From Methylococcales bacterium (GTDB lineage: Bacteria > Pseudomonadota > Gammaproteobacteria > JABHGC01), in contig JABHGC010000237.1 of NCBI GenBank assembly GCA_018672285.1, forward strand, positions 17,883-81,882: 64,000 nucleotides of DNA. The letters run 5' to 3'. The notes under the pieces were generated by a model. It was not told where the DNA came from, did no database searches, and saw only the letters and a list, made by a program, of their open reading frames with translations. Positions 1 through 64,000 of this stretch are shown here, one piece after another. Numbering within the stretch: the first letter of the stretch is position 1; every line of letters starts with the position of its first letter. Position numbers and translations under genes: made by a program.

Positions 1-411
1 CATTAATAAATCGCCGTCGCCAGACATCCAGCCAGACTCTGCAACAATCACCCAGGGTGGGAGTTTGTCATCATATACGGTCATGACCGGGTTGGTTATT
101 TCAGTACTGTCCTCATCGATGAAATGAATCATGTTGTCCCCTTTAATTCGATGTTTGGGGGCACCTTTGTCATTCATTGAGGTGGTGGTAAAATTTTCAA
201 GGTAATAGTCTGGAGAGTGGACTGAAACAGGCTTTGATTCTTCAGAGGGCGCGACTTGGTTTAACCAGTGCCAGCTCATACCTGCAACAAACACTAGCGC
301 AACAAACATTAACCCTTTGTTAACCAGGCCGGACAGTGCTGACCACTGGTAGTAGCTTTTAAAAAAGCGAAACCAGCGCACAATGGGATGTTTGATTTGG
401 CGTTTGCTCAT
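1..411 (-). CDS. lptC: LptC, LPS export periplasmic/IM anchor protein (partial; C-terminus beyond window start)
   Basis: Reverse-complement translation from the ATG at 411..409 gives MSKRQIKHPIVRWFRFFKSYYQWSALSGLVNKGLMFVALVFVAG..., with an N-terminal TM anchor and LptC-like periplasmic segment. It lies immediately downstream of kdsC, as in the yrbG-kdsD-kdsC-lptC cluster. Not in the ORF track because the ORF is open at the window edge. Confidence 0.6.
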   Translation of the reverse strand, partial: MSKRQIKHPIVRWFRFFKSYYQWSALSGLVNKGLMFVALVFVAGMSWHWLNQVAPSEESKPVSVHSPDYYLENFTTTSMNDKGAPKHRIKGDNMIHFIDEDSTEITNPVMTVYDDKLPPWVIVAESGWMSGDGDLLM

Positions 412-412
412 G

Positions 413-958
413 TTATACCAAGTGGCCTGCTAGCTCTGACTCTAGTTTACCATGTCCTTTCAATAATAATTCACAGACTTCACGAGCAGCACCTCGGCCT
501 CCGTTAGAGGGGGTTTGCCAGTGGCTATATTGTAATATATAAGGGTGTGCGTCCTGAACCGCAACTGAAAGCCCACAATTTTGCATGATGGGTAAGTCTA
601 CAACGTCATCACCGACAAAGCAGGTTTCTTCCTTACTTAAGCCTAATTTGGTTAATAGTTTTTCGTAGGCAGGGTACTTAGGTACTTGGCCTTGATAAAC
701 ATGTTCTACATCTAAACTTTTCATGCGGTAGGTAACTACTTTTGACTCACGGCCTGTAATGATGCCAATGTCGATACCGGCATTTTGCAGTAAGCGAAAC
801 CCTAAACCATCTCTTGAGTTAAATGCTTTGTACTCTAAACCATCGTCACCTAAAAATAGGCTGCCATCGGTGAGTACGCCATCCACATCGAATATCACCA
901 TCTTGATTTTAGAGGCGCGTTCTAATACATCGGGGGGAATGACTGCATGTGAGATCAT
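413..958 (-). CDS. kdsC: 3-deoxy-D-manno-octulosonate-8-phosphate phosphatase (HAD family)
   Basis: 181 aa with the HAD motif I 'VIFDVDGVLTDG'; size and position directly after kdsD match KdsC. Confidence 0.85.
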   Translation of the reverse strand: MISHAVIPPDVLERASKIKMVIFDVDGVLTDGSLFLGDDGLEYKAFNSRDGLGFRLLQNAGIDIGIITGRESKVVTYRMKSLDVEHVYQGQVPKYPAYEKLLTKLGLSKEETCFVGDDVVDLPIMQNCGLSVAVQDAHPYILQYSHWQTPSNGGRGAAREVCELLLKGHGKLESELAGHLV

Positions 959-986
959 AATAATATCCTAATTTAATTGAATCAAG

Positions 987-1973
987 TTACATCACGCCAG
1001 ATTTCAGCATGTCGATCATATTGAGGGCGCCTATGACTTTGTGTTGCTCATCGACAACCATAAATCCGTTAATTTCGTGCTGTTGCATTAAATTGAGCAC
1101 GTCGACCGCCATCATGTCTTGGTGGCAGGTTTTAGGGTTTTTGGTCATGAGCTCTGTGATTGGCGTGGTGCGGCACTCTGCGGTTGAGTCAAGGGCGCGA
1201 CGTAAGTCACCATCAGTGAATAAACCGACTAATTCACCGGCGTTATTTTCGATGGCTGTCATGCCTAAGCCTTTTTTGGACATTTCTAATAAGGCGTCTC
1301 TAATGGTCGCCGTATCGTTGACACGAGGGATATTATTACCGGTATGCATAATGTCGTTAACGGTGAGCAGCAGTCGTTTGCCCAGTGCCCCACCAGGATG
1401 GGAAATGGCAAAGTCTGCTTCAGTGAAGCCTCTGACTTCTAGTAGGGCAATGGCAAGTGCATCCCCCATTGCTAGGGCAGCGGTTGTGCTTGATGTGGGG
1501 GCTAAGCCGAGCGGGCAAGCTTCTTTATCGACCTTAACGGTAATGTGGACATCTGATGCCTGAGCGAGTAGTGATTGATCATTGCCTGTGATGGCAATGA
1601 CTTTGGCTTTCATTCGTTTGATCATCGGGAGTAAAGCGGCGATCTCTTGAGTGGAGCCTGAGTTGGATAATGCGAGTACAACATCGTTGGGAAGCAGCAT
1701 GCCTAAATCACCATGGCTTGCTTCTCCTGGGTGCATAAAAAATGCAGGGGTGCCTGTACTGGCTAATGTGGCGGATATTTTGTTGCCAACATGGCCTGAT
1801 TTGCCCATGCCGGTGACAACAATGCGGCCATCGCAGTTGAGGATCATTTGACAGGCATTGACGAAGTGTTCATCAATAACATTTTCTAATGATGCAACCG
1901 CTTCAGCTTCTGCACGAATAACAGCAGTGCCCAGTTGTTTTAACTGGTCTGCGTGAGATGAGTAGTCAGTCAT
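987..1973 (-). CDS. kdsD: arabinose-5-phosphate isomerase (SIS domain plus tandem CBS domains)
   Basis: 328 aa, the same length as E. coli KdsD. SIS region 'VVTGMGKSGHVGNKISATLASTGTPAFFMHP' followed by a CBS pair at the C-terminus. Confidence 0.9.
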   Translation of the reverse strand: MTDYSSHADQLKQLGTAVIRAEAEAVASLENVIDEHFVNACQMILNCDGRIVVTGMGKSGHVGNKISATLASTGTPAFFMHPGEASHGDLGMLLPNDVVLALSNSGSTQEIAALLPMIKRMKAKVIAITGNDQSLLAQASDVHITVKVDKEACPLGLAPTSSTTAALAMGDALAIALLEVRGFTEADFAISHPGGALGKRLLLTVNDIMHTGNNIPRVNDTATIRDALLEMSKKGLGMTAIENNAGELVGLFTDGDLRRALDSTAECRTTPITELMTKNPKTCHQDMMAVDVLNLMQQHEINGFMVVDEQHKVIGALNMIDMLKSGVM

Positions 1974-2021
1974 ATTATTGTTCTTATTTTTTTAGGTTAT
2001 GAACTGAATTTAATGGTTGTC

Positions 2022-2999
2022 TTAAGCGACAATATTTTTAAGCGTACCATAGAGTATATATTGATATCCGCAGAACGCGAGTAACAATGCAAAACCTTCT
2101 AGTCGATTGATCCTTCCTCGGCCTGATATGCCAAAACCCATAACAAACATGGCGATGGTTAAACCAATCATCACCGGGAAGTCTCGTTCGAGGACGCCGC
2201 TATCGAAAGTCCCGGGTGCAACTAAAGCGGGAACCGCCATGACGGCGAGTAAGTTGTACATGTTAGAGCCAATAATATTGCCGATGGCAATATCGGGTTC
2301 TTTCTTAAGGGCGCTAATCACTGATGCGGCAAGTTCAGGTAGGCTTGTGCCTATTGCAATAATGGTTAAGCCGATAACCAGTTTGCTGACACCATAGTGA
2401 TCTGCTACAGCCACTGCATTTTCAACTAACAGCTGTGAGCCGGCAAGGAGTAAACCCAGTCCTACGATGAACCAAAAGCCAGAAATTCTAAAGGGCACAA
2501 CCTCGTTAAATTCCGTTTCGTATTCGATTTGAATTGGGTCATCTTGATTGCCTCTTTTGCTGAGGAAAAATAACCAAGTCAGGACAAAAATGAGGCCGGA
2601 TAATAAAATGATGCCGTCAAGTTGGCTTAATTCACCGTCCATCATGAGCGCAAGTGCGGCAAGACTTACAGCTAACAGCAGTGGAAACTCACGGCTCAGA
2701 GTGGAGGATTGCATAGCCAGAGGCATAACCAGTGCTGTTGCACCGAGCACTAAACCAATGTTGGCAATATTGGAACCCAGCGCATTGCCTATAGCGATGG
2801 CAGGATTGCCTTCGAGCGATGCGTTCAAAGAAACAATAATCTCTGGGGCAGAGGTGCCAAAACCTACGATGATGAGACCGACGAGTAGGGGCGAAACCCC
2901 CATGGATCTAGCAATGCCTGAGGCGCCTTGGATAAAGCGGTCTGCACCCCAAATTAAAACGGCGAAACCGAGAATGATATAGGCATAGTTCAATAACAT
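2022..2999 (-). CDS. yrbG: CaCA-family Na+/Ca2+ (cation) exchanger membrane protein
   Basis: 325 aa polytopic membrane protein with two internally repeated alpha-repeat regions ('GTSAPE', 'GTSLPELAASV'). Sits upstream of kdsD as in E. coli. Confidence 0.85.
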   Translation of the reverse strand: MLLNYAYIILGFAVLIWGADRFIQGASGIARSMGVSPLLVGLIIVGFGTSAPEIIVSLNASLEGNPAIAIGNALGSNIANIGLVLGATALVMPLAMQSSTLSREFPLLLAVSLAALALMMDGELSQLDGIILLSGLIFVLTWLFFLSKRGNQDDPIQIEYETEFNEVVPFRISGFWFIVGLGLLLAGSQLLVENAVAVADHYGVSKLVIGLTIIAIGTSLPELAASVISALKKEPDIAIGNIIGSNMYNLLAVMAVPALVAPGTFDSGVLERDFPVMIGLTIAMFVMGFGISGRGRINRLEGFALLLAFCGYQYILYGTLKNIVA

Positions 3000-3031
3000 G
3001 CGTGTGTTTGGTTAACCTGTTGTCTGTGATT

Positions 3032-3217
3032 TTAGTGGCTTTTCGTTTTACTTGCGTTGCAGCGAGAGCAGCGATAAACCGTAATTAGCTTGCCTGTTTT
3101 TACATCAAAGGGTTGATGCTTGTCTACCACCCATTTATGCAGGCCGTTTTTGCACAAACTTTTACCTTTATGCTTTTCTTTTAAGCTTTTCTTTTTAAAG
3201 GGGATAACATCTCCCAT
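3032..3217 (-). CDS. small lysine-rich protein with a C..H...C..C zinc-ribbon-like motif (hypothetical)
   Basis: 61-aa ORF with basic N-terminus 'KKKSLKEKHKGKSLCKNGLHKW' and 'CSRCN' near the C-terminus. No family recognised from sequence alone. Confidence 0.3.
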   Translation of the reverse strand: MGDVIPFKKKSLKEKHKGKSLCKNGLHKWVVDKHQPFDVKTGKLITVYRCSRCNASKTKSH

Positions 3218-3421
3218 GAGTAATCCTGTTGTTTTGATTTTTATATCAGTAAACTGATTTTAGTGTAAGAGATTGCTTTCAACTCTTCCAATAATATGGC
3301 GGTTTTAGTCGAAAAAATCTGACTTATTATATCAGCATAGATGAGCAAAAACTTGTCTATGTTAAATCAAAGTAATACGATAATATGATTATAGTTAATA
3401 CTGATGTTTGAGGTGAATTCT

Positions 3422-3856
3422 ATGACTGATGTGCATCCTTTTTTAGCGTTATTTCGTGGTGATTTTTATGGCATGTTACGTTGGGAGCAGTTAGACACCC
3501 TTTGGGGGGTAATGCGTCAAGACGCGCAAAAACATTGGCATATTTATCATGTGGGTGATGCGCCACCAGAAGGGCCAATTGACCACCCAAAATTACTTGA
3601 ATTTATTACTCACATCGATGAGTTACTGCATAAAGAACATCAGGAAGAGTATTGTGGTGTGGTGTATGTTGATAACCCGAAAGACCCCGCATTTGTAAAG
3701 GTGTTTGATCCTAACAATCTAGGTGTGTCTTGTGGGTTTAGTGATAACCCACCATTGCCGGGTTGGATTTTGTCTTTGCAAACGCCTATAGACTTGCCAG
3801 AAGCCATTAAGCCTGCAAAAAATCGGCAGCGGTGGTGGCAGAAGATATTTGATTAG
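3422..3856 (+). CDS. hypothetical protein
   Basis: ORF 3404..3856. The likely start is the ATG at 3422 (MTDVHPF...), preceded by the GAGGTG Shine-Dalgarno at about 3409. No recognisable motifs. Confidence 0.45.
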   Translation: MTDVHPFLALFRGDFYGMLRWEQLDTLWGVMRQDAQKHWHIYHVGDAPPEGPIDHPKLLEFITHIDELLHKEHQEEYCGVVYVDNPKDPAFVKVFDPNNLGVSCGFSDNPPLPGWILSLQTPIDLPEAIKPAKNRQRWWQKIFD

Positions 3857-4110
3857 TTTTTGAGCTTGAGTGGTCGGGACTGCGGGAAGTGATACTTTTT
3901 TCAGCCGCTGGTATCCACTGGTTTTGTTTTATTTGTTCAGATATGTGCCTGTCCGTTTAGATTCACCGGCTGAAAAAAGATCACTCCCCTCCGGCCTTCT
4001 GGCAGGGAAGTTAACTTCAAAAATGCCAAACCCAAAACAAAATTTAACCTGCGGCCTGTTGAAACACCGTCAATTTAATTTAGCTTCTTTCTTTAAAAAA
4101 TCACTAATGG

Positions 4111-4764
4111 TTACCGCAAAGAAATCATTGGCCAATCATTGTCTTTAGCGTAATCAGTTAACTTCTCATCTGCATCAACGACCACTGGATGGGTGACTTG
4201 TTTAAGTAGCGGTAAATCATTGTGGGAGTCGCTATAAAACGTACTGTTCTCTAAGTTGTGACCTTTTTCGGTTAACCATTCGTTTAAGCGCTCAACTTTC
4301 CCCTCTTGGAAGCAGGGCGTTCCGGCAACATTCCCTGTGTAACGATTATCGACGATTTCGGGCATGGTGGCGAGAATGTGCGGAATGCCTAAATATTCTG
4401 CGATGGGAGCTGTAACAAAATGGTTGGTGGCGGTAATAATCAATAAAGTATCACCTTGTGCTCTATGTTTCTCGATAAGGGCTTTGGCTTTAGGCAGCAT
4501 AATACTGTCGATTTTGGTGGCCATAAAACCTTGGTGGCGCTCATTGAGCACTTCCATGCTGTCTGAACTTAGGGCGCTTAAAGAAAAAGCCAAAAACTCA
4601 TTAATATCTAAAACACCGCGTTTGTATTCATCATAAAAACGGTCATTGCTGGTTTTGTAGAGCGCTTTGTCCACGAGCCCTTGCTCGACTAAATATTCGC
4701 CCCATAAATGGTCGCTGTCGCCCGCTATTAAAGTGTTGTCTAAATCAAAGATGGCTAGTGGCAC
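4111..4764 (-). CDS. HAD-IB family hydrolase (SerB/phosphatase-like)
   Basis: 217 aa. HAD motif I 'IFDLDNTLIAGDSD', a cap domain, and C-terminal motifs 'YSDSHNDLPLL'. Confidence 0.75.
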   Translation of the reverse strand: MPLAIFDLDNTLIAGDSDHLWGEYLVEQGLVDKALYKTSNDRFYDEYKRGVLDINEFLAFSLSALSSDSMEVLNERHQGFMATKIDSIMLPKAKALIEKHRAQGDTLLIITATNHFVTAPIAEYLGIPHILATMPEIVDNRYTGNVAGTPCFQEGKVERLNEWLTEKGHNLENSTFYSDSHNDLPLLKQVTHPVVVDADEKLTDYAKDNDWPMISLR

Positions 4765-4846
4765 GGTTTTGTCCTCGGGATAATTTGCCTAAATCGTATA
4801 AAAAGACCACACTATTAGCAACTTGAGATTTATGTGGTGAGATATC

Positions 4847-5428
4847 GTGATTGATGCCGAAGGTTTTCGGCCGAATGTGGGTATTATTTTGGTTAACCGA
4901 GAAGGCAAGGTCTTCTGGGCGAGGCGAAAGGGTCAGCACGCTTGGCAGTTTCCCCAAGGTGGGATTGAAGTAGATGAAAACCCTGTGCAGGCAATGTATC
5001 GCGAGCTGTATGAAGAGTCTGGTCTAAAACCTGAGCATGTCGAGATCATTGGTTGTACCAAAGGTTGGTTAAGATACCGTTTGCCCAAGAAATTTTTACG
5101 AAAAAACAGTGTGCCATTGTGCATTGGGCAGAAGCAAGTTTGGTTTTTGCTGCGAATGGTTGAAGTCGATGATTGTGTTCAGTTAAATGCAACAGACAGT
5201 CCTGAGTTTGATGCGTGGCGGTGGGCTTTTTATTGGTTGCCAGTGAAAGAGGTGGTGTTTTTTAAGCGGCAAATTTATCACAAAGCTTTGTTTGAGTTGG
5301 CACCATTGATTTTTGATGAAGAGAAAAAACGCAATTGCCCTAAGAAATATTTAGAGGATAAGCCACATCGCAGAAGGTCTATGCATTCGCTTAGGCGTAA
5401 GCAAAGTGAACGTCGGGACGATCAGTAG
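4847..5428 (+). CDS. rppH: RNA pyrophosphohydrolase (Nudix)
   Basis: N-terminus '[39 protein letters not shown]' is near-identical in pattern to E. coli RppH. Nudix box '[13 protein letters not shown]' present. Confidence 0.85.
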
Positions 5429-6216
5429 CCAGCCGAAACCATATCAATGCCTTCCGGCAGTTTGTCCAACCTTTTGATGTTGGTCTCCATTTGTCCATTC
5501 TCAAAAAAAGTGAGGTGCCGGTAACCTGGTGGAACGTTATCTAGGGCAAACTCTGTGCTGTGAGGCTTGAATTGAATACAAGTTGATGGTGCCGTGTACA
5601 ACGGGATCTCATGTGCTAAAAAAATGTGTGCTTGGTGCACGTGACCACAGAGCATTAGGTCTACTTGTTTTGGCGTGATGGCATTATAGAGAAGTTCAGG
5701 GTTATCAATGGCCATGGTGTCTAGCCATTGGCTGCCAACATGGATTGGGTTGTGGTGCATGCAAATCACGGTGTGCATGTCAGAGTCTAGGTACTTCCCG
5801 AGTTGTTTTATTTCATCGTCTTTAAAGCGACCGCTTGCGCTATTTGGAATGTTTGTGTCGAGCATGATGAACTGCCACTTCCCTACACTAAACTGCGGTA
5901 TGAATTTCACAAACTCGGTATTAAAGTGTTTGGCCATGAGTCTGGATTCGTCATGATTTCCAGGTAGGCAATAAGTTGGGATGCCGATGCTGTCTAGAGT
6001 GTCGATAATACGCTTGTACCCGGCTAAATGGCCGTCTTGTACAATGTCGCCCGTTAATAAAAAAAAGTCGATGTGCTCTATTGTGTCTAACGCGTGCTGT
6101 AGGGTTGCGTCAAAACTTTGCTGAGTGTTTAAGCCAAGTAACTTTTCTTCAACTGTTTCAAAGAGATGGGTGTCACTTAGCTGAGCTACGCTGAGTGCGT
6201 TTGTTTGAGTTGTCAT
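5422..6216 (-). CDS. cpdA: calcineurin-like metallophosphoesterase, 3',5'-cyclic-nucleotide phosphodiesterase CpdA-like
   Basis: 264 aa with metallophosphatase motifs 'GDIVQDG', 'GNHD', 'GHVH'. Its 3' end overlaps rppH convergently. Confidence 0.7.
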
Positions 6217-6260
6217 TCAGTTTTTCGGCTTTTTTTAAAGTTGTCTCTATAAAACCTAGG

Positions 6261-7562
6261 TTAAATCTGAATAGCTTTCAATAAAATCTTAGAGTTACGT
6301 TGATAGTTATACAGTTCTGCGCGCTCTACAGGGATTTTTTCTAAGTCCGTTTCTGCAAAACCTCGCTCAATAAACCAGTGTGATGATTGGGTTGTGAAGA
6401 CCAATATGCGCTGAATATTGTCTTGCTGGGCAAGCAGGGTCATGTGCTGCAGTAAGTTATCTCCACGGTTCGCGCGGTGATAGTTGGTATCGATGGCCAG
6501 GCAGGCAAGTTCTGCGGTGGCATCATTTGGGAATAAATGTAGCGCAGCACAGCCGATAACCATGTTGTCTCTTTCTATCACCACAAAATCGTCTATTTCT
6601 CTTTCAATGTGCTCTCTTGAACGCCGGATGAGGATGCCCTCTGCTTCCAAGGGTTCGATTAATTGCAGAATGCCGGTGATGTCATCAACGCTTGCACTGC
6701 GAATTTGTTCAAACGGTTGCTGAGTGACGAGAGTACCAGAGCCATCACAAGTGAAGAGCTCTTTGATGAGCGCGCCATCTTCTGTGCCGTTAATAATGTG
6801 AGTCCGGTTAATGCCGTTGTCACACGCCAAGGCTGCCGCATTTAATGTGTGCTGTAAATCTGGGTTATTGATGACGGCAGCTCTTGCATCATCAGGGCTT
6901 AGCTCAGTTGTTAGGTCTTTGGATGCATTGACGGCGGGTTCATTGATGCCATATATGAGTTTGTTTGCCTGGAGCGCAATGGCGCAGGATTGAGCAACTT
7001 CTTCGACATTTAAATTGAATATTTCGCCCGTAGGTGAAAAGCCAATCGGGGGGAGTAAAATAATGTTGTCCATGTCGAGCAGTAGGCCAATGGCTTTGGT
7101 GTTGACCTTTCTAACTTGGCCGGTGTGTTGGTGGTCTATACCGTCTCTAATGCCGACGGGTTTTGCGGTAATAAAATTACCGTTGATGGCTTTGATTTCG
7201 GTGCCAGCCATTGGCGTATTGCTCAAGCTGTAGGTGAACCTAGCCTGTAAATCTAAGGTCATTGAGCCAATAATAGGGACAATGACATCCATCGCTGCCT
7301 GTGTGGTGACGCGAATGTTGTGGTGGTAGTCATTGGGCAGTTTGGCGTGCTTAAGGCTTTTGTCAATTTGTGGTCGAGCGCCAAAAGCAATGACCAGCTT
7401 AATACCGAGGCTGTTTAATAAAGCCAAGTCGTGAATTAAGTTGGTGAGCTGTGGGTGGTCAAATAAATGACCATTTATGCTGATAACAAATGTATTGCCT
7501 TGATGTGCGCGAATGTAAGGGGATGAGTGCCGAAAGGCATCAATAAAATTTTGATTAGTCAT
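6261..7562 (-). CDS. argA: amino-acid N-acetyltransferase (N-acetylglutamate synthase), AA-kinase fold plus GNAT
   Basis: 433 aa, N-terminal acetylglutamate-kinase-like domain and C-terminal GNAT domain, located in the arg cluster. Confidence 0.9.
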   Translation of the reverse strand: MTNQNFIDAFRHSSPYIRAHQGNTFVISINGHLFDHPQLTNLIHDLALLNSLGIKLVIAFGARPQIDKSLKHAKLPNDYHHNIRVTTQAAMDVIVPIIGSMTLDLQARFTYSLSNTPMAGTEIKAINGNFITAKPVGIRDGIDHQHTGQVRKVNTKAIGLLLDMDNIILLPPIGFSPTGEIFNLNVEEVAQSCAIALQANKLIYGINEPAVNASKDLTTELSPDDARAAVINNPDLQHTLNAAALACDNGINRTHIINGTEDGALIKELFTCDGSGTLVTQQPFEQIRSASVDDITGILQLIEPLEAEGILIRRSREHIEREIDDFVVIERDNMVIGCAALHLFPNDATAELACLAIDTNYHRANRGDNLLQHMTLLAQQDNIQRILVFTTQSSHWFIERGFAETDLEKIPVERAELYNYQRNSKILLKAIQI

Positions 7563-8703
7563 GGGCTTGCACGCAATATCGATGAATCATTTGTTGTAAA
7601 AGGTGTACGGTTGGGTTGAATTGATCTAAGCGAATAAACTCGTCAGGTTGATGGGCTTGATCAATGCTCCCTGGGCCAAGGACGATGGTGTCCATCCCCA
7701 TTTGTTTAAGATAGGGGGCTTCTGTACCAAAAGCAACGGCTTCGGCTGTTGCCCCCGTTAATTGTTCTGCCGCTTTCACAATGTCCTTATTGGCATCGGT
7801 TTCTACCGCAGGAATGCCATCAAACAAAGCGGATTGGGTAATGCTAAAGGGGCTGTCTTTAGCAACCGCTTGTAGCTTGAGGCTTAAGGTCTCTCGTAAA
7901 TTGTCTAAGCTCATGCCTGGAAGTGGGCGTAGATCAATGTGTAGCTCGCAAGCGCCACAGATACGGTTGGGGTTGTCACCGCCATGTATGTGACCAAAAT
8001 TTAGGGTTGGGTGGGGCACAGCAAAAGCCGGGTTTTGGTGTTTTTGCTGTAACTCATTGCGCCAGTGTGAAAGGGTGGCTAATACGTCGACCATGCCTTC
8101 AATGGCGTTGTGCCCTAAATCTGGGTTGCTAGAGTGGCCTGCTAGCCCTTGGATGTGGATTTTTTCCATTAAAATGCCTTTGTGCATCCTAATGGGTTTT
8201 AAATTGGTTGGTTCACCAATGATGGCATGCCGTGGCTTGCTAAGAGGATAGTTGAGTAGCGCTTTAGCACCCGACATGGTGGTCTCTTCATCTGCTGTGG
8301 CTAAGATGATTAACGGGCGTTTAAAATCCTGGCTATTAAAGGTTTTGATGGCTTCTATCGCAAAGGCAAAAAACGACTTCATGTCGCAGGTGCCAAGGCC
8401 ATAAAATTTATGATCTTGTTCGGTAATTTTAAAGGGGTCGCATGTCCAGCGCTCAAGATCGTAAGGAACGGTGTCAGTGTGGCCTGATAGAACCAATCCA
8501 CCTGAGCCTGTACCGATGGTGGCAATTAGGTTTTTTTTGCCTAATGAGACGGTTTGCAGCTCAACTTTAAAGTCGAGTGTTTTAAACCAGTCTGCAAGCA
8601 GATGGATGACAGCCTCGTTGCTGGTGTCTAGCTCCGGTTTTGTGCTGCTCACCGACGGTGCTGCAATCAGTTGTTTAATGAGGTCGGGTAGTGCTGGAAG
8701 CAT
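7555..8703 (-). CDS. argE: acetylornithine deacetylase (M20 peptidase family)
   Basis: 382 aa, collinear with E. coli ArgE ('LLADWFK...GHTDTVP...GLGTCDMK'). Overlaps the argA start by 8 nt. Confidence 0.85.
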   Translation of the reverse strand: MLPALPDLIKQLIAAPSVSSTKPELDTSNEAVIHLLADWFKTLDFKVELQTVSLGKKNLIATIGTGSGGLVLSGHTDTVPYDLERWTCDPFKITEQDHKFYGLGTCDMKSFFAFAIEAIKTFNSQDFKRPLIILATADEETTMSGAKALLNYPLSKPRHAIIGEPTNLKPIRMHKGILMEKIHIQGLAGHSSNPDLGHNAIEGMVDVLATLSHWRNELQQKHQNPAFAVPHPTLNFGHIHGGDNPNRICGACELHIDLRPLPGMSLDNLRETLSLKLQAVAKDSPFSITQSALFDGIPAVETDANKDIVKAAEQLTGATAEAVAFGTEAPYLKQMGMDTIVLGPGSIDQAHQPDEFIRLDQFNPTVHLLQQMIHRYCVQAHD

Positions 8704-8707
8704 GGCG

Positions 8708-9391
8708 TTAGCCTAAGTAAGAATCGCCGCCCCAAGATCCACTACGCTTTTTAGCGCCCAGTCTAGGTAGGATTAACCCCAGAAATAAGCCGAAAACGAT
8801 GGTGCCTGCGCCAAGCATGAATAAGACGTTACGATCAGATTGTTCCAAAATTTCATTGCGTTGAGAGACTTTTTTGAATTTTTGTTCGGTGATTTCTAAG
8901 GTGGCCTTTAGTTCATTGCGCTCTCTTTCAATCATGAGTGCATTTGAGGCTTTTTGTCTAATATCAGTCAGTTCTTCTGTTAAGGTTTTGTTTTGGAATA
9001 AATTTTGTTGTAAAGATTGGTTGGCTGATTCGTACTCGTTGGTCACTTTTTCAAACGCGCTGGTGATATCGTCAAGCTGCTTTTGTAAAGCTGCATTTTT
9101 TTCTTGAGCAATGATGAGGCCCTTTCTTGCGCTGGGCTGTTTGTCCAGCTGCCTGGTTAAGACCCAACCAGATTTACCCGATTTAAGTTTTACTTGAGAG
9201 TAACCTGATGATTTATCACGGGAAACAACTGTTAGTGGTGTGCCGCTTCGGAGTGTGGCTGTGATTTTATTGGCAGTGCTTGGCCCGCTTCGCATGTTGA
9301 TTTTTAATCGATCGGAAACATAGAGCGTTTGAGCAAAACTGTGTGTAGAAAAGAGCAGTAAGCAGATGAAGGTTACTAAGGTACGTTTCAC
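8708..9391 (-). CDS. SH3-domain membrane protein (YgiM/TIGR04211-like): signal peptide, SH3b domain, coiled coil, C-terminal TM
   Basis: 227 aa. Signal peptide 'MKRTLVTFICLLLFSTHSFA', SH3b-like 'YVSDRLKINMRSGPS...GWVLTRQL', long coiled coil, and a C-terminal TM helix followed by 'KKRSGSWGG'. Confidence 0.6.
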   Translation of the reverse strand: MKRTLVTFICLLLFSTHSFAQTLYVSDRLKINMRSGPSTANKITATLRSGTPLTVVSRDKSSGYSQVKLKSGKSGWVLTRQLDKQPSARKGLIIAQEKNAALQKQLDDITSAFEKVTNEYESANQSLQQNLFQNKTLTEELTDIRQKASNALMIERERNELKATLEITEQKFKKVSQRNEILEQSDRNVLFMLGAGTIVFGLFLGLILPRLGAKKRSGSWGGDSYLG

Positions 9392-9456
9392 TATGATTCC
9401 TAATTGTTATTATTTTTTTCCTAAGTATGAGTAGGTTATAGCTCAGTTTTAGAAAA

Positions 9457-10359
9457 TTAGGCAAGCAAAAACTCGAGTAATGCTTTTTGGGCGTGGAGGC
9501 GATTTTCAGCTTCGTCCCAAATCACACTCTGTGGGCCGTCAATTACGTCAGCGGTGACTTCTTCACCGCGGTGTGCGGGCAGGCAGTGCATGAACAAGGC
9601 ATCAGCTCTGGCTTGTTGCATTACAGACTGGTTCACTTGGAAGCCGGCAAACGCAATTTCACGCTTCTTCTGTTCTTCCTCTTGCCCCATGCTCGCCCAG
9701 ACATCGGTGACGATTAAATCAGAGTCTGTTGAGGCTTGTTTTGCATCATGGCAAATGTTGATGTGGTCTTTAGTATTGGCAATAATTTCAGGATAGGGCG
9801 TGTAGTCTTCTGGGCAGGCAATATTGAGGGTAAAACCAAACTGTTTGGCCGCATTCATATAGGAATGGCACATATTGTTGCCATCTCCAATCCAGGTAAC
9901 TGTTTTGCCTTTAATGCTACCGCGGTGCTCTTGGTAGGTTTGTACGTCGGCTAGAAGCTGGCAAGGGTGAAAGTCATCTGTGAGTGCATTAATGACGGGC
10001 ACGCTTGAGTTCTCAGCAAAAAAAGCCAATTGTTTGTGGGAAAATGTACGGATGGTAATGCAGTCCACCATGCTGGATAACACGCGCGCGGTGTCTTCTA
10101 GTGGCTCGCCTCGGCCAAGCTGAATATCTCGGGGAGATAAAAAAAGTGCTTTGCCACCAAAGTGAATCATACCGGTTTCAAAAGAAACACGAGTACGAGT
10201 GGAGGACTTTTCAAAAATCATCCCCAGTACTTTGTTTTTAAGGGGCTCAAAAATGTCACCCTGCTTGTACGCGGTTTTGATTTCGATGGCTCGATCCATC
10301 ATAGCGTTGAGTTCAGCGGGGGTTAAATCTAATAGCGAGAGAAAGTGACGAGTAGTCAT
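9457..10359 (-). CDS. argF: ornithine carbamoyltransferase
   Basis: 300 aa with carbamoyl-phosphate binding 'STRTRVSFE' and ornithine-binding 'HCLP' motifs. Confidence 0.9.
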
Positions 10360-10378
10360 AGAACAATATCCATCGCCT

Positions 10379-11581
10379 TTAAGCAGGCGTGTATGAGCTT
10401 AAAACGTTGTATAAACGGGTTACTAAAATGTCAGCTTCTTCGTCTGATAACGTCAATGGGGGAAGTAAGCGAATGATGGTTTCGCTCGGGCAATTGATCA
10501 ACAGTAGGTGATCCAACGCATATTCAACAAGGTTCGGGCAAGCTTGGCTTAATTCGATACCAAGCATCATGCCTTTGTGCCTGACGCTTGAGACCAATGG
10601 TAGGTCAGCAAAGGCCGTCTCTAATTTTTGGGTGATGGACTCTCCAAGGGAAGCCGCTCTTGCAACCAATTGCTGCTCTTCAATAATCTCTAGAACGGTC
10701 AGTGCGGTTCTGGTGGAGAGGAAGTTCCCCCCAAAAGTTGAACCGTGATTGCCAGGCCCGAGTACATCGGCTGCGGGGCCATTGACTAAGCAAGCGCCAA
10801 TCGGAACGCCATTGCCTAAACCTTTGGCAAGTGACATGACATCCGGTGTTATATCCGCATGTTGAAAGGCAAACATTTTACCGGTTCTGGCAATGCCGGT
10901 TTGAATTTCATCTAGCATCATTAGCCAGCCATTTTCATCACAAATACGCCTGATGTTGGTTAAATAATCATCATCAGGAATATGTACGCCAGCTTCACCT
11001 AGAACAGGTTCTACCATAATGGCAACGACGTTCGTTGCTGTTTTTGCGATGGCTTCAATGGCTTCAATGTCGTTATAAGGGACACGTCTGAAACCGGATA
11101 CCAGCGGCTCAAAGCCTGCTTGTACCTTACGGTTACCGGTTGCTGAAAGCGTGGCGATGGTTCGCCCATGAAAGCTTTTATCCGTTACGATGACCGTTGG
11201 GTTTTTAATGCCCTTTTTGTTGCCATATAGTCGAGCGACTTTTAGGGTCGCTTCATTGGCTTCTGCACCTGAGTTGCCAAAAAACACATGCTGCATACCT
11301 GATAGCGATGTGAGTTTATCGGCGAGTGCTTGTTGGGGGCCAATTTCGTATAAATTGGAGGTGTGTAAGAGGGTTTTGGCTTGCTCGCAGATCGCATCTG
11401 CAATTTTAGGGTGTGCATGGCCAAGGCCGCAAACAGCAATGCCTGTCAGTGCGTCTAAGTATTTTTGGCCTACGGTATCCCAAAGCCATGAACCTTGGCC
11501 TTTAACAAACTCAACGGGGAGTCTGCGGTACGTTGGCATAATTGTCTGAGTCATTTTTGTACAATTTAATAAAAAAACCAA
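10379..11581 (-). CDS. argD: acetylornithine / succinyldiaminopimelate aminotransferase (class III PLP)
   Basis: 400-aa ORF with class-III aminotransferase motifs. The true start is probably the internal Met '[11 protein letters not shown]' (about 11554). Confidence 0.85.
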
Positions 11582-11724
11582 GCAACCATAGTAAGGAAGT
11601 TAAAGCGTAGACGCAATTGCTTTCCTGAGATTGATGAGGCTTGTTAACGATATTAAGGAATATAGGTGTTTTTATGACCTATTTTGGGGCGTTTGTTCGA
11701 GGATAGTGGGGTAGTTGATAAAAG

Positions 11725-11753
11725 CGCTACCCTAAAACGGGTTTAGGGTAGCG
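11725..11753 (-). terminator. 11-bp perfect inverted repeat hairpin just downstream of sodB (no U-tract)
   Basis: gctaccctaaa-acggg-tttagggtagc at 11726..11752, 10 nt past the sodB stop. It could terminate sodB or serve as an RNA-stability hairpin. Confidence 0.4.
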
Positions 11754-11761
11754 ATTGGGGT

Positions 11762-12343
11762 TTAGCCTTCAAAGTTCTTTGAAGCAAATTCCCAGTTTAC
11801 GATGTTCCAGAATGCTTCAACGTACTTAGGTCGAGCATTACGGTAATCAACATAGTATGCGTGTTCCCAAACATCACAGGTTAAAATGGGTGTTTGGCCA
11901 TCAGTCAAAGGGCAACCAGCATTGCTTGCGCTAACTAAAGCTAAGCTACCGTCTGCATTTTTCACTAACCAGCCCCAACCAGAACCAAAAGTGGTGATTG
12001 ATGTTGCAGAGAATTTTTCTTTGAACTCAGCAAAAGAGCCAAATGTGCTGTTAATAGCATCAGCTAGTGCGCCAGTTGGCTCACCGCCGCCATTTGGGCT
12101 TAGGCAGTTCCAGTAAAAAGTATGGTTCCAAATCTGTGCTGCGTTGTTGAACATGCCACCAGAAGATTTTTTGATGGTGTCTTCAAGGCTCATATCAGCA
12201 AACTCAGTATCTTTGATTAAGTTATTGAGGTTGGTGACGTATGTCTGGTGGTGCTTGTCGTGATGGAATTCTAAAGTCTCAGCAGAAATGTGAGGCTCTA
12301 AAGCATTTTTTTCGTAAGGAAGATCCGGTAGAGTATGTGCCAT
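11762..12343 (-). CDS. sodB: Fe-type superoxide dismutase
   Basis: 193 aa. '[10 protein letters not shown]' and '[13 protein letters not shown]' are Fe/Mn-SOD signatures of the FeSOD type. Confidence 0.9.
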
Positions 12344-12482
12344 TTTTTATGTGCTCCAGCATCGCAGTAAGATAGAAACATAACGGTTTCTATGTGAAAG
12401 GCGGTATGGTAATGGTTGTGGTTCTGTGTTTAAAACGGAATTTTTGTGCGGTAATTGTTTATTTGGCTCGGAGGGCTGAAGC

Positions 12483-14261
12483 ATGTGCGGAATATGTGGT
12501 GAATTAGGGTTGCATGGTGAGCGAGGTTCATTGCAAAGTGTTTCTGCTATGTTGCCAGCGCTGGAGCGGCGAGGCCCTGATTCTCAAGGGGTAGAACAGG
12601 TTGGGCCAGTGGCTTTTGGACACAGGCGACTCTCTGTGATTGATTTATCGGCCGACTCAAATCAACCGATGCGGGATGCCAAATCAAATGCGTTATTGGT
12701 GTTTAATGGCGCTATTTACAACTATAAGATTTTGCGGCGTGAATTACAGGAAAAAGGTCACACTTTTTCATCGCATGGGGATACCGAGGTTATCCTTAAG
12801 GCGTATGCCGAGTGGGGTGGGGATTGTGTGACGCATTTGTTGGGGATGTTTGCATTTGCGATCTGGGATGTCGAGCGTGAGTATTTGTTCGTGGCACGTG
12901 ATCGAATGGGGATTAAACCTTTTTATTATGCTTTTGTGGGTAAAACCTTTCGGTTTGCCTCAACCATTCAGTCTATTTTGGCGCCAGGCGGTGTGGATAC
13001 GGGGATTGATTCAGAGGGGCTGCACCATCAATTTACCTTGCATGCCGTCATTCCTGCGCCGACGACGTTATTAAAAGCGGTGCGTAAATTACCGCCTGCC
13101 TCGACGATGATTGTGCGCTTAAGTGGTAAAACTGACACTAAAACCTATTGGCATCTCTCTGCGTCCCGTCCTGCTGAGGCCAAAACAGAGCAAGAATGGA
13201 CTGAAGCGATTGAAGACGCATTAATGCTGGCTGTTAAGCGTCGTTTGGATATTGCTGATGTGCCTGTTGGGGTATTGCTTTCCGGAGGCTTAGATTCAAG
13301 CTTGTTGGTTGGGCTGCTCGCGAAGTCGGGTGTGACCGATTTACAAACGTTTTCAGTGGGGTTTGAAGATGCAGGAGATGAAAAAGGCAGTGAGTTTGAG
13401 TATTCAGACTTGGTGGTGGATCATTTTCAAACCAAACATCATAAATTTTTAGTGCCGAATACAGAGGTTTTGAAGCGCCTACCTGAGGCGGTTGCGAATA
13501 TGTCGGAGCCCATGTTCGGTCAGGATGCGGTGGCCTTTTATTTGCTGTCTGAGCAGGTCTCAAAGGATATAAAGGTCGTACAGAGCGGGCAGGGCGCTGA
13601 TGAGGTTTTTGCCGGATATTTTTGGTACTCACAAATGCATGCCGCAAAAGGTGATACTGTTTCTCGTTTTGCTGATCATTATTTTGATCGAACGCATGAA
13701 GAATATTTGGAGATGGTACAGGCACAATGGCAAGGTGAAGATGTTACCAGTCAATTGGTAAAGGCCAGGCTTGAAGCGCCTGATGCCGATGAATATATTG
13801 ATCAGGTTTTACGCTTTGATGTGACCACCCTGGTGGTAGATGACCCTGTGAAGCGGGTAGATAACATGACGATGGCGTGGGGGTTAGAAGCGCGAGTGCC
13901 GTTTTTGGATCATGAGTTAGTTGAGCTAGCTGCACAAATGCCACCGGAGCTTAAAATGCGAGATGATGGTAAATACATGTTGAAGAAAATTGCTCGTGGT
14001 TTAATTCCAGATGGGGTGATTGATCGGCCAAAAGGGTACTTCCCAATGCCTGCGCTCAAATATGTTCGTGGAGATTTTTTAGAGTTTATGCGGGATATTT
14101 TACTGTCGCCTGCTGCAAAGGCTCGGGGTCTATATCAAGCAAATTATGTTGAAAAATTGCTTAAAAGCCCCGATGAATACTTTACCAAGCTTAATGGCAG
14201 CAAGTTATGGCATTTAGCATTGGTTGAATATTGGCTGCAAATGAATGTTGATAATGCCTAA
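12483..14261 (+). CDS. asnB: asparagine synthetase (glutamine-hydrolysing)
   Basis: 592 aa, begins 'MCGICG' (Ntn Cys2). Synthetase domain with 'SGGLDSS' PP-loop. Confidence 0.9.
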   Translation: MCGICGELGLHGERGSLQSVSAMLPALERRGPDSQGVEQVGPVAFGHRRLSVIDLSADSNQPMRDAKSNALLVFNGAIYNYKILRRELQEKGHTFSSHGDTEVILKAYAEWGGDCVTHLLGMFAFAIWDVEREYLFVARDRMGIKPFYYAFVGKTFRFASTIQSILAPGGVDTGIDSEGLHHQFTLHAVIPAPTTLLKAVRKLPPASTMIVRLSGKTDTKTYWHLSASRPAEAKTEQEWTEAIEDALMLAVKRRLDIADVPVGVLLSGGLDSSLLVGLLAKSGVTDLQTFSVGFEDAGDEKGSEFEYSDLVVDHFQTKHHKFLVPNTEVLKRLPEAVANMSEPMFGQDAVAFYLLSEQVSKDIKVVQSGQGADEVFAGYFWYSQMHAAKGDTVSRFADHYFDRTHEEYLEMVQAQWQGEDVTSQLVKARLEAPDADEYIDQVLRFDVTTLVVDDPVKRVDNMTMAWGLEARVPFLDHELVELAAQMPPELKMRDDGKYMLKKIARGLIPDGVIDRPKGYFPMPALKYVRGDFLEFMRDILLSPAAKARGLYQANYVEKLLKSPDEYFTKLNGSKLWHLALVEYWLQMNVDNA

Positions 14262-14342
14262 ACCTTTCTATGTGGCTGCTTTTTATCCTCGACTGAAATG
14301 GTTAAACTGCGGTCAGTAAGCAATTTGATTAGGAGAAAAAAG

Positions 14343-14672
14343 ATGGATGTGTTGGATAGAATTCGTGAGCAAGTAGAAGGTAACCCTGTCATCATTTATA
14401 TGAAGGGTACCCCTAAAATGCCTCAGTGTGGTTTTTCAAGTCGTGCAGCTCAAGCATTGCAGGAGTGTGGTGAAGAATTTGCTTATGTGAATATTCTCGC
14501 AGATCCAGAAATATTTGAGAATTTACCTCGCTATGCGAATTGGCCTACCTTTCCACAACTCTATATTGACAGTGAGTTAATTGGTGGTTGTGATATTACC
14601 CTTGAGCATTTTCAAAATGGTGAGTTAAAAACGATGGTCACTGAAGCCATTGCTAAAGCAACACCAAACTAA
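14343..14672 (+). CDS. grxD: monothiol glutaredoxin (Grx4 family)
   Basis: 'CGFS' active site. The start is set at the internal ATG at 14343 (MDVLDRIREQVEG...), preceded by AGGAGA; the ORF track starts 45 nt earlier at a weaker start. Confidence 0.9.
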   Translation: MDVLDRIREQVEGNPVIIYMKGTPKMPQCGFSSRAAQALQECGEEFAYVNILADPEIFENLPRYANWPTFPQLYIDSELIGGCDITLEHFQNGELKTMVTEAIAKATPN

Positions 14673-14710
14673 TCGGCGTTATTGAAAGTTCATTTCAATG
14701 CGTTTTTAAA

Positions 14711-14752
14711 AAAGCGGTATAAGGCGACTTTTTGCCTGTACCGCTTTTTTTA
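14711..14752 (+). terminator. rho-independent terminator after grxD
   Basis: Stem aaaagcggta/taccgctttt (14711-14720 / 14739-14748) with internal ggc/gcc pairing, followed by the T7 run at 14745-14751. Confidence 0.6.
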
Positions 14753-14980
14753 TGGGCGATATCTAGGGTAAATAGGCTTTGCTACCTCAGCGGCATTCAT
14801 TCATTTTTAGGTGCTAACAATAATGATTTTGGTCAACTTAGCAGCTGAATTAACGTGATACAGTCTTAGTTAATCCTAGTGTTGCTGTAGGAAATACCTC
14901 TAAGTTCTTTACCGCATAGTGTGTTCAGCGCTATCGGGAAGAGATGTTTTGTTCTATGACTGAAAAGAGAGGTTCAATTT

Positions 14981-15376
14981 ATGGATAAATTGTCTAACGC
15001 TGTGATTGTACTGGTTGTATTCATGGGGTCTATGTTGGCCATGCAAAATGCGAGTGCTGCCGCTTGTAGTGGTGGTGGTTGGACACCTACTTTTGTGCAT
15101 GATCTTGATAACCCTGATGGGCCGTGGTTTGTATTGGCAGGTGGTGGGTTTGAGCGAGTCATTCTTTCTCGCGCTGGTAGTTATACGCCGCATGCTTGCG
15201 ACCAAATTAGAGCGTATGGCGTTCGTAATAGAAGAGGTTTTACTAACTGTCAGGCATACACGCGTGTTCAATGTGGATGTCGTCGTGGCCTCAGTGAAAG
15301 TAAACCTGCTTGTGCACGCTTTTTACGAACACATACTTCAAGGCAAGCACCTAGAGCGAATACGCCAGGGTATTAA
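14981..15376 (+). CDS. small secreted cysteine-rich basic protein (hypothetical)
   Basis: 131 aa. Good RBS (agagagg, 7 nt upstream). Signal peptide 'MDKLSNAVIVLVVFMGSMLAMQNASA', mature part with 6 Cys and an Arg-rich C-terminus. The overlapping 215-aa ORF (15006..15653) is antisense to rnt and considered spurious. Confidence 0.45.
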   Translation: MDKLSNAVIVLVVFMGSMLAMQNASAAACSGGGWTPTFVHDLDNPDGPWFVLAGGGFERVILSRAGSYTPHACDQIRAYGVRNRRGFTNCQAYTRVQCGCRRGLSESKPACARFLRTHTSRQAPRANTPGY

Positions 15377-15432
15377 TGTTAAGCGTTTTGATTGGCCCGA
15401 ATGGAGGTTTGCTCTATTCGGGTTTGATCTTG

Positions 15433-16089
15433 TTATGAGCCGAGATCATGTTCCTCTAACGTCATGTCTATCCCAGACATTTCGCGCCATTTGTTCACAA
15501 TGCGGCAATAAATTTCAGCGGTTTGTTCTGTGTCGTAAGCGGCGGAATGGGCTTTGTCGTTATCCCAAGGAATACCTGCCACTTGTGCTGCCCTTGCAAG
15601 CACTGTTTGGCCATAAGCTAAACCGCATAATGTTGCCGTATCGAAGCTGCTAAAAGGGTGGAAAGGGTTACGTTTGATGCCTGCGCGAGTGCAAGCGGCA
15701 TTCATAAACCCTAAATCAAATGACGCGTTATGGCCGACCAAGACGGCGCGTTTGCACCCTGTGGCTTTAAGCGCTGAGCGAATGGGCTTGAAAATATAAC
15801 CCAAAGCATCATTTTCTTTTTTGGCCATACGAAATGGGTTGTAAGGGTCAATGCCTGTGAATTCTAATGCAGCAGGATCCATATTCGCACCGGGGAAAGG
15901 TTCTACATGGCAATGAGTGGTTTCCATCGGGAAGACAAAACCATCGTCGTCCATGCCAATAACAACGGCTGCAACTTCGAGTAGTGCATCTTTTTTAGGG
16001 TTAAAACCACCGGTTTCTACGTCAATGACAACGGGTAGGAAGCCGCGGAATCGTTTTGCAATTTTGGGGTTGTGATCTTTATTTGTCAT
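15433..16089 (-). CDS. rnt: ribonuclease T (DEDDh 3'-5' exoribonuclease)
   Basis: 218 aa, exo motif I '[12 protein letters not shown]', HxAxFD motif '[11 protein letters not shown]'. Confidence 0.9.
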
Positions 16090-16131
16090 AACAGCTCAGT
16101 ATAGTCAGAACAGATGGATTGTCTCATTTAT

Positions 16132-17172
16132 TTATGCGTGTTGGGTAACTTGCCAGCTCAGGGTTTTGCCGGCAAAAAATGGAATTAAGCGTTCGTTACC
16201 AACGTTGATGTATTCAGGTGCCACCCAATCTTGTTTGGATAATGTAATGGTCTTTTTGTTGCGAGGCAATTCATAAAAATCCGCGCCAAAATGGCTAGCA
16301 AAACCTTCTAATTTATTCAGCGCATTAGCCGCTTCAAAAGCTTGTGCATAAAGGGGCATAGCATTAATGGCGGTGTAGCAGCCCGCGCAGCCACAAGCGC
16401 TTTCTTTGTTGTTCTGGGTGTGTGGTGCACTGTCTGTGCCTAAGAAAAATTTAGCACTACCACTGGTGGCAACTTTAATGAGTTCTGCTTGGTGACTTTG
16501 CCTTTTTAAAATGGGTAGGCAGTAGTAATGTGGTCTGATGCCTCCGGCTAGCATGTCGTTGCGATTTAACAGCAAGTGGTGTGCTGTAATGGTGGCGGCC
16601 ACGTTGCTTGGCTGAGATAGTACAAATTGGGCGGCGTCTGAGGTGGTGATGTGTTCAAGCACGATACGTAGAGAAGAGAATTTTTGCGTGATCGGAATAA
16701 GGTATTGGTCAATAAAGCCTTTTTCACGGTCGAAAATATCCATCTCTGGTGTGGTGACTTCACCGTGTATAAGCAGTGGTAAATTGTGCTCTGTCATGGC
16801 CTCTAGTAGCGGGTAAATGGCATCTAATTTTGCAATGCCTTGGCTTGAATTTGTGGTCGCGCCAGCAGGATAGAGTTTTGCGGCATAAATATTAGGGTCT
16901 TTGGCTGCTTTTGCGATTTCATCAGGGGTGGTGGTGTCGGTGAGATACAGTGTCATCAGTGGGTCGAAATCAGCATATTGGCAAGCAGAGAGGATGGCTT
17001 GTCGGTAGTGGTTGGCTTGGTCTACCGTCGTGATTGCTGGCGTTAAGTTGGGCATGATGACGGCTCGGCCAAAAACCTTAGCGGTATCGTTGATCACATG
17101 GTTCAGCATATCGCCCGTTCTGACGTGCAGGTGCCAGTCATCTGGTTGGGTTAGGGTGATACTTGTTGCCAT
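16132..17172 (-). CDS. pyrC: dihydroorotase (class II, E. coli type)
   Basis: 346 aa with 'DDWHLHVR' metal-binding motif; same strand and immediately upstream of rnt. Confidence 0.9.
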
Positions 17173-17642
17173 GATAGAAACCTAATATTAGAAAGTGTTC
17201 GTACTGTAACTGAAATTAGAAAAGACCTCTACTTTGCGATGGCTGACATTGTCGCTTTTATGTCAAAAAATGACTGCGACAGGTTGTTATCTCGGTGAGG
17301 TAAGGGGGTTGTTTGGTTGCTAAATTGGCCTTTATTCAATAAGTGTCAATGTAATGTAAGGATTTTAGATTAAGTTATAAGGTGCTTTTAGAGTGAGATG
17401 ATAGGGTTTTTTCTACAGGAAACTAAATGCAGCCTCTTTTAGTTCCAGTGGGTTATAGATGATTTTCGTGGGGGTTTTGAGTACACTGAGCGGCATTATA
17501 AAAAATTGGCTATAGTTTGTGCTGTAGTTTATTGATGATGGTCATCAAGATTCGTATTTGATAATATTTAACTTTACTGTATTTGCGCTCTAGGTATCGC
17601 CACGTTTTGCTGTGTGTCGAACCGGATATAACGAGGTAGTTT

Positions 17643-20273
17643 ATGACCGATTTACCAGATTTAGATCCCCAAGAAACCGAAGAATGGTTAGCCGCTTTAG
17701 AATCCGTATTGGAATCTGATGGTGCTGATCGTGCACACTATTTATTGGAGAAACTAATCGATCAAGCTCGTCGCTCAGGCGTTAATCTGCCTTACAGTGC
17801 AGATACGGCTTACGTCAATACCATCCCTGTGGCAAGCCAAGGTCAAAAGGACGGGGACTTGAGTTTGGAGCGGCGCATTCGCTCACTCGTTCGCTGGAAT
17901 GCGATGGCGATGGTGATAAAAGCGAATCGTAGCAACCCTGATTTAGGTGGTCACATTTCCAGCTTTGCATCAGCAGCCACTTTATATGATGTGGCGTTTA
18001 ACCACTTCTTTAAAGGGAGTGATCTTGTTTTCTTTCAAGGGCATTCAGCTCCTGGTGTTTATGCGCGTGCTTATTTGGAAGGCCGCATAACGGAACAGCA
18101 GTTGAATAACTTTAGGCAAGAGGCTGACGGTAAAGGTTTGTCCTCTTACCCACACCCTTGGTTAATGAAAGATTTTTGGCAGTTCCCAACCGTATCGATG
18201 GGGTTAGGGCCGCTAATGGCGATTTACCAAGCGCGCTATATGAAGTACATCCACAACCGTAAGCTTGCTGATACCGATGGCCGCACCGTTTGGGCATATT
18301 TAGGTGACGGTGAGATGGATGAGCCAGAATCTATTGGTGGTTTGTCCATGGCTGGCCGTGAAAAGCTAGACAACTTAGTGTTTGTGGTTAACTGTAACTT
18401 ACAACGCTTAGATGGCCCTGTTCGCGGTAATGGTAAAATTATTCAAGAATTAGAGTCGTTGTATCGTGGTGCAGGCTGGAACGTGATAAAAGTCATCTGG
18501 GGGTCTTATTGGGATCAACTGTTGGCGAAAGACACAACCGGCTTGTTGCTAAAACGCATGGAAGAAGTGAAAGACGGTGACTTCCAGAACTATAAAGCCA
18601 AAGACGGCGCTTATGTTCGGGAGCATTTCTTTGGTGCTTACCCAGAATTAAAAGCCTTAGTTGCGGATATGAGCGACGATGATATCTGGCGTTTAAATCG
18701 TGGTGGACATGATCCTCACAAATTGTTTGCAGCGTATAAGCAAGCGGCAGAGCATAAAGGTCAACCAACCGTTATTCTGGCTAAAACGGTTAAAGGTTAC
18801 GGCATGGGCGAAGCGGGTGAAGGCCAAAACATTACGCATTCTCAAAAGAAAATGGGAGAAGAGGCGTTACTGGCTTTCCGAGATCGATTTAACATCCCAT
18901 TGTCTGATGAAGAAATTAAAGATGCGCCATTCTTCAAGCCTGCAGATGACAGTGACGAAATTAAGTACTTAAAAGCGCGCCGGGAAGAGCTTGGCGGGTA
19001 TTTGCCAAAACGTCCAACCGATTTCACCGCGCTTGAAACACCCGATATCAGTATCTTTAAAGCGCAAATCAAAGGAACGGGTGAGCGAACTATTTCAACC
19101 ACCATGGCCTTTGTGCGAATATTAACGGCATTAACCCGTGATAAGAAAATCGGCAAAAACATTGTGCCAATTGTCCCTGACGAAGCGCGTACTTTTGGTA
19201 TGGAAGGCATGTTCCAACAGTTGGCGATTTATTCTTCTGTCGGCCAGCTTTACACCCCACAAGACTCCGACCAGCTGATGTCTTATCGAGAAGAAAAAGA
19301 TGGTCAAATTCTGCAAGAAGGGATCAATGAAGCGGGTGCGTTTTCCTCGTGGATTGCGGCAGCAACCTCTTATGCCAACCATGACTTACCGATGGTGCCT
19401 TTCTATATTTATTATTCCATGTTTGGTTTCCAGCGCATTGGCGATTTGGCATGGGCTGCAGGTGATATGCAGGCAAGAGGCTTCTTGCTTGGCGGTACTG
19501 CCGGTAGAACCACGCTCAATGGTGAAGGTTTACAGCACCAAGATGGCCATAGCCATTTAATGTCTAGCACCATTCCTAACTGTGTTTCATACGACCCGAC
19601 TTTCTCTTATGAGTTAGCGGTGATTATTCATGACGGTTTACGCCGTATGTATCAGGAAAAAGAAAGTATTTTCTACTACATCACCGTGATGAACGAAAAT
19701 TACCAACACCCCGATATGCCTAAAGGTGCTGAAGAAGGCATCTTAAAAGGGATTTATCAATTCTCTAAAGCAAAGAATCCAAAAGTCCAATTGTTGGGTT
19801 CGGGCACGATTTTAAGAGAAGTGATTGCCGCGGGTGAATTACTAGAAAAAGACTACAAAATCAACGCGAACGTTTGGAGTGTAACCAGTTTTAATGAGTT
19901 ACGCCGTGAAGCCATCGATTTACAAAGAACGGATCGGCTGAACCCTAAAGCGAAGCCTAAAACGTCTTATGTTGCTAAATGCTTAAACAACCAAGAAGGG
20001 CCTGTGGTTGTCGCGACAGATTATATGCGTTTATATGCAGATCAAATACGTGAGTTTGTGGATAAGCCATTTTATGCCTTAGGGACAGATGGTTTTGGTC
20101 GAAGTGATTCCCGTGATGCCCTGCGAGATTTCTTTGAGGTGAATCGATACTACGTTGTGATCACCGCGTTGAAAGCGTTAGCAGATGCAGGTGATATTCC
20201 TGCGTCGAAAGTGGCCGATGCGATTAAAAAATATGGCATTGATGTAAACAAAGCGAATCCCGCTACCGTTTAA
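17643..20273 (+). CDS. aceE: pyruvate dehydrogenase E1 component (homodimeric type)
   Basis: 876 aa, the size of E. coli AceE. ThDP-binding region 'GDGEMDEPES' and conserved C-terminal transketolase-like domains. Confidence 0.95.
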   Translation: MTDLPDLDPQETEEWLAALESVLESDGADRAHYLLEKLIDQARRSGVNLPYSADTAYVNTIPVASQGQKDGDLSLERRIRSLVRWNAMAMVIKANRSNPDLGGHISSFASAATLYDVAFNHFFKGSDLVFFQGHSAPGVYARAYLEGRITEQQLNNFRQEADGKGLSSYPHPWLMKDFWQFPTVSMGLGPLMAIYQARYMKYIHNRKLADTDGRTVWAYLGDGEMDEPESIGGLSMAGREKLDNLVFVVNCNLQRLDGPVRGNGKIIQELESLYRGAGWNVIKVIWGSYWDQLLAKDTTGLLLKRMEEVKDGDFQNYKAKDGAYVREHFFGAYPELKALVADMSDDDIWRLNRGGHDPHKLFAAYKQAAEHKGQPTVILAKTVKGYGMGEAGEGQNITHSQKKMGEEALLAFRDRFNIPLSDEEIKDAPFFKPADDSDEIKYLKARREELGGYLPKRPTDFTALETPDISIFKAQIKGTGERTISTTMAFVRILTALTRDKKIGKNIVPIVPDEARTFGMEGMFQQLAIYSSVGQLYTPQDSDQLMSYREEKDGQILQEGINEAGAFSSWIAAATSYANHDLPMVPFYIYYSMFGFQRIGDLAWAAGDMQARGFLLGGTAGRTTLNGEGLQHQDGHSHLMSSTIPNCVSYDPTFSYELAVIIHDGLRRMYQEKESIFYYITVMNENYQHPDMPKGAEEGILKGIYQFSKAKNPKVQLLGSGTILREVIAAGELLEKDYKINANVWSVTSFNELRREAIDLQRTDRLNPKAKPKTSYVAKCLNNQEGPVVVATDYMRLYADQIREFVDKPFYALGTDGFGRSDSRDALRDFFEVNRYYVVITALKALADAGDIPASKVADAIKKYGIDVNKANPATV

Positions 20274-20296
20274 AGCAATCAGAATTAGGAGCTATT

Positions 20297-21586
20297 GTGG
20301 CAGAAGTTAAACAAGTCGTTGTCCCTGATATTGGTGGCGTTGATGACGTTGAAATTATCGAAATATTGGTTGCTGTAGGCGATACCGTTGCAGTTGATGA
20401 CCCATTGATTACCCTGGAAAGTGATAAAGCTTCCATGGACATTCCATCGCCTTTTGCAGGTACTGTAAAAGAGTTGTTATGTGCCTTAGAGGATAAAATC
20501 AGCGAAGGTGGTGCCATCTTAATGATGGAGGCAGAAGAGGCAGCGGCAGTATCAGCTGCACCTGCAGAAAAGCCTGAACCTGTTGCCGCTGTAGAGGCGC
20601 CAAAGCCTGCACCTGTTGAAGCACCTGCCGCACCTAAAGTGGCACCTGCAAAACACATTGCAAATGATGTGAATGTGACACCCAGTGGTGAAGCTCATGC
20701 GTCGCCTACTATTCGCCGGTTTGCCCGTGAGCTTGGTGTTGACTTAGGCAAAGTCACCGGTTCTGGTCGTAAAAAACGTATTTTAAAAGAAGATGTTCAG
20801 TCGTATGTTAAAAAAGCACTGGCATCCGGTGGTAGTGCAAGTGGTGGGGCTGGTTTGCCTAAGCCACCAGTGGTTGATTTCAGTAAGTTTGGCGAAACTG
20901 AATTACTACCGCTTTCTCGTATCAAAAAAATATCTGGCGCGCATTTACATAGCTGCTGGTTGAATGTGCCACATGTAACGCAATTCGACGAAGCCGATAT
21001 CACAGATCTTGAAATCTTCCGTAAAGAAATGAAAGGTGCCGCTGAAAAACAAGGCGTTAAATTAACCTTCTTACCCTTCTTGATGAAAGCGTTGGCGCAT
21101 GTGTTACTGCAATTCCCAAATTTCAATGCCTCGTTAGATGAGACGGGTGAAAACCTCATTCTGAAAAAATATTGCAACATTGGTATTGCTGTTGATACAC
21201 CCGATGGTTTGATGGTGCCAGTGGTTAGAGATGTGGATAAAAAAGGGGTATTGGAACTTGCGGCTGACTTGATGGCGCTGAGTCAAAAAGCGCGCGACAA
21301 AAAGCTATCACCCGCTGATTTGCAAGGTGGCTGTATGTCTATCTCAAGCTTAGGTGGCATTGGTGGTACCGCATTTACACCGATTGTGAATATGCCTGAA
21401 GTGGCCATACTCGGTGTGTCTCGAAGCTCAATGAAGCCTGTTTATGATGGTAAAGAATTTCAGCCTCGCTTGATGCTGCCATTATCCTTGTCTTACGACC
21501 ATCGAGTGATTGATGGTGCGTTAGGGGCAAGGTTTACCGTGGCATTGAGTTCTGTGTTAGCGGATATGCGGAAGGCTTTGCTGTAA
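20297..21586 (+). CDS. aceF: dihydrolipoamide acetyltransferase E2 with a single lipoyl domain
   Basis: 429 aa. One lipoyl domain ('LESDKASMDIPSP'), an Ala/Pro linker, a peripheral subunit-binding domain, and catalytic domain 'DHRVIDGA'. Confidence 0.9.
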   Translation: MAEVKQVVVPDIGGVDDVEIIEILVAVGDTVAVDDPLITLESDKASMDIPSPFAGTVKELLCALEDKISEGGAILMMEAEEAAAVSAAPAEKPEPVAAVEAPKPAPVEAPAAPKVAPAKHIANDVNVTPSGEAHASPTIRRFARELGVDLGKVTGSGRKKRILKEDVQSYVKKALASGGSASGGAGLPKPPVVDFSKFGETELLPLSRIKKISGAHLHSCWLNVPHVTQFDEADITDLEIFRKEMKGAAEKQGVKLTFLPFLMKALAHVLLQFPNFNASLDETGENLILKKYCNIGIAVDTPDGLMVPVVRDVDKKGVLELAADLMALSQKARDKKLSPADLQGGCMSISSLGGIGGTAFTPIVNMPEVAILGVSRSSMKPVYDGKEFQPRLMLPLSLSYDHRVIDGALGARFTVALSSVLADMRKALL

Positions 21587-21911
21587 CTATCCAGCTCACC
21601 TCTGAGGTTTACCATTTTTCGCCTTGAACTGGCAAACCTCAGAGGCAATCTGAACAGCTACCGTGACGCGATGTCGTGTCTTTTGTGTTAGGTCGATAGT
21701 TTGGTATAAAGCATCTTACGCTGATAATTAATTCGTAAGACAGGCTGTAACTATTGTGGGGTAAGCGGGTGTCAATGCGCCGTAGTAGTTACAGTCTGTC
21801 TGGTTTCGAAATAAAAAACGTAGCGGTTTAGATTTGATCTAGGTACAAATAAAAAATAAATTTAATAACTGTTTGAGTGTTAATACTCTTTCAATTAAGG
21901 AATAAATAAAC

Positions 21912-23660
21912 ATGGCAAATATCGTTGATGTGGTCGTTCCCAATATAGGGGATTTTGATAAAGTTGAAATTATTGAGGTCTTAGTCTCTGCGGGTGATGA
22001 AGTCACCAAAGAAGACCCTATTATCACTTTAGAAAGCGATAAAGCCTCGATGGATATTCCAACATCAGAATCTGGCATCGTAAAAGAAGTTAAGGTTGAA
22101 GTGGGCGGTAAGATTGGTGAAGGTGATTTAATCTTAACGTTAGAAGTTTCTGCTGATAGTAATGCGCCTTCACCTAAAGAAGAGCCAGCAGCAGAGCCAA
22201 AGTCTGCCACGATCACTGCGCCAACTGCATCGGCTGCTGCTGGGGATGCGGATATGCAAACCGAAGTACTGGTTTTAGGCTCTGGCCCTGGTGGTTACAC
22301 AGCGGCTTTTCGTGCGGCAGATTTAGGCAAAAAAGTCATCATGGTTGAGCGCTACCCAGTGATTGGTGGTGTTTGTCTGAACGTGGGTTGTATACCGTCG
22401 AAGGCGTTGCTGCATGTGGCTCAAGTGATGAATGAGGCGGAAGAATTTGCCGATATTGGGGTGAAATTTGGTAAGCCAGAAGTTGATTTAGAAGGCATCA
22501 AAAAGCATAAAAACGGCACCGTAAAGAAACTAACCGGCGGTTTAAAAGCGTTGGCGAAACAACGTAAAGTCACCATTGTCACCGGTTACGGTAAATTTGA
22601 AAGTGCCAATACCGTTGTGGTTGAAACCGATGAAGGTACAAAGCGAATTTCTTTTGAGAATGCGATTATTGCCGCAGGTTCAAGTGCCACTCAAATTCCG
22701 GTTTTCCCAAATGATGATCCACGATTAATTGACTCAACGGGTGCGCTTGAGATGGATGGTGTTCCTGAAACCATGTTAGTGGTTGGTGGGGGGATCATTG
22801 GTCTAGAAATGGCGACGGTTTATGATGCGCTAGGCACAAAAATTAGCATTGTCGAGTTAATGGATGGTTTGATCCCGGGTTGTGATAAAGATTTGGTGAA
22901 ACCCTTGCATCGCCGAATTGCCAAAAAATATGAAAAAATATATCTCGGTACACGAGTCACTGCGATTGAATCTACGGATGCAGGCTTAAAAGTCTCCTTT
23001 GAAGGTAAGGGCGCGCCTGAGTCTGCAGTGTACGATAAAGTATTGGTTGCCGTGGGTCGCCGTCCAAACGGCCCATTGATAGATGCCGACAAAGCTGGCG
23101 TGATCGTCAATGAGCAAGGTTTTATTCCTGTTGATCGTCAGCAAATAACAAATGTCCCGCATATTTATGCCATTGGTGACATTGTTGGCAACCCAATGCT
23201 CGCGCATAAAGCGGTTCATGAGGGTAAAGTTGCCGCTGAAGTCATTGCAGGGCATAAGTCCGGCTTTGATGCTTTAACCATACCATCGGTTGCCTATACC
23301 GATCCTGAGGTTGCATGGATGGGGTTAACCGAAACGGAAGCTAAAGAGAAAGGCATTAAAGTGGAAGTGGGTGCCTTCCCGTGGGCTGCGAGTGGTCGTT
23401 CATTGAGTATCGGTCGGTCTGAAGGCTTGACCAAAATGATCTTTGACCCAGAAACCAAACGCCTGCTAGGGGCTGGCATTGTTGGTACTAATGCCGGTGA
23501 ATTAATTGCAGAAGCGGTACTTGGGCTAGAAATGGGGGCTGATATGCAAGATATTGGTTTAACCGTGCACCCTCATCCAACCTTATCAGAGACGTTGTGT
23601 TTTGCCTCAGAAATGGCAGAGGGCACCATTACGGATTTGATCCCCAAGAAAAAACGTTAA
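21912..23660 (+). CDS. lpdA: dihydrolipoyl dehydrogenase E3 carrying an N-terminal lipoyl domain
   Basis: 582 aa. N-terminal lipoyl domain ('LESDKASMDIPTS'), then FAD/NAD disulfide oxidoreductase 'GGVCLNVGCIPSK'. Confidence 0.9.
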   Translation: MANIVDVVVPNIGDFDKVEIIEVLVSAGDEVTKEDPIITLESDKASMDIPTSESGIVKEVKVEVGGKIGEGDLILTLEVSADSNAPSPKEEPAAEPKSATITAPTASAAAGDADMQTEVLVLGSGPGGYTAAFRAADLGKKVIMVERYPVIGGVCLNVGCIPSKALLHVAQVMNEAEEFADIGVKFGKPEVDLEGIKKHKNGTVKKLTGGLKALAKQRKVTIVTGYGKFESANTVVVETDEGTKRISFENAIIAAGSSATQIPVFPNDDPRLIDSTGALEMDGVPETMLVVGGGIIGLEMATVYDALGTKISIVELMDGLIPGCDKDLVKPLHRRIAKKYEKIYLGTRVTAIESTDAGLKVSFEGKGAPESAVYDKVLVAVGRRPNGPLIDADKAGVIVNEQGFIPVDRQQITNVPHIYAIGDIVGNPMLAHKAVHEGKVAAEVIAGHKSGFDALTIPSVAYTDPEVAWMGLTETEAKEKGIKVEVGAFPWAASGRSLSIGRSEGLTKMIFDPETKRLLGAGIVGTNAGELIAEAVLGLEMGADMQDIGLTVHPHPTLSETLCFASEMAEGTITDLIPKKKR

Positions 23661-23669
23661 GTGTGTTGC

Positions 23670-23694
23670 AGCTGAGTGGTTTTATGCGCTCAGC
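23670..23694 (+). terminator. weak hairpin after lpd (no clear T-run)
   Basis: gctgagtgg ... cgctcagc stem with one G-U; low confidence. Confidence 0.25.
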
Positions 23695-23822
23695 GGTAAA
23701 ATGAAAGTGATGCGTCACCCGTCTCTGTTGTTTGTTCTTACAGGGATGTATCACTTGTCTTAGTTATCGATGGTCTCTAGAAAGCACCATCATTGTCAGT
23801 CTTTATATAAGTTGTTTCTGTT

Positions 23823-24584
23823 ATGCCTTTGACCCTCAATTTTCAAGTCGTCGGTAGCGGCGAGCCGGTTGTTATTTTGCATGGGCTATTTGGTTCTTTG
23901 ACGAATTGGCAGCAAGTGGCAAAGCAGTTGGCAACCCAGTATCAAGTTTATTCAGTAGACTTGCGTAACCATGGGCAGTCTCCGCACGATCACTCTATGC
24001 ATTACACGGACATGGTTGCAGACCTTGAGTTATTTTTGCGGTCACAGTCAATAGCCGATGTTCATCTTATTGGTCACAGTATGGGTGGCAAGGTTGCGAT
24101 GCAATATAGCTTGGCACATTCCGAGCAAGTATCCTCATTAACCGTTGTCGATATTGCCCCAGTTCAGTATCATCACGACTTTAATGACATCATTGCAGGG
24201 CTAAAGGCCATTGATCTGGAGGCATTAACGGGCAGGCAGCAAGCCGTTGACGTGTTGGCTCCGTATGTTAAGCCTTTGGGGTTGCGGCAATTTTTACTGC
24301 AAAACTTGGTTTCAAACAATGGGCAGTATCAGTGGCGGATTAATATTTCAGCGATTGAGCATGAAATTACCAATATTGGTGACTTTCCAGATGTTGATGG
24401 TGCGTATTTAGGTCCTACTTTATTTGTGAAAGGTGAAGATTCTGACTATGTATTGCCAGAGTATGAGGCCCAGATTAATCAGTGGTTTCCTCATGCTCAA
24501 ATTGAGGGTATTGCTGAGGCTGGGCATTGGGTTCATGCTGAACAACCAAAGTTGTTCATGCAGGCGTTGTTGTCATTTTTGTAG
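23823..24584 (+). CDS. alpha/beta-fold hydrolase (YbfF-like esterase)
   Basis: 253 aa, 'HGLFGS' oxyanion region, nucleophile elbow 'GHSMGG', catalytic His near the C-terminus. Confidence 0.75.
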   Translation: MPLTLNFQVVGSGEPVVILHGLFGSLTNWQQVAKQLATQYQVYSVDLRNHGQSPHDHSMHYTDMVADLELFLRSQSIADVHLIGHSMGGKVAMQYSLAHSEQVSSLTVVDIAPVQYHHDFNDIIAGLKAIDLEALTGRQQAVDVLAPYVKPLGLRQFLLQNLVSNNGQYQWRINISAIEHEITNIGDFPDVDGAYLGPTLFVKGEDSDYVLPEYEAQINQWFPHAQIEGIAEAGHWVHAEQPKLFMQALLSFL

Positions 24585-24739
24585 CGGCTATAAAGCGAGC
24601 CGTTAATGTTTGAAGTGAAGTACAGGTGTAAAGCGTTTACGCAAAAGCACTATAGTTATGAAACCGTTGTTCGCTTAACTCAACAGAGTTTGAATGACAC
24701 AGTTATTTTAGCCATATTTAATATATTACGAGGCGCACC

Positions 24740-25951
24740 ATGTCTAATATCAATAAAGTCGTTTTAGCATATTCAGGCGGTTTAGATACCGCGGTTATCT
24801 TAAAATGGTTACAAGAAACCTATGACTGTGAAGTGGTCACTTTTACAGCCGATATTGGTCAAGGTGAGGAAGTTGAGTCTGCTCGCGGCAAAGCCGAAGC
24901 CTTGGGTGTGAAAGAAATTTACATTGAAGATTTAAGTGAAATCTTTGTTCGTGATTATGTCTTTCCAATGTTTCGAGCCAATGCCATCTATGAAGGTGAG
25001 TACTTGTTAGGGACTTCAATTGCTCGCCCTTTAATTGCAAGGCGTTTGGTTGAGATTGCACAAGAAACAGGTGCCGAAGCCATCTCTCATGGTGCAACGG
25101 GTAAGGGGAATGATCAGATACGGTTTGAGTTAGGTGCGTATGCCTTGATGCCAGGGGTGCAAATTATTGCACCATGGAGAATATGGGATTTAACGTCTCG
25201 TGAAACCTTAATGGCGTATGCGGCAGAGCACAATATCCCTGTAGAACAAAAACGAGGTGCAAAATCACCTTACTCAATGGATGCTAACTTACTGCATATT
25301 TCGTATGAAGGTGGCATTTTAGAAGACCCTTGGAACCGCCCTGATGATGATATGTGGCGTTGGTCAGTGTCTCCTGAAGACGCACCAAATGAAGGCTTGG
25401 AGATTGATTTAACCTACCGTAATGGTGATATCACTGAAATTGACGGTGCAGCATTAACGCCGGCACAAGTGTTACGTAAGCTCAATGAATTGGGTGGCGC
25501 GCATGGTGTTGGTCGTACTGATATCGTTGAAAACCGTTTTGTTGGTATGAAGTCTCGCGGTTGTTACGAAACCCCTGGTGGCACGATTATGATGCGCGCA
25601 CACCGTGCCATCGAGTCTATTACACTAGACCGTGAAGCGGCACATCTGAAAGATGAGTTGATGCCTAAGTATGCTACGTTAGTGTACAACGGTTACTGGT
25701 GGAGCCCTGAGCGTGAGATGATGCAATCCATGATTGATATGTCTCAAAAATACGTTAATGGTGTGGTAAAAATTAAGTTGTATAAAGGTAATGTGATTGT
25801 ATTAGGCCGTAAATCAGATGATACGTTGTTTGATGAGTCAGTTGCTACATTTGATGATGATGGTGGTGCTTACGACCAAAAAGATGCAGAAGGCTTTATT
25901 AAGCTGAATGCATTACGTTTGAGAATTGCAGCGATGAAGCATCGAAAATAG
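24740..25951 (+). CDS. argG: argininosuccinate synthase
   Basis: 403 aa, PP-loop 'AYSGGLDTA', conserved ArgG core. Confidence 0.95.
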
Positions 25952-25979
25952 TTTTATCAAGACTTATAGTTTGAATTAG

Positions 25980-26013
25980 CACATTTTAGAGGTTTTCTAA
26001 AATGTGTTTTTTT
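25980..26013 (+). terminator. rho-independent terminator after argG
   Basis: 11-bp perfect stem cacattttaga/tctaaaatgtg (25980-25990 / 25996-26006), 5-nt loop, then T7 (26007-26013). Confidence 0.75.
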
Positions 26014-26252
26014 ATGCCTATTGAAAGGTGCCTGGATTTCAGGTGTCAATAGAGTGCAGTTGTCATTTTCAATAGGTTGGATTTCTCTTTTTTGTTCTTA
26101 TCTATTATTATATGAGCTAATTTAGCTGGAATAACATGGATGTGCTTTCTGTAATACCTTTTGTATTTTTCTGTAAGTGACTCCATGTTGTCTGATAAAG
26201 TAGCCGAAGGTCATATTTTATCGGTGCTGTATTCTGCATGCTTTAGTCTGAG

Positions 26253-27404
26253 CTAGCTGCATACTTGGTTTCTTCCCTTCTTTTTGGCTTTATATAAAGC
26301 CTTGTCTGCATTTTTAACAACATCATTAGGGGTTTGTCTCGCCATTTTTAAGGCGCAGCCAATACTAATGGTCACGGAGACATTTTTCTTGGTTTTACCT
26401 TTATTGGATTTAATGATGCGGCTTTCTACTGCTTCACGGACTTGCTCGAGTTTATCCATCGCTTTATCAAAATTACCGGAAGAAAAGACAATGGTGAATT
26501 CTTCACCACCATAGCGATATGCATTTTGGCCAACACATTTTTTAATGGTACGAGCAACATCATTCAGCACTTTATCGCCCATATCGTGGCCGTAGGTGTC
26601 ATTGAATTTTTTGAAGTGATCAATGTCGATCATTGCAATACAGTAGTGACCCGTTAACCCTGCAAGGCGTTCGTTTAAAGCGCGTCTTGCAGGTATTTGA
26701 GTTAAATCATCATAAAAAGCAATGCTATGTAGGTGAGATAATAATCCAAATAAGCTGATGCTGAGTGCGGTGGTGATCAAACTTTGAAATAACCAAGCTT
26801 CATGGCTGTAGTGAAAGGCTAAAAATAGTGCGATAAAGGCCCCAAAATAACTTTGTCGTAATGATGATGGATAAGCCCTAAAAAAGAGAATGACACTTGC
26901 AGATAGCATTGAGTACAGTATCCAGTCAGCTTGAGATAGGTGGTTTAAAACGGGTGCCTTCTGCTGTAACCAAGCTGTAACCGGTGTTAATACGTCACTG
27001 TGCTGTGTTAGCCAAACAGCCGCACTGACTTGTGCTGCAAGTAAAGACCATTTAAGCAAATTTCTTAATGTGAAAAAGTGGACATCTTGAAATAAACAGC
27101 AAAATAAGGCGTTGCTAATAAGTAAGGCGATGATGCCAATCTCATGGATATGGTTGTGAACAATCGGCTGACTTTGATAGAGCAGTAACCCAATAGACAA
27201 TGTGCTGATTAATAAGCAAGTGGTCCGGTGAAATTTAAGACATAACAGAATATTAATGCTGGCAATAATATAAGGGAGGAGCTGTAGTAAACCCTGAATT
27301 TTCGAGGTGAGTTGTATCACATAAGGCTGAGCATAAAAAACACTGGCTACGAATAATAATGGTAAAAATAGAGTGGACAGGGTGTGTCCTAGCAATGCGC
27401 GCAT
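26253..27404 (-). CDS. membrane-bound diguanylate cyclase (multi-TM N-terminal domain plus GGDEF)
   Basis: 383 aa. About 7 TM helices, then a GGDEF domain with active-site 'RYGGEEF'. Confidence 0.8.
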   Translation of the reverse strand: MRALLGHTLSTLFLPLLFVASVFYAQPYVIQLTSKIQGLLQLLPYIIASINILLCLKFHRTTCLLISTLSIGLLLYQSQPIVHNHIHEIGIIALLISNALFCCLFQDVHFFTLRNLLKWSLLAAQVSAAVWLTQHSDVLTPVTAWLQQKAPVLNHLSQADWILYSMLSASVILFFRAYPSSLRQSYFGAFIALFLAFHYSHEAWLFQSLITTALSISLFGLLSHLHSIAFYDDLTQIPARRALNERLAGLTGHYCIAMIDIDHFKKFNDTYGHDMGDKVLNDVARTIKKCVGQNAYRYGGEEFTIVFSSGNFDKAMDKLEQVREAVESRIIKSNKGKTKKNVSVTISIGCALKMARQTPNDVVKNADKALYKAKKKGRNQVCS

Positions 27405-27621
27405 ACCAACCCCCGAGAGCTAACTGATTAATTGATTATCGGCAAGCCAGCCATGAACTTTAGAGTTAACCCCAGAAAGTTTGGGGTGGGTTAATCTGTT
27501 TATCTTGTTTTTACGCACCAAAATGAGGTGAAAATTTCTCTTTCCGTTCTGTTTTGGTGCAAGTTAAAGCTGTAAATATAGTCTATTGTTATATGAGACA
27601 AAAAATAATCAGGCTAATACT

Positions 27622-30600
27622 ATGCGTAAACTGTTTTATTCTCTTATTGCTTCGATGATTCTATTTATCCCTTTCGTTTTTGCAGCTGATGCACCTGATT
27701 TTGAAGCAAGACTGCAGGCAGTTGAGCAAACCCAAAATAACTTGAACCATGTTTGGACGATGATCGCGGCTTGCTTGGTTTTTTTTATGCAGGCAGGGTT
27801 TTTGTTTTTAGAAGCAGGCATGGTGCGCTCTAAAAATTCAATTAATGTCGCCCAGAAGAACATTGCAGACATCGTTATTTCAGCCGTTTGCTTTGGTGGT
27901 GTTGGGTTTATGTTGATGTTTGGTGATAGCCAAGGGGCATTCGGTTACCAATCTGACCTTCTGTTTTTTGACCAAGTAGAAGATTGGACATTTACCTTTT
28001 TTGTTTTCCAGGTGGTTTTTTGTGGCACGGCAGCCACCATCGTGTCTGGTGCGGTTGCAGAACGGATGCAATTTGTCGGGTACTTGTATACCACAGTCTT
28101 TATCGCGTTGATTGTGTACCCTCTATACGGTCATTGGGCTTGGGGGAACTTGTTGAATACAGACAATACTGCCTGGATTGCTGATTTAGGTTTTATCGAC
28201 TTTGCCGGGTCCACGGTGGTGCATTCTATTGGTGGCTGGGTGGCGTTAGCGGGTGTTGTTGTGTTGGGCGCAAGGATTGGCCGATTTGATGAAAAGACCG
28301 GTGAGGTTAAACGTTTAATAGGGCATAGCCCGGTCCTCGCAACCGTTGGTACCATTATTTTATGGATCGGTTGGATTGGCTTTAACGGCGGGTCTACGAC
28401 AGCGGGGACACCCCAATTTGCACATATTATTGCCAATACGGTGGTTGCCGGTGGTATTGGTGGGCTTGCAGGGTTAATCATTGGCAGAATAATGGATGGG
28501 TATTTTCGCCCGGACAGTTCCATCGTTGGCGTACTGGGTGGCTTAGTAGCCGTAACCGCAGGTTGCGATGTGCTATCGATGTGGGGCGCTGTGGTGATCG
28601 GGGCGAGTGGTGGCGCACTGTCAAATGTGATGGCGAAAGTCATGGTGACAAAGTGGAAGTTGGATGATGCGGTTGATGCGGTTGCCATTCATGGCTTTTC
28701 TGGCGCATGGGGTACCACTGTCATGGTGTTTTTAGTGCACCCTGAGAAATTAGAAATGGGGGTCTGGGCACAATTTGGCGTGCAATGTTTTGGTGTTTTT
28801 GTTGGCTTTGTTTGGGCATTTGGTCTGTCTTACGTGTTTTTCAAAATCTTGGATCGTGTTTTACCAGGTGGATTAAGGGTCACTAAAGAGCAAGAAAGGG
28901 AAGGGTTAAATGTATCAGAGCACGGGACTCAGCTCGGTACAGGAGAATTACTGAAAGGCATGATTGCACTCGCGGAGACCGGGGATTTTAATCAAGAGTT
29001 GGATGAAACCGCAGGGGATGAATCCGGGGAGCTGGCTATTGCCTTTAATCGCGTCGTGCTGTCAATGAGGCAACAAGATGAAGCAAGGGAGTTGGTGCAA
29101 AAGAAAAAGTTTTCACAGGAACGAGAGATTGCGATGGCCAGTACGCGGATAAAGCAGGCCTTAGATAATGTTTCGGCGAATGTGTTAGTGGCGGATGTCG
29201 GGCATAAAATTATTTATGCTAACCCTGCACTGCAAAACCTCTTTAAAGAGGTCGAGGGGGATTTGCACAAGGCCGTGCCAGATGTACGTGTCACCGAGAT
29301 TGAAGGTGTGCCTTTAGAGGTTTTGGCAACCAGCGATGCTTCTCCTTTTCATGCTGCACAGTTAGATTCTTTAGAGAGCGCTACCGGGACGGAAGTGGTT
29401 TATGGTAACAGTACGTTCGTTATTCAGGGCAACCCGGTCATGAATGAGCAACAGCAGCGAATTGGTTTTGTCTTTGAGTGGACAAATATCACTAAGGAGT
29501 TGGCTGTACAGCAAGAAATTGATGAGGTTGTTCAAGCCGCCAAACAAGGTGACTTTAATCATCGAATTCCGGTGGCAGAAAAACACGGCTTTATGCTCAG
29601 TCTTAGTGAGGGTATCAATCACGTGATTGATACATCAGCTGAAGGGTTGGATGAGGTCAAAGCGGTGTTGGCTGCCATTTCATCAGGGGATTTAAGCCGG
29701 CGTTTTGAAAAGGACTTTCCTGGCACTTTTGGTGAACTAAAAGAGTATTGTAACCATACGGTTGACTCTTTGAATGATGTGCTTGGGAGAATCTCTACCG
29801 TTGTAAAATCTGCCAATGCAGGGGATTTTAGCTCTGAAGTGTCCGTCAATGAACTATCAGGATACCAGGTTGAGATGGCCGAGAGCATTAATGCGCTTGT
29901 ATCGACAACGGCGACAGGTTTGTCTGAAGTTTCACAAGTCTTATCTGCAATTTCAAACGGTGATTTGTCTCAGAGAATAACGGTTGAATTACCTGGCACC
30001 TTTGGTGAACTCAGTGAGTATTGCAACCACACGGTAGATTCATTGCAAACCATTATAGGTCAGTTGGGGCGTGTTGTTGCTGCCGCAAATGAAGGGGATT
30101 TTGATGTAAGAGCAACGGTTGAAGGGTTGCAGGGTTATCAGAGTGAGGTCGGTGAGGGCATTAATCAATTGGTTGAAACCTGTAAACAAGGTTTGGATGA
30201 GGTGGTGATGGTACTCTCTGCGTTGTCCAAAGGGGATTTATCGACCACGATTACAGGGGATTATCAGGGCATATTTTTGCAGCTGAAAAACAGTGCAAAT
30301 GGCACCATTGCCCAATTGGTTTCGACCATTGACCAAATACACCAATCGTCTGATTTTGTTGCCGCTGTTGCTGACAATATTTCTTCTGCTAATAGTAACC
30401 TTAAGGAGAGAACAGAACAGCAAATACGCTTTTTAGGGAATACAAAAGATAATGTAAAACAGATGGTTGGGGTTGTTGATTTAAACATGAACCACTCCGA
30501 GGAGGCTCGAGACCTAGCGGGTAAGGCTCAATTGCAAGCGACTAAGGGTGGACAGGTTATGACCCTGGTTAAGACCTCAATGGAAGGGATAAAAGACAGT

Positions 30601-31098
30601 AGCGACCGTATTACTGATATTATTGAGGTCATTGATGGCATTGCATTTCAAACCAATTTATTAGCGCTCAATGCGTCGGTTGAAGCCGCTAGGGCAGGTG
30701 ATCAAGGCAAAGGTTTTGCGGTGGTTGCGACTGAAGTGCGTAATTTGGCATTGAGAAGTAAAACAGCCTCAAAAGAAATTGCGGATTTAATCAAAGAAAG
30801 TCGTGAAAATGTTGTTAATGGTGGGCGCCTGGTTGATGAGTTTGATCAGGTTCTAAATGGTATTATGCGGTCTGTGAATCAAGTGAATAAAATTAATTAT
30901 AGCGTTGCAGATGCCAGTAAAGAGCAACATAAAAGCATCAATGAAATGACGGAGCAGTTTGAGAAAATGGGGCAGACAACGGATGAGAATGCTTCTTTGG
31001 TAGGGCAAGTTGCCGTCAGTAGCAAAAAATTGGTGTCTAGTGCGATAACGTTGAGGGAGCAGATGGCCTTTTTTCAAATAGCGCCATCAGCAGTTTAA
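27622..31098 (+). CDS. ammonium transporter (Amt) fused to a tandem HAMP-like array and a methyl-accepting chemotaxis signalling domain
   Basis: ORF 27586..31098 (TTG); likely start ATG 27622 with signal peptide '[24 protein letters not shown]'. Amt signature '[14 protein letters not shown]...LGARIGRF'. Then about 5 repeated 50-aa modules ('GDFNHRIPV...', '[29 protein letters not shown]', '[29 protein letters not shown]', '[15 protein letters not shown]'). Then the MCP core '[34 protein letters not shown]'. Confidence 0.85.
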
Positions 31099-31133
31099 CA
31101 AGGATATTTTGCGGTGAAGTTTTAATCTGATCA

Positions 31134-31165
31134 TAGGAGGCGAGCAGAACAAGGCTCACCTCCTA
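31134..31165. terminator. hairpin between convergent Amt-MCP and chitinase genes (candidate bidirectional terminator)
   Basis: taggaggcgag / ctcacctccta arms (10 of 11 bp pair) with a 10-nt loop; no strong U-tract. Confidence 0.4.
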
Positions 31166-31173
31166 AATTAGGC

Positions 31174-34099
31174 TTAATATGATCGCATCTGATCACACTG
31201 TAAGTTATCACCCGCAGCAACACCTAAGTTTTGCGTAATTGTTTGATAAAACCCAACCCGATCTTTGGTTTTGCCATTGTGAGGTTGGTTGCACTCTAAA
31301 CCGCCATTAATCACGTTGATGGTCATGCCAAAGCCAGGCAATCGTCCTGCATTAACGTCTTCACTGCTTGGGACCCACTTGCCCGTCATTACGTCATGGT
31401 TAGACGGTTTAGGAGATTGCGTGGTCATCCAGAACCAAATAGCCGATCGAAAAGACAATACGCCATCTGTTGTGAGTAATTGAGGGTTGCTCAATAAGTC
31501 AATATCTAGCATCTCGCCCATTAACCCGTAGTTATAGTTCCAGCTTAACTGCATCGGGCCTCGACCGTGATACGTGTTTCCTGAGCTACAAAATGCACCA
31601 TACTTGGCATTGGTTGAGTCACAGTAACCGGTGCAAGCACCACCCTCGCAGCCAACTTCCTCTTTAAAGTGTAAACCCCAAGTGTAACGTTGGTCACCGA
31701 TTTCATAACCCCCCCCAACCGCCGGTTGTTTCATGTGCAATGTTCGCTAAAAAAGCGGCTAATTCTTGCTTTCGTTGGCTGAGTGATCCTTCGGTTAAGA
31801 AGTTTTCATAGTAACCTGTGGCTTCTTTTAATGCACTGTAGCTAAATAATGCATTTCTATTGGGAAAAAGTGCGTTAAATTCAGACTCAGACATTAAATC
31901 AGAAAAGCCTGAGTTGTTGCCACCTGTTTGATTATCTTGGTTGTCGTCCGTATCTGTCTCATCCGGTGTGTCGTCAGTTGGTTCTGGCTCTGAGTTGTCT
32001 GTTCCTTCGTCAATGGGGTTGGTCACTTCGACTTGTGGTGTATGGCCTAAACCTTCGTTCATTGCATTAAGAATTCGGCCATTATCGGCATCGATTTCCC
32101 AAGAAAATAAACCCGCCAAACCTAAATCACGAACATACTGTCCTTTCGCTCTGGTTGAACGCTGGTTGTCATATGTGATCAATACGCCAGTGCTGCTATT
32201 AAACACATATGGGGCTTCTGCGGCTTCATCATAACCATAAGTAAAGCCGTTGATGCCTTGGCCGGTACTGCCTAAATAGTTGTTCTCAATATCTCGGTAA
32301 TCGAGTACACCAGCTTCCCAGGTGCCTTTTGCAGCGCCATGGCCAGTGCCTGTGAGCGGGTTGCCACCAGTCATATCTGTCACGCCTGTCCAGCCTCGGC
32401 CGTACATTGCGGTTCCTAATACGATTTTACCTGCAGGTACGCCGGCATCAATCATGCCTCGTACACCTTCGTCTGCACTGTACCCTTCAATTTTTGAATC
32501 TGCAGTGGGGTATAGTGCTGTTTGGTGACCCACGGTGCCATTCCATGCACCATAAAAATCATAGGTCATGGCAAAAAAGTAATCGACCGCTTCACTCGCT
32601 TGCACATAATTAACGTTGTCGATTTTACTTGGGCCAACACCAACCGCTGAGGTGAGTTGGTATTCTTTACCGGTTTCTTGCTCAAGGTCGTCTAGGGCTG
32701 CTCTTAACTCTGTCATTAAGTCTGCATAACCCTGTCGATCTTGTGATGAACCTTTGTTGGGGTTGGCACCTTCACCGCCTGGGAATTCCCAGTCAATATC
32801 GATGCCGCCAAAGAATTCATATTGTCGTAAAAAATCCATGCAAGAGGCGACAAAGGTCGCTCGTCTTGCTGGCACATTGGCAATATCAAAGAAGGGGTCA
32901 GAGAGCGTCCAGCCACCAATAGAAGGTAATATGGTGATGTCTGGGTTGGCTGCTTTTAACCGAGTCAATTGGCCAAAGTTACCACGAATGGGGTCATCCC
33001 ATTTGTCTCCAGGGTAAGATTTTTCTAAAGAGGCAAAGCGGTCAACGATGGTCACCGTATCATCTGCTTTACTGGCGCACTCGGCGTTAATGGCTGTTTG
33101 TGCACCGGCTAATGCCGAGTCATTGTCTCCACAAATGGCGATAAAGCCATACAGTAAGTGCGTTAGGTTTTGGGCTGGGATTTTATCAACAGGGTAGTTA
33201 CGACCATAAATGCCCCATTCAGCGAAATAGGTACCGACAATTTTCCCACTGGTGTTTTTATAAGGGACATTGAATTCGCCTAAATCTGTCGGTGTCGGTG
33301 CCGGTGCTGGGTCGACTTCAGGGTCTGGTGTCGGATCAGGATCGGGGGTTGGCTCTGGGTCTGGCGTTGGGGTGCTTGCAGAACCAATGTTGATACTGCG
33401 GCTTTCACTTAAGGTGCAGGAGTCGCCAGAGCACAATTCGATAACAAACGCGTGGTTGCCTTCATCTAGGTTGACGACGGTGCTGTCAGATTGTGCTTGT
33501 TGGCCATTGGTGGTTAGGTTTGCGCTGTGAATTCTGGTGCCGTTGTGTAAAAGTGCCCATGAATCACCATTGGTTCCCCACCACATATCCCATTTTACGG
33601 TTAATGCGCCTGCTTCAGCTGAATCGGGTAACCAGGCGATGGTTGGCTTGCTGGGTGCTAATGCGGGTGTGGTGTCAGGGGTATCATCTTCAACGGGGGT
33701 GTCTTCTGTTGGCGTATCTTCAACAGGGGTTTCAGGTTCTGCTGCATCACCTGCGACGACAATGCTTTTACGGTCTGTTTTACAGCCATCGCTATTACAC
33801 AGATCCACTTCTAATGTTTGTTCTCCAGGTACTAAAGCCACTTGACAGCTACTGCTTTGTGCTTGGTTACCATTCGGTGACAGTTGTCCTGAGCACACTG
33901 ACGCGCCATTTGAATACAGTGTCCAGTGGGTACCATTTTCTCCCCACCACATATTCCAGCTGACGGCGTGGTTGGCTGGTGCATCGAACTGGGTTGGCAT
34001 CCAGTCAATGTGAGGCTGGCCTGGAGCTGCTGTTGCTGTGGCATGGAATCCGCTTAATAAAGTGCCGATCAGGAGAGGAAGCATTTGAATCTTTGGCAT
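31174..34099 (-). pseudogene. secreted chitinase with two catalytic domains, GH18 (ChiA-like, two N-terminal ChiA_N-like domains) and C-terminal GH19, interrupted by a frameshift in a G8 tract
   Basis: The 798-aa ORF 31703..34099 has a signal peptide, two repeated ChiA N-terminal-like domains ('WNMWWGENGTHW', 'WDMWWGTNGDSW'), acidic Pro/Thr linkers, and a GH18 core with 'GGIDIDWEFPGG'. It ends '...[18 protein letters not shown]', which is the start of a GH19 domain. The GH19 domain continues in the overlapping ORF 31174..31740: '[14 protein letters not shown]', '[27 protein letters not shown]'. The frames switch within the C8/G8 run at 31709-31716; removing one G reads through as ...[23 protein letters not shown]... 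Confidence 0.8.
31709..31716 (-). repeat. G8 (C8 on + strand) homopolymer at the chitinase frameshift site
   Basis: Direct reading of the sequence 'cataaccccccccaacc'. Confidence 0.9.
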
Positions 34100-34373
34100 T
34101 GTGTGGCCCCTTTTAAAGTGTCTTGATGTCAGTGTCTTTATATTATTAATTTGGCATCCATTGGATGTCTGATGCGAATGATCGCAATTGTACGGGGGGC
34201 TGGGTATCCCATAAATAGGGGATTAAACGGATATTCAGTGGTTTATTGGTCGTTTTAGGGGCGAGTGGTCGTTTTTTATGGGCGAGCGGTGTAAAAACAT
34301 TTGTAAGAATAGGATTACATTGAAGAGTTGACGGATTTTCTGGCAATGATTGCGGTTATTGAACTCTGATCAA

Positions 34374-35456
34374 TTATTCAGTGCAATGTTTGGCAAAGGG
34401 CAGGTTGGCTAAGAAGTTAGGCTGAAGCGGTTGTTTGCTATGAGTTTGGGTGAACGTTTTGAAATCAATCAGCTTAAAAGCTGTGCTGGTGAGGTGTGGG
34501 GCGCAGCGTGGTAGGTTGTTGAGGGTCATGGGATACATTTGTAAAACAATCTGTGTGCCAAGTGATGGGGCGAAGTCAAACTGGTTGTAGTGATCGTATG
34601 CCAATAATAGGGCTATGCCACCCCCGATAAAGTGGCCGCCAACGGAGGCTGCTAATGTGCCTTGTTTAACCGCTTCAATCCCTTCATCCGACCAGTCCAC
34701 TCCCCCTATAATGATGGCTGATTTTTTCTGTTGTTGGCTGGTCGCTTTGGCTGCGCCTAAAGACAGGCTATCACTTGCCGCCCAAATGATATTGCATTGT
34801 GGGTAGCGTTTGAGCAGTACTTTGGTTTTTTTGTAACCTTCCTCTGCTGTCCAGCTATTCGATCGGGTGACTTGGTGTAGTATTGCGGACTGTTTAGCTG
34901 CTGCTTGTTCTAACCCTGACATTCGTAGTTTTGCTGTGGATGAGTTGAAAGAGCCATTCAGGCCGATGATGTTAGCTGTGCCGCCTGCTGGCAGTTGTTT
35001 GATTAAGGTTGTTGCGAGCAAAGCGCCAGCCTGATGATCATTCGGTGAAAGGTGTGCTAACCAGTATTTGAACTGACCTCTAGGTAGACCAAATTGGCTT
35101 TTCTCTTGTGCCAGTATGTCACTGTTAAAAATAATGGCCTGCGTTTGGGATTGCTCAGCAAGTTGTAAAATTTTAAGTCCTGTTCCTTTTAAATTGATAA
35201 ACAACAGGTAGTCGGGTTTATTGTTAAGGGCGGTTTCTGCCATTTTATAGTACTGAAAACGGTTGGTAATACCCGATTTTGGCATGTAATAAACCTGTAG
35301 GTTTATGCCTAATTGGTTGGCAGCTGCGCGCATGAACTGGGCGGTTTTTTCCCAAAATGGGTGACTGTCTGTTGCAGGGTTTAAGAACGCAATGTTGGGC
35401 TTAGCCCAAATCCCATTAGCAAAAAACAGGCAGAGAGTGAGCAGTAAAAACCTCAT
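34374..35456 (-). CDS. periplasmic binding protein, type-1 PBP fold (sugar-binding/LuxP/TorT-like), signal peptide
   Basis: 360 aa, signal peptide 'MRFLLLTLCLFFANGIWA', two-lobed PBP1-like pattern. Its start overlaps the upstream response regulator's stop in an ATGA overlap (35453-35456). Confidence 0.65.
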   Translation of the reverse strand: MRFLLLTLCLFFANGIWAKPNIAFLNPATDSHPFWEKTAQFMRAAANQLGINLQVYYMPKSGITNRFQYYKMAETALNNKPDYLLFINLKGTGLKILQLAEQSQTQAIIFNSDILAQEKSQFGLPRGQFKYWLAHLSPNDHQAGALLATTLIKQLPAGGTANIIGLNGSFNSSTAKLRMSGLEQAAAKQSAILHQVTRSNSWTAEEGYKKTKVLLKRYPQCNIIWAASDSLSLGAAKATSQQQKKSAIIIGGVDWSDEGIEAVKQGTLAASVGGHFIGGGIALLLAYDHYNQFDFAPSLGTQIVLQMYPMTLNNLPRCAPHLTSTAFKLIDFKTFTQTHSKQPLQPNFLANLPFAKHCTE

Positions 35457-36127
35457 GTAGTATCTTCACCTAAGTGAATAATGCCCAGTTGAACGGCTTC
35501 AAATACGGCCTCGCTCCGTGATTTTACGGACAGTTTTCGATATATTTTTTTTGCATGTGAGGTAATGGTATGTACCGAGTTACCCATGACAGATGCGGTT
35601 TCTTTGTAAGAAAATCCTTTGGCTATGTACTCTAAAACGAGCTTTTCTCGGGTGGTGATGTTGGGTACCTCAACGCCAGGTATGATGGGTACTTCAGGTA
35701 AGGGTATGCTAAACCGTTTTAAGACATGTCTTGCAATCGCGGGGCTGAGCGGAGAGTGCCCTGCGACTAATTGCAGCACAGAGTCGGCAATAGATTCATT
35801 GGTTGCATCTTTTAATAAATAACCTGTTGCACCGGCTTCTAGTGCATTCATGACATTTTTTTCATCGGCAAAAATGGTGATGACCATAATTTCTGTGGAG
35901 GCTGAGTGCTGATGTGCATTTTTAATGAGATCAATGCCCGTGCCATCTGGCAGGCCAATGTCTGTCAACAAAACGTCCGGGTAGGCCTGTTCAAACTGAG
36001 CTAATGCTTGTTTGCAATTGCCCACACTGGCGATCAATGAGAGCTGTTCATGCTGCTCAATGGCATGGGAAAGCCGTTTTCGGGTGGGTGGATCGTCTTC
36101 AACGAGCATGACGCGAATGGGAGGCAT
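35453..36127 (-). CDS. NarL/FixJ-family response regulator (REC plus LuxR-type HTH)
   Basis: 224 aa, 'VMLVEDDPPTR...LTDIGLPDGTG' receiver and C-terminal 'LTTREKLVLEYIAKGFSYKETA' LuxR HTH. Confidence 0.9.
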   Translation of the reverse strand: MPPIRVMLVEDDPPTRKRLSHAIEQHEQLSLIASVGNCKQALAQFEQAYPDVLLTDIGLPDGTGIDLIKNAHQHSASTEIMVITIFADEKNVMNALEAGATGYLLKDATNESIADSVLQLVAGHSPLSPAIARHVLKRFSIPLPEVPIIPGVEVPNITTREKLVLEYIAKGFSYKETASVMGNSVHTITSHAKKIYRKLSVKSRSEAVFEAVQLGIIHLGEDTT

Positions 36128-36238
36128 ATAAAAAAACCTGATTAACTTTATACATTAATCATAGCTGGTTGCCTGCATTTTGGCAGTTTTGTTCTAGACT
36201 TAAGATATCTAAGAATAACCAGAGAAGGTGAGTAGCAA

Positions 36239-37186
36239 ATGTTCCATACCAAGATCATGAGTAAGATATTGATTTGTGAAGAAAATGATGACAGCTTGGT
36301 ACGAATTAAAGACTTTTGTGAGTTAAATAACTTATACCCATTAAAAATGGCTGATGTCGGTAGTTTGGAAAAAGTGTTGTCTTCACACCTTGACCTTGGT
36401 GGTGTTTTTCTCTCGGAAAATTTTAGCCAGTTTGATGATGTCATTCAGCAATTTCACCATGTAAGAGCTGAGGTGCCTATATTTGTACTTCGCACCTGTA
36501 ATGAACATTTATCCAGCACACTGGCTGACGGGGTGTCGGGTGAGTTTACCTTTGATACATTGGAAGAATTAAAAGCATTAATTGAAGAAACGATTTTTAG
36601 CATGGTGTACCCCGAGAAACTCATTACTCGGATGCGTGAAATATCCATGTCGATGCTAGAAAGTCAGTTTAAAAATACTAAAATCAACTGCGACTTGCCT
36701 TATTTGGTGCTGGATCACATGATTTTTGGCAAGTTACTCAGTATCATCCCGATTGAGAGTGATTGGTGCCGGGGGTATATGTCTTTACAGGCCGAAAAAG
36801 CACCTGTGAATGAGATGATTAAAGCGGGTAAAACGCATATATTAATGGATGAATTTGATGATGGCTTTCGGGGGGTGAGTAGTTTGGTTGGGGAGTTGAC
36901 CAACTTGATTTGGGGTGGGATGAAAAATGAATTTTTTAATACCATATCAAACAGCAGCTTTAGAACCCAAGTGCCTATTTTAATTAACCATGATTTACAG
37001 CATATTTCATTTGGTTCTAAGTGCCCGCAATTGTGTTTCCGTTACGAATTGCAAAGTGAAAACATTCCGCCTATTGCAATTTATCAGAAATTTATTTTTA
37101 ACTTAGAGTGGTCACCTGAGCGCTTTGTAGAGAGTGATGAGGCTGAGGAAGAATTGGTTGAATCTGGTGGTTTAGAGCTGTTTTAA
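36239..37186 (+). CDS. hypothetical protein: degenerate receiver-like N-terminus plus C-terminal region with a CheC/CheX-like 'GELTN' (E-x2-N) motif
   Basis: 315 aa. 'ILICEENDDS...DLGGVFLSEN...VPIFVLRT' resembles a REC fold lacking the canonical DD and phospho-Asp. 'SSLVGELTNLIWGG' fits the CheC/CheX phosphatase active-site pattern (A/G)-E-x2-N-x3-G. Assignment is tentative. Confidence 0.4.
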   Translation: MFHTKIMSKILICEENDDSLVRIKDFCELNNLYPLKMADVGSLEKVLSSHLDLGGVFLSENFSQFDDVIQQFHHVRAEVPIFVLRTCNEHLSSTLADGVSGEFTFDTLEELKALIEETIFSMVYPEKLITRMREISMSMLESQFKNTKINCDLPYLVLDHMIFGKLLSIIPIESDWCRGYMSLQAEKAPVNEMIKAGKTHILMDEFDDGFRGVSSLVGELTNLIWGGMKNEFFNTISNSSFRTQVPILINHDLQHISFGSKCPQLCFRYELQSENIPPIAIYQKFIFNLEWSPERFVESDEAEEELVESGGLELF

Positions 37187-37187
37187 A

Positions 37188-38636
37188 TCAAGCCGTAGGT
37201 ATGGCTAACTCTAAAGTAAGTTGGGTGCCATGTTGTTCTACTCCAGATACTAAATAGGGGCTACTCAGTTGGTAGCTTGCTTGAACCTTATCTGCTCGAT
37301 AGGACATATTGCTTAACCCTCTACCATCGTAGTCATTATCTGCTGTAAAACCGACACCATTATCCGATATTTGTACGATTATTTTACTGTCCTGTAGGTT
37401 ACAGCTTAAATTGAGGGTGTTTGCTTTACAGTGCTTCATGCTATTGGTCACAAATTCTTGTAAGATTCTCACCAGTTGTAAACGGGTGTCTGAGCTGTAG
37501 TGAATGTTATCTCCTGCTTGGTCCACTTGCCAGTTAAAGTGGATATTTTGTACCTCTAGCTGTGGCTCTATTCTGTTTCGGAACATACCAAGGCAGCTAT
37601 TTAAATCATCGGCAGTGCTATCGAGTGAGTCAATAATTAAGCGCAAATCCGTCATGCTTGCACGGACTGCCTGCTCTATATCTGCTCGGCTATAGTGATC
37701 ACAACTGACCATTGATAGGGTGGATATTAACAGGCCGCCAACACCATCATGCATGTCTCGCATAATACGCTCACGTTCTGCAGAAACCCCTTTTTCATGC
37801 TCTAAGGTGATGAGCTTTTTGAAAGAGGATTGAAGCTCATCATTGGCGGTCTCAAGTTCATTGGTGCGCTTTTGAACCTGTAGCTCTAAGTGGTTTTGAT
37901 AGTTTTTTAAGGAGCGTTCCGCTTGGTCTCTTTGCTGTAGGGTGTTATCAAACTTATCTAATAAATGATTGATGGTATCAATCAGCTCTCCAATCTCATT
38001 GTGTTTGTTTTTATCTAATATTTCAATGCGGGTGTTGTACGCGGTGCTGGGATCTATTTGAGAAATACGCTGAATGATTTTGATTAGCGGTAACGTTAAG
38101 GTGATGTAAAAGGCGACTAAAAACAGTAAGGCCAGTAAGGTGTTACGAATGAAGCCACTACCAAATACTATGGCTGCTCGATGGAGCAATTTATCAATTA
38201 ACACTAACTGACTGGCTTGGAGTTGTAGAATGCCAATTTTTTGCAGGCTTTCAGGGTCAATAATGGGGTGTTCGAATAGGATTGGGTTGAGATCTAAATA
38301 CGCTGAAAACCAATATTCAGTCGTTATGGGGTGTTGATGCTGGGCGATGGTGGCTTTGTGTTGGTCTATTACAGCCGCAGACTCGACTGCGGGGTGGTGA
38401 AATAATCCTTTTAATACCGCATTTGCTAAGCCTTCATCAACATCTAGAATCGCTCTGGTCAAAGGGGACTCAAACATGCTTAAAGCTTGGCTTAGGTCTT
38501 GTTTTAATTGTGTTTGTTCGTCAAATGCATCGTATATAATTTGGCTGGTGCTAATGAGTAAACCAAGGCATAGCGCCAGTAGCATGGTAATTTTGGCGTG
38601 TTGTAAGGCAAGTTTGCTTCTGAATGGGTGGTTCAT
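37188..38636 (-). CDS. sensor histidine kinase, HisKA_3 (NarX-like) family, with periplasmic sensor domain
   Basis: 482 aa, two TM helices flanking a ~150-aa periplasmic domain, coiled-coil linker, H-box 'ERERIMRDMHDGVGGLL', and HATPase_c with 'DNGVGF'. Confidence 0.85.
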   Translation of the reverse strand: MNHPFRSKLALQHAKITMLLALCLGLLISTSQIIYDAFDEQTQLKQDLSQALSMFESPLTRAILDVDEGLANAVLKGLFHHPAVESAAVIDQHKATIAQHQHPITTEYWFSAYLDLNPILFEHPIIDPESLQKIGILQLQASQLVLIDKLLHRAAIVFGSGFIRNTLLALLFLVAFYITLTLPLIKIIQRISQIDPSTAYNTRIEILDKNKHNEIGELIDTINHLLDKFDNTLQQRDQAERSLKNYQNHLELQVQKRTNELETANDELQSSFKKLITLEHEKGVSAERERIMRDMHDGVGGLLISTLSMVSCDHYSRADIEQAVRASMTDLRLIIDSLDSTADDLNSCLGMFRNRIEPQLEVQNIHFNWQVDQAGDNIHYSSDTRLQLVRILQEFVTNSMKHCKANTLNLSCNLQDSKIIVQISDNGVGFTADNDYDGRGLSNMSYRADKVQASYQLSSPYLVSGVEQHGTQLTLELAIPTA

Positions 38637-38650
38637 CTTTACCTTGTTGG

Positions 38651-40636
38651 TTAAATCCGATAACTAGACAGGCTGCTTTTTAGAAGGGTTAAGTTTTTAT
38701 ATTTGAGGTTTTCATCGAAGTGTTCTGTTAAAAAGGCTGTGAACTCATCTTCAGGTAGGGGTTTGCTGATGAAATATCCTTGAGCAATATCACAACCCAT
38801 GTCTAATAATTGCTGATAAATATCTTGAGATTCAATGCCCTCGGCAACAACAAGTAAACCTAAGTTATGGGCAAGGTCTACTGTTGAACGCACAATAGCT
38901 GCGTCATCCATATCCGTTGTCATATCACGAATAAAAGATTGGTCAATTTTTAACTCGCTCACGGGGAGCTTTTTCAGTCGGCTTAATGACGAGTAACCTG
39001 TGCCGAAATCATCAATGGATAGGTGGACGTCCATATCTCGGATAAGTGCTAATGTATCGGCTAAATTATCATAGTCAGACAAAAATAAATTTTCAGTGAT
39101 CTCAAACAACAGCTGATGTCGGAAAGGGTGGTTACTCAAGCTGTTTTTAATGGTTGAGATAAAGTCTTGGCTAACGAGTGTTTGGGTGGAGATGTTTACG
39201 GCAATTTTAATTTTAAACCCAATGTTATTCCAACACTGAATCTGTAGCAGTGCTTCTCTTATTGCCCAGTCGGTAAAGCGATTAATTAGCCCTGTTTGTT
39301 CTAAACAGGGGATAAATTGATCTGGGGGGGTCATGCCGTGGCCGTCTCGCGGCCATCTTGCGAGGGCTTCAACACCGATTAAAGTGCCTGTTTCTATATC
39401 GAGCTTGGGTTGGTAGTAAAGCGTAAATTCATTCTGGTCTAGTGCTTGGTGAAGGTCTGCGACTAAGGTGACTTTGAATAGTGATGATTGATCTTCATCA
39501 GGATTATAAATGCTGTAGCCACTTTTGCTACTTTTTGCATGATACATCGCGTGGTCAACATGGCTTAGTAAGGTATTGGTATCTTCTCCATGTTCTGGGT
39601 AGCTGGCAATGCCGATGCTGGCATGGATGGTGATTGGGGTTGCATCATCTGAATTTGCCTGTTTCAGTGCGAAAGGTGTATCGAGTAAGTTGAGTAATGA
39701 TTGTGCGTAACGTGATGCATCAGCGGAATCGGAGTCAGCTAAGATTAAGGTGAACTCATCACCGCCTAATCGACTGAACGTTTTATCTTGGTCGATAAAA
39801 GCAGATAGCCGTTTTGTGACTTTCTGTAGTAAAGCGTCGCCCTGGTCATGGCCTAAGGTGTCATTGACTTGCTTAAAGTCATTTAAGTCGATCAGTAAAA
39901 TGCTGAGGTCGTTATCTTGATGATCGGCATATTTGAGTTGTTGTGATAATCGGCCTTTGAAAAGTGACCGGTTAGGTAGTGCCGTTAAGGGGTCGTATAG
40001 GCTTAAGTGCTCAAGGCGTTGGTTGTTTGCAACGAGGCGTTTGTTGAGCCTCCCCATTCGCATTTGGTATTCGGCGTTGACTTTATTCGCCGTTTCGATT
40101 TCTTGCACCGTAAACGCATTCTCTATTGCGATAGCGACAATACTGGCAAACAAAGACAGTAAATTGAGGTCTCGACGGGTGAAGTCTCCACCACCTATTT
40201 TATTGATGCCAGCTATGCCACCTAAAAAATGCTTTGGCCCTTGTAGCGGCACGAGAATGATGGTGTTTGACTCTTTATTCCAGCGAGCTTTCTCTTCTTC
40301 GCTTAGCTCGTTAATGGTCTCTGACCACCACGCTTTTTTATGTGCCCAGACCCAACCACACACACCGTAGTCAATGGGCATCGTTTCACCGATGATGGTG
40401 TCCGCATCGTCGCCTGCACCTCCGCAATAGGTATAGGTGTTTGCATATTGGTCTAAGATGGGGATCAGTAGTGTTTTGGCTTGAACCAGTGTTTTAGCGC
40501 GATGTGCAACAATGTGATAGATCGACTCTAAATCTAGCTGACTGCCAATTTCGGTGAAGGTTTGCTGGAGCAGCTCAATTTCTTCTTCTGCATTAAAGAG
40601 TTGTTGTTCTAACTCGGGTGGTTCCATGCTGCTCAT
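38651..40636 (-). CDS. GAF-GGDEF-EAL c-di-GMP cyclase/phosphodiesterase
   Basis: 661 aa, N-terminal GAF, 'RLGGDEFTLIL' GGDEF motif, 'EALARW' EAL motif with downstream 'DDFGTGYSS'. Confidence 0.85.
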   Translation of the reverse strand: MSSMEPPELEQQLFNAEEEIELLQQTFTEIGSQLDLESIYHIVAHRAKTLVQAKTLLIPILDQYANTYTYCGGAGDDADTIIGETMPIDYGVCGWVWAHKKAWWSETINELSEEEKARWNKESNTIILVPLQGPKHFLGGIAGINKIGGGDFTRRDLNLLSLFASIVAIAIENAFTVQEIETANKVNAEYQMRMGRLNKRLVANNQRLEHLSLYDPLTALPNRSLFKGRLSQQLKYADHQDNDLSILLIDLNDFKQVNDTLGHDQGDALLQKVTKRLSAFIDQDKTFSRLGGDEFTLILADSDSADASRYAQSLLNLLDTPFALKQANSDDATPITIHASIGIASYPEHGEDTNTLLSHVDHAMYHAKSSKSGYSIYNPDEDQSSLFKVTLVADLHQALDQNEFTLYYQPKLDIETGTLIGVEALARWPRDGHGMTPPDQFIPCLEQTGLINRFTDWAIREALLQIQCWNNIGFKIKIAVNISTQTLVSQDFISTIKNSLSNHPFRHQLLFEITENLFLSDYDNLADTLALIRDMDVHLSIDDFGTGYSSLSRLKKLPVSELKIDQSFIRDMTTDMDDAAIVRSTVDLAHNLGLLVVAEGIESQDIYQQLLDMGCDIAQGYFISKPLPEDEFTAFLTEHFDENLKYKNLTLLKSSLSSYRI

Positions 40637-40695
40637 ACCATATAAGGAATAAAATACTTATATAGAGTATAGCTGAAAATTGTTATGCAGTGAGA

Positions 40696-40730
40696 TTGGC
40701 ACCAAAAACAGACAGGTGTTTGTTGGTGCC
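40696..40730 (-). terminator. hairpin immediately downstream of the DoxX gene (candidate operon terminator)
   Basis: tggcaccaaaaaca / tgtttgttggtgcca arms, about 14 bp with one bulge, 6-nt loop, 11 nt past the DoxX stop. No strong U-tract. Confidence 0.4.
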
Positions 40731-40740
40731 ATGAAGCAGC

Positions 40741-41388
40741 CTAGCTGTGGCCGTTGGTGATGTACCAATGTTGGGCAAAATAATACGCCACGCTGAGCAC
40801 TACGCCAACAACAATGGCATTGGTGTATTGACGATCTTTTATCCAGTAGTCCATGCTCACATACTTACCTGCGCCATAGAAGAATAAGGCGAACAGCATC
40901 ACCAGATAGGTTACGCCCAGTTCAATACCATTTTGAAGCATGTAAGGGCCTGACGTGTCGATACTGTAGAGTTGGTTGTACCAAATGGGGGCGTTACTTT
41001 CTAACCAGGTCATGAACCGGCCAAGGAGTTGTGCCGACTCTGTCGTGTCGGGTGCAATGGCATGCCAATGACCCCAGTGTACGGTGAATATAGCGACAAA
41101 CATTGTCACGATCAGTGGGATTGCAATCCATCTAACCGCGAAGCCTACTAATAATAATATGGCACCAATGACTTCGGTTGCGGTTGCTAAATAGGCCATT
41201 AACTCCGGGAACGGCAAGCCTAAACCATTTTTAAACTAGGTGACGATATGAGGGAAGTTATCTACTTTTTTTAAACCGGCCATTAAGAAAACAGGTACCA
41301 AGTATATTCTAATCGCCAATGGGGCGATAAAATCAAGCGATTTGGTTTTGTCTAGTAGTCGTTGTGCGCCTTCAAGAAGTCTCATCAT
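40741..41388 (-). pseudogene. DoxX-family membrane protein with an in-frame TAG stop at 41236..41238
   Basis: The ORF 40741..41217 lacks the N-terminal helix. The upstream in-frame 50 codons starting at ATG 41388 encode 'MMRLLEGAQRLLDKTKSLDFIAPLAIRIYLVPVFLMAGLKKVDNFPHIVT', then TAG, then 'FKNGLGLPFPELMAYLATATEVIGAILLLVGF...'. Together these make a complete DoxX fold. The gene is therefore interrupted, or mis-sequenced, or read through. Confidence 0.7.
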
Positions 41389-41492
41389 AAGTCAGTTCCA
41401 CCCTTTCTTAGTTGACTGGTAGGTTTAAATTTGAGTTTTAATCAGCAATATGGCTTTTTTAAGCCCGATATCACTGTCGTTTTACTATGACG

Positions 41493-42332
41493 TTATTTAC
41501 TGTGCTGAGTTCCCAAAACAATGCCTTCGTTTTGCAGTTGTTGCAGAATTTCTAAGCCACCAGCGATAACGGCATCGGGGTTTGGGTGCTGCATTTCTTC
41601 AGCAATTTGGGATAGGGCTGCATGTCCTGTTAACTCAGGGTTATCTTGGAGAATGGCTAAAAGCCGATCAGAAATGGGGTTTACTTCCATAAAGCCCACG
41701 GTTTGATCGTCATTTTGCCTGCGAAAAATGACAATGCAGGTCACTTGATCACCCGGGGTGTCCGGTAAAAAATCTTCACTAATATGATGAACCGGAAAAT
41801 GGTAAGCCAGTCTTTTTAGTAGCGGGTTAAGTGCAATTTGGCTCGCGAGTAAATCACCTTCAGTGTCAACAGAGTCTAGGGTAATTTCTTCTTCTGAGAG
41901 GTAAATCTCCATTTCGACCCATTCATAATGTGCAAGCTCTACGAGAAAAGGCGGGTCGTTTGGGTTGTCGCGGCCTTCTTGTAAGTAGCGCACAAACTCT
42001 TGACCAAAAACAGGGAATATAGGGGTGTGGCAACGGAAATTGCTGACAAAGTCCCGAACCATTGCATGCCACTCCTCAGCGGAGGTGATGTCATGGATGA
42101 CGGGGAAATTGTGAGCTAATAAATCCTCGATATTGTTATATACCACGCGCTGGTAAGCATTCATTCTGCGGGCTTCAATCCCCTCAGGGAGTGGCTTGTT
42201 TGCAGGGTCACGAATACAGTCGGTAAACTCAAACTGCTTTTGCATGAAAAGGGGGAGATCAGCTCGCGATGGCAGTGTGTTGTTCATCCTTGCTCCATTT
42301 TTTTTGTAATTTGGCAATATGGTTGACTTCAC
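41493..42332 (-). CDS. DUF2063-family protein (MbnC/BufC/HvfC-like partner of MNIO enzymes)
   Basis: 279-aa ORF with the DUF2063 N-terminal pattern ('FTDCIRDP...RMNAYQRVVYNNIEDLLAHNFPV...FVRYL'). The true start is probably the internal Met 'MNNTLPS', giving a 29-nt overlap with the upstream DUF692 gene. Confidence 0.8.
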   Translation of the reverse strand: MKSTILPNYKKNGARMNNTLPSRADLPLFMQKQFEFTDCIRDPANKPLPEGIEARRMNAYQRVVYNNIEDLLAHNFPVIHDITSAEEWHAMVRDFVSNFRCHTPIFPVFGQEFVRYLQEGRDNPNDPPFLVELAHYEWVEMEIYLSEEEITLDSVDTEGDLLASQIALNPLLKRLAYHFPVHHISEDFLPDTPGDQVTCIVIFRRQNDDQTVGFMEVNPISDRLLAILQDNPELTGHAALSQIAEEMQHPNPDAVIAGGLEILQQLQNEGIVLGTQHSK

Positions 42333-43110
42333 CTAAAAGCTCGTCCATTTCAGGGATGTCGTTATCTCGCTCTACCATGGTCGGCACAACGCCATATAGC
42401 TCGTATGTTTTTTCAAGTAATGCCCAAACACTGGGGAGTACTGCCGCGCCATGGGTATCAATCAGCAGGTCTTCTGCTTCTTTATAGTGGCCTGCAACGT
42501 GAATGTAACTGACGCGGTCGCCTGGCATGGCATTGATGAACTCGATGGCATCGTAACTATGGTTTTTGCTGTTCACATACACGTTATTAACGTCCAGCAG
42601 CATTTTGCAATCGGCTTCGCTGACAACGGCGTTAATAAATTCAATTTCAGACATTTCGCTATAAGGTTGTGCGTAATAGGAGGCATTTTCTATGGAAATG
42701 GTCATCTCCATCATATCTTGAACTTGGCGAATTCGGCTGGCAACGTGCTTGACAGATTCTTCAGTAAAAGGGATTGGCAGTAGGTCGTATAAATGACCGT
42801 CATCACTGCAAAAAGACAAATGCTCTGAGTAATGTAAAATATTGTGCTCATGAAAAAGTTTTTTGATCTCTTTAACAAGCAGGCTATCTATTGGTGTTGG
42901 TCCACCAAGTGATAGTGATAAGCCGTGAGCTATAAAAGGGTAACGCTCCGTAAAGTATCTAAAGTCTTTTCCTCGCTTGCCGCCAACGCCGATCCAGTTT
43001 TCAGGGGCGATTTCAAAAAAATCAATTTGGCTAGGAGGGGTTTCTTTAAAAGGGTCAATGAACTCTCGTTTAAAGCCGAGTCCTGCGCCACTTACGGGAA
43101 GTGAAGTCAT
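42259..43110 (-). CDS. DUF692/UPF0276 TIM-barrel protein, i.e. MNIO (multinuclear non-heme iron oxidative) enzyme, MbnB/BufB/HvfB-like
   Basis: 283 aa: 'GLGFKREFIDP...FFEIAPENW...YPFIAHGLSLSLGG...YSEHLSFC...DLLPIPFTEESVKHVASRIRQVQDMMEMTISIENASYY' matches the DUF692 core. Confidence 0.85.
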   Translation of the reverse strand: MTSLPVSGAGLGFKREFIDPFKETPPSQIDFFEIAPENWIGVGGKRGKDFRYFTERYPFIAHGLSLSLGGPTPIDSLLVKEIKKLFHEHNILHYSEHLSFCSDDGHLYDLLPIPFTEESVKHVASRIRQVQDMMEMTISIENASYYAQPYSEMSEIEFINAVVSEADCKMLLDVNNVYVNSKNHSYDAIEFINAMPGDRVSYIHVAGHYKEAEDLLIDTHGAAVLPSVWALLEKTYELYGVVPTMVERDNDIPEMDELLGEVNHIAKLQKKWSKDEQHTAIAS

Positions 43111-43135
43111 GTCGCTATGCCTTTTTGTTAGGTAT

Positions 43136-43163
43136 AAAAAAAGCGCGATGCGAGTAATCGCAC
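43136..43163 (-). terminator. intrinsic terminator/attenuator between the precursor gene and the MNIO gene
   Basis: On the minus-strand RNA: gugcgau-uacucgc-aucgcgc (7-bp stem, one G-U) followed by U7 (plus-strand A7 at 43136-43142). It lies 27 nt after the precursor stop and 26 nt before the DUF692 start. Confidence 0.55.
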
Positions 43164-43189
43164 CACGCTTATCGGTAGTCTAGCGCTAA

Positions 43190-43621
43190 TTATTTTTTAG
43201 AGCCACAAGAACCTGCACCGCAAGAACCTGTTTTACCTTTGTCGCCACAAGAGCCCGCTTTGCCTTTGTCGCCACAAGAACCGGCTTTAGCTTTGTCGCC
43301 ACAAGATGCCGCTTTTCCTTTGTCTCCACAAGAGCCCGCTTTCGCTTTGTCACCACAAGATGCAGCTTTGCCTTTATCGCCACAAGAGCCCGCTTTTGCT
43401 TTATCACCACAAGATGCTGCTTTTGCTTTGTCGCCACAAGATGCAGCTTTACCTTTGTCGCCGCAAGAACCTGCGCCGCAACTACCGTTACCAGCTACTT
43501 TGTAGCCATCTGCTAAAGGTGATACTGCAAATGGGTTGCTATCGGCAGAAACTGAAGTCATTGCTACTGATGATACGAATGCTGCGCCGATTGCTACTGA
43601 TAAAGTTTTTTTGTTAGACAT
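43190..43621 (-). CDS. Sec-secreted repetitive Cys/Lys/Gly-rich precursor peptide, 12 x 'SCG', 9-aa repeats SCGDK(G/A)KA(A/G); candidate RiPP (bufferin/HvfA-like) substrate
   Basis: 143 aa. Signal peptide 'MSNKKTLSVAIGAAFVSSVAMTSVSA', then 'DSNPFAVSPLADGYKVAGNG', then SCGAGSCGDKGKAASCGDKAKAASCGDKAKAGSCGDKGKAASCGDKAKAGSCGDKGKAASCGDKAKAGSCGDKGKAGSCGDKGKTGSCGAGSCGSKK. RBS GGAG upstream. First gene of the operon. Confidence 0.75.
   Translation of the reverse strand: MSNKKTLSVAIGAAFVSSVAMTSVSADSNPFAVSPLADGYKVAGNGSCGAGSCGDKGKAASCGDKAKAASCGDKAKAGSCGDKGKAASCGDKAKAGSCGDKGKAASCGDKAKAGSCGDKGKAGSCGDKGKTGSCGAGSCGSKK
43199..43480 (-). repeat. tandem 27-nt coding repeats, about 10 units, encoding the SCGDKxKAx motif
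   Basis: Visible as reiterated 'tcgccacaaga(g/t)cc(c/g)gctt(t/c)(t/g)cctttg' units. They generate three spurious overlapping ORFs on both strands (43186..43437, 43239..43505, 43306..43617). Confidence 0.85.
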
Positions 43622-44040
43622 AAATATGTTTGCTCCACATTATAAAAGGTTACTCATTTCTGAGTGGTTAATTAAATCGTCATGATTTGCAGTTATGACC
43701 AAGGCTTTTGTTGTAAAGTTCACTAAGCCTTAAAAATATTCCGTAGAAAATATAAAATAACTCGGTAGGTAATTGTTTTACCTGTATTATATTCTAAAGT
43801 CGAATCTTTCTCGTTCGCAGTAAGTATAGTGAACATTTGGTTTAAGTGAAGAGGCTTATGTTCTATTGCTAAATGCGAGCTTCTGCTTCACCGGTTTATT
43901 CATCTGGGCGGCTTTAGGTTGTTAAACATTTTAGGATATTACTGTCATATAAGTTTAATGCCCTACAATTTGTCATTAAAGTTTTAGCTCCCGATGCCGC
44001 CAGTAGGTACATAAAACAAAAAACGATTAAATCTCTCTGG

Positions 44041-47000
44041 GTGCAAACTGTGCGATCAAAAAAACTGAAACAGACGATAAAGTCCGTGCTTGGGGCGCGT
44101 TGGGTTATTCCTGTAACGCTCGTAACATTGCCTCAAGCTTCAAATGCTGAGCTAACGGGCGAGAGTATTATCTCTGGTAGTGCGATCTTCTCAAGGCCCG
44201 ATGCTAACACTACGATTATTACTCAATCCTCCGACAAGCTGATCATTAATTTCGACAGCTTTTCGATTGGCAGTAATGAAACGGTTCGTTTTATTCAACC
44301 CAGTGCTTCGTCCATTGCGCTTAACCGAGTGCTAGGTGGTAGTGCCAGTAACATTTTGGGTCAACTCTCAGCCAATGGCAGCATTTTTCTGGTGAACGCC
44401 GGTGGTATCTTCATTGCACCCACAGCGGCAATAGATGTCTCCAGTGTTATCGCCACAACTCTCGATATTGCCAACCAAGATTTTCTCAATAACACCTTTC
44501 AATTCTCCAAAGTCGCAGGATCCAGTTTCGGTAAAGTTATCAGCGAAGGTGAGATCAGTGTTGCCGATGGTGGTTATGTTGTACTCGCCGGGGACTATGT
44601 AGAGAACAGCGGTATTATCCAGGCCAAGCTAGGGGACGTAGCGCTAGCCTCAGGCAACCGAATTTCACTCGATTTAAGTGGTGATGGACTGATTCAATTT
44701 GCCGTTGACCAAGCGGCGGTAGATGCGTTAGCAGGCGTGAATAACGTCGGTCAAATCACAGCCAATGGCGGTAACGTCGTAATGACCGCCAAGGTGGCCA
44801 ATGACCTAGCTTCCACCGTGGTACAAAACAGCGGCATCATTAGTGCAGAAAGCATTGCTGAAGTGAATGGAGAAATTTTCCTCTCAGGCTCAGGCGGGGA
44901 CGTGATTAATGAAGGTCAATTGGTTGCCAGCAGTACAGAAACCCATGGTGGAACGGTCATTGTTCAATCGGACAGCACGACCTTAGTCGAAGGCAGTGGT
45001 TCAATTGATGTCAGCTCAGTGAATGGTACCGGTGGGCAAGTACAAGTTTTAGGCGAACGAGTTGGTTTATTCGACCAAGCCAATATATCAGCCTCAGGCG
45101 CATTAGGTGGTGGTGAAGTGTTGATCGGTGGCGACCAAGCCGGTCTTAATCCAGATATTCAGAATGCCAAGCGCACAGCGATTACCTCAGAGATCACAAT
45201 CACAGCGGATGCTATACAAAGCGGTAATGGCGGCAAAGTGATTGTGTGGGCGGATGAGAATACCCATTTTGAAGGTAATATCAGCGTTAAAGGTGGGCAA
45301 CAATCTGGTGATGGTGGCTTTGTAGAGGTCTCGGGTAAACAGAATTTATTCTTTGATGGCACTGTCAATACTTTTGCAACGAATGGTCAACAAGGGACGT
45401 TATTGTTGGATCCATTAGATATAACCATTGTAGATGGTGCGGGTGGTGCAAATGATGCAGAGCTTGCTGATGACAGTATTTTGTTTGCTGATGGTGGTGC
45501 CGTTACCTTTACCATTGCCGAGCAAACACTGGAAGCGGTTACGGGTAATGTCATTTTACAAGCTGATAATTCCATCACGGTGAATGACTTAACGGATAAT
45601 ACGTTAGATTTTATTGGTCTCACAAGTGGTAATACCATCGTTTTTCAAGCCGGTGGTAATATCTTTTTTGCTGGAGCCGATGATACGCTGGATACGAACA
45701 ATGCTGATCTTCACATTGAAGGTAGCTCGGTTCATGGTACAACAGGTACAGCAAATACATCACCTAGATCCGTTTTTTCGGGTACAGGTGATATGACCTT
45801 TTTAGGCTTTCAAATTTTTTCAGATGGTGGCACCTTTACAGGGAACAATATTAATTTTGGTGCGGGTACCACAGCCGGTGCGGCTGGAAACTTTGTAGGC
45901 GGTGTTGCTGCGTTAAGTGAGAATATCATTATTTCTGGCGCGACCACCATTAATGCCAGTGGTACCGTTAATTTTGACGTGAATAACAGTTTTCAGTTAT
46001 CTGCACCTCTGACGGTAATCGCTGTTGGTGATATCAATGTCAATGGCCTGATTGTTGATAGTGTAGGGGGCGGCGCAAGTTCACCTTTACTGATGGCATC
46101 AACGACAGGCAGTATTACGATTAGTGCTGACATGCAGTCATCTAATGGAAATGCATTTGCCTTAGATGCCGCCAATAATCTTACAGTACAATTTATTAAG
46201 TCAGGTGGTACTCCAGCGGCCTTTACATCTAATTTAGACGCGGGTGGTTTGCTGAATGTTAATGCGTTTAATGCCGTGGGTGGTAGCTTGGATGCGCTCA
46301 GTGGCGGATTATTAACCATTAATAGCGCTCTGGTGACGAATGGCGGTAATGTTAGTTTGAATTCTGGTGGTGGCATATTACTCAATACAGGTTTCGATAC
46401 GGGGGGTGGTTTTTTTACTGCAAACTCAACGAATAATAATATTACTTTTACAGCTGCAAACAGTGATACGGGGGGGGGCGGAACATTCAGCGCAACCGCG
46501 ACGGGTACTGGCTCGATTAGTATTCCTGCTGGTGCCAACATCAGCACCAATAACGGCAGTTTTTCAGCAGTCGCAAATATTGGTGATGTATCGATTAGTG
46601 GTTTGACCAATGCAGGCACCGGTAATATTACCGTTGCGACCACGACCGGGGATCTATTTTTACTGGGCGGATTAAGCACTTCTGGTGGTTTTATTGATAT
46701 CGATATTGTTAATAGTGGTGATATTACCGTGGGTAACACCAATACCACGGGTGGCGGTGTGTTTGACTCGCGGATTGCGAATACTGGCAATATTTTATTT
46801 CAGTCTGGTACAGGTATCGCCACCAGTGGCGGCAATATACTCGCGCTCCAGCTTGGCTCTGGTAATGTGACTAACGATGGTACACTAAATGCATTAGCGG
46901 GTGGCGTACAGCTTGCAACAACGGCAGGAACCGTGACTTCAAGCAGTACAGTTAATGCGGGGGATTTTACCGCAACAGCACAAACCTTAGTCGACTTGCA

Positions 47001-50000
47001 AGCGGGCTTCACATCTAACGGCACAACAACGATCATAACTGCATCTACTGGTAATGTGATTCTTGCGGGTGGTGTCACCTTCACCAATGCCGGGGGTAAT
47101 AACGTCACCATTAATGCTGTGACCGATATTGATATTAATGCCAGCTTTACCACCACAGGTAGCGGCCCTATTGATTTTACTGCAACAAACACGGGTGGAA
47201 CGGCTTCGGTCGAGACACTAACCCTTAGTACCGGCACATTGCTTAATACTAATGGAGGTTCGGTCAATTTATCTGAAACAGGCAGTGGCGATTTAAGAGT
47301 AACGGGTGTTGGTGTGAGTACAGTCGCAGGTGCGTTTACAGCATCAACAGTTGCAGGGCTGATAACCAATGACACCACGATTGAGACAAGTAATGGAGGC
47401 GGTGGTGGCCTACTAACATTGTCCTCGACGGGGGTTGGAGCAATCACCTCTACTGGTTTTTTACAGGGCGGTGGCATTGTGGTCTCAAATGCTGGGAATG
47501 TATTGATTTCGAATAATATCAGTCAGGCGAATGATATTAGTGTCAGTGGCAGTAATGTTGTTTTAAGTGGCTTTACGACCGATGGAAATGCCACCATTAG
47601 TGCAACAGATCAAGTTACTTTAAGCAATGCTTACCAGTTTAATAATGGTGCAGTGAAAACATTCGCCACAAACGCAACTAACACCGTGAGTTTTGCTGCA
47701 GGGGCTAATATTTTAGCAAGCGGTTCACCGTTAAATTTTTCAGTTAATAGTACAAATGGCGATGTGCAGCTAAATGGTACTAGCATTAACTTAGCAACAG
47801 GAACATTAAGTATCACCTCGGGTGCATTAGTTGATATTAACTCTGCCCTAAGTAATTTGGGTGGTTTGTCTGCTGTTGCCGCTTCAGATATTAGCTTGAA
47901 CAGTAATGTGACGACCAGTGCTGGTAATATCGATTTGACGGTGACAGGTGCTGCCAATATCAATGTGGGTACTTCGAGTATAGATACGGCAGGGGGTACA
48001 CTAACCCTATCATCTGCAGGGGGCTTGAATGTTAATTCCAGCCTATCGGTAACGAATGCAGGGTTAACGACGTTGCAACTGACAGGTAATACCGATGCCG
48101 ACAGCCTCGTGAATCTAGGTACAATTAATACCAATGCTGGTGATTTGCTGCTGAAAACAAATACGGGTAATCAATCAGTCACATTGGGTGCACTGAGTGG
48201 TAATAATCTGACTTTATTTTCAAATGTAATGACTTTTTCAGGTGGTGCAAACTCAATTAGTGGCACAGGGATATTAGATATTAAGCCACGTTTTACAGCA
48301 GCAAATGCAACCATTGATATCGGCACTGTTGCTGGCGGAACAGGCAAACTGGTGGTGGATACCGCGGCACTCGCTGATGGATTTAGTAGCATTACTATCG
48401 GTCTCTCGGACGGTGATACAGCTGTAAAGCTTGGTGATGCAACCTTTAATGACCCAACTTTGATACGTGCGCCACTGGGTGCTGGTAGTATTACGGTTAA
48501 CGGTACCATTACGCTGAATAATAATGGCAATGTTGATTTTCAAACGGTAGGCCCAACATTAATTTTGGGTGGCTCGCTCACCTCTGCTGGCACCGATATT
48601 ACCATAACGGATGATTTGCAGATCAATGCGCCATTTACCTTTAGTTCAGGGGTTGGTGCTGGGAATATCAGCTTAAGTACCATCGATACCGCAGGCACAC
48701 CTATAGCATTAACCTTTGAGGCCGGTACAGGGAATGTCGTTGTGGGTAATGTGGGTGCGAGTATTCAACCTGACTCCTTTACCGTGACCAGTGCGAATAC
48801 GGTGACAGCGCAACAAATTAATACATCGGGTGATGTTAATATCAATGCTTCAACGATTAATTTGCAAGGCGTAGTGATTGCGGCGGGCAACTTTACTGCT
48901 TCTGGCAATATCAATTTATCCTCCAGCGTCACTGCTGACCTAGGGATTACGCAATCAGCAGGATCATTAGCCGTGTCAGGTTCACTAACACTCACCTCAA
49001 ATGGTGCTGGTACGTCGGGTATATCTTTAAATGATATTGATGGCGCCGGGAGTTTGAATTTATTGTCACTCGGGCCTGCACAAGTCGGTATCGTTGGCGG
49101 AACAACACAATTGACGTCGTTTTTTACCGATGTTGCCGGCAGTATTACGACAGGTAGTATTTCAACTCAAGGAAGTGCCACATTAATAAGTGATGTGGAC
49201 ATTAATATCGCATCATCTATCACCTCTCAGGGTGGTAACGTCATCATTGAAAGCCTGGGGGGAGTGAACCAAAGTGCAGGAACGGTGCAGTCAGTCAATG
49301 GTGGCGTGAGGGTTGCAGGTTCTAATGTTTTGTTATCGGGTAACGTGATAGGTGGTAGCAATACCTTTAGTAACGCTTCAGGAATAGGTGCTATTTTAAT
49401 TGAAAGCACATCTGCACTGACGGTGAATAATCTGACAGCCAATGCGGCTGATAACTTGAATATTGTCCTGGATGCAACAGACATCACGATTAATGGTTTT
49501 GTGGCCAGTAATGGTGACACGATTTTGGTGGCGACGAATGATGTGAATGTGAACCAGTCGGTCAGAATTTCCGCAAATTCAAATAGCTCAGTTGAGGGCA
49601 GTGTGCTGATCCAGGCAGACAGCGATGCCAATGGCGTGGGCAGCCTTAACGCAATATCAGGCTCTGAAATTAAAGGGTTTGACATAACTATCTCGGCAGC
49701 TGAAGTGAATACGACAGGGTCAACAGTACTTGCGTTGTCAGGTTCCCCCACGATTACGTTGACTGCCGCTCCACAAGACCCAGCTGCGGACGCCGCTGCT
49801 GCTGCAGCGGAAGATGCTGCGACAGATGCCGTTGCGACCACAACAACGGATACAACCACAACAACAACGACAACAACCAGTACGGGTGGTGGCTTTGATA
49901 ATACCGCTAGTGCGCCAGCGCCTGATACAGCGGCAGAGACTGGGACGACTACAACAACGGATACCGCAACCGGAGATACAAGTACAGCGACGACATCTGA

Positions 50001-50352
50001 TGGCGGGGCAGACACGGGAACAACAGACGGCGCGACAGCGGATAGTGGCACAGCTGCACCAGCAGACGACACGGCGACAACAGAACCTGCAGCAGATTCA
50101 GGCACAGAAGCACCCGCAGAAGAAACCGCAGCAACAGCAGATGAGCCAGCAAAAGCAGACGCCGATGCCACTCCTGAAGAAGCGGTTGCAGAAGAAGGGG
50201 GAGCCGAGGAAGAAGCAGTAGCAGAAGAAGGTACCGAAGAGACGAAAGAAGACGTTGTAGCGGCCACGGAAGAAGAAGCGCCTCTAGAAGAGCAGCCGCT
50301 GATTGCGGTTGCTGATGCGGGAGATGGTAGTGGTCAGGCCTGCACGCCTTAG
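44041..50352 (+). CDS. TpsA-type large exoprotein (filamentous-haemagglutinin-like, TPS secretion domain plus beta-helical repeats plus acidic Thr/Ala-rich tail)
   Basis: 2103 aa, GTG start. Extended signal peptide, TPS domain 'NFDSFSIGSNETVRFIQPSASSIALNRVLGGSASNILGQLSANGSIFLVNAGGIFI', a long Gly/Thr/Asn/Ser-rich repetitive body, and a C-terminal acidic low-complexity region ending 'EEQPLIAVADAGDGSGQACTP'. Confidence 0.8.
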   Translation: MQTVRSKKLKQTIKSVLGARWVIPVTLVTLPQASNAELTGESIISGSAIFSRPDANTTIITQSSDKLIINFDSFSIGSNETVRFIQPSASSIALNRVLGGSASNILGQLSANGSIFLVNAGGIFIAPTAAIDVSSVIATTLDIANQDFLNNTFQFSKVAGSSFGKVISEGEISVADGGYVVLAGDYVENSGIIQAKLGDVALASGNRISLDLSGDGLIQFAVDQAAVDALAGVNNVGQITANGGNVVMTAKVANDLASTVVQNSGIISAESIAEVNGEIFLSGSGGDVINEGQLVASSTETHGGTVIVQSDSTTLVEGSGSIDVSSVNGTGGQVQVLGERVGLFDQANISASGALGGGEVLIGGDQAGLNPDIQNAKRTAITSEITITADAIQSGNGGKVIVWADENTHFEGNISVKGGQQSGDGGFVEVSGKQNLFFDGTVNTFATNGQQGTLLLDPLDITIVDGAGGANDAELADDSILFADGGAVTFTIAEQTLEAVTGNVILQADNSITVNDLTDNTLDFIGLTSGNTIVFQAGGNIFFAGADDTLDTNNADLHIEGSSVHGTTGTANTSPRSVFSGTGDMTFLGFQIFSDGGTFTGNNINFGAGTTAGAAGNFVGGVAALSENIIISGATTINASGTVNFDVNNSFQLSAPLTVIAVGDINVNGLIVDSVGGGASSPLLMASTTGSITISADMQSSNGNAFALDAANNLTVQFIKSGGTPAAFTSNLDAGGLLNVNAFNAVGGSLDALSGGLLTINSALVTNGGNVSLNSGGGILLNTGFDTGGGFFTANSTNNNITFTAANSDTGGGGTFSATATGTGSISIPAGANISTNNGSFSAVANIGDVSISGLTNAGTGNITVATTTGDLFLLGGLSTSGGFIDIDIVNSGDITVGNTNTTGGGVFDSRIANTGNILFQSGTGIATSGGNILALQLGSGNVTNDGTLNALAGGVQLATTAGTVTSSSTVNAGDFTATAQTLVDLQAGFTSNGTTTIITASTGNVILAGGVTFTNAGGNNVTINAVTDIDINASFTTTGSGPIDFTATNTGGTASVETLTLSTGTLLNTNGGSVNLSETGSGDLRVTGVGVSTVAGAFTASTVAGLITNDTTIETSNGGGGGLLTLSSTGVGAITSTGFLQGGGIVVSNAGNVLISNNISQANDISVSGSNVVLSGFTTDGNATISATDQVTLSNAYQFNNGAVKTFATNATNTVSFAAGANILASGSPLNFSVNSTNGDVQLNGTSINLATGTLSITSGALVDINSALSNLGGLSAVAASDISLNSNVTTSAGNIDLTVTGAANINVGTSSIDTAGGTLTLSSAGGLNVNSSLSVTNAGLTTLQLTGNTDADSLVNLGTINTNAGDLLLKTNTGNQSVTLGALSGNNLTLFSNVMTFSGGANSISGTGILDIKPRFTAANATIDIGTVAGGTGKLVVDTAALADGFSSITIGLSDGDTAVKLGDATFNDPTLIRAPLGAGSITVNGTITLNNNGNVDFQTVGPTLILGGSLTSAGTDITITDDLQINAPFTFSSGVGAGNISLSTIDTAGTPIALTFEAGTGNVVVGNVGASIQPDSFTVTSANTVTAQQINTSGDVNINASTINLQGVVIAAGNFTASGNINLSSSVTADLGITQSAGSLAVSGSLTLTSNGAGTSGISLNDIDGAGSLNLLSLGPAQVGIVGGTTQLTSFFTDVAGSITTGSISTQGSATLISDVDINIASSITSQGGNVIIESLGGVNQSAGTVQSVNGGVRVAGSNVLLSGNVIGGSNTFSNASGIGAILIESTSALTVNNLTANAADNLNIVLDATDITINGFVASNGDTILVATNDVNVNQSVRISANSNSSVEGSVLIQADSDANGVGSLNAISGSEIKGFDITISAAEVNTTGSTVLALSGSPTITLTAAPQDPAADAAAAAAEDAATDAVATTTTDTTTTTTTTTSTGGGFDNTASAPAPDTAAETGTTTTTDTATGDTSTATTSDGGADTGTTDGATADSGTAAPADDTATTEPAADSGTEAPAEETAATADEPAKADADATPEEAVAEEGGAEEEAVAEEGTEETKEDVVAATEEEAPLEEQPLIAVADAGDGSGQACTP
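46470..46478 (+). repeat. G9 homopolymer inside TpsA-1 (in frame as sequenced)
   Basis: 'gatacgggggggggcgg' encodes TGGGG. Confidence 0.9.
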
Positions 50353-50506
50353 TCACTAAGCCTTGGCGCCTATAGATGAGGGTAATCGCTGATGGTTTTT
50401 CAGCTTAAAATATCACAGTATGGAATGTGTGAACTATAATTATTGTTCTCTTTCTCTGTGTCATATGATCAATGCAGAGATTTAATAATGATAAGAATGA
50501 TGGTGG

Positions 50507-53500
50507 GTGCTGATTGTGCGATCAATGGAATTGAAACAGACAATACGGTCTGTGTTGGATGCTCGTTGGGTGTTGCCTGCAACGTTAGCCGCGTTACCGC
50601 AAGTCGCGAGTGCTGAGCTAACAGGCGAGAGTATTATCTCTGGTAGCGCGACTTTCTCAAGGCCAGATGCTAACACCACGGTGATTACCCAATCTTCAGA
50701 TAAACTGGTGATTAATTTCGATAGTTTCTCTATTGGAAGCAATGAAACAGTTCGTTTTATTCAGCCCAGTTCATCCTCTATTGCGTTAAACCGAGTGATT
50801 GGGGGCAGTGCCAGTAATATCTTTGGTCAGTTATCTGCCAATGGCAGTATTTTTCTCATTAATGCCGGTGGCATCTTCATTGCACCCTCCGCAAAGATCG
50901 ATGTGTCCAGTGTGATTGCGACCACTTTAGACATCGCCAATCAAGACTTCCTCAGTAATAAGTTCGAGTTTTCTAAAGTGAATGGTTCGGCCTTAGGTAA
51001 GGTTGTGAACGAAGGTAATATCCAAGTTGCTGAGCGGGGTTTTGCAGTGCTTGCGGGTGACTACACCGAGAATAGTGGCATTATCCAAGCCAAATTAGGC
51101 TCTGTGGCATTGGCCTCAGGCAGCCGGGTGTCGTTGGATTTAGCCGGTGATGGTTTAATTCAGTTTTCTGTGGATGAAGCCAGTGTTGATGCATTATCAG
51201 GTGTCAGCAACGTCGGCCAGATCACCGCCCTTGGTGGCAATGTGGTGATGACCGCTAAGGTGGCGAATGATTTAGCCTCCACAGTGGTGCAAAACAGCGG
51301 CATCATCAGTGCAGAAAGCATTGTTGAGCGTGATGGCAGTATCTTTTTATCGGGTTCAGGTGGAGATGTCATTAACGATGGCCAATTATCTGTGGTGAGC
51401 CGCTCTGAAGTGAATGGCGGAACGGTCATTGTTCAATCAGACAGTACAACCCTAATCGAAGGCAGTGGTTCAATTGACGCCAGCTCATTGAGTGGCGCGG
51501 GCGGACAAGTACAAGTACTCGGTGAGCGAGTGGGGTTGTTTGATCAAGCCAGTGTTTTGGCTTCTGGTGCGCTGGGAGGTGGAGAAATATTGGTTGGTGG
51601 AGACCAAGCTGGTCTTAACCCAGATATTCAAAATGCAAAACGCACAGCGATCACCTCAGAAACAACCCTTAATGCGGATGCGACACAAAGCGGCAATGGG
51701 GGAAAAGTCATTGTCTGGGCCGATGAGAATACTCAGTTTGAAGGGAATATTAGCGTTAAAGGTGGGCAGATCTCTGGTGATGGCGGTTTTGTTGAGGTCT
51801 CAGGAAAAGACAATTTACTTTTTGCCGGGCAGGTTGATACAGGTAGTGTGAATGGCGACATTGGGACGGTACTACTTGACCCTGCCGACATTACGATTAC
51901 TGATGGGGCTACAGCGGGAAGTTTAGATGGTGTCAATGTCGTTGCCTTTGCGGATGCCCCTGCAGGTAACGAGACAATATCAGAGGCTTCACTAGAAGGG
52001 TTGGTTGGGAATATTGTCCTGCAAGCCGATAATTCAATCACCATCAATGATTTGTCGGATAACGAGTTGGCATTGAATGTTGGTGTCGGCAATACCGTTA
52101 TCTTTCAAGCGGGTGGTAATATCGCTTTTCTTGGTGCGGATGATACGCTTACTTCAAATGGTGGCAACATACAAATTGAAGGCAGCTCTATTCATGGCAC
52201 AACATCTAATGCCAATACAAGCGTTCATTCGCTAAATGCAGGTGCCGGAGATATACGAATATTGGGCTTCAATGTATTTTTAGGGGGCGGTACGATAACC
52301 GGTAATATCATTGACGTAGGTTCCTTTGTCAGTGGTGGTAATGCGGGTGATTTTGGGGTAGGTTCTGCTGTCGTTACGAGTAATCAAGTGTTTGTCAGTC
52401 AAGCAACAACGATTAATGGCAATGTAGGTGGTTCGAGCTTGGTTGATTTTGATTCAACGGGGAGTTTGCAGTTGGATGCTGCATTAACCGTGAATTCAAC
52501 CAATGACATTACGGTGACGAGTTCAGCGGTTGATAGTCTTGGGGGGGGGGCAGTTTCACCTTTAAATCTGACATCAACCGCAGGAAGCATCACCATTAAT
52601 GCGGATTTACAGTCATCTAGTGGTAATGCGTTTACCTTAGATGCTGCAAGCAATATTACGACACAATTTATTAAGTCAGGGGGGTCGCCGGTGGCCTTTT
52701 TGTCTAATTTAACGGCAGGAAATTTATTAACCATTAATAATTTCAATGCGACAGAGGGGAGTTTAACCGCTATTAGTGGTGGCCTGACGACGGTCAATGG
52801 GTCATTCATCACGAATGGTGGTGATGTTAATATCACTTCAAATGGTGGTGTGTTAATTACGACCAATATGGATACAGCCGCTGGTGATATATCGATCACG
52901 AATTCGACGGTAGGCCTGATTAATTTCAATCCTGGATTTAGCACCACATCAGGTAATGTTACTCTCACAAACAATGCGAATGTCGCTGCTGGTGTGCAAA
53001 GTGGGTTTATTGATTTTGGCAGTGACATTACAACTGACAGTGGTAACGTCACAATTCAGGCGTTGGGTGATGGTAATGTGTTCATTCCTACGTTTGTAAC
53101 GAATACAGGTGATTTTGCCATATCGGCTACTTCAGGGAGTATCCTGTTTGATGGTCAAGGTAGTGGCACCAACCTATCTGGTAGTGGCAATTTCTCCGCA
53201 TCCACCGTATCGGGTGACATCACTTTTACAGCACCAATAACCGCCGTGAGTGGCAGTAGCTTGAGCATCAATAGTGGCGGCTCCATTAACATGAGTGGTG
53301 CGGTTAATACGAATGGGGGTAGTTTTAGCGCAAGTGGCCTTAATGCTGTCTTTTTGAGTACGACGTTTAATACCAGTGGTGGTGATTTTAGCGTTTTGGC
53401 AACGAATGGCAATATGGATCTTATTGGGCCTCAGGTAAGTACTTCAGGTGGCAATATCGTATTAACATCGCAAGGCAGTGGGTTTGTTCATACTGACAGT

Positions 53501-54745
53501 ATTTTGGATGCAGGCAGTGGTGATATTACGATTACGACAGATAATGATGCGTTTATACATAATAGTGTCACCGGTACAGGTAGCTTACTGATACAACCGT
53601 TCACTGCCGGGACATCGATTGATGTCGGAAATGGTGGAGGCAGTCAACTCATCATAGATTCAGGTGCAATATCACTCTTTAACTCGGCTTTGTCTAGTGT
53701 CACCATTGGGAGTGCCGGAGGGCAAAGCGCCATTACGATTGGGAGTGGTTTTACCCTCAATACCGATTTTGTCTTACAAGCCGATACCGTTACTCAGTTA
53801 AGTGGTGACACGGTGATTACTGCTGTTGCTGTCGGTTTAGATATACAAGCTATTGGCAATATCGATTTAAATAATATTGATGGCTTAGGTAATATTTTGC
53901 TATCAAGTAGTACGGGAAGTGTTTTGCTTGGTGCTGTAGACTCAGCAGGGCTTAGTGTTATTAGCGGTAATGATATTAGTATTAATGCGCTAACAGGCAG
54001 TATCGGCGATATTGTTTTGCAGGCGAATAACGATGTGAATGTATTGTCTGGTGGGAATATTAGAATTGCTTTGTCCGGTAATGCCATTGTTGGAAATGTG
54101 TTTATCACCGCGGATGCCGACGGGAATGGCGTCGGTAACCTGAATACGGATGCAGGTACGCTGATTGCCGGTCAAGATATTACTGTTTCTGCTGTTGAAG
54201 TGAATGATTTAGGCAGCTTTAATGCACTGTCAGGCGCACCTAGCATTACCCTGTCGTCATCAGCTGCAGATCAGGATGCGGCCATTTTAGCTGAGCAACA
54301 AGCGACGGCTGCTGCAGAAGAGGCCGCTTCTACTGCTGCAGAAACAACGACGACTACGACAACGGGATCAACCAGTACGGGGGGTGGTTTTGACAGCACA
54401 GCGTCAGCGCCAGAACCTGATACATCAACCGATACTGCTACAACGTCAGATGCTGGTACAACCGAGTCTGCCTCTTCAGATTCAGGCGCAGCTCCTGCAG
54501 ATGATACGAGTAATAGCGTCGAAGAGCCCGCGGCAGCGGATGCTGAAGCCGCACCAGAAGAGTCGGTTGCCGAAGGGGATTCAGGCACCGCTTCTGAAGA
54601 AGAACCTGCAGCAGAAGAAAGCACAGAGGGTGAAGCAAAAGAGGAAGTTATTGCGGGGACTGAAGACGAGGCACCATTAGAAGAGCAGCCTTTAATCGCG
54701 GTGGCAGATGTTGGTGATGGCGGTGGACAAGCATGTACGCCTTAG
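50507..54745 (+). CDS. second TpsA-type large exoprotein, tandem paralogue
   Basis: 1412 aa, GTG start. The first ~430 aa are near-identical to TpsA-1, including the TPS domain. Divergent repetitive body; C-terminal tail ends 'EEQPLIAVADVGDGGGQACTP'. Confidence 0.8.
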   Translation: MLIVRSMELKQTIRSVLDARWVLPATLAALPQVASAELTGESIISGSATFSRPDANTTVITQSSDKLVINFDSFSIGSNETVRFIQPSSSSIALNRVIGGSASNIFGQLSANGSIFLINAGGIFIAPSAKIDVSSVIATTLDIANQDFLSNKFEFSKVNGSALGKVVNEGNIQVAERGFAVLAGDYTENSGIIQAKLGSVALASGSRVSLDLAGDGLIQFSVDEASVDALSGVSNVGQITALGGNVVMTAKVANDLASTVVQNSGIISAESIVERDGSIFLSGSGGDVINDGQLSVVSRSEVNGGTVIVQSDSTTLIEGSGSIDASSLSGAGGQVQVLGERVGLFDQASVLASGALGGGEILVGGDQAGLNPDIQNAKRTAITSETTLNADATQSGNGGKVIVWADENTQFEGNISVKGGQISGDGGFVEVSGKDNLLFAGQVDTGSVNGDIGTVLLDPADITITDGATAGSLDGVNVVAFADAPAGNETISEASLEGLVGNIVLQADNSITINDLSDNELALNVGVGNTVIFQAGGNIAFLGADDTLTSNGGNIQIEGSSIHGTTSNANTSVHSLNAGAGDIRILGFNVFLGGGTITGNIIDVGSFVSGGNAGDFGVGSAVVTSNQVFVSQATTINGNVGGSSLVDFDSTGSLQLDAALTVNSTNDITVTSSAVDSLGGGAVSPLNLTSTAGSITINADLQSSSGNAFTLDAASNITTQFIKSGGSPVAFLSNLTAGNLLTINNFNATEGSLTAISGGLTTVNGSFITNGGDVNITSNGGVLITTNMDTAAGDISITNSTVGLINFNPGFSTTSGNVTLTNNANVAAGVQSGFIDFGSDITTDSGNVTIQALGDGNVFIPTFVTNTGDFAISATSGSILFDGQGSGTNLSGSGNFSASTVSGDITFTAPITAVSGSSLSINSGGSINMSGAVNTNGGSFSASGLNAVFLSTTFNTSGGDFSVLATNGNMDLIGPQVSTSGGNIVLTSQGSGFVHTDSILDAGSGDITITTDNDAFIHNSVTGTGSLLIQPFTAGTSIDVGNGGGSQLIIDSGAISLFNSALSSVTIGSAGGQSAITIGSGFTLNTDFVLQADTVTQLSGDTVITAVAVGLDIQAIGNIDLNNIDGLGNILLSSSTGSVLLGAVDSAGLSVISGNDISINALTGSIGDIVLQANNDVNVLSGGNIRIALSGNAIVGNVFITADADGNGVGNLNTDAGTLIAGQDITVSAVEVNDLGSFNALSGAPSITLSSSAADQDAAILAEQQATAAAEEAASTAAETTTTTTTGSTSTGGGFDSTASAPEPDTSTDTATTSDAGTTESASSDSGAAPADDTSNSVEEPAAADAEAAPEESVAEGDSGTASEEEPAAEESTEGEAKEEVIAGTEDEAPLEEQPLIAVADVGDGGGQACTP
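52541..52550 (+). repeat. G10 homopolymer inside TpsA-2 (in frame as sequenced)
   Basis: 'agtcttggggggggggcagtt' encodes LGGGA; the paralogous position in TpsA-1 has only G5. Confidence 0.9.
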
Positions 54746-54765
54746 TCAGGTGTTTTAATGGCGGG

Positions 54766-55200
54766 TTATTTCTTAAGTAGCTTTTTTAAGCATTTAATAT
54801 AAGATTTTTCATCGGGTTGGGTTTGATTGACCTGGGCATCATGCAGTGACTTTGCAAGGCACTCAATCATGGTGTGTTCCGTGTTGTGAACGTCAGGAGA
54901 GCCTTTACAGAGTTTCTGATAAATGGCGGTAATGCCTTTAGGTCGATTGGTTTGAACTTGTTCTTGTAATGAAATATGCATACCCATATGTAAAAATGGA
55001 TTACTCTCACCTGACTCTGGTAAGTAGTCTTTCTCTAAATGTTTGAACGGATTGTTGATGGTGGCATGATATTCTGGGTGGTCTTGAATAATGCTGGCAA
55101 TTAACAGTTCTAATGGTTCTAACTTGGCATTACTGTCTTGTGCTTTTTGCCAGGTATCAAAGAAATATTGGCGCATTTGGTTGCGGTCGTTAGAAAACAT
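54766..55200 (-). CDS. DUF1841-family protein
   Basis: 144 aa, 'MFSNDRNQMRQYFFDTWQKAQ...' pattern typical of DUF1841 proteins found next to nth/rnf in gammaproteobacteria. Confidence 0.55.
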   Translation of the reverse strand: MFSNDRNQMRQYFFDTWQKAQDSNAKLEPLELLIASIIQDHPEYHATINNPFKHLEKDYLPESGESNPFLHMGMHISLQEQVQTNRPKGITAIYQKLCKGSPDVHNTEHTMIECLAKSLHDAQVNQTQPDEKSYIKCLKKLLKK

Positions 55201-55844
55201 TAAATCTCCGTCTTATCTTTATATTCGCACAAGTCATAAATTAGGCAGCTACCGCAACGTGGTTTTCGTGCAATGCAGGTGTATCTTCCAAGTAATATGA
55301 GCCAGTGGTGTGCATCTTGATGATAGGCTTTAGGAATAAATTTCATTAATTTTTCCTCCACGATGTTCACATTTTTTCCGGGTGCAATCTTGGTGCGATT
55401 AGACACTCTAAAAATATGTGTGTCGACAGCAATGGTGGGGTGGCCAAAAGCGGTGTTACGAACCACATTCGCCGTTTTATGGCCAACACCGGGTAGTGCC
55501 TCTAAAGCGACTTGATCATCGGGTACCTCGCCATTGTGCAGTTCTATTAGCATTTTGCAGGTTTTGATGGTGTTTTTGGCTTTGGTATTAAATAAACCAA
55601 TGGTTTTGATGTATGTTTTTAAACCTTCTTCACCTAAATCAAAAATAGCCTGAGGCGTGTTCGCAACTTTATATAGGGACTTGGTTGCTTTGTTAACGCT
55701 AACATCTGTCGCTTGAGCTGATAATAAAACAGAAATTAATAGCTCAAATGGGCTGTCAAAGTTGAGTTCTGTGGTTGGGTTTGGGTTGTGTTCTTTGAGA
55801 ATGGCAAAGATTTTTTCGCGCTTGTCTTTATTCATTAGTTGCAA
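55200..55844 (-). CDS. nth: endonuclease III (HhH-GPD, 4Fe-4S)
   Basis: 214 aa with HhH 'LPGVGHKTANVV', catalytic Asp, and C-terminal 'C-x6-C-x2-C-x5-C'. Confidence 0.9.
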   Translation of the reverse strand: MQLMNKDKREKIFAILKEHNPNPTTELNFDSPFELLISVLLSAQATDVSVNKATKSLYKVANTPQAIFDLGEEGLKTYIKTIGLFNTKAKNTIKTCKMLIELHNGEVPDDQVALEALPGVGHKTANVVRNTAFGHPTIAVDTHIFRVSNRTKIAPGKNVNIVEEKLMKFIPKAYHQDAHHWLILLGRYTCIARKPRCGSCLIYDLCEYKDKTEI

Positions 55845-56511
55845 GCACCACTTCGACCGGTTGGCTTTTTGCTTTTGCTGCTAAGCGGTCATCCACAATG
55901 TTTTTAATCGCCAGTAGGCCGCCTAAAACAATAAAAGCACCGGGGGCTAAAATGGCCAATAAAAATCCGCCATAATCAGCCGATAAAATGACGACGTAAG
56001 CTTTCGCCTGTTCTCCTAATAATAAGTCTATGCCCGAGAGCCAAGTACCCTGGCCAATCAACTCTCTTAGGCTACCGAGTATGATGAGTACTGCGCTAAA
56101 GCCTAGCCCCATAAAGAGCCCATCAATGAGAGAGGGTACAATATCATTGCGGGCAGCAAAGGCTTCCGCTCTGGCAATGATGGCACAGTTGGTGACGATC
56201 AACGGGATAAAAATACCCAGCACCAAATATAAACTGTGTAAATAGGCGCTCATCATCATTTCAATGATGGTGACGATGGAGGCAATAATCAGTACAAAGA
56301 CAGGTAGCCGTACTTCTGGTTGTACCCAGTTACGTACCCAGGAGACAATGCCATTTGATGCGATGAGTGTGAGTGTGGTGGCCATGCCTAAGGCAAAACC
56401 ATTGACGGCTGACGTGGTCACCGCTAGTAGAGGGCATAACCCCAGTAATTGAACTAAAGCTGGGTTGTTGTGCCATAAGCCATCTTTGATGATGGTGTGA
56501 GTATCGCTCAT
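55828..56511 (-). CDS. rnfE: Rnf/Rsx electron-transport complex subunit E
   Basis: 227-aa polytopic membrane protein of the RnfA/RnfE family, last gene of the rnf operon before nth. Confidence 0.85.
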   Translation of the reverse strand: MSDTHTIIKDGLWHNNPALVQLLGLCPLLAVTTSAVNGFALGMATTLTLIASNGIVSWVRNWVQPEVRLPVFVLIIASIVTIIEMMMSAYLHSLYLVLGIFIPLIVTNCAIIARAEAFAARNDIVPSLIDGLFMGLGFSAVLIILGSLRELIGQGTWLSGIDLLLGEQAKAYVVILSADYGGFLLAILAPGAFIVLGGLLAIKNIVDDRLAAKAKSQPVEVVLATNE

Positions 56512-57122
56512 GGTAACTCCGCAAAAATGCTGTGTTGCTGTTGCTTAAAATAGCTGAGTGTATGCCGTGTTGCTTTAATGATGGCGCTCGGGCTAATGGT
56601 GGCGCCGGTGAGTTGGTCAAATTCACCACCTAATTTTTTAACCTGCCAGCCGCTCAAGCTTGGATTAGTGAGAGATTTTCCTGTGAACTGCTTTATCCAG
56701 TCTGATTTGCGAATTTCTATTTTATCCCCAAGGCCAGGTGTCTCTTTGTGTTTGTTTACTCTAACGCCTGCAATTTTGCCATTGGTGTAAATGCCAATGA
56801 GTAGCTCTATTTTGCCGCTGTAGCCATCAGGGGAGGTGGCACTGAGTACGGCTGCAACAGGTTTGTTATTGAGTCTTGCTCGGTAAATAGCGTGTTGTCC
56901 TGGGCCGAGTAACGCATCATTGCTTTGGATAATATCACCGGCTAAATCATTGTTATATTCATCTTCAGGAATCATGGTATTTAACTTCTGCAATAAAACG
57001 AGTTGCTCTTCGGCGGCAATTCTCTCTTCTGTGACTTCAAAAGTGGTGGATACCAAACCTGCGCTGATTAATGAGAAAATACTTAATACAGCCGCTGTTG
57101 TGATGATGCGCTTAATGTTCAT
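56508..57122 (-). CDS. rnfG: Rnf complex subunit G (FMN-binding)
   Basis: ORF 56508..57227. Likely start 'MNIKRIITTAAVLS' (ATG 57122..57120), in an ATGA overlap with the rnfD stop. FMN-bind 'TGATISPSAI' motif. Confidence 0.8.
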   Translation of the reverse strand: MNIKRIITTAAVLSIFSLISAGLVSTTFEVTEERIAAEEQLVLLQKLNTMIPEDEYNNDLAGDIIQSNDALLGPGQHAIYRARLNNKPVAAVLSATSPDGYSGKIELLIGIYTNGKIAGVRVNKHKETPGLGDKIEIRKSDWIKQFTGKSLTNPSLSGWQVKKLGGEFDQLTGATISPSAIIKATRHTLSYFKQQQHSIFAELP

Positions 57123-58117
57123 TGGCGCCCACCAAAAACACGAGGCTGTGTGTATTGATCCAGCATAGGGGCTGCCATATTCATTAACAATACAGCGAAA
57201 GCAATCGCATCTGGGTAGCCGCCCCACGTTCTAATGATATAAATTAAGATGCCGATACCCAGGCCGTAGTAAATCCGGCCTTTAATCGTTGTGGCGGCTG
57301 TAATGGGGTCCGTTGCAATGAAGAATGCGCCAATCATGGTCGCACCAGTGATGGTATGAAACCATGGTGTTGCGGTTGTCTCAGGATAAATGACATGAAT
57401 AATGGCTGCAGTGATGATGAGCCCTGCTAGCATCGCAATGGGTATATGCCAAGTAATAATTTTTCGTGCCATTAAATAGAGGCCACCTGCAAGGTAGGCT
57501 ATGCTTAGCCACTGCCATGCAGGAATGAGGTTGAGTTCATTTACACGGTTAATGCTGTGGCTTAAGTTATTCTGTTTTAACTGGGTTTTAAGTTCATCTA
57601 GTGGTGTTGCGCTGGTTAAACTGTCTATATTCCATTGAGTGGGCATGCTTTCGCTGCTGATCGTCAACCAAACTTCAGAGAGTGATGCATCTGGTGTGAG
57701 TACCCAGTGCGTCATGATGGTTGGAAATGAGATTAATAATACGGCAAATCCAATCATCGCGGGATTAAACGGGTTGTAGCCAAGGCCGCCATATAAATGC
57801 TTGGCAATGATAATAGCAAAGAGGGTGCCAATAACCGGGATCCACCACGGCGCTAAAGGGGGGAGACAAAGGGCTAATAATAATCCGGTGATAACGGCGC
57901 TATAGTCACTTAAAAAAGGTAAAATAGGGCGCGCTCTCAGCTTTAATAGTATGGCTTCTGCAGTAACGGCTGTGATGATGGCGAGTACAATATTGAAGAG
58001 TACGCCCCAGCCAAAAAAATGAGTGGCCACAATGATTCCGGGAACCAATGCCAGTAGCACTTGCAGCATCATATCTGAAACGCCTAAAGGCTGTTGTACA
58101 TGAGGTGATGAATGCAT
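57119..58117 (-). CDS. rnfD: Rnf complex subunit D
   Basis: 332-aa membrane protein of the NqrB/RnfD family with 'GGLGYNPFNPA' and flavin-attachment region 'TGATMI'. Confidence 0.9.
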   Translation of the reverse strand: MHSSPHVQQPLGVSDMMLQVLLALVPGIIVATHFFGWGVLFNIVLAIITAVTAEAILLKLRARPILPFLSDYSAVITGLLLALCLPPLAPWWIPVIGTLFAIIIAKHLYGGLGYNPFNPAMIGFAVLLISFPTIMTHWVLTPDASLSEVWLTISSESMPTQWNIDSLTSATPLDELKTQLKQNNLSHSINRVNELNLIPAWQWLSIAYLAGGLYLMARKIITWHIPIAMLAGLIITAAIIHVIYPETTATPWFHTITGATMIGAFFIATDPITAATTIKGRIYYGLGIGILIYIIRTWGGYPDAIAFAVLLMNMAAPMLDQYTQPRVFGGRQ

Positions 58118-59691
58118 TATGTCGGCTCTTTAGGTGAGTTATTAGTTGGCTCGTTTGTCGTTTTTGCTTCTTCTTGTTGTGCTTTTTTTGCTTTTACACG
58201 TGCCATTGCTTCAGCGATCGCAGCTTTTTTAGCGGCTTTATCATCACTGGATTCGCTGTTTTTGAGTGCCTCTTTTTTCTTTCTGCGCTTGGCTTCCATT
58301 TCGGCTTTTTTCTTTTCGGTTCTAGCTATCCGAGCTTCGTGACGGTCTCTTGCGATATCGGCTTTTTCTTTTTCTACGGCTTGGAGTTGAATGTCTGCTT
58401 TTGCAAATCGGTAGTATTGCACAAGAGGGATATGGCTTGGGCAAATGTAGGCGCAAGCACCACATTCAATGCAATCAAATAAATGGTGTTGTTCTGCTTT
58501 ATCCAGTTCTTTCGCTCGGGCAAACCAATACAGTTGTTGTGGCAATAAGCTGGCAGGGCAAACTTCAGCACATTTACCGCAGCGAATGCATGGCATCGGT
58601 GTTGGTGGCTTTTCCTGTTTGTTAACCAAAATACAATTAATACCTTTGCTAATAGGCGCTGTATTTTGCTTTAACTCGAACCCCATCATAGGGCCGCCAG
58701 CAATAAAGCTTGAATCCGCTTTAATGTTGCCATGTTGTTGTAATAAAAAGTCAATGGGGGTGCCGAGTAACACTTCGTAATTTTGCCCGTGCTCAAGGTT
58801 GTTGCCTGTGACAGTGACGATTCTAGATAGCAGCGGACGGTCGTACACCACCGCTTGATAGGTGGCAAAAGCGGTACCGACATTTTGGCAAATGACGCCA
58901 ATCTGTGATGGAAAGCCACCACTAGGAACTTCTCTGCCTGTCAGAACCTTAATCAGCTGTTTTTCACCGCCGGTTGGGTAAATAGAAGGAATGCGCTCGA
59001 TGACGATGTCGTGGTGGTTGGATGCTTCTAGTGCTTTGCTAATGGCGTTGTATGCGGCAACCATATCGGTCTCAATACCGATGATGATGTGTTTAACGCC
59101 GAGTATGTGTCGCATGATGATGGCGCCACACAGTATGTTGTCACTGTGCTCACGTAGCAGCATATCGTCACAGGTGATGTACGGTTCGCACTCTGCGGCA
59201 TTAATAATGAGCGTATCTAGGAGGGTGTGCTGCCCAGGGTTCAATTTGACATGGGTGGGGAAGGTAGCTCCGCCTAAACCGACAATGCCTTTGCGTTGAA
59301 TGAGTTTGACTAAGGTTTGGCTGGAGTGGCCAAGTGGGTTGTCTTTTTTAGGGTGCTCTGAGACCCATTGATCCTTGCCATCGGTTGTGAGCACAATGCA
59401 CTTGTGGCTTAGACCAGATGGGTGGGCAATTGGGCGCTGTTCAATGGCGCTAATGGTGCCAGAGGTTGGTGCGTGAATGGGGGCGCTGATGTTGCCTTCA
59501 CAGCGAGCAATGAGTTGGCCTTTAAAAACGGTATCACCAACATTGACGATGACTTTCGCTATGTGCCCAATATGCTGTTGTAAAGGCAGAATTAGCTCGG
59601 GAGGGGTGGGGCATTGAGCAATAGGGGTTGTTGTTGAAAGCAGTTTATGGCGTTTTAATTGGACGCCACCATGAAAGCTGGAAAGGGTCAT
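58117..59691 (-). CDS. rnfC: Rnf complex subunit C (NADH-binding, 2x[4Fe-4S]) with Lys/Ala/Glu-rich C-terminal tail
   Basis: 524 aa, '[12 protein letters not shown]' and '[12 protein letters not shown]' ferredoxin motifs, C-terminal charged low-complexity extension. Confidence 0.9.
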
Positions 59692-60242
59692 TGTGTTGGC
59701 TCCTGCTGATCAGGATGTAGCCAGGTCCAGTTGTTTAGAGTGGTTTCAACTATGGGCATGTCAATACAGTCCACGGGGCAGACGGGGACGCATAATTCAC
59801 ACCCGGTACACTCTTTTTGATAGACCGTGTGCATCATTTTTCCGGTGCCGATAATGCAGTCAACGGGGCATGCTGTAATACATTTGGTGCAACCAATGCA
59901 TTCTGGTTCTCGAATGTAAGCCACCATTTTTGGCTTTTCAATTCCGTTTTCTTCATTAAGGGGTTTGATTTCTTTATCGAGTAAGTCAGCAAGCTGGATA
60001 ATGGTGGCTTCACCCCCTGGAGGGCATTGGTTGATATCTGCTTCATCTGAGGCAATGGCTGTTGCATAGGGTTTACAGCCTGCAAAACCACATTGTCCAC
60101 ATTGTGTTTGCGGTAAAATGGCATCAATTTGGTCAACAATAGGGTCTTCATCAACATGAAAGCGGATAGCTGAATAGCCTAATATCAGGCCAAATATAGT
60201 CCCTAAAGCGGTAAGGATGAGGATGGCGAAAAGGATGGTCAT
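59688..60242 (-). CDS. rnfB: Rnf complex subunit B (Fe-S)
   Basis: 184 aa, N-terminal TM, '[13 protein letters not shown]' and two ferredoxin-type 4Fe-4S motifs. Confidence 0.9.
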
Positions 60243-60829
60243 TACTTGATCAACCCTGTGAATCCCATGAATGCCAGTGACATTAGGCCGGCTGTGACCA
60301 TGGCGATCGCATTACCTCTAAATGCATTCGGGACGTCTGCTACGGCAATGCGCTCACGCATTGCTGAAAATAACACCAATACTAGAGTAAATCCCATCGC
60401 AGAACCAAAGCCATATACAGCTGATTCAAAGAATCCGTGGTCTTTTTGTGTGTTTAATAAAGCCACGCCAAGTACGGCGCAGTTTGTGGTGATTAACGGG
60501 AGGTAAATACCGAGGACTTGATGTAACAGTGGGCTGGTTTTCTTAACTGCCATTTCGGTGAACTGCACCACAACAGCGATCACCACAATAAAACTGATGG
60601 TTCTTAAAAACTCGATGCCATACGGTTCTAGGAGGTAGTGATTGACGAGATAGCTGCAAACGGAAGATAGGGTCAGTACAAAAGTGGTGGCAAGCCCCAT
60701 GCCGATAGCCGTTTCATATTTACGTGAAACGCCCATAAATGGACACAACCCTAAAAACTGTGAAAGCACAATGTTGTTGACCAACACTGTACCGAGCAAA
60801 ATCATTAGAAATTGTGTGATTGAGTCCAT
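60242..60829 (-). CDS. rnfA: Rnf complex subunit A
   Basis: 195-aa membrane protein beginning '[35 protein letters not shown]', typical of RnfA/RsxA. Confidence 0.9.
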
Positions 60830-60831
60830 CG

Positions 60832-62847
60832 CTACTTAATTCTCATACCGGGTTGGGCCCCGTCATCAGGGCTTAAAATCCATAAGTCTTTTTTGCCTGG
60901 GCCTGCTGCTAGTACCATACCTTCTGATAAGCCAAAACGCATTTTGCGTGGGGCTAAGTTGGCAACCATGACGGTCATTTTGCCAATTAAATCTTCAGGG
61001 GCGTAAGCTGATTTAATGCCAGCAAAAACGTTTTTACTATCGCCACCAATATCCAGTGTGAGTTGGAGTAATTTGTTGGCGCCTTCAACATGCTGGGCAT
61101 CAACAATTTTAGCGACTCGTAAATCAATTTTGGCAAAATCATCAAAGCTAATTTCTGGGCTGAGTGGGTCTTTGCTTAATTCTGTTTCAGGTGCGCTATT
61201 TTCTGCCACTAAATCTTCCTTGGATGCATCCATCATTGCATCTATTTGTTTTGTATCAACCCGAGTCATCAGTGGTTTATAGGGCTCGATAGCATGGTCA
61301 AGTAGCATGGTTTGGCTATCTGACCATTGTTGTGTGGGCTCATTTAAAAAGGTGGCCACATTATCGGCCATCTGCGGCAAAATGGGCTTGAGGTAGATCA
61401 TTAATAAACGAAATAAATTAATGGCCGTACTGCAGACCGCATGCAAATGTTCGTCTGAGCCTTCTTGCTTGGCAATCACCCAGGGTTTTTCTGCATCAAT
61501 GTATTGGTTGGCTTTATCTGCTAGCGCAATGATATGGCGGCATGCTTTACTAAAATTGCGGCTTTCAAAATCGTTGGCGATCACGCTTTGTGCCGCTTGA
61601 AACTCTTCTACCAAGCTGGTGTCCGGTAAGCTTGCTGCAAGCTTGCCGTCAAAGCGTTTTTTAATAAAGCCACTACAGCGGCTCGCTATATTCACCACTT
61701 TATTGACTAAATCGGTATTCACTCGTTGGGCAAAATCTTCCATGTTAAGGTCAATATCATCAATTTTGGCAGTGAGTTTGGCGGCAAAGTAGTAACGCAA
61801 ATATTGTGGATTCAAGTGGTCTAGGTAGGTGCGGGCTTTAATGAACGTCCCACGAGACTTAGACATTTTGGCGCCATCAACGGTTAAAAAACCATGTGCA
61901 AAAATTGCGGTCGGGGTTCGTAAATTGGCACCATGCAGCATGGCAGGCCAAAATAACGAATGAAAGTAGATGATGTCTTTCCCAATAAAGTGGTAAAGCT
62001 CGTGTTCGCTATCGGCATTCCAGTAGTCATCAAAACTCAGCTCGCTTTGTTTACAGTAGGCTTTAAAGCTCGCCATGTAGCCGATGGGCGCATCTAGCCA
62101 AACGTAGAAAAATTTATCGGTGGTGCCTGGGATGTTGAACCCAAAGTAAGGCGCATCTCGGGAGATGTCCCAGTTTTTGAGCCCTTGTTCAAACCACTCA
62201 TTGAGTTTGTTGCTCATCTCTTCTTGGAGGTGACCACCTTGAGTCCAATTTTTAAGCATCGCTTCAAAGTCTTGGAGTTTGAAAAAGTAGTGCTCAGACT
62301 CTTTCTCTATGGGTTTGCTGCCTGAAACAGCTGAATAAGGGTTGATCAAATCGGTTGTGCTGTAGGTGGCACTGCATACTTCACAGCCATCACCATATTG
62401 ATCTTTTGCATGACACTTAGGGCACTCACCTTTTATAAAGCGATCAGGGAGGAACATTTCTTTTTCAGGGTCATACGCTTGGGTAATGGTTTTCTTTTCA
62501 ATATGACCGCCATCGTTAAGACGGTTGTACACCAGCTCAGAGAGTTCTTGGTTTTCACTGCTGTGAGTGGAGTGAAAAAAATCAAAGTTCACGCCGAAAT
62601 CTGCAAAATCTGTCTGATGCTCTTCACTGGACTTAGCAATTAGTGCCTCAGGTGTGACCCCTTCTTTTTGCGCTCGCAGCATAATGGGTGTGCCGTGCGT
62701 GTCATCAGCACAGACATAAGTGCACTCATGTCCTTGCATTTTTAGGTAGCGTACCCAGATGTCAGTTTGGATATATTCGACAAGGTGGCCAATATGAATA
62801 GAGCCATTGGCATAAGGGAGGGCACTGGTGACAAGAATTTTACGCAT
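60832..62847 (-). CDS. metG: methionyl-tRNA synthetase (with C-terminal tRNA-binding domain)
   Basis: 671 aa, '[11 protein letters not shown]' HIGH motif, 'KMSKS', zinc knuckle 'CPKC...CEVC', C-terminal EMAP-like domain. Confidence 0.95.
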
Positions 62848-63065
62848 TTGAGTTTACCTGGACAATCGGACTATTTTGGAAGTGGCTAGGGTAACGAATT
62901 TATGGGTTGCTGGTAAAGGGGTGGTGTGGCCGTTGTTAGTGTCAGTTACCAACAAAACCCTGCAATCATCGGCGTATAAATATTACGGACACTAACGATT
63001 GCTTGGTGTAGAATCCGCTGCAGTGTTTAAGCACATGCGAACATAGTGTCTTTTGTAAGGAGTTT

Positions 63066-64000
63066 ATGATGGCTGACGTTACCCAGAGTCAAGTTGAAGC
63101 AGCAATTAAAGAATACATCGATCCATTTTCAGAAAAAGATTTGGTGGCGACAAAAGCCATTAAAAATATCGAAGTGAATGGCAGCGCCGTAAAGGTCAGT
63201 GTCACACTAGGCTATCCTGCTAAAAGCTTTGTTGAAACGCTGACTAATGAGTTAAAGAGTCGCATCGAGGGTATAGATGGTGTGGACTCTGCTGACATTT
63301 CAGTTGACTGGAAAATTGCAGCACATGCGGTGCAAAAGACCTTAAAGCCGATTGAAGGGGTTAAAAATATTATCGCTATTGCCTCTGGTAAAGGTGGTGT
63401 TGGTAAATCAACCACTGCCGTGAACTTAGCATTGGCACTCTCAGCTGAAGGCGCAACGGTTGGTATATTGGATGCGGATATTTATGGCCCAAGTCAGCCT
63501 CGTATGTTGGGTGTTGAAGGTGGCAAGCCTGAATCAGATGATGGTCAGACTTTAGAGCCAATGAACAGCTATCACATTCAGTCTATGTCTATCGGTTTCT
63601 TAATTGACGCTGAAACACCCATGATCTGGCGTGGCCCAATGGTAACGCAAGCATTAGAGCAGTTACTAAAAGACACCAAATGGCGTGATGTGGATTACTT
63701 AATTGTTGATTTACCACCAGGAACGGGTGATATCCAATTAACATTGGCGCAAAAAGTGCCTGTGAGTGGCGCTGTGATTGTGACTACACCTCAGGATATT
63801 GCCTTATTAGATGCTCGTAAGGGTCTAAAAATGTTCCAGAAAGTGGAAGTGCCTGTGTTAGGTATTGTTGAAAACATGAGCATTCATATTTGTAGTGAAT
63901 GTGGTCATGAAGAGCATATCTTTGGTCAAGGTGGCGGTATGGCGATGTCAGATGACTACGATGTGGATTTCTTGGGTGCTTTGCCTTTGGATATGTCCAT
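63066..64000 (+). CDS. apbC: Mrp/ApbC iron-sulfur cluster carrier ATPase (partial; runs off the window end)
   Basis: Translation from ATG 63066: 'MMADVTQSQVEAAIKEYIDPF...IIAIASGKGGVGKSTTAVNLALAL...', with Walker A 'GKGGVGKST' and 'CxxC' region. Divergent from metG as in E. coli. Not in the ORF track because there is no stop within the window. Confidence 0.85.
   Translation, partial: MMADVTQSQVEAAIKEYIDPFSEKDLVATKAIKNIEVNGSAVKVSVTLGYPAKSFVETLTNELKSRIEGIDGVDSADISVDWKIAAHAVQKTLKPIEGVKNIIAIASGKGGVGKSTTAVNLALALSAEGATVGILDADIYGPSQPRMLGVEGGKPESDDGQTLEPMNSYHIQSMSIGFLIDAETPMIWRGPMVTQALEQLLKDTKWRDVDYLIVDLPPGTGDIQLTLAQKVPVSGAVIVTTPQDIALLDARKGLKMFQKVEVPVLGIVENMSIHICSECGHEEHIFGQGGGMAMSDDYDVDFLGALPLDMS

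Follow-up and report, generated by a model that had tools for sequence, protein, structure and literature searches.

An Amt-HAMP-PAS-polyHAMP-MCP fusion from a Methylococcales bacterium as a probable ammonium receptor with chemosensory output

A gene that begins with an Amt domain and ends with an MCP signalling domain raises the question whether its product transports ammonium or senses it, and, in the latter case, to which pathway it reports. Such a gene lies in the window analysed here, the whole stretch of 64,000 nucleotides (64 kb) from a Methylococcales bacterium. We consider it likely that it encodes an ammonium receptor, which would drive a chemosensory CheA/CheW array through a HAMP-PAS-polyHAMP-MCP relay. 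Its features, in window coordinates, are:

27622..31098, + strand: whole Amt-HAMP-PAS-(HAMP)6-MCP gene (1158 aa plus stop), start codon probable
27622..27687, + strand: Sec-type signal peptide, residues 1-22, ending before AD (read from the sequence)
27751..28929, + strand: Amt domain, residues 44-436, 11 transmembrane helices (Pfam E 9e-101)
27790..28047, + strand: N1/N2 ammonium-binding signature, residues 57-142 (Q57, E64, N80, D83, I84, T139, S142)
28939..29121, + strand: membrane-proximal HAMP (HAMP0), residues about 440-500, connector GDFN at 454
29134..29505, + strand: Aer2-type PAS, residues about 505-628, between HAMP0 and the array
29506..30321, + strand: array of six concatenated HAMPs (three di-HAMP units), residues about 629-900
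30322..31065, + strand: MCP signalling (kinase-control) hairpin, 36H class, residues about 901-1148, tip near 1025

The mechanical open reading frame runs from a TTG at 27586 to 31098 (+ strand, 1170 aa), exactly as given in an earlier note on this DNA, and all motifs quoted there are present in the translation. The true start is probably the ATG at 27622, which is preferred because the protein then begins with a signal peptide and agrees with the NCBI model. The N-terminal hydrophobic segment spans residues 1-27, with a helix at residues 2-21 of the predicted structure; the signal peptide and the 11 transmembrane helices bear out the secreted 11-helix Amt that had been described.

An assembly artefact is excluded as the origin of the Amt-MCP fusion. 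The fusion is real, because an identical protein recurs in five independent records (two NCBI MAG records, one JGI contig and two ENA contigs) and a relative built in the same way, at 40% identity, is found on a 2-Mb contig. A chimeric assembly or a decaying, functionless pseudogene might be suspected in a metagenome-assembled genome, the more so as the chitinase gene adjoining the receptor gene appears frameshifted, but this suspicion is scarcely credible given 3.5 kb of unbroken reading frame, functional residues that are kept along the whole protein, and those same records and relatives.

Pfam and NCBIfam agree that an Amt-family domain is linked by HAMP modules to a true MCP signalling domain, as the earlier note had read the gene; a Pfam scan, which it had proposed as a check, detects Ammonium_transp, HAMP and MCPsignal. 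The Amt domain matches PF00909 (Ammonium_transp) over residues 44-436 with 337.9 bits against a cut-off of 23.2 (E 9e-101), and NCBIfam TIGR00836 ('amt') with 349.7 bits against a cut-off of 343.3. The pore residues of Amt proteins are identified by alignment: the twin-His pair H201/H357, the Phe gate F133/F254, the Trp/Ser recruitment site W174/S258 and the conserved Asp, D193. The predicted structure of the domain (pLDDT 90-98) reaches TM scores of 0.88-0.95 to solved Amts in Foldseek, and the nearest solved structures, by sequence as well as by fold, are two characterised ammonium receptors, Ks-Amt5 and Sd-Amt1 (TM 0.93-0.95, 42% identity; 25-30% identity to transporters). Sequence matches follow the same order, with 318 bits to Ks-Amt5, 317 to Sd-Amt1, 149 to Af-Amt1 and about 110 to EcAmtB.

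Receptors of this type carry a published N1/N2 signature, QX6EX15NX2D[F/T]X54-60TX2[S/T] (PMC11152129). Q57, E64, N80, D83, T139 and S142 have the correct signature spacing and do not vary across the 120 Amt-MCP homologs examined; our regular expression allowed any residue at the F/T position, which is Ile84 in this protein. The corresponding residue of Sd-Amt1, Phe-49, does not act as a ligand (PMC11152129). In addition, Tyr27 and Ser251, the hallmarks of the Af-Amt1 transporter, align with E64 and V302, hence the Tyr/Ser exit pair is absent, and a cytoplasmic transducer, HAMP-PAS-(HAMP)6-MCP, follows the last transmembrane helix as in AmR proteins. Judged by its sequence, this is a receptor-type (AmR) Amt domain. 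The earlier note had left the readout as ammonium flux or occupancy; because the domain is of AmR type with an N1/N2 signature, occupancy sensing is favoured over flux sensing, and we infer that ammonium is bound and not transported.

The exit of the pore complicates this picture. The Asn that constricts it in Sd-Amt1 (N269) is Asn in 117 of the 120 Amt-MCP homologs, Val302 in this protein, Val or Ile in two other PAS-containing relatives, and Thr in Ks-Amt5. The exit Asn is a feature of Sd-Amt1 and lies outside the published AmR signature. With Val302 in place of Asn, ammonium conduction by this protein may therefore differ, and the Amt might still import ammonium, the receptor reporting flux or conformational cycling and not a static N1/N2 occupancy. 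The pore elements of a transporter listed above are all intact, and transport is known for some proteins that carry an N1/N2 signature, plant AMT1 among them (PMC11152129). However, Ks-Amt5 and Sd-Amt1, the closest relatives, are reported mainly to bind NH4+, the exit pair of transporters is missing, Val is both apolar and larger than the Ser of transporters, and the gene has no glnK neighbour, so that we regard import with flux sensing as unlikely.

If the Amt domain is a receptor, its signal would have to pass through a chain of cytoplasmic domains. The first element, HAMP0, scores slightly below the Pfam cut-off (23.1 bits against 25, E 1e-4), but is a helix-connector-helix in the predicted structure, and its residues D466, E467, E470 and N476 are nearly invariant across the Amt-MCP family. 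The junction between Amt and HAMP is likewise conserved in this family and is also found in Sd-Amt1. The array downstream has its connectors at residues 643, 689, 734, 780, 825 and 871, spaced by 45-46 aa and alternating between GDF-type and GDL-type; Pfam HAMP and HAMP_2 each match three stretches. Seven HAMP modules are thus present, HAMP0 and the array of six, where five had been counted before. The repeat motif quoted before occurs in only two modules. Structure prediction, another check that had been proposed, shows neighbouring HAMPs joined by a continuous helix, in which helix 2 of one module runs on into helix 1 of the following one; with concatenated HAMPs, shared continuous helices and alternating types, the chain is a poly-HAMP array. 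A recent tandem duplication of the modules was considered and rejected, as Tandem Repeats Finder gave no relevant match; among themselves the di-HAMP units have about 55% DNA identity and 38-50% protein identity.

Between HAMP0 and the array lies a PAS domain (residues about 505-628) that the earlier anatomy had overlooked. The region matches PAS_8 (E 1.4e-5) and the PAS of PaAer2 (4HI4, E 8e-13), and together with the first di-HAMP it matches P. aeruginosa Aer2 (PDB 3VOL) with E 6e-43. In the predicted structure it has low confidence (pLDDT below 50). Relatives of the PAS and di-HAMP were collected by an exhaustive HMMER search; a word-indexed search gave only two fragments of the same gene. 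The residues surveyed in this census are, in our protein, A569, T588, I601, W620 and N622-I-T624: the haem-ligating E-eta His has no counterpart (PaAer2 H234 aligns with A569), the G-beta Tyr/His that stabilises O2 is replaced by Thr, and Ile stands in for the H-beta Leu. Of 288 related PAS domains, 189 have an E-eta His; the three that were aligned from Amt-fused proteins all lack it.

Homology to the O2-sensing PAS of Aer2, and the fact that ligand binding is common among PAS domains, could suggest that the PAS is the real sensor or a second one (for O2, redox state or a cytoplasmic metabolite), with the Amt serving as an anchor, an oligomerisation scaffold or a co-input. The substitutions at the three haem-pocket positions speak against it: replacing the E-eta His by Ala in VvAer2 leaves 1-7% haem binding (PMC10107281), and both PAS domains of a relative (P0002) lack this His as well. 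Moreover, most Amt-MCPs have no PAS, yet their N1/N2 residues are invariant all the same, which speaks for Amt as the conserved sensor. Sensing through the PAS appears very unlikely.

The distribution and the relationships of the fusion clarify its origin. The best 120 database homologs are all Amt-MCP fusions; the fusion is therefore not rare. Amt-MCP fusions are found in several phyla, with carriers such as Terasakiella pusilla, Azospirillum halopraeferens, Hwanghaeella grinnelliae and Phaeovulum vinaykumarii, and are annotated only as 'ammonium transporter'. The architectures of the 120 homologs were derived from precomputed domain lists and a linker-length analysis. The Amt domain is 62-66% identical to those of other Amt-MCPs. 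The HAMP array and the MCP domain are 49-52% and 43-45% identical, respectively, to non-Amt receptors, against 29-38% to Amt-MCPs. By these comparisons the protein is a mosaic, in which Amt and first HAMP are nearest to Amt-MCPs, and PAS, HAMP array and MCP are nearest to non-Amt Aer2-like receptors. The nearest non-Amt relative (P0124) consists of about 200 N-terminal residues without a Pfam match, followed by a HAMP, an Aer2-type PAS in which the haem His is present, a HAMP array and an MCP. An AmR-HAMP head, shared with the widespread Amt-MCP family, has probably replaced the sensor of a membrane-bound Aer2-like chassis with the layout sensor-HAMP-PAS-polyHAMP-MCP.

The MCP domain (PF00015, residues 964-1119) is recognised with E 7e-45 and 153.4 bits against a cut-off of 34.6. 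It aligns without gaps to residues 229-518 of E. coli Tsr, hairpin tip included, and the hairpin helices of the predicted structure (884-1024 and 1026-1148) have arms of about 125 and 123 residues; on the gapless alignment and the arm lengths we assign it to the 36H class. A search of the whole protein for the methylation consensus [ASTG]xx[EQ][EQ]xx[ASTG][ASTG] gave no hit; of the methylation sites of Tsr it retains the first EQ pair only (E932-Q933), and the C-terminal CheR-tethering pentapeptide x-[HFYW]-xx-[HFYW] is absent from the protein end. This pentapeptide is found in 96 of 130 Aer2-like receptors (PMC7184735).

Which output such a receptor serves depends on the chemosensory system that it joins. 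In gammaproteobacteria, including Methylomicrobium, 36H Aer2-like receptors belong to F7 systems (PMC7184735). For a 36H domain in a Methylococcales genome, as here, an F7-type system is the most likely partner. Gammaproteobacteria with an ancestral F7 system run their flagella under F6 with 40H receptors, and the output of ancestral F7 has no known flagellar link there (PMC7184735). The earlier note had read the gene as a chemotaxis receptor: the MCP domain is genuine, but taxis is not secured by it, as in such gammaproteobacteria 36H Aer2-like receptors serve the ancestral F7 system. On that flagellar reading, the receptor would join the main membrane array and steer swimming along ammonium gradients. 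The conserved hairpin tip of a genuine signalling domain is in keeping with it, 36H receptors do control flagella in late-stage F7 bacteria such as E. coli (PMC7184735), and Amt-MCPs are present in motile chemotactic genera, e.g. Azospirillum and Terasakiella. Yet the bacteria with F6-driven flagella include a Methylococcales species (PMC7184735), methylation consensus and pentapeptide are lacking, and neither che (cheA, cheW, cheY, cheR, cheB) nor flagellar genes were found within the 64-kb window. Flagellar steering is possible but, on this evidence, somewhat doubtful.

The surroundings of the gene gave no further indication of a partner. A conserved neighbourhood (che operon or glnK) is absent at this locus, at the P0002 locus and at the Terasakiella locus; a sigma-54/NtrC promoter has no match in the intergenic region 27405-27621, and the match counts across the window are those of chance. 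In a full-text literature search, which did not extend to the Amt-fusion survey of Tremblay & Hallenbeck 2009, no paper describing the Amt-MCP architecture was found. That survey (Mol Microbiol 71:12) reportedly covers Amt fusions. Chemotaxis goes unmentioned in the AmR papers on Ks-Amt5 and Sd-Amt1 and in a 2023 Amt review. The Amt-MCP design itself is common in genome databases.

For this receptor we propose the following mechanism. A trimer-forming Amt of AmR type would admit NH4+ by the route that normally confers selectivity, past W174/S258 and then the Phe gate and twin-His pair, and the ion would then be held in a lateral N1/N2 pocket formed by Q57, E64, N80, D83, T139 and S142. If Sd-Amt1 is a guide, an occupied pocket would displace the last transmembrane helix at its cytoplasmic end, and this motion would be relayed in line from HAMP0 through the haem-less Aer2-type PAS and the six HAMPs to the 36H MCP hairpin, a direction of signalling that we infer together with control of the kinase. 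The hairpin would set the activity of the CheA/CheW complex, and the output would be either flagellar taxis or a non-flagellar ancestral F7 function.

Amt domains form trimers, while MCPs dimerise and their dimers assemble in threes. This poses a structural problem, which Sd-Amt1 shares: a trimeric sensor must drive dimeric receptors packed as trimers of dimers. A speculative and, in our estimation, rather doubtful solution is that Amt-MCPs are a distinct cross-phylum class of chemoreceptors, in which a trimeric sensor with a channel fold templates or constrains the trimer-of-dimers packing, and which in the present case feeds F7 via a haem-less PAS relay. A packing conceivable under such templating is one in which each MCP dimer bridges two Amt trimers. 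If true, the trimeric head would stand for a form of array and a mode of transmembrane signalling that are new to the literature; the F7 feed would give the ancestral F7 pathway a defined chemical input and tie that system to nitrogen status.

Amt-fold ammonium receptors have been characterised with two outputs only, a histidine kinase and a diguanylate cyclase (PMC5764959, PMC11152129), and the authors of the AmR work predicted that many further ammonium receptors would be discovered. With a chemoreceptor output, the selectivity of the Amt fold for ammonium would be coupled to a pathway based on CheA, and this coupling could account for the sensing of ammonium gradients in some bacteria. As the 36H class is shared with the receptors of E. 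coli, a receptor-less E. coli could serve as a host, as it did for Aer2.

Among the known systems, Sd-Amt1 of Shewanella denitrificans (Amt-HAMP-GGDEF; PDB 8QJ3/8QJ4; PMC11152129) resembles the protein in the Amt domain (42% identity, TM 0.93-0.94), in the N1/N2 signature, in Phe-25 and Glu-29, which are matched by F60 and E64, and in a HAMP straight after the last transmembrane helix. It differs in its output, a diguanylate cyclase in place of the MCP hairpin, in the PAS and six extra HAMPs that are inserted in our protein, and at two positions, the exit (Asn269 against Val302) and the F/T position of the signature, which is Ile here. Ks-Amt5 of 'Ca. Kuenenia stuttgartiensis' (Amt-histidine kinase; PDB 6EU6; PMC5764959) comes closest in structure (TM 0.95, rmsd 1.4 A, 42% identity) and has the same N1/N2 ligand set; in contrast to its directly fused kinase, the kinase (CheA) of our system would be separate and controlled by the MCP.

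The resemblance to Aer2 noted earlier is real, as the match to 3VOL and a partial match to the NCBIfam model for Vibrio Aer2 attest. The protein shares with the Aer2 receptors (PaAer2, VcAer2 and VvAer2; F7 PAS-haem O2 sensors) a homologous PAS and di-HAMP, the poly-HAMP design, the 36H domain, and the I-beta Trp with a DxT-type coupling motif. In contrast to these, it has an Amt membrane anchor, no E-eta His, no C-terminal pentapeptide, and six HAMPs after the PAS where Aer2 has two, since two further di-HAMP units stand between the PAS with its first di-HAMP and the 36H domain. Membership in Aer2 itself was rejected: the match to the equivalog model NF041847 (412 bits) is below its cut-off of 1200, and haem His and pentapeptide are missing. 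Most of the Amt-MCPs in the databases, on the other hand, are shorter (800-960 aa), have one HAMP or a short array and no PAS, and their MCP domains, some followed by a terminal PilZ, are of different length and 32-38% identical to that of our protein; like it, they keep the N1/N2 residues without exception, join Amt to HAMP in the same way and have an MCP as output domain.

The 1158-aa receptor encoded at 27622..31098 (+) joins an ammonium channel-like head to a chemoreceptor signalling domain. Pfam detects Ammonium_transp (residues 44-436, E 9e-101), three stretches each of HAMP and HAMP_2, a weak PAS_8 (509-554) and MCPsignal (964-1119, E 7e-45), so that the fusion of an Amt domain via HAMPs to an MCP domain proposed in an earlier note holds. 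Among NCBIfam models the N-terminus scores slightly over the curated cut-off of TIGR00836 'amt', and the Vibrio Aer2 model matches the C-terminal 340 residues strongly yet partially (412 bits; cut-off 1200). Segment-wise Pfam scans, the spacing of the G-[DN]-[LF]-[ST] connectors and an AlphaFold2 model agree on the following layout:

Residues 1-22: signal peptide
Up to about residue 436: Amt domain with 11 transmembrane helices
Residues ~440-500: membrane-proximal HAMP (HAMP0), connector at 454
Residues ~505-628: PAS domain
Connectors at 643, 689, 734, 780, 825 and 871: six concatenated HAMPs, 45-46-residue spacing, GDF-type and GDL-type alternating
Helices 884-1024 and 1026-1148: long antiparallel hairpin

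The HAMP array described earlier as five modules is thus present, but comprises seven HAMPs (one plus six); the PAS domain had been overlooked, and the repeat motif quoted as common to the modules is found in two of them only. The three di-HAMP units of the array share 38-50% identity at the protein and about 55% at the DNA level, and Tandem Repeats Finder detects no tandem DNA repeat in it. The array is therefore old, and a recent duplication of HAMP modules is ruled out.

The gene lies in a single long ORF on the + strand (27586..31098), whose translation contains all motifs quoted in the earlier note. Its mechanical start is a TTG, but the true start is more likely the ATG at 27622, because this yields a typical signal peptide ending before Ala-Asp and is the start used by NCBI for the identical protein. 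Identical copies come from two Methylococcales MAG records at NCBI, a JGI contig and two ENA contigs, and a 40%-identical relative with the same layout is located on a 2-Mb contig; the fusion is therefore real, and an assembly artefact as its source is ruled out.

The protein belongs to the Amt family and, by the sequence definition, to its ammonium-receptor (AmR) subclass. The closest solved structures of the Amt domain are the two ammonium receptors characterised by experiment, Ks-Amt5 (6EU6, 318 bits) and Sd-Amt1 (8QJ3, 317 bits), whereas transporters score far lower (Af-Amt1 149 bits, E. coli AmtB ~110 bits); a fold search gives the same order, with TM 0.95 and 0.93-0.94 (42% identity) for these two receptors and 25-30% identity for the transporters. 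Receptor-type Amts have been defined by a lateral N1/N2 pocket for two ammonium ions, with the proposed signature QX6EX15NX2D[F/T]X54-60TX2[S/T] (Pfluger et al. 2024, PMC11152129). The signature is present with correct spacing (Q57, E64, N80, D83, T139, S142), the sole mismatch being Ile84 at the F/T position, which in Sd-Amt1 is a non-ligand Phe (PMC11152129). Upstream of the pocket, no pore element has been lost (W174/S258, F133/F254, H201/H357, D193), and where true transporters line the exit with a Tyr/Ser pair (Af-Amt1 Y27, S251), the receptor has E64 and V302 in the alignment. Across the 120 best database homologs, neither the polar signature residues nor the pore residues vary. Residue 302 (window 28525..28527), the equivalent of the exit-narrowing Sd-Amt1 N269, is Asn in 117 of the 120; Val or Ile occurs in three only, namely the receptor and the homologs P0002 and P0003, all PAS-carrying.

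The suggested resemblance to Aer2 poly-HAMP proteins is borne out by the match of the PAS domain and first di-HAMP to Pseudomonas aeruginosa Aer2 (3VOL, E 6e-43; PAS alone 4HI4, E 8e-13). However, the residues of the Aer2 O2 sensor are mostly missing: Ala569 replaces the haem-ligating E-eta His (PaAer2 H234), Thr588 occupies the G-beta Tyr/His position, and Ile601 stands in for the H-beta Leu. The I-beta Trp and the DxT-type coupling motif are shared with Aer2 (W620, N622-I-T624). The E-eta position is His in 189 of 288 related PAS domains, and is occupied by other residues in the receptor and in both PAS domains of P0002. His coordination has been described as defining for Aer2 PAS domains, and exchange of the E-eta His for Ala in Vibrio vulnificus Aer2 leaves 1-7% of the haem (PMC10107281). 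Given these losses, we read the PAS domain, from its residues, as a haem-less relay that kept its coupling elements, with ammonium in place of O2 as input. Alternatively, it may bind some different ligand. The PAS region of the AlphaFold2 model is uninformative here (pLDDT below 50), since only three alignment sequences cover it.

Each segment of the receptor was compared with two sets: the Amt-MCPs (the 120 homologs) and, from an exhaustive HMMER search, the 150 proteins most closely related to its PAS and di-HAMP segment. For the Amt domain, identity to other Amt-MCPs is 62-66%, and the 150 relatives, none of which carries an Amt domain, offer no counterpart; HAMP0 is matched in the Amt-MCP set only (49-59% identity over short stretches). 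By contrast, the HAMP array (49-52%) and MCP domain (43-45%) are closest to Amt-less receptors, against 29-38% to Amt-MCPs, and the PAS domain is 36-39% identical to PAS domains among the 150. The nearest relative, the Aer2-like P0124, consists of ~200 N-terminal residues without a Pfam match, a HAMP, an Aer2-type PAS with haem His, a HAMP array and an MCP domain. Given this layout and the split of identities between the two sets, the receptor looks like an Aer2-like chassis whose N-terminal region was replaced by an AmR-HAMP head from the Amt-MCP family.

PF00909 and PF00015 occur together in all 120 best matches from a collection of 5.8 billion proteins. Among species-representative genomes, full-length matches turned up in Alphaproteobacteria (Curvivirga, Terasakiella, Roseibium aestuarii, Sphingomonas, Sphingobium, Altererythrobacter, and MAGs of Rhizobiaceae, Hyphomicrobiales, Methylobacterium and Rhodobacterales), Thiohalospira (Gammaproteobacteria), Salibacterium qingdaonense (Bacillota), Leptospira perolatii (Spirochaetes) and Aureliella (Planctomycetota). 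The junction past the last transmembrane helix (RVSxExExxGLNxxEHG...) and the first HAMP are conserved family-wide. The distance from Amt end to hairpin tip is most commonly ~195 residues (59 sequences, single HAMP); other classes of ~272-287 and ~360-373 residues have short HAMP arrays, and the longest linkers are those of the receptor (576) and of P0002 (604, two PAS domains). A few members end in a PilZ domain (P0044, P0052, P0066, P0086 and P0088, e.g. from a Methyloligellaceae MAG), which suggests c-di-GMP input into the same receptor. Many receptor-type Amt genes matching only to query residues 540-575, in Roseibium, Stappia, Marinomonas, Vreelandella, cyanobacteria and others (loci including L009, L011-L014, L020 and L021), appear to be Amt-HAMP fused to other outputs. 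In Terasakiella sp. SH-1 (CP038255.1, locus L002, 17972..20434) a NIT-HAMP-MCP-hemerythrin receptor lies ~5 kb downstream of the Amt-MCP gene; two putative nitrogen-compound chemoreceptors would thus be close neighbours.

In databases Amt-MCPs are named "ammonium transporter" and rarely "methyl-accepting chemotaxis protein". Full-text searching found no paper describing or testing one, though a 2009 review of Amt fusions could still list the architecture, and chemotaxis is unmentioned in the AmR papers and in a 2023 review. In the reachable literature an ammonium receptor with MCP output is hence undescribed, yet the architecture is abundant in databases; the AmR authors anticipated variants of this kind.

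The signalling region aligns without gaps to E. coli Tsr residues 229-518, and the hairpin arms of the AlphaFold2 model measure ~125 and ~123 residues; the receptor is therefore an MCP of the 36-heptad (36H) class. The 130 gammaproteobacterial Aer2-like receptors are without exception of the 36H class and assigned to F7 systems, whereas ancestral-F7 species, including the methanotroph Methylomicrobium alcaliphilum, run their flagella by F6 and 40H receptors; the F7 output there is unclear, a stress response being possible (Ortega et al. 2020, PMC7184735). From this pattern and the Methylococcales host, an F7-type CheA would be a more likely partner than the flagellar pathway. The core of the earlier idea, an Amt-HAMP-MCP fusion, stands, but its chemotaxis output is less certain than implied. 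No cheA, cheW, cheY, cheR or cheB was found within the 64-kb window, whose sole che-like gene encodes a CheX-domain protein (36239..37186, +). The receptor has no consensus methylation motif and keeps the E-Q pair at only one of the Tsr methylation sites. It also lacks the C-terminal pentapeptide carried by 96 of the 130 Aer2-like receptors (PMC7184735). Identity with Aer2 itself was rejected on the profile cut-off, the haem His and this pentapeptide. As 36H receptors function in E. coli, the receptor is directly testable there.

Signalling genes surround the receptor gene: a divergent GGDEF protein just upstream (26253..27404, -), the CheX-domain protein together with a HATPase_c kinase and a GAF-GGDEF-EAL protein (stretches 36239..37186, +, and 37188..40636, -), and a LuxR-type response regulator adjoining a protein that resembles a periplasmic binding protein (34374..36127). 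Directly downstream, on the opposite strand, two overlapping ORFs (31174..34099, -) encode ChitinaseA_N, GH18 and the first part of GH19 (31703..34099, -) and the remainder of GH19 (31174..31740, -); together they resemble a single GH18-GH19 chitinase gene interrupted near 31703-31740 by a frameshift or a sequencing error. In a RiPP-like operon (40741..43621, -), a 143-aa ORF (43190..43621) encoding a signal peptide and some ten SCGDK[GA]KA[AG]-type Cys repeats precedes genes for an MbnB/TglH/ChrH-family enzyme (42259..43110), DUF2063/NGO1945_C (41493..42332) and DoxX (40741..41217); the group presumably resembles a cluster for bufferin-type copper-binding peptides. At 44041..54745 (+) lie two very large ORFs in tandem, of 2103 and 1412 aa; both carry a TPS secretion domain at the N-terminus and look like filamentous haemagglutinin-like two-partner secretion exoproteins.

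The N1/N2 residues are present, and by analogy with Sd-Amt1 and Ks-Amt5 the pocket would bind NH4+, which the Amt pore would recruit, select and divert past the twin-His pair. Occupancy may then displace the Amt domain at its C-terminal end, in the manner of the Sd-Amt1 ON and OFF structures, and the shift could be relayed through HAMP0, PAS and the six HAMPs to the hairpin, whose tip, judging from its domain family, would regulate CheA/CheW. Amt domains are obligate trimers, whereas HAMP, PAS and MCP units form dimers, which in the case of MCPs assemble into trimers of dimers. This leaves a symmetry mismatch between a trimeric Amt head and a dimeric HAMP/PAS/MCP shaft. For Sd-Amt1, in which a HAMP likewise directly follows the Amt domain, its authors proposed a dynamic pairing between two of its three chains (PMC11152129); for a chemoreceptor, dimers bridging adjacent Amt trimers would be an alternative solution.

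Follow-up and report, generated by a model that had tools for sequence, protein, structure and literature searches.

A G8 homopolymer splits the GH19 domain of a GH18-GH19 chitinase gene in a near-clonal marine 'Methylococcales' population

ChiA of Serratia marcescens, which joins a ChiA N-terminal module to a GH18 domain, is one of the described architectures closest to the chitinase analyzed here: PF08329, PF00704, the SxGG and D-x-D-x-E motifs and a secretion signal are common to both, and many gammaproteobacterial ChiA-like proteins are 44-54% identical to the present one. Fusions of GH18 with GH19 are rare, as the initial annotation of this locus had held, but they are already known from annotation and not new, with both domains found in 11 of the 120 homolog clusters listed. 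One such protein is mentioned for Endozoicomonadaceae (PMC10576748) and one in a CAZy/M5nr scan (PMC6626019); the literature that we found on natural GH18+GH19 enzymes consists of annotation-level mentions, with no biochemical characterization. The annotated duals comprise the 854-aa proteins of Zooshikella ganghwensis and Z. harenae as well as the metagenomic P0003, P0004, P0009, P0010 and P0035, and like the present gene they combine a retaining GH18 and an inverting GH19 in a single gene, mostly in marine Gammaproteobacteria. Their GH19 however belongs to another subfamily (only 33% identical, with an SQETGGH motif and a C-terminal extension), and in P0035 GH19 is placed ahead of GH18. Considering the differing subfamily, and the reversed domain order in some, the fusions arose independently. 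Among the dual clusters listed, the exact architecture of the present gene is shared by P0002 only.

Domain content and the frame break

The chitinase gene was recovered in a window of 64 kb, the whole stretch of DNA that was analyzed, as two overlapping minus-strand ORFs (Table 1). Both are on record as exact database entries, ORF1 as MBT7445169.1, 'chitinase [Methylococcales bacterium]', and ORF2, read on 16 contigs, as MBT7445168.1. Pfam detects PF08329 (ChitinaseA_N) in two stretches of ORF1 (E=5.6e-19, 69 bits against a cut-off of 21.2) and PF00704 in its GH18 region (E=1.4e-79, 268 bits against a cut-off of 29.6). The full DxxDxDxE signature of GH18 is incomplete, with Gly (codon GGC) at residue 431 where the first Asp belongs, a position that is Asp in 118 of 118 GH18 homologs, P0002 included. 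Judged from its sequence, the GH18 domain would hydrolyze chitin with retention of configuration, and the protein is presumably secreted. A sigma-70-like match upstream of ORF1 counts for little, since the consensus scan is no richer in matches than shuffles.

Table 1. Features of the chitinase locus, in window coordinates.
Feature	Position	Strand	Basis or remark
Two overlapping ORFs, exactly spanning the chitinase gene	31174-34099	minus	ORF list
ORF1, 798 aa: signal peptide, two ChiA_N modules, GH18, first ~62 GH19 residues	31703-34099	minus	standard decoding
Putative Sec signal peptide, aa 1-24, MPKIQMLPLLIGTLLSGFHATATA/AP	34028-34099	minus	by eye from sequence
ChiA N-terminal-like module 1, aa 25-117	33749-34027	minus	boundaries by self-similarity with module 2
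ChiA N-terminal-like module 2, aa 148-238	33386-33658	minus	PF08329 best stretch aa 162-238
Acidic Pro/Thr/Asp linkers either side of ChiA_N module 2	33659-33748 and 33254-33385	minus	
GH18 catalytic domain, aa 290-672	32084-33232	minus	PF00704
GH18 SxGG motif, SIGGW, aa 393	32909-32923	minus	
GH18 signature GGIDIDWE	32786-32809	minus	IDIDWE aa 433-438, D-x-D-x-E intact
Acidic linker 3, aa 690-735, GH18-GH19 spacer	31895-32032	minus	sequence
GH19 N-terminal part, frame 0	31717-31858	minus	PF00182 positions 21-68; HETTGG at 31718-31735
G8 homopolymer (C8 on plus strand), site of +1 frame break	31709-31716	minus	
UGA stop of ORF1	31703-31705	minus	two codons past G run
ORF2, +1 frame, 186 aa from ATG; rest of GH19	31174-31734	minus	PF00182 positions 66-232; alternative TTG start gives 31174-31740, 188 aa
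ORF2 motif FKEE with Glu814	31651-31668	minus	
ORF2 14-residue motif	31525-31566	minus	
ORF2 motif IWFWM	31426-31440	minus	
AAGGGG, Shine-Dalgarno-like	34107-34112	minus	7 nt 5' of ORF1 ATG
Weak sigma-70-like match 5' of ORF1	34142-34171	minus	consensus scan
RbsB/AlsB-like periplasmic binding protein	34374-35456	minus	upstream of chitinase
NarL-type response regulator	35453-36127	minus	upstream of chitinase
NarQ/UhpB-type kinase matching the NarL-type regulator	37188-38636		

The PF00182 match to GH19 is divided, with profile positions 21-68 in ORF1 (E=5e-7) and 66-232 in ORF2 (E=8.5e-59). The domain is complete in a single reading frame only after deletion of one G: reducing the G8 run to G7 yields a 974-aa ORF that covers profile positions 21-232 of 232 (E=3.4e-70). 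The break sits six codons past the general-acid Glu and leaves 177 GH19 codons in the other frame. Consequently the catalytic Glu residues are found on separate frames, Glu790 (HETTGG) in frame 0 and Glu814 (FKEE) in frame +1, which we take to be the equivalents of the general acid Glu67 and the general base Glu89 of barley chitinase, respectively. As Glu790 and Glu814 are in different frames, no active GH19 would be made. Independent translation of ORF2, or complementation as a split enzyme, was considered and rejected, ORF2 being devoid of a signal peptide, of the general-acid Glu and of an obvious ribosome-binding site.

The repaired GH19 was compared with solved structures. Plant class I/II enzymes match the full domain, over approximately 225 residues including the loop regions, with E-values of 4e-76 for a reconstructed ancestral form (8X2W), 1.6e-67 for papaya (3CQL) and 1e-64 for barley (2BAA), as opposed to only 1e-32 to 1e-39 for loopless Streptomyces and class IV structures (1e-36 for Streptomyces ChiC, 1WVU). 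By these matches the module belongs with the plant-like 'loopful' class I/II enzymes, with which it has HETTGG, the second Glu, a 13-residue motif and WFW in common. Its nearest relatives among the matches derive from Myxococcota and Cyanobacteria, represented by standalone GH19 proteins of about 300 aa from Polyangium, Nodosilinea and Nostocaceae that are 58-64% identical to the present domain, and when contigs of metagenomes and GTDB genomes were scanned with the protein as guide, the relatives recovered reached 60% identity at most (Myxococcota, Bacteroidota and Cyanobacteria). The otherwise invariant Ala-Pro that follows GGW.. is replaced in the present GH19, and the same replacement is found in P0002.

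These data sustain the initial annotation in part, whose coordinates are exact, whose domain order, tandem ChiA_N modules and acidic linkers are recovered, and whose signal peptide is plausible as a putative Sec type. The motifs DIDWE, HETTGG and the 14-residue motif are likewise present, although the proposed FWFWM truly reads IWFWM, and of the two GH19 types that it named the plant one holds and the actinobacterial one does not. GH18 and GH19 are both detected at significant E-values, the latter once repaired, so that the outcome which the initial annotation had named as its refutation does not occur; however, the claim that they are combined 'in one polypeptide' fails, for GH18 and a complete GH19 do not share one reading frame as encoded.

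The flanking genes are also as first described, with an Amt-MCP fusion gene adjoining the chitinase, a periplasmic binding protein and a NarL-type two-component system. The binding protein and two-component genes may be linked to the chitinase in regulation. A connection of these neighbors to chitin or ammonium sensing, as put forward in the initial annotation, is conceivable; at the P0002 locus the chitinase gene does not have Amt-MCP as its neighbor.

Recurrence of the G8 tract

At the consensus level, G8 is carried by 15 of 15 assemblies of the near-clonal population (99.93-100% identity), originating from MEGAHIT, SPAdes-style, Logan, JGI and NCBI MAG assemblies, and the tract length is identical in the 13 contigs that were fetched, across several assemblers and several samples. 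The exact broken proteins are on record in NCBI, JGI, ENA and Logan assemblies. Where contigs were retrieved by ORF2, any difference would be synonymous by construction; three of three junction-spanning contigs retrieved via the flanking genes, and thus without frame bias, are also split. Conversely, none of some 15 billion sequences is an exact match to the repaired 974-aa protein, and a junction-spanning peptide search, non-exhaustive in that it missed P0002, returned nothing above 64% identity besides the broken ORF2. The exact DNA pattern allowing G6-G10 has no match of any tract length in the JGI metagenome collection, which therefore contributes no unbiased count of alleles. Taken together, the exact-protein, homolog-cluster and junction-peptide searches place no intact allele on record.

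Homopolymers are error-prone, some of the contigs have a coverage of only about 2.5-3x, and deletion of one base restores a complete and well-conserved ORF, all of which would be expected if the extra G were a sequencing or assembly artefact and the true gene a G7 form encoding an intact dual enzyme. We regard this as barely credible, as an identical G8 recurs across assemblers and samples: its presence in all 15 assemblies, along with the lack of an intact allele on record, argues against an assembly error. Nor does it represent a general error mode, since the longer G9 and G10 runs of the window leave their reading frames uninterrupted and the 64 kb contain no second split gene. The frameshift, which the initial annotation had treated as something to correct, is hence a reproducible feature of the DNA, and with the shift at G8 in 15 assemblies standard decoding gives a GH18 with a 62-residue GH19 stub rather than a dual enzyme.

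Age of the lesion and fate of the GH19 module

P0002, the sole ortholog found, is an intact GH18+GH19 gene, 67% identical and with a continuous ORF, such that both catalytic domains are obtained as one chain by standard decoding in P0002 but not in the present gene. At the junction P0002 reads GGC TGG GGC AGT TAT, without a G run and with the same length across the junction; the frameshift site is thus not conserved. ORF2 is 79.7% identical to P0002 and constitutes the best-conserved segment of the protein, and the 177 codons past the shift are free of stops and indels, with none of 90 near-invariant GH19 columns privately altered. By this comparison the G8 lesion is specific to the lineage, and as the near-invariant columns are free of private changes we read it as evolutionarily young. 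The absence of decay downstream also fits continued use of the GH19 domain.

We consider it probable, if far from certain, that the locus has undergone a recent loss-of-function indel, leaving a GH18-only chitinase. The ancestor of the present and P0002 lineages would have gained a C-terminal plant-like GH19 (inverting) behind GH18 (retaining), and a G7 run within GH19 would then have acquired one G in a near-clonal marine 'Methylococcales' population. Standard reading of G8 would lead to termination two codons on, and to a 798-aa protein in which the signal peptide and both ChiA_N modules are followed by a GH18 whose D-x-D-x-E is intact and by a GH19 stub of 62 residues that would have no function. 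Full-length protein would be formed at most in traces, via spontaneous slippage on the G run, and the shift is probably uncompensated.

A different outcome is predicted if a fixed share of ribosomes shifts +1 on GGG-GGG, or if RNA polymerase drops one G, in which case the gene would give rise to two isoforms, one limited to GH18 and the other the complete GH18+GH19 enzyme. A shift by one base downstream within the run would leave tRNA-Gly perfectly paired, giving ...GGWGGYEIG with the length of the ortholog; the 0-frame stop is merely two codons beyond the run, and the GH19 region downstream is undecayed. A precedent is available from herpes simplex thymidine kinase mutants in which G7 became G8, where the protein is truncated and yet low-level frameshifting on the G7+1 run yields some active product (PMC5009743). 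However, the ortholog has neither the run nor an interrupted ORF, the lesion is confined to a single lineage, and the fold of 131 nt of RNA around G8 does not differ from shuffles (z=0.23), revealing no stimulatory structure. GeneTack calls a frameshift programmed only if the site is conserved, by which the present one is a singleton indel, and the known sites of efficient transcriptional slippage consist for the most part of A/T runs (PMC3711429). Recoding is therefore, in our view, highly unlikely. A small AACC-GGC-GGUU hairpin is located 5' of the G run, outside of the minimum-energy fold, and the G run itself is Shine-Dalgarno-like, a resemblance that is not specific.

Poly-G and poly-C homopolymer tracts in genes of exposed proteins are a classic substrate of phase variation (PMC3711429), and the G8 tract could analogously be a phase-variable contingency locus, subject to slipped-strand mispairing in replication, with G8 as the prevailing OFF state and G7 as ON for GH19. 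The population would then toggle between the GH18-only and the dual GH18+GH19 enzyme, with GH18 always expressed. Three G tracts of at least 8 are present in the window (a mild excess, with 6 overlapping matches against 1.25 expected, a count reached by 1 of 100 shuffles), all three within secreted-protein genes, and the GH19 region past the shift is preserved. Moreover, at 52541 the window carries a G10 tract that keeps the frame, whereas three other assemblies (L185, L186 and L189) have G8 there and lose it. This change toggles a 1412-aa TpsA-like ORF and is the sole indel over 15.9 kb of DNA with 99.98% identity. As G-tract slippage is active in the same population, the chitinase tract could be reversible. 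Against this, its length is constant in 15 assemblies, including those with a differing TpsA-like tract, the G9 tract at 46470 is likewise stable, no intact allele is on record, and the ortholog is without the tract at a site that is not conserved. Eight G is close to the minimum tract length at which switching is efficient. Aggregated, we find a phase-variable G8 doubtful, and it is similarly unlikely that a reversible switch by DNA slippage, with or without low-level slippage of RNA polymerase or ribosomes, adds and removes only the GH19 module. The giant ORFs with the G9 and G10 tracts were also considered as one split gene, which was rejected as each has its own TPS domain.

If true, a G8 switch would make this free-living marine bacterium a case of phase variation that acts on one module of a carbohydrate-active enzyme, and the chitinase tract would join a small poly-G contingency set including two TpsA-like exoprotein genes, one of them seen ON and OFF. 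The same near-clonal population has a poly-G tract that switches another secreted-protein gene on and off, and time-series metagenome reads could for this reason tell whether environmental non-pathogens alter the modules of their extracellular enzymes through homopolymer switches. Under the favored loss of GH19, the locus calls for caution, as silent 'repair' of the frameshift would annotate an enzyme that the organism probably does not make.

Relation to known systems

The present tract resembles bacterial poly-G/poly-C contingency loci in being intragenic in a secreted-protein gene, and in the length-variable tract of a neighboring gene in the same population. It differs in that no length variation has been observed, and in that a switch would drop a C-terminal module instead of silencing the gene. 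The G7+1 mutants of herpes simplex thymidine kinase represent the same sequence event with the same +1 truncation; they were however obtained in a eukaryotic translation system and under drug selection, and we do not derive compensation in the present gene from them.

Compared with plant-type GH19 enzymes, the present domain is fused behind GH18 and is frameshifted between its two catalytic Glu residues. With respect to the ChiA type, the protein differs in its two ChiA_N modules, in its long acidic Pro/Thr/Asp linkers and in having Gly for the otherwise invariant first Asp of DxxDxDxE, and the gene carries an extra C-terminal GH19 module, now broken. An intact fusion, if present, would be a natural template for combining retaining and inverting chitinase mechanisms, and P0002 still offers one; unlike the present gene, none of the annotated dual chitinases is frameshifted.

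A chitinase gene divided at a run of eight guanines

The initial annotation described a secreted chitinase with GH18 and GH19 domains in one polypeptide. Both domains are indeed encoded at 34099-31174 on the minus strand, with matches much too strong to be accidental. The unaltered DNA does not, however, encode them as one chain, since two overlapping ORFs in different frames share them. ORF1 holds both ChitinaseA_N stretches and GH18 (PF00704, E=1.4e-79, aa 290-672; Pfam), and GH19 (PF00182) is divided, with profile positions 21-68 closing ORF1 (E=5e-7) while 66-232 lie in ORF2 (E=8.5e-59). The frame breaks at a G8 run (...CAT GAA ACA ACC GGC GGT TGG GGG GGG TTA TGA), and deletion of one G restores an unbroken 974-aa ORF, the repaired gene, covering GH19 positions 21-232 of 232 (E=3.4e-70; Pfam). 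The motifs listed initially are present, save that "FWFWM" reads IWFWM. GH18 retains SIGGW and IDIDWE with D-x-D-x-E intact; the first Asp of its DxxDxDxE signature, conserved in 118 of 118 homologs including the intact GH18+GH19 ortholog P0002, is Gly (residue 431, codon GGC) in the window alone.

Features of the chitinase locus and its surroundings (window positions)
Feature	Position	Strand	Remark
Amt-HAMP-MCP fusion, 1170 aa	27586-31098	+	convergent with chitinase gene
ORF2, 188 aa from TTG, 186 aa from ATG	31174-31740	-	rest of GH19
ORF1, 798 aa	31703-34099	-	ends in GH19 start
G8 run	31709-31716		frame break
Codon 431	32807-32809	-	GGC
RbsB/AlsB-like periplasmic binding protein and NarL-type regulator		same as chitinase	upstream of chitinase
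NarQ/UhpB-type kinase and CheX-like gene			chitinase neighbourhood
DoxX gene	40741-41217		adjoins DUF692/HvfC-like pair
MbnB/TglH/ChrH-family (DUF692) gene overlapping HvfC-like gene	41493-43110	-	
143-aa ORF, no family match	43190-43621		adjoins DUF692/HvfC-like pair
Giant gene, 2103 aa	44041-50352	+	tandem; own N-terminal TPS secretion domain
G9 run	46470-46478		in frame in 2103-aa gene
TpsA-like exoprotein ORF, 1412 aa	50507-54745	+	tandem; own N-terminal TPS secretion domain
G10 run	52541-52550		inside 1412-aa ORF

Reality, age and consequence of the frameshift

It is very improbable that assembly introduced the extra G, since the broken products, the tract length and independently retrieved contigs agree, and the other G runs are in frame. 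NCBI (MBT7445169.1 and MBT7445168.1, from a "Methylococcales bacterium" MAG), JGI, ENA and Logan assemblies contain exact copies of the 798-aa and 186-aa products, and the exact repaired protein is absent among ~15 billion sequences. All 13 contigs fetched, which stem from various samples and assemblers, agree in tract length. As retrieval via the broken products biases this sample, contigs were also fetched via the flanking binding-protein and GGDEF genes; the junction-spanning ones (3/3) split identically. A junction-spanning peptide search matched only the broken ORF2 above 64% identity, in a search that was not exhaustive, as P0002 was missing from its results. The longer G9 and G10 runs lie in frame within very long ORFs, and no other split gene was seen across the 64-kb window. 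In one contig (L012, ERZ4200985, ~2.5x coverage) the junction reads G9 then TATG rather than G8 then TTATG, a T-to-G substitution adjoining the run that leaves the length of the tract region unchanged; a read error at low coverage is the probable cause.

Every contig matches the window at 99.93-100% identity; together they form one near-clonal population, in which a dN/dS test finds no diversity to work on. P0002 (936 aa, 67% identity, from a hydrothermal-vent metagenome) is the only protein sharing the architecture. It is uninterrupted, equals the one-G repair in length over the 13-residue junction and reads GGC TGG GGC AGT TAT at the site, without a G run; the frameshift site is thus lineage-specific. 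The 177 codons 3' of the shift are the best-conserved segment of the protein (79.7% identity to P0002, versus 76.7% for GH18). Of 90 columns conserved to at least 95% in a set of 119 GH19 homologs, four differ in the window, and these four differ in P0002 too; no private changes at these columns, and no stops or indels in the GH19 segment past the shift, were seen. As a rough estimate, the lesion would be younger than ~2% neutral divergence, provided that the domain has indeed fallen out of use. Ala-Pro follows HETTGGW.. without exception in the 119 other GH19 homologs and is replaced in the window and P0002 (repaired residues 798-799, window ~31703-31708, being Tyr-Glu and Tyr-Asp, respectively); the replacement marks the fused GH19 lineage, directly at the later frameshift site.

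Repaired GH19 matches solved GH19 structures (8X2W, 4e-76; 3CQL, 1.6e-67; 2BAA, 1e-64). The HETTGG glutamate Glu790, aligned to barley Glu67, lies in ORF1, and Glu814 of FKEE (barley Glu89) in ORF2; from the barley residues we take these to be the general acid and the second catalytic glutamate. Because standard decoding terminates at a UGA two codons beyond the run, and inspection of ORF2 found no signal peptide, acid Glu or ribosome-binding site 5' of its ATG, the product expected from sequence is a secreted GH18 chitinase with a 62-residue GH19 stub. Most likely, a recent indel in the GH19 part cost the gene its frame, and a GH18-only chitinase is now made; we consider this loss of the module probably fixed.

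Recoding and phase variation

Programmed bypass of the shift is improbable. The G run lets tRNA-Gly re-pair perfectly in +1, and exactly the same lesion, one G added to the G7 run of herpesvirus thymidine kinase, is partially compensated via low-level frameshifting (Atkins et al., PMC5009743). However, the site is restricted to a single lineage and the ortholog lacks it, the RNA around it shows nothing out of the ordinary in its folding (z=0.23), and by GeneTack criteria (PMC3711429) the shift is a singleton indel.

Reversal by phase variation is unlikely, if less so. Members of this population do differ in poly-G length: the TpsA-like tract, G10 with an intact ORF in the window, is G8 in L185, L186 and L189, where the ORF breaks into pieces of 690 and 734 aa; no other indel occurs in the 15.9 kb compared, at 99.98% identity. 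The pattern suggests that an environmental bacterium phase-varies a two-partner-secretion exoprotein, or perhaps that long G runs attract an error of their own. The window also has slightly more tracts of at least eight G than expected (6 overlapping matches versus 1.25), and all three sit in genes for secreted proteins. Against switching, every one of the 15 assemblies has G8 in the chitinase gene, and the G9 tract keeps its length in both others covering it (L177, L185). The possibility of poly-G switches adds slightly to the interest of the locus.

Neighbours and known dual-family chitinases

The neighbours match the initial description (Amt-MCP, periplasmic binding protein, two-component genes), and may tie the chitinase to chitin or ammonium sensing. 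Downstream of P0002 lie a toxin-antitoxin pair and thiC, without Amt-MCP; upstream, the contig ends. In the window's Amt-HAMP-MCP protein, an entire ammonium transporter (TIGR00836, scoring 350 bits, over cut-off) is linked with HAMP repeats and the signalling domain of an MCP; the protein could be an ammonium-sensing chemoreceptor of unusual architecture. Elsewhere, the DUF692/HvfC-like/DoxX group is reminiscent of cassettes for peptides that bind metals or are modified. Methylococcales is an order known for methanotrophy, and ChiA-type chitinases recur in MAGs labelled Methylococcales or Methyloprofundus (P0008, MBT7445169.1); the window takes its own taxonomic label from the name of the NCBI MAG.

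The N-terminal two-thirds of the chitinase is ordinary, 44-54% identical to many gammaproteobacterial ChiA-type chitinases. GH19, initially termed plant/actinobacterial-type, is plant-like, of the "loopful" class I/II, as the 2BAA match indicates; its nearest relatives, at ~58-64% identity, are GH19 proteins of ~300 aa that stand alone, from Myxococcota (Polyangium, Nannocystis) and Cyanobacteria (Nodosilinea, Nostocaceae), with no actinobacterial protein and only P0002 from Gammaproteobacteria among the closest. This distribution fits a putative horizontal acquisition of the module. Dual-family chitinases are uncommon, as initially proposed, yet already known: both domains occur in 11 of the 120 homolog clusters listed, named Zooshikella proteins included, and the literature mentions one such enzyme in Endozoicomonadaceae (PMC10576748) and another from a scan across CAZy/M5nr (PMC6626019). 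Biochemical characterisation of a natural fusion was not found in the literature. The locus adds a further example of a rare, known architecture. In the known proteins GH19 belongs to another subfamily, only 33% identical, and domain order varies, so the fusion arose more than once.

Follow-up and report, generated by a model that had tools for sequence, protein, structure and literature searches.

Gene content and family assignment

The window, by which is meant the whole 64,000-nucleotide stretch of DNA that was analysed, carries on its minus strand four co-directional open reading frames encoding a Cys-rich precursor, an MNIO, its partner and a DoxX protein, accompanied by a putative promoter and two hairpins (all positions are those of the window):

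43693..43722, minus strand: putative ECF-sigma-type promoter, TGAACTT-16 nt-GTCATAA (upstream-region alignment)
43190..43621, minus strand: hvfA-like precursor, 143 aa (open reading frame, repeat analysis and N-terminal profile)
43134..43170, minus strand: predicted intrinsic terminator/attenuator, 13-bp G+C-rich stem, 4-nt loop, U7 (terminator scan and folding)
42259..43110, minus strand: hvfB, MNIO (DUF692) maturase, 283 aa (NF003818, PF05114, alignment)
41493..42287, minus strand: hvfC, PME1 partner with DUF2063 N-domain and NGO1945_C/RRE-like C-domain, 264 aa (NF050145, Pfam)
40741..41388, minus strand: hvfX, DoxX family, amber-interrupted (NF050144 on read-through)
40697..40731, minus strand: hairpin after hvfX, 9+5 bp, no U tract (folding, z = -2.8)

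The four-gene operon is real and belongs to a kind already described; what sets it apart is limited to the repeat motif, a single enzyme residue and the interruption of its fourth gene. NCBIfam equivalog cut-offs for HvfB, HvfC and HvfX are all passed (HvfX on conceptual read-through only), with E-values for the gene set (2.9e-124, 3.7e-83 and 5.3e-54) far beyond chance, and Pfam assignments agree for the MNIO, partner and DoxX protein. HvfB scores 413.9 bits on NF003818 (cut-off 360) and matches PF05114 at E 1.9e-101, its closest solved structure being the H. somni MNIO 3BWW (E 2.2e-77); HvfC scores 279 bits on NF050145 (cut-off 142), with Pfam matches to PF09836 (7.5e-22) and PF22106 (1.4e-24). 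The hvfB and hvfC genes overlap by 29 nt, given the hvfC start at ATG 42287 chosen by public gene calls. The original prediction of a co-directional MNIO-plus-partner RiPP metallophore operon, with overlapping DUF692 and DUF2063 genes, is thus borne out and can be narrowed to the HvfABCX type; its DUF692, DUF2063 and DoxX identities likewise stand (DoxX at 5.9e-23), except that the break in the DoxX frame went unnoticed.

Captophorin-class membership follows from the match of MNIO, PME1 partner and precursor N-terminus to the family: the MNIO keeps its catalytic Asp and the conserved metal ligands, a PME1 partner with a DUF2063 N-domain and RRE-type C-domain adjoins it, and the gene for a Cys-rich precursor with a predicted N-terminal Sec signal lies beside it. 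The locus is therefore probably a RiPP operon of the Hvf ("captophorin") type, and its host is an uncultured gammaproteobacterium that carries the NCBI label Methylococcales. Gene order is identical in a sister lineage and in ~70 related loci; no copper-homeostasis genes were found near the operon, which counts against this assignment. Since more than 24,000 MNIO-PME1 loci are already catalogued, the system opens no new field.

A divergent precursor with Ser-Cys-Gly repeats

The precursor gene lies 79 nt upstream of the MNIO gene, and its product begins with a predicted Sec-type signal peptide (~aa 1-26, ending in SVSA ahead of DS), followed by a recognition-like segment, NPFAVSPLADGY, situated between the signal peptide and the SCG sites. 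As originally described, there are exactly 12 SCG motifs, accounting for 12 Cys, and a 9-aa repeat with the consensus SCGDK(G/A)KA(A/G); the core comprises SCGAGSCG doublets at either end and nine 9-aa SCGDKxKxx units. At the DNA level the 27-nt period (9.2 copies, score 279) is surpassed by a 54-nt super-period (score 321), and the AF2 model predicts disorder (pLDDT 46).

Homology resides in the N-terminus. A profile was built from the Cys-free N-termini of 60 family precursors, leaving out the window's own clade; on it the Cys-free N-terminus of the precursor scores 51.3 bits (E 2.6e-15), the second-best open reading frame of the window reaching only E 0.17. The profile match includes the signal and NPF...L..GY segment of FonA-like members. 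The curated HvfA models NF050188 (equivalog, cut-off 95 bits) and NF050137 ('KCGExKCG_twice', cut-off 19.5 bits) returned no precursor match at E <= 10, because the EGKCG motif is absent, as had been noted from the outset; Lys before Cys and Glu at -3 are found at 0/12 precursor Cys. NF050137 is passed by the relatives P0001, P0007, P0008, P0030 and P0037. Relatives of the precursor, annotated as HvfA family, have EGSCGDKAK repeats, these repeats grading into canonical EGKCGEGKCG ends in metagenomic members, and singlet 9-11-aa repeats are common beside HvfB homologues.

Precedent for the sites themselves comes from gonophorin (NgoABCX) of Neisseria gonorrhoeae, whose precursor NgoA features three (Q/E)GSCGASKSA repeats (PMC13097082). 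All 7 Cys of NgoA are converted to 5-thiooxazole, so that the three GSCG sites must be included (PMC13097082 SI), providing direct precedent for Ser-Cys-Gly sites in ~10-aa repeats, although NgoA differs from the window precursor in keeping Glu at -3 and in ending with EGKCGEGKCG doublets. Because its N-terminus matches the family profile and Ser-Cys-Gly sites are proven substrates in gonophorin, the precursor is a divergent member of the Hvf/"captophorin" class and not the uncharacterised substrate class that had been suggested. Current precursor HMMs (NF050188, NF050137 and those of the Buf_EGKCG type) miss Glu-free Ser-Cys precursors, and such peptides therefore stay 'hypothetical' or are dropped as low complexity.

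Predicted promoter and terminator signals

The putative promoter, ~100 nt upstream of the precursor ATG, is the sole well conserved block when the region upstream of the window precursor is aligned with that of the sister locus L093, which reads GAACCTT-N-GTCATAA. GAAC-N17-19-GTC occurs upstream of 22/73 family precursors versus ~3 expected, a loose motif that suggests, from sequence alone, an ECF-type promoter.

The originally predicted hairpin with a U7 tract between precursor and enzyme genes is well supported: it lies 20 nt past the precursor stop, and the 85-nt precursor-hvfB intergenic region folds at an MFE of -25.8 kcal/mol (z = -3.5), with 0/200 shuffles folding as well. The equivalent place in L093 is occupied by a 14-bp stem and U8 of different sequence, and a comparable post-precursor hairpin was found in 15/67 related loci; on this comparison it is the position of the predicted terminator, not its sequence, that is conserved in the sister lineage. 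This terminator hairpin and the putative promoter ahead of the precursor are newly described here. A hairpin does follow the DoxX gene, as had been claimed, but the terminator scan did not pick it up and, having no U tract, it is not a canonical intrinsic terminator.

The strength of the hairpin between precursor and hvfB bears on whether the precursor belongs to the operon at all, as it could be an unrelated secreted low-complexity or collagen-like protein, transcribed separately, with the MNIO pair acting on another substrate. Borderline similarity to Pfam Collagen (27.7 bits against a cut-off of 27.2) and weak matches to NCBIfam adhesin models point the same way; however, the latter reach only ~28-30 bits against cut-offs of 300-500, the N-terminus fits the profile of MNIO-linked precursors, gene order is kept across the related loci, and hvfB begins just 30 nt past the U tract, with no promoter-like site found in that gap. 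An unrelated protein is accordingly very improbable. A collagen-like adhesin was rejected on these adhesin scores and on composition, Ala standing for Gly in many triplets, Gly not recurring at every third residue and Pro being absent. A point against the operon as proposed is that the hairpin might stop transcription completely, in which case hvfBC would be expressed only poorly.

The maturase and its substrate-contact position

In an alignment of 86 sequences (the window and 85 genome relatives), H62, H97, E141, D173, N176, H204, H208, D218, H220, E247 and D249 are invariant, leaving all metal-ligand positions and the catalytic Asp249 of HvfB intact. Immediately beyond, Asn250 (ERDN) stands where the family has a substrate-contact Phe: position 250 is F in 84 of the aligned sequences, Y in 1 and N in the window only, and is F in 117/120 of the best metagenome matches. 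Across the 85 genome loci and the best 120 metagenome matches, Asn or His at this position is limited to the window (Asn) and two metagenomic sisters, one with Asn and the other with His, both accompanied by Ser-Cys repeat precursors almost Glu-free at -3. Precursors of these three loci are 80-100% Ser-Cys and 0-7% acidic at -3, against 10% Ser-Cys and 92% acidic at F250 loci. This association is new, as is its recurrence in a distant Holophagaceae/Geothrix clade, where ERDNH is invariant (120/120) and precursors carry (D/E)GSCGKDKK.

In the characterised enzyme FonB, Phe250 governs tolerance at the residue preceding Cys, and Phe at this position is the mark of the Lys-Cys group of MNIOs (PMC13097082), one that window HvfB does not bear. 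As Asn replaces a substrate-contacting Phe, the specificity of HvfB, and conceivably its outcome, could differ. A tentative reading, less likely than not, is that replacement of Phe250 by Asn or His adapts the active site of HvfB to Ser-Cys-Gly repeats free of Glu, defining a distinct 'Ser-Cys' subclass; its product might, though this too is doubtful, differ from EGKCG captophorins in site selection and in metal stoichiometry or preference, with the same ring chemistry. Against the phylogenetic distribution, the precursor composition and the role of Phe250 in FonB that favour it, only two evolutionary events are independent, which leaves a weak correlation once phylogeny is taken into account; mostly Ser-Cys precursors are likewise found beside F250 enzymes (L039, L055, L074, L090-L092); NgoB, with RR and F250, modifies GSCG; and Lys14, which the window enzyme carries together with Arg15, is frequent in the family (40/120 best matches).

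Extended to both clades, the same observations raise the possibility, less likely than its negation, of an unrecognised 'Ser-Cys' specificity branch of thiooxazole MNIOs in which the substrate-contact Phe beside the catalytic Asp was convergently replaced, a small clade of Gammaproteobacteria now having Asn or His there and a large one of Holophagaceae having Asn. Loss of Phe would, on this uncertain reading, go with Ser-Cys-Gly repeat precursors, those of the window's clade lacking the Glu that is gripped by Arg16 in Lys-Cys enzymes. If true, the branch would add a third code of enzyme-substrate recognition to the Lys-Cys (Phe) and Cys-Lys (Asp) codes. With Asn250 in an HvfB-family enzyme and only Ser-Cys sites in its substrate, the locus is a naturally occurring test case for the recognition code put forward for FonB (Arg15/Arg16/Phe250).

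An amber codon in the DoxX gene

An in-frame TAG at 41236-41238 interrupts hvfX (HIVT*FKNG), replacing the codon TGG of a conserved Trp and dividing the gene into a 50-aa and a 158-aa piece in the list of open reading frames; HvfX thus lacks an uninterrupted frame. With W at the TAG, the read-through product scores 182.8 bits on NF050144 (cut-off 80) over 165/165 profile positions. The identical TAG occurs in three contigs (99.99-100% identical), and a fourth (JGI) assembly shows the same split in its gene calls; this position is W in the sister locus and W in 25/27 or Y in 2/27 hvfX homologues. An amber codon at a conserved Trp of the DoxX gene in four assemblies is a further new feature.

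A broken hvfX could signal a decaying locus under relaxed selection, whose peptide is no longer usefully made or modified, and a GH19 chitinase domain gene elsewhere in the window is frameshifted at a G8 run. Such decay is nevertheless unlikely: hvfA, hvfB and hvfC show no break, and no catalytic position has been lost; the remaining hvfX frame is undamaged with a full-length HMM match, indicating a recent lesion; and DoxX is missing from fon and many related loci and is not needed for modification in characterised systems (PMC11252979; PMC13097082). As part of an otherwise intact Hvf-type operon, this natural hvfX knockout beside an intact sister locus could help to reveal the contribution of DoxX.

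Proposed maturation and expression

By analogy with HvfBC, FonBC and NgoBC, which install Cu-binding 5-thiooxazoles (PMC11252979; PMC13097082; bioRxiv 10.64898/2026.06.05.730506), the precursor would be translated bearing its Sec signal peptide and bound ahead of export by a heterodimer of HvfB, a multinuclear non-haem iron oxidase, and HvfC, its DUF2063/RRE partner. HvfB would convert each Cys of the Ser-Cys-Gly sites to 5-thiooxazole by O2-dependent four-electron oxidation, the ring closing with the carbonyl of the preceding Ser (-4 Da per site, at up to 12 sites). The expected product supersedes the heterocycle/thioamide groups originally envisaged, the older oxazolone/thioamide assignment having been revised for this enzyme branch. 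The modified, Lys-rich and largely disordered repeat protein would then be exported, and in the periplasm its thiooxazoles would bind Cu(I) in pairs; if the host is truly a member of the Methylococcales, such a predicted Cu(I)-binding peptide of the periplasm could be relevant to copper handling in the group.

With FonBC, the residue before Cys may be Ala, Arg or Thr and Glu1 may be exchanged for Ala, and a small residue must follow Cys (PMC13097082); the window SCG sites fall within these limits. Glu6 of the model substrate mattered to FonBC turnover (PMC13097082), and the lack of Glu at -3 in the window precursor is, given this, a point against the best explanation.

Transcription would be driven by one promoter upstream of hvfA, probably ECF-sigma dependent, with the hairpin-U7 after hvfA stopping most transcripts such that precursor exceeds enzyme; read-through transcripts would yield hvfB and hvfC, translationally coupled via their overlap. 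The nonsense mutation would knock out hvfX in this population, leaving modification, which should not need it, unaffected.

Relation to characterised systems

The original prediction likened the gene set to methanobactin, bufferin and Hvf systems, of which only the last likeness holds at the level of the system. Methanobactin (MbnABC) likewise relies on an MNIO superfamily enzyme, which oxidises Cys by four electrons to give a heterocycle that binds Cu, but its partner is MbnC where the window has DUF2063, its peptide has a leader and no Sec signal, and its product is oxazolone/thioamide; with an MbnB score of 42.8 bits (cut-off 325), a methanobactin system was rejected. Bufferins (BufABC; DUF2282 or Buf_6/12Cys; PMC12452194) belong to the same MNIO sequence mega-cluster, pair the enzyme with a PME1 partner, often include DoxX, are exported via Sec, carry thiooxazoles and protect from Cu stress. 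The window MNIO reaches 270.6 bits on the BufB model, below the cut-off of 310, and the precursor, as had been anticipated, gave no DUF2282 match in the Pfam search and has neither that fold nor the Cys-Lys motif; a bufferin system was rejected on the first two of these grounds.

Fontiphorin (FonABC) of Fontimonas thermophila, of the 'captophorin' class (PMC13097082), resembles the window in its MNIO, PME1 partner and Cys-rich signal-peptide precursor, in the F-x5-L-x2-GY N-terminal segment of FonA and in the identically numbered catalytic Asp249 of FonB; the Fon system also shows DoxX not to be required. FonB has Arg15/Arg16 and Phe250 in contrast to Lys14/Arg15 and Asn250 of window HvfB, and FonA is a Lys-Cys EGKCG peptide, unlike the Ser-Cys precursor of the window; NgoB likewise keeps Phe250.

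The oxazolin system HvfABCX of nontypeable Haemophilus influenzae (PMC11252979; structure revised in bioRxiv 10.64898/2026.06.05.730506) has all four gene families in common with the window, a precursor with a Sec signal and repeated x-Cys-Gly sites, and the -4 Da Cys modification binding Cu(I) that would be expected here. HvfA has three AEGKCGEGKCG doublets, whereas the window core, made up of SCGDKxKxx units, contains 12 Cys and lacks Glu, most of its sites standing singly at 9-aa intervals, and it follows an N-terminus that is FonA-like (NPF...GY) and unlike that of HvfA. Further differences are Asn250 for Phe in HvfB, the nonsense codon in hvfX, and gene order, which is A-B-C-X in the window, with hvfX before hvfA in NTHi.

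Operon organisation and enzyme families

The locus is probably an Hvf-type captophorin operon, captophorins being the RiPP class associated with a DUF692 maturase (MNIO) and its DUF2063 partner (PME1). The four co-directional frames of the original prediction are confirmed on the minus strand at 40741–43621, as is the overlap proposed for the DUF692 and DUF2063 genes, with 29 nt shared by the MNIO and partner genes:

43190–43621, minus strand: precursor gene (hvfA-like), 143-aa ORF
42259–43110, minus strand: MNIO gene (hvfB), 79 nt beyond the precursor
42287 (ATG) to 41493 (stop), minus strand: partner gene (hvfC), ORF
40741–41388, minus strand: DoxX frame (hvfX), 104 nt beyond the partner gene, interrupted by TAG

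HMM searches, suggested at the outset as a check, returned all the expected Pfam matches: MbnB_TglH_ChrH on the MNIO (E 1.9e-101), DUF2063 and NGO1945_C on the partner, and DoxX on the fourth gene. HvfB, HvfC and HvfX all exceed the curated NCBIfam equivalog cut-offs, while the models for the bufferin (BufB) and methanobactin (MbnB) MNIOs fail.

Table. NCBIfam equivalog scores of the operon proteins
HvfB: 413.9 bits, cut-off 360
HvfC: 279 bits, cut-off 142
HvfX: 182.8 bits, cut-off 80 (conceptual read-through of the TAG only)
BufB: 270.6 bits, cut-off 310 (fails)
MbnB: 42.8 bits, cut-off 325 (fails)

Among solved structures, 3BWW, an MNIO of Histophilus somni, lies closest to the window HvfB (E 2.2e-77), and the top match among species-representative genomes is only 63% identical. 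Proteins identical to ones encoded in the window (MBT5231975.1, MBT7445176.1) are labelled ‘MAG: Methylococcales bacterium’ by NCBI. Megablast of the operon against plasmids gave no match. When the window HvfB is aligned with 85 genome- and metagenome-derived homologues, H62, H97, E141, D173, N176, H204, H208, D218, H220, E247 and D249 are invariant, and these residues we take, from MbnB, to be the iron ligands. The match to iron ligands is also made through HvfB mutagenesis (bioRxiv 10.64898/2026.07.17.739211), and D249 corresponds to the catalytic base Asp249 of FonB, the fontiphorin MNIO of Fontimonas thermophila. Loss of the iron ligands, which would have told against the original prediction, is not seen, since the ligand positions and D249 are all retained.

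A Ser-Cys precursor related to HvfA

The precursor begins with MSNKKTLSVAIGAAFVSSVAMTSVSA followed by DSNPFAVSPLADGYKVAGNG, the putative signal-peptide cleavage point falling between the two, and the predicted twelve SCG motifs and 9-aa repeat are found in its ORF: exactly 12 Ser-Cys-Gly sites, ordered as an SCGAGSCG doublet, nine 9-residue SCGDK(G/A)K(A/T)(A/G) units and a terminal SCGAGSCGSKK. In the DNA, Tandem Repeats Finder reports 9.2 copies at a period of 27 nt (score 279), outscored by super-periods of 54 and 81 nt. All five fetched contigs encode the same precursor sequence.

The curated HvfA models NF050188 and NF050137 (‘KCGExKCG_twice’) do not match the precursor even at E ≤ 10. 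Sixty non-redundant precursors adjoining HvfB homologues, none of them from the clade of the window, supplied their Cys-free N-termini for a profile; run against 582 window ORFs, it recovers the precursor at 51.3 bits (E 2.6e-15), the runner-up ORF having an E of 0.17. The family N-termini have in common a signal peptide followed by NPF, five residues, Leu, two residues and GY, a segment also found in FonA, the fontiphorin precursor. Judged by this homology, the precursor is a family member by descent despite failing the curated HvfA models. Matches of the precursor to collagen and adhesin models were rejected as artefacts of periodicity. The Pfam Collagen score is borderline (27.7 bits, cut-off 27.2): the 9-residue unit fits a 3 × 3 spacing, and Ala often occupies the required Gly positions.

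Protein searches returned 46 relatives of the precursor, one bearing the NCBI name ‘HvfA family’; many have EGSCGDKAK repeats closing in the canonical EGKCGEGKCG, and several of this type score above the NF050137 cut-off. Precursors 5' of the 80 closest genome HvfB homologues are highly diverse, singlet repeats of 9–11 residues being common (for example, EGKCGGDKDA, EAKCGADKAK and EGSCGGKAEK). The window precursor is absent, as an exact match, from a 15-billion-protein collection, a literature search for SCGDK-type strings returned unrelated papers only, and the supplements of PMC12452194 contain none.

The original suggestion of an uncharacterised substrate class is not supported, because the N-terminus is homologous to that of the family, the repeats of relatives grade to EGKCG, Ser-Cys-Gly is a proven modification site, and FonBC tolerates Ala, Arg or Thr preceding Cys as well as Ala in place of Glu1, provided that the residue following Cys is small. 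The proven case is the gonophorin precursor NgoA of Neisseria gonorrhoeae, which has three (Q/E)GSCGASKSA repeats and in which all seven Cys were modified and alkylated (PMC13097082 SI). What distinguishes the window precursor is that 12 of 12 sites are Ser-Cys and none of the 12 has an acidic residue at −3, a Glu-free core notable for escaping current HMMs.

By analogy with characterised homologues, HvfBC would convert the SCG cysteines oxidatively to 5-thiooxazoles ahead of Sec export; the oxazolone/thioamide products first expected are outdated, the chemistry having since been re-assigned (bioRxiv 10.64898/2026.06.05.730506). AlphaFold2, with a 30-sequence alignment, gave a pLDDT of 46 and no secondary structure for the precursor, and so lends no support here to a beta-helix of the kind reported for EGKCG repeats of 17 residues; a disordered, Lys-rich product may bind Cu(I) in the periplasm.

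Residue 250 and Ser-Cys covariation

In FonB, Arg15 and Arg16 grip the substrate Glu, and Phe250, beside the catalytic Asp249, touches both neighbours of Cys, the preceding residue and the following Gly; in Cys-Lys enzymes this position is Asp (PMC13097082). The window HvfB (motif GLGFKR...ERDND) has Lys14, Arg15, Asp249 and Asn250. Of 85 related loci, 84 encode Phe at position 250 and one encodes Tyr; among the 120 best metagenome-wide matches the residue is Phe in 117, the three exceptions being the window protein itself (Asn) and two relatives, P0048 (Asn, 75% identical) and P0049 (His, 74%). A second specificity change at Lys14, which aligns with FonB Arg15, was discounted because 40 of 120 relatives have the same residue.

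Gene order at the P0049 locus (L093, L094 and L095, the sister lineage) is likewise A-B-C-X, and its precursor is closely similar, ...ESNPFAVTPLGDGYKVAAGG-SCGAGSCG-(SCGDKK[DG]KSG)n-SCGAGSCGAKK, and a partial precursor adjoining P0048 has GSCGENKDKA repeats. Sister precursors vary in repeat copy number, with 175 aa in L093:5393–5920 and 195 aa in L094:5333–5920, a gap of two additional 10-aa SCGDKKxKSG units.

A metagenome scan for further clade members returned only the known sister locus (L097, the same as L094) and a large, distant Holophagaceae/Geothrix MNIO clade, 37–41% identical and under both the HvfB and BufB cut-offs, in which ERDNH is invariant (120/120 proteins) and precursors are mostly (D/E)GSCGKDKK. 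The Asn250 substitution is notable in being common to two sisters only and mirrored in this distant clade. The N-terminus of the Holophagaceae/Geothrix precursors is unlike that of the family (L099–L103 and L105–L108, including G. oryzae AP027079.1); a YceI-family gene is present in most of these loci and an ECF sigma/anti-sigma pair in several.

Table. MNIO residue 250 and the adjoining precursor, pooled
F, 59 loci: Lys-Cys 80%; Ser-Cys 10%; acidic at −3 92%
N or H, 10 loci: Lys-Cys 0–6%; Ser-Cys 72–80%; acidic at −3 7–42% (window: 0)

The covariation of residue 250 with Ser-Cys, behind which stand only two independent events, is suggestive; however, F250 enzymes also occur beside mostly Ser-Cys precursors (L039, L055, L074, L090–L092 and NgoB, the gonophorin MNIO).

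An interrupted hvfX

The fourth gene belongs to the DoxX family as predicted, but is not intact, its frame being broken by an in-frame TAG at 41236–41238 (HIVT*FKNGLGLPF). The TAG is not a read error, since the identical codon is present in three fetched contigs of other assemblies, and gene calls in a fourth (JGI) assembly are split in the same way (50 and 152 aa); with the fetched contigs 99.99–100% identical to the window, this agreement is uninformative on selection. Amber is an ordinary stop here, as the terminator codon of hvfX is itself TAG. In the sister lineage hvfX is intact (212 aa) with Trp at this site (NIVMWFDKG), homologues have Trp (25/27) or Tyr (2/27), and the lesion is a single TGG-to-TAG transition; as the remaining frame is intact, the loss appears recent. 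HvfX is dispensable for modification in characterised systems and absent from many related loci, and the window locus is notable as a natural hvfX knockout.

Transcription signals

Two putative control elements flank the precursor gene:

43722–43693, minus strand: putative ECF-sigma-type promoter, TGAAC(T/C)TT, 16 nt, GTCATAA
43170–43134, minus strand: hairpin after the precursor, 13-bp stem, 4-nt loop, U7

The hairpin-U7 predicted between precursor and enzyme genes is upheld by folding (0/200 shuffles fold as well); it starts 20 nt past the precursor stop and ends 30 nt ahead of the hvfB start. A 14-bp stem and U8, unrelated in sequence, occupy this position in the sister locus, and terminator-like hairpins lie at this junction in 15 of 67 related loci. 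Because no promoter-like site was found in the window between hairpin and hvfB, partial termination may be supposed, which would give a high precursor:enzyme ratio. The hairpin proposed after doxX is real but without a U tract, and an Rfam scan of 40400–44200 gave no match.

The promoter-like element is the sole block conserved between the window and L093 upstream regions, and its resemblance to ECF-sigma promoters underlies the putative assignment. A stricter pattern had no match in the window, and the looser GAAC-N17-19-GTC was counted instead; it precedes 22 of 73 family precursors, with ∼3 expected, although 5–6 matches lie at or inside start codons and are to be discounted, bringing the enrichment nearer 16/73. 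ECF sigma/anti-sigma pairs adjoin related precursors at L088 and L107. At L088:2695–4441, a lone SCG-rich precursor (P0007, EGSCGEKDG repeats) directly follows an ECF sigma factor and DUF3379 anti-sigma gene, with no MNIO within 4 kb.

Genomic neighbourhood

The operon neighbours encode two TPS-domain exoproteins, a GAF-GGDEF-EAL protein, a histidine kinase, a CheX-like protein and a NarL-type regulator, with no copper-related genes among them. The kinase (37188–40636 region, minus strand) is 57% identical to, and syntenic with, that at L093:8400–9827, which lies directly after hvfX; in the window the GAF-GGDEF-EAL gene intervenes. A role for the kinase as dedicated regulator was considered and no link is claimed, general synteny explaining its conservation equally. 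The TPS-domain exoproteins (44041–50352 and 50507–54745, plus strand; 2103 and 1412 aa) are in tandem and divergent from the hvf operon, with near-identical N-termini and, in the first, a long acidic Thr/Ala/Glu-rich C-terminal tail. A chitinase gene at 31174–34099 (minus strand), encoding GH18 followed by a C-terminal GH19 domain, is split by a frameshift inside GH19 at a G8 run (31709–31716); an assembly error in the homopolymer, phase variation or pseudogene formation could account for it. An unusual transporter–chemoreceptor fusion of 1170 aa is encoded at 27586–31098 (plus strand), its ammonium transporter domain being joined to HAMP repeats and a chemotaxis signalling domain of the methyl-accepting type.

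Follow-up and report, generated by a model that had tools for sequence, protein, structure and literature searches.

Does a short gene made almost entirely of a cysteine-containing repeat encode the substrate of the oxidative enzyme beside it, and what would its product be? We investigated such a gene, of 143 codons, in a 64,000-nt stretch of DNA (the window). The preliminary description had read it as a RiPP precursor with a DUF692 (MNIO) enzyme and a DUF2063 partner, and Pfam and NCBIfam matches bear this out. The class was thus named correctly, but the already described hvf/oxazolin family to which the genes belong had gone unrecognised. Judging from sequence, we consider it highly probable that the gene, hvfA, is the precursor of an oxazolin/fontiphorin-like ‘captophorin’, that is, a ribosomally made, Sec-exported and copper-binding product, and that it heads an hvfA-hvfB-hvfC-hvfX operon. 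The class is known (oxazolin/HvfA, Buf_EGKCG, ‘captophorin’, described 2024-2026), and earlier publications cover its conserved leader, the engagement of that leader by the RRE and the variation in repeat number. The variant found here is a Ser-Cys-Gly repeat together with a matching change in HvfB.

The precursor consists of a signal peptide, a leader and a repetitive core (Table 1). Inspection of the signal peptide shows two adjacent Lys in the n-region, a hydrophobic stretch and V-S-A at the cleavage site, and the peptide aligns with its counterparts in the homologues. The leader DSNPFAVSPLADGYKVAGNG is the sole non-repetitive part after the signal peptide, as had been stated from the sequence alone. 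The core is composed of only seven residue types (Gly, Lys, Ala, Ser, Cys, Asp and one Thr). SCGAGSCG caps bracket nine 9-aa units, and the C-terminus reads SCGSKK. The SCGAG caps at both array ends had been described correctly, and so had the S-C-G context, which holds for 12 of the 12 Cys residues. Successive Cys residues are 9 apart in the nine central gaps and 5 apart in the gap at either end, and all 12 sites have the Cys-Gly dyad, with a small residue after Cys. AlphaFold2, run on the precursor with a 33-sequence alignment, gave a pLDDT of 45 and no secondary structure, and therefore no support for the beta-helix reported in 17-residue-repeat relatives. This modelling predicts that the modified chain would be unstructured.

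Table 1. Features of the hvfA locus, with positions counted from the first letter of the window.
Feature	Position	Strand	Evidence
hvfA-like precursor gene, 143 aa + stop	43190..43621	-	ATG-initiated ORF; phmmer homology to HvfA-family proteins
Sec-type signal peptide, aa 1-26, MSNKKTLSVAIGAAFVSSVAMTSVSA, predicted cleavage after VSA (Ala26)	43544..43621	-	
Leader, aa 27-46 (20 aa), DSNPFAVSPLADGYKVAGNG, with family motif NPF-x4-L-x2-GY	43484..43543	-	
Core, aa 47-143 (97 aa): SCGAG, nine SCGDKxKxx units, SCGAG-SCGSKK; 12 Cys as predicted modification sites	43193..43483	-	
27-nt tandem array, 9.2 copies, score 279	43221-43468	-	Tandem Repeats Finder
GGAG, possible ribosome-binding site, 11 nt 5' of ATG	43633..43636	-	Inferred from reading the sequence
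Shadow ORF, 83 aa, other frame, made by the repeat	43186..43437	-	ORF scan; without independent support
Shadow ORF, 88 aa, opposite strand	43239..43505	+	ORF scan; without independent support
Shadow ORF, 103 aa, opposite strand	43306..43617	+	ORF scan; without independent support
Terminator-like hairpin, 13-bp stem, 4-nt loop, then U7, between hvfA and hvfB	43141..43170	-	RNA fold -21.3 kcal/mol, z = -3.8
hvfB, MNIO (DUF692) maturase, 283 aa, ERD-N-D for family ERD-F-N	42259..43110	-	NF003818 413.9 bits (cut-off 360); PF05114
hvfC, DUF2063/RRE partner, 264 aa from ATG	41493..42287	-	NF050145 278.7 bits (cut-off 142); PF09836 + PF22106
hvfX (DoxX-like), split by in-frame TAG at 41236-41238	40741..41388	-	NF050144 138.8 bits (cut-off 80), both pieces match

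The four genes lie in the order hvfA-hvfB-hvfC-hvfX on one strand, and the three downstream of hvfA pass the cut-offs of the NCBIfam HvfB, HvfC and HvfX models. The gap between hvfA and hvfB is 79 nt, and the end of hvfB overlaps hvfC by 29 nt. Compared with the Fon enzymes, HvfB shows 59% identity to FonB, and HvfC 41% to FonC. HvfC joins a DUF2063 N-domain to an NGO1945-like C-domain. The relatives of the two proteins in the PDB are 3BWW for HvfB and, as a weak match, 3DEE for HvfC. Neither HvfB nor HvfC has a signal peptide, and modification is therefore expected in the cytoplasm. Hairpins with a U-run also occur between hvfA and hvfB at the equivalent position, with unrelated sequence, in L086 (from a sister lineage), L063 and L057. 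Their recurrence suggests partial termination after the precursor gene. Upstream of hvfA, inverted repeats are only weak and AT-rich, an alignment with the sister lineage contained no conserved regulatory block, and a promoter scan did no better than on shuffled sequence. Among the neighbouring genes are those for a chitinase, a kinase, a response regulator and a GGDEF/EAL protein, as well as for two TPS exoproteins and for Rnf subunits; nothing copper-related, neither gene nor regulator, turned up beside the operon.

We then looked for proteins related to the precursor. The search gave 46 of them, 90-190 aa long, with a signal peptide, an NPFxxxxLxxGY leader and repeats such as EGSCGDKAK, many of them ending in EGKCGEGKCG. 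In phmmer comparisons, the precursor matched P0001 with E=4e-18 and P0030, a member of the HvfA family by NCBI naming, with E=2e-6; its BLASTP match to FonA had E=4e-16. One homologue is named ‘HvfA family oxazolone/thioamide-modified RiPP metallophore’ by NCBI. The HvfA domain model NF050137 (‘KCGExKCG_twice’, cut-off 19.5 bits) gave no match to the precursor even at E<=10; it scores 19.7-38.7 bits for the homologues P0001 (which thus passes), P0007, P0008 and P0030. SCGAGSCG, which has the same 5-residue Cys spacing as the KCGExKCG motif, occurs twice in the precursor. The preliminary description had expected homologous precursors beside DUF692 genes elsewhere, and they clearly exist. Species-level genomes provided 80 HvfB loci for comparison, in which identity to the window HvfB reached only 63% at best. 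Upstream sequence was sufficient in 72 of them, and in 66 of these a multi-Cys-Gly ORF lies just upstream of HvfB.

The leader motif is present in 55 of these 66 ORFs and, as [NS]PF-x4-L-x2-GY, in 101 of 120 collected precursors; in an alignment with homologues, P30, F31, L36, G39 and Y40 are invariant or nearly so. The leader is thus the conserved part in homologues, as had been proposed. NPF-x4-L-x2-GY is a feature of the environmental branch, and the HvfA of nontypeable Haemophilus influenzae (NTHi) and NgoA are without it. The further proposal that the DUF2063 partner recognises the leader holds up in part. The leader is conserved, and a DUF2063/RRE partner has been modelled engaging the precursor leader (PMC12538549), but single-Ala changes before the core of FonA still permit modification (10.1101/2025.11.18.689057) and HvfA without its N-terminal region is still modified (PMC11252979). 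By analogy with these systems, leader recognition by the partner is plausible, though it would not be strict.

We next compared the window HvfB with its family. It retains 86 of the 93 columns that are >=95% conserved, including every conserved His, Asp and Glu and the catalytic Asp249, and the metal ligands are intact in this comparison. It also carries F250N and N251D, giving ERDND for the family ERDFN, so that a near-invariant substrate-contacting Phe is Asn. ERDFN is found in 117 of 120 metagenomic HvfB clusters and 78 of 80 genome loci, as well as in HvfB, NgoB, FonB and 3BWW. Among the 120 clusters, the only exceptions besides the window HvfB are its two closest relatives, P0048 (75% identical, ERDND) and P0049 (74% identical, ERDHN); the deviant genome loci are L016 (ERDFD) and L020 (ERDYN). 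In FonB, Phe250 adjoins the catalytic Asp249 and touches the residues flanking Cys, and changing it alters substrate tolerance (Gadgil et al. 2025, 10.1101/2025.11.18.689057); the F250A and F250D variants of FonB still yield 5-thiooxazole (10.1101/2025.11.18.689057). The mapping of residue 250 was confirmed against the FonB sequence. FonB Arg15 is Lys in the window HvfB. With ERDFN changed to ERDND, the activity of this HvfB on the hvfA substrate is assumed.

A different reading of this change is that the operon is decaying, with an enzyme impaired by the loss of ERDFN, hvfX as a pseudogene, and, as the product, a secreted Cys-rich peptide with little or no modification. The rarity of the F250N and N251D substitutions would agree with this, as would the in-frame TAG in hvfX, which aligns with a conserved Trp of the intact 212-aa L086 orthologue and is fixed in all assemblies of this lineage that we inspected, five others besides the window. 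We nevertheless regard decay as improbable. The motif is changed in the two nearest lineages too, indicating that the substitution is old and has been retained, and the remaining conserved HvfB columns, metal ligands and Asp249 among them, are intact. The FonB variants at Phe250 remain active, and DoxX is dispensable for the modification and function of bufferins (PMC11626156), so a broken hvfX need not disable the system. Moreover, synonymous differences outnumber non-synonymous ones among the precursor units, as described below.

The substrate differs from its relatives as well. In comparator precursors (715 Cys sites in 100 precursors), position -3 is acidic at 96% of sites, and position -1 is Lys at 69% and Ser at 26%. 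At the 12 hvfA sites, position -3 is never acidic and position -1 never Lys, and only the L086 precursor of the sister lineage is similar. Of the L086 sites, only one has Glu -3; the L089 fragment lacks it throughout its repeats, and it is absent or rare in the precursors of both close HvfB relatives (P0048 and P0049). An exhaustive phmmer search with the precursor against 1.84 billion representatives gave long low-complexity proteins as top matches, which match by composition. The short HvfA-like matches that we inspected all keep the acidic residue at -3, indicating that the acid-free variant is uncommon. Looking up the exact precursor sequence among the clusters gave no entry. In FonBC substrates, Cys may be preceded by Ala, Thr or Arg and must be followed by Gly or Ala (10.1101/2025.11.18.689057). 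By analogy with this tolerance and with the S-C-G of NgoA, the S-C-G sites of hvfA are plausible substrates.

As a tentative possibility, the window lineage and the P0048 and P0049 HvfB clusters may form a specificity-shifted captophorin sub-family in which enzyme and substrate changed together. Such a shift would comprise, on the substrate side, the loss of Glu -3 and Lys -1, with [AGS]-[AG]-S-C-G-D/E-K units and, in two of the three lineages, SCGAGSCG caps; on the enzyme side, Phe250 would be replaced by Asn or His. From the sequences, enzyme-substrate co-evolution would be a reasonable reading. We rejected Ser at -1 as the cause of Phe250Asn. The EGSCGDKAK-type precursors P0004 and P0008 and several EGSCG loci pair with ERDFN enzymes, and thus Ser -1 alone does not explain the substitution.

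The product might instead be an unmodified periplasmic metallothionein-like, low-complexity or collagen-like secreted protein, with the adjacency of hvfBC incidental. We think this very unlikely. In its favour, the precursor has a marginal match to Collagen, its only one in Pfam (27.7 bits; cut-off 27.2), and models of collagen-like adhesins match weakly, at about 28-30 bits against cut-offs of 325-500. Gly occurs at every third residue in only two of the nine units (8 and 9), and the core is without Pro. A collagen triple helix or collagen-like adhesin was accordingly rejected, as the match lies 0.5 bit over the cut-off and the Gly-X-Y periodicity is not continuous. Unmodified HvfA does bind 2-3 Cu(I) (PMC11252979), and some HvfA-like genes, such as P0007 in L100, have no MNIO gene beside them, which would agree with an unmodified product. 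Against it stand the precursor-MNIO-DUF2063 order in 66 of 72 loci and the precursor-specific leader motif. That the array is non-coding tandem DNA, or one of the shadow ORFs the real gene, has next to no probability: the array can also be read as an ORF in three further frames or strands, and these mirror ORFs of the preliminary description were all found (83, 88 and 103 aa), but the signal peptide and conserved leader exist only in the minus-strand 143-aa frame, only this frame has homologues with differing repeat DNA and a kept x-C-G pattern, and the sister-lineage orthologue keeps frame and architecture at 66-69% DNA identity. The genes for the enzyme, the partner and DoxX are named by curated models, which fail to recognise this precursor. 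Together with the marginal, spurious Collagen match and the three shadow ORFs, this means that pipelines will mislabel the locus.

We then investigated the repeat units of the captophorin-like precursor. They had been described as about ten 27-nt units encoding two alternating peptides, exact in amino acids and near-exact in DNA, and hence as recently expanded. The 27-nt periodicity stands, with nine full units rather than ten. The peptides are of five variants (GKAA and AKAG three times each, AKAA, GKAG and GKTG), with a mean unit-to-unit identity of 85% in amino acids and 82% in DNA. No two units are identical at the DNA level, the closest pair sharing 25 of 27 bases, and the longest exact direct repeat in the array is 20 nt; neither exactness nor recent expansion can therefore be maintained. 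Codon differences among unit pairs are mostly synonymous (82 versus 48 non-synonymous), which points to selection on the peptide. Units are 82% identical in DNA within the window array and 69% between the window and sister lineages, and the flanking hvfB is also 69% identical. The higher identity within the array indicates that arrays expanded or were homogenised after the lineages split, though not recently. The sequences thus fit a lineage-specific expansion or homogenisation of units that would not be recent.

The proposal that repeat number varies holds among close relatives, but within the lineage of the window no variation was seen. The hvfA DNA is 100% identical, and the product always 143 aa, in ten independent assemblies (from ENA, JGI, Logan and NCBI, GCA_018661205.1), and the upstream regions are identical as well except in L094, where 18 of 194 bases differ. 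Since this population is close to clonal, the invariance among the ten assemblies is a weak test of copy number. In the sister lineage, L086 and L087 have an identical HvfB (P0049), and their precursors contain 12 and 14 Cys residues; the difference is exactly two 10-aa units, SCGDKK[DG]KSG. Whole-unit differences also separate the precursor pairs P0001/P0015, P0007/P0010, P0008/P0017 and P0024/P0045, and two strains of Pseudoteredinibacter isoporae have 14 and 16 Cys. These comparisons rest on assemblies, and short reads can collapse repeats. In Microbulbifer MmrA, the Cys-bearing repeats range from five to eight between strains (PMC12538549). A whole-unit difference beside an identical enzyme gives clean comparative support for a tunable metal-binding capacity, which has already been reported in related precursors.

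The chemistry expected of the product comes from its characterised relatives. Conversion of Cys to 5-thiooxazole and copper binding have been reported for the class (PMC11252979; 10.64898/2026.06.05.730506; 10.1101/2025.11.18.689057; PMC11626156), the 5-thiooxazole having been shown for HvfA/oxazolin, FonA/fontiphorin, NgoA/gonophorin and bufferins. The earlier oxazolone/thioamide assignment of oxazolin was revised to 5-thiooxazole (10.64898/2026.06.05.730506). Oxazolin binds about one Cu(I) per two sites (PMC11252979), and the published functions are copper buffering or sequestration under metal stress (PMC11626156 among the sources).

On this basis, the operon would be transcribed, with the hairpin and U-run after hvfA stopping part of the transcripts, so that precursor mRNA probably exceeds enzyme mRNA. 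In the cytoplasm, HvfC, with its DUF2063 N-domain and RRE-like C-domain, would pair with the multi-iron oxidase HvfB and grip the precursor, probably via the NPFx4Lx2GY leader, as conservation and published models suggest. From its family membership, HvfB would oxidise the 12 Cys residues, each with the carbonyl of the preceding Ser, to 5-thiooxazole, with a change of -4 Da per site. The modified, presumably unstructured chain would be exported by Sec, and the signal peptide would be removed after Ala26. Outside the cytoplasm, if the product behaves like its family, thiooxazole pairs would bind Cu(I) at ~1 Cu per two sites, up to ~6 Cu per molecule, and copper would be buffered or sequestered. 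The number of 9-aa units would set the site count per molecule, with whole-unit changes in related lineages.

Among named systems, the oxazolin/HvfA system of NTHi (Manley et al. 2024, PMC11252979) shares the four-gene order, the Sec signal peptide and the multiple Cys-Gly in a repetitive C-terminal core, and HvfB, HvfC and HvfX of the window pass NCBIfam models built on the Haemophilus hvfABCX system. NTHi HvfA has three AEGKCGEGKCG cassettes, in contrast to the nine single-Cys 9-aa units [AG]SCGDKxKA of the window, which are without Glu -3 and Lys -1. Its N-region contains a disulfide and lacks the NPF..GY motif, which the window precursor has. The two HvfB proteins are only 46% identical and differ in ERDND versus ERDFN, and hvfX is interrupted in the window, unlike in the oxazolin operon. 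The closest characterised enzyme pair is that of fontiphorin, FonABC, from Fontimonas thermophila (Gadgil et al. 2025, 10.1101/2025.11.18.689057), for which FonB activity was reconstituted. The FonA leader (VFQASDLGAGY) is related to that of the window, and FonBC requires a Cys-Gly dyad and tolerates a small or polar residue before Cys. The FonA core, however, is made of E[GA]KCG 5-mers, and Phe250 and Arg15 of FonB are Asn and Lys here. Gonophorin NgoA from Neisseria gonorrhoeae (10.1101/2025.11.18.689057), with S-C-G in a 9-aa repeat (EGSCGASKSA), is the nearest characterised precedent for Ser before Cys. It differs in keeping Glu -3 and canonical EGKCGEGKCG pairs and in lacking the NPF..GY leader, and NgoB keeps ERDFN.

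Bulbicupramide MmrA of Microbulbifer (PMC12538549) likewise has a conserved leader, modelled onto the RRE of the DUF2063 partner, and a varying repeat number, but its EGKCG cassettes contain two Cys each. The Buf_EGKCG/oxazolin group (Antoine et al. 2025, PMC12452194), found mostly in Pseudomonadota, resembles the window operon in its signal-peptide precursors before MNIO, DUF2063 and DoxX genes and in its variable repeat number. The window repeat differs from that group in having nine residues with one Cys, and AlphaFold2 gives it no structure. Bufferins (Buf1/DUF2282 and Buf2) and methanobactin share the enzyme superfamily and copper-binding Cys-derived heterocycles, and bufferins are also Sec-exported. 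DUF2282 gave no match to the precursor, and HvfB scored 270.6 bits with the BufB model (cut-off 310) and 42.8 bits with the MbnB model, far below its cut-off of 325. Methanobactin differs further in its oxazolone/thioamide groups, its classical leader and its dedicated exporter.

An acid-free Ser-Cys-Gly substrate combined with a Phe-less HvfB offers a natural test of how Cys sites are selected by these iron enzymes, a question on which published mutagenesis has only just begun. If the label of the source MAG at NCBI, ‘Methylococcales bacterium’, on which the neighbouring genes have no bearing, is right, copper handling could matter for the metabolism of this organism. If the specificity shift is functional, the enzymes of this lineage and its two relatives would prefer Ser-Cys-Gly sites without an acidic anchor, and their products would be cationic chains free of Glu that bear thiooxazoles derived from Ser, perhaps with a different metal loading.

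The HvfB enzyme encoded in the window carries a substitution in a near-invariant motif, and among 120 metagenomic HvfB clusters the Phe of ERDFN is also missing only in the two closest, P0048 (ERDND) and P0049 (ERDHN). In the hvfX gene of the same operon, an in-frame TAG occupies a position where relatives have a conserved Trp; this stop probably originated by a TGG-to-TAG change. The same TAG is found in five other assemblies of the window lineage, and hvfX of the sister lineage is intact (212 aa).

Features of the hvf region and its neighbors (window positions)
Feature	Position	Strand	Remark
hvfX (DoxX-like)	40741-41388	-	in-frame TAG at 41236-41238
hvfB	42259-43110	-	ERDND at ERDFN motif, residues 250-251
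Strong hairpin with U-run	43141-43170	-	between precursor and enzyme genes
hvfA-like precursor gene	43190-43621	-	
TPS-domain (two-partner-secretion exoprotein) gene	44041-50352	+	2103 aa; very large, divergent from hvfA
TPS-domain (two-partner-secretion exoprotein) gene	50507-54745	+	1412 aa; very large, divergent from hvfA

The larger TPS protein has a long, low-complexity C-terminal tail rich in Thr, Ala, Glu and Asp.

The precursor matches the Pfam Collagen model at 27.7 bits (cut-off 27.2). We rejected a collagen identity as a compositional false positive, one that could mislead automatic annotation.

We also found HvfA-like precursors in other genomes. Six related precursors (P0029, P0033, P0038, P0272, P0299 and P0303) have Cys-Ser instead of Cys-Gly in their repeats (for example, EKSCSGDKGK and EGSCSADKKGK), deviating from the small-residue rule (Gly or Ala after Cys) reported for the FonBC enzyme pair. 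Another, P0007 (L100:3001-3441; also L101), has EGSCGEKDG repeats, and its gene adjoins ECF sigma factor and DUF3379 genes. No MNIO gene lies within the approximately 3 kb fetched on each side, which makes P0007 either an orphan or a precursor encoded far from its enzyme gene. Two near-identical hvf locus copies (L060, 6121-12927; L061, 2561651-2568457), whose precursors differ by one residue, sit close to opposite ends of the 2.57-Mb MAG 'chromosome' OY759969.1. The two copies probably reflect an overlap left unresolved at circularisation, not a genuine duplication.

A hairpin with a U-run also occurs in three other hvf loci (L086:3941-3978 of the sister lineage, L063 and L057). Because this element recurs with unrelated sequence, it suggests attenuation that favors precursor transcripts.
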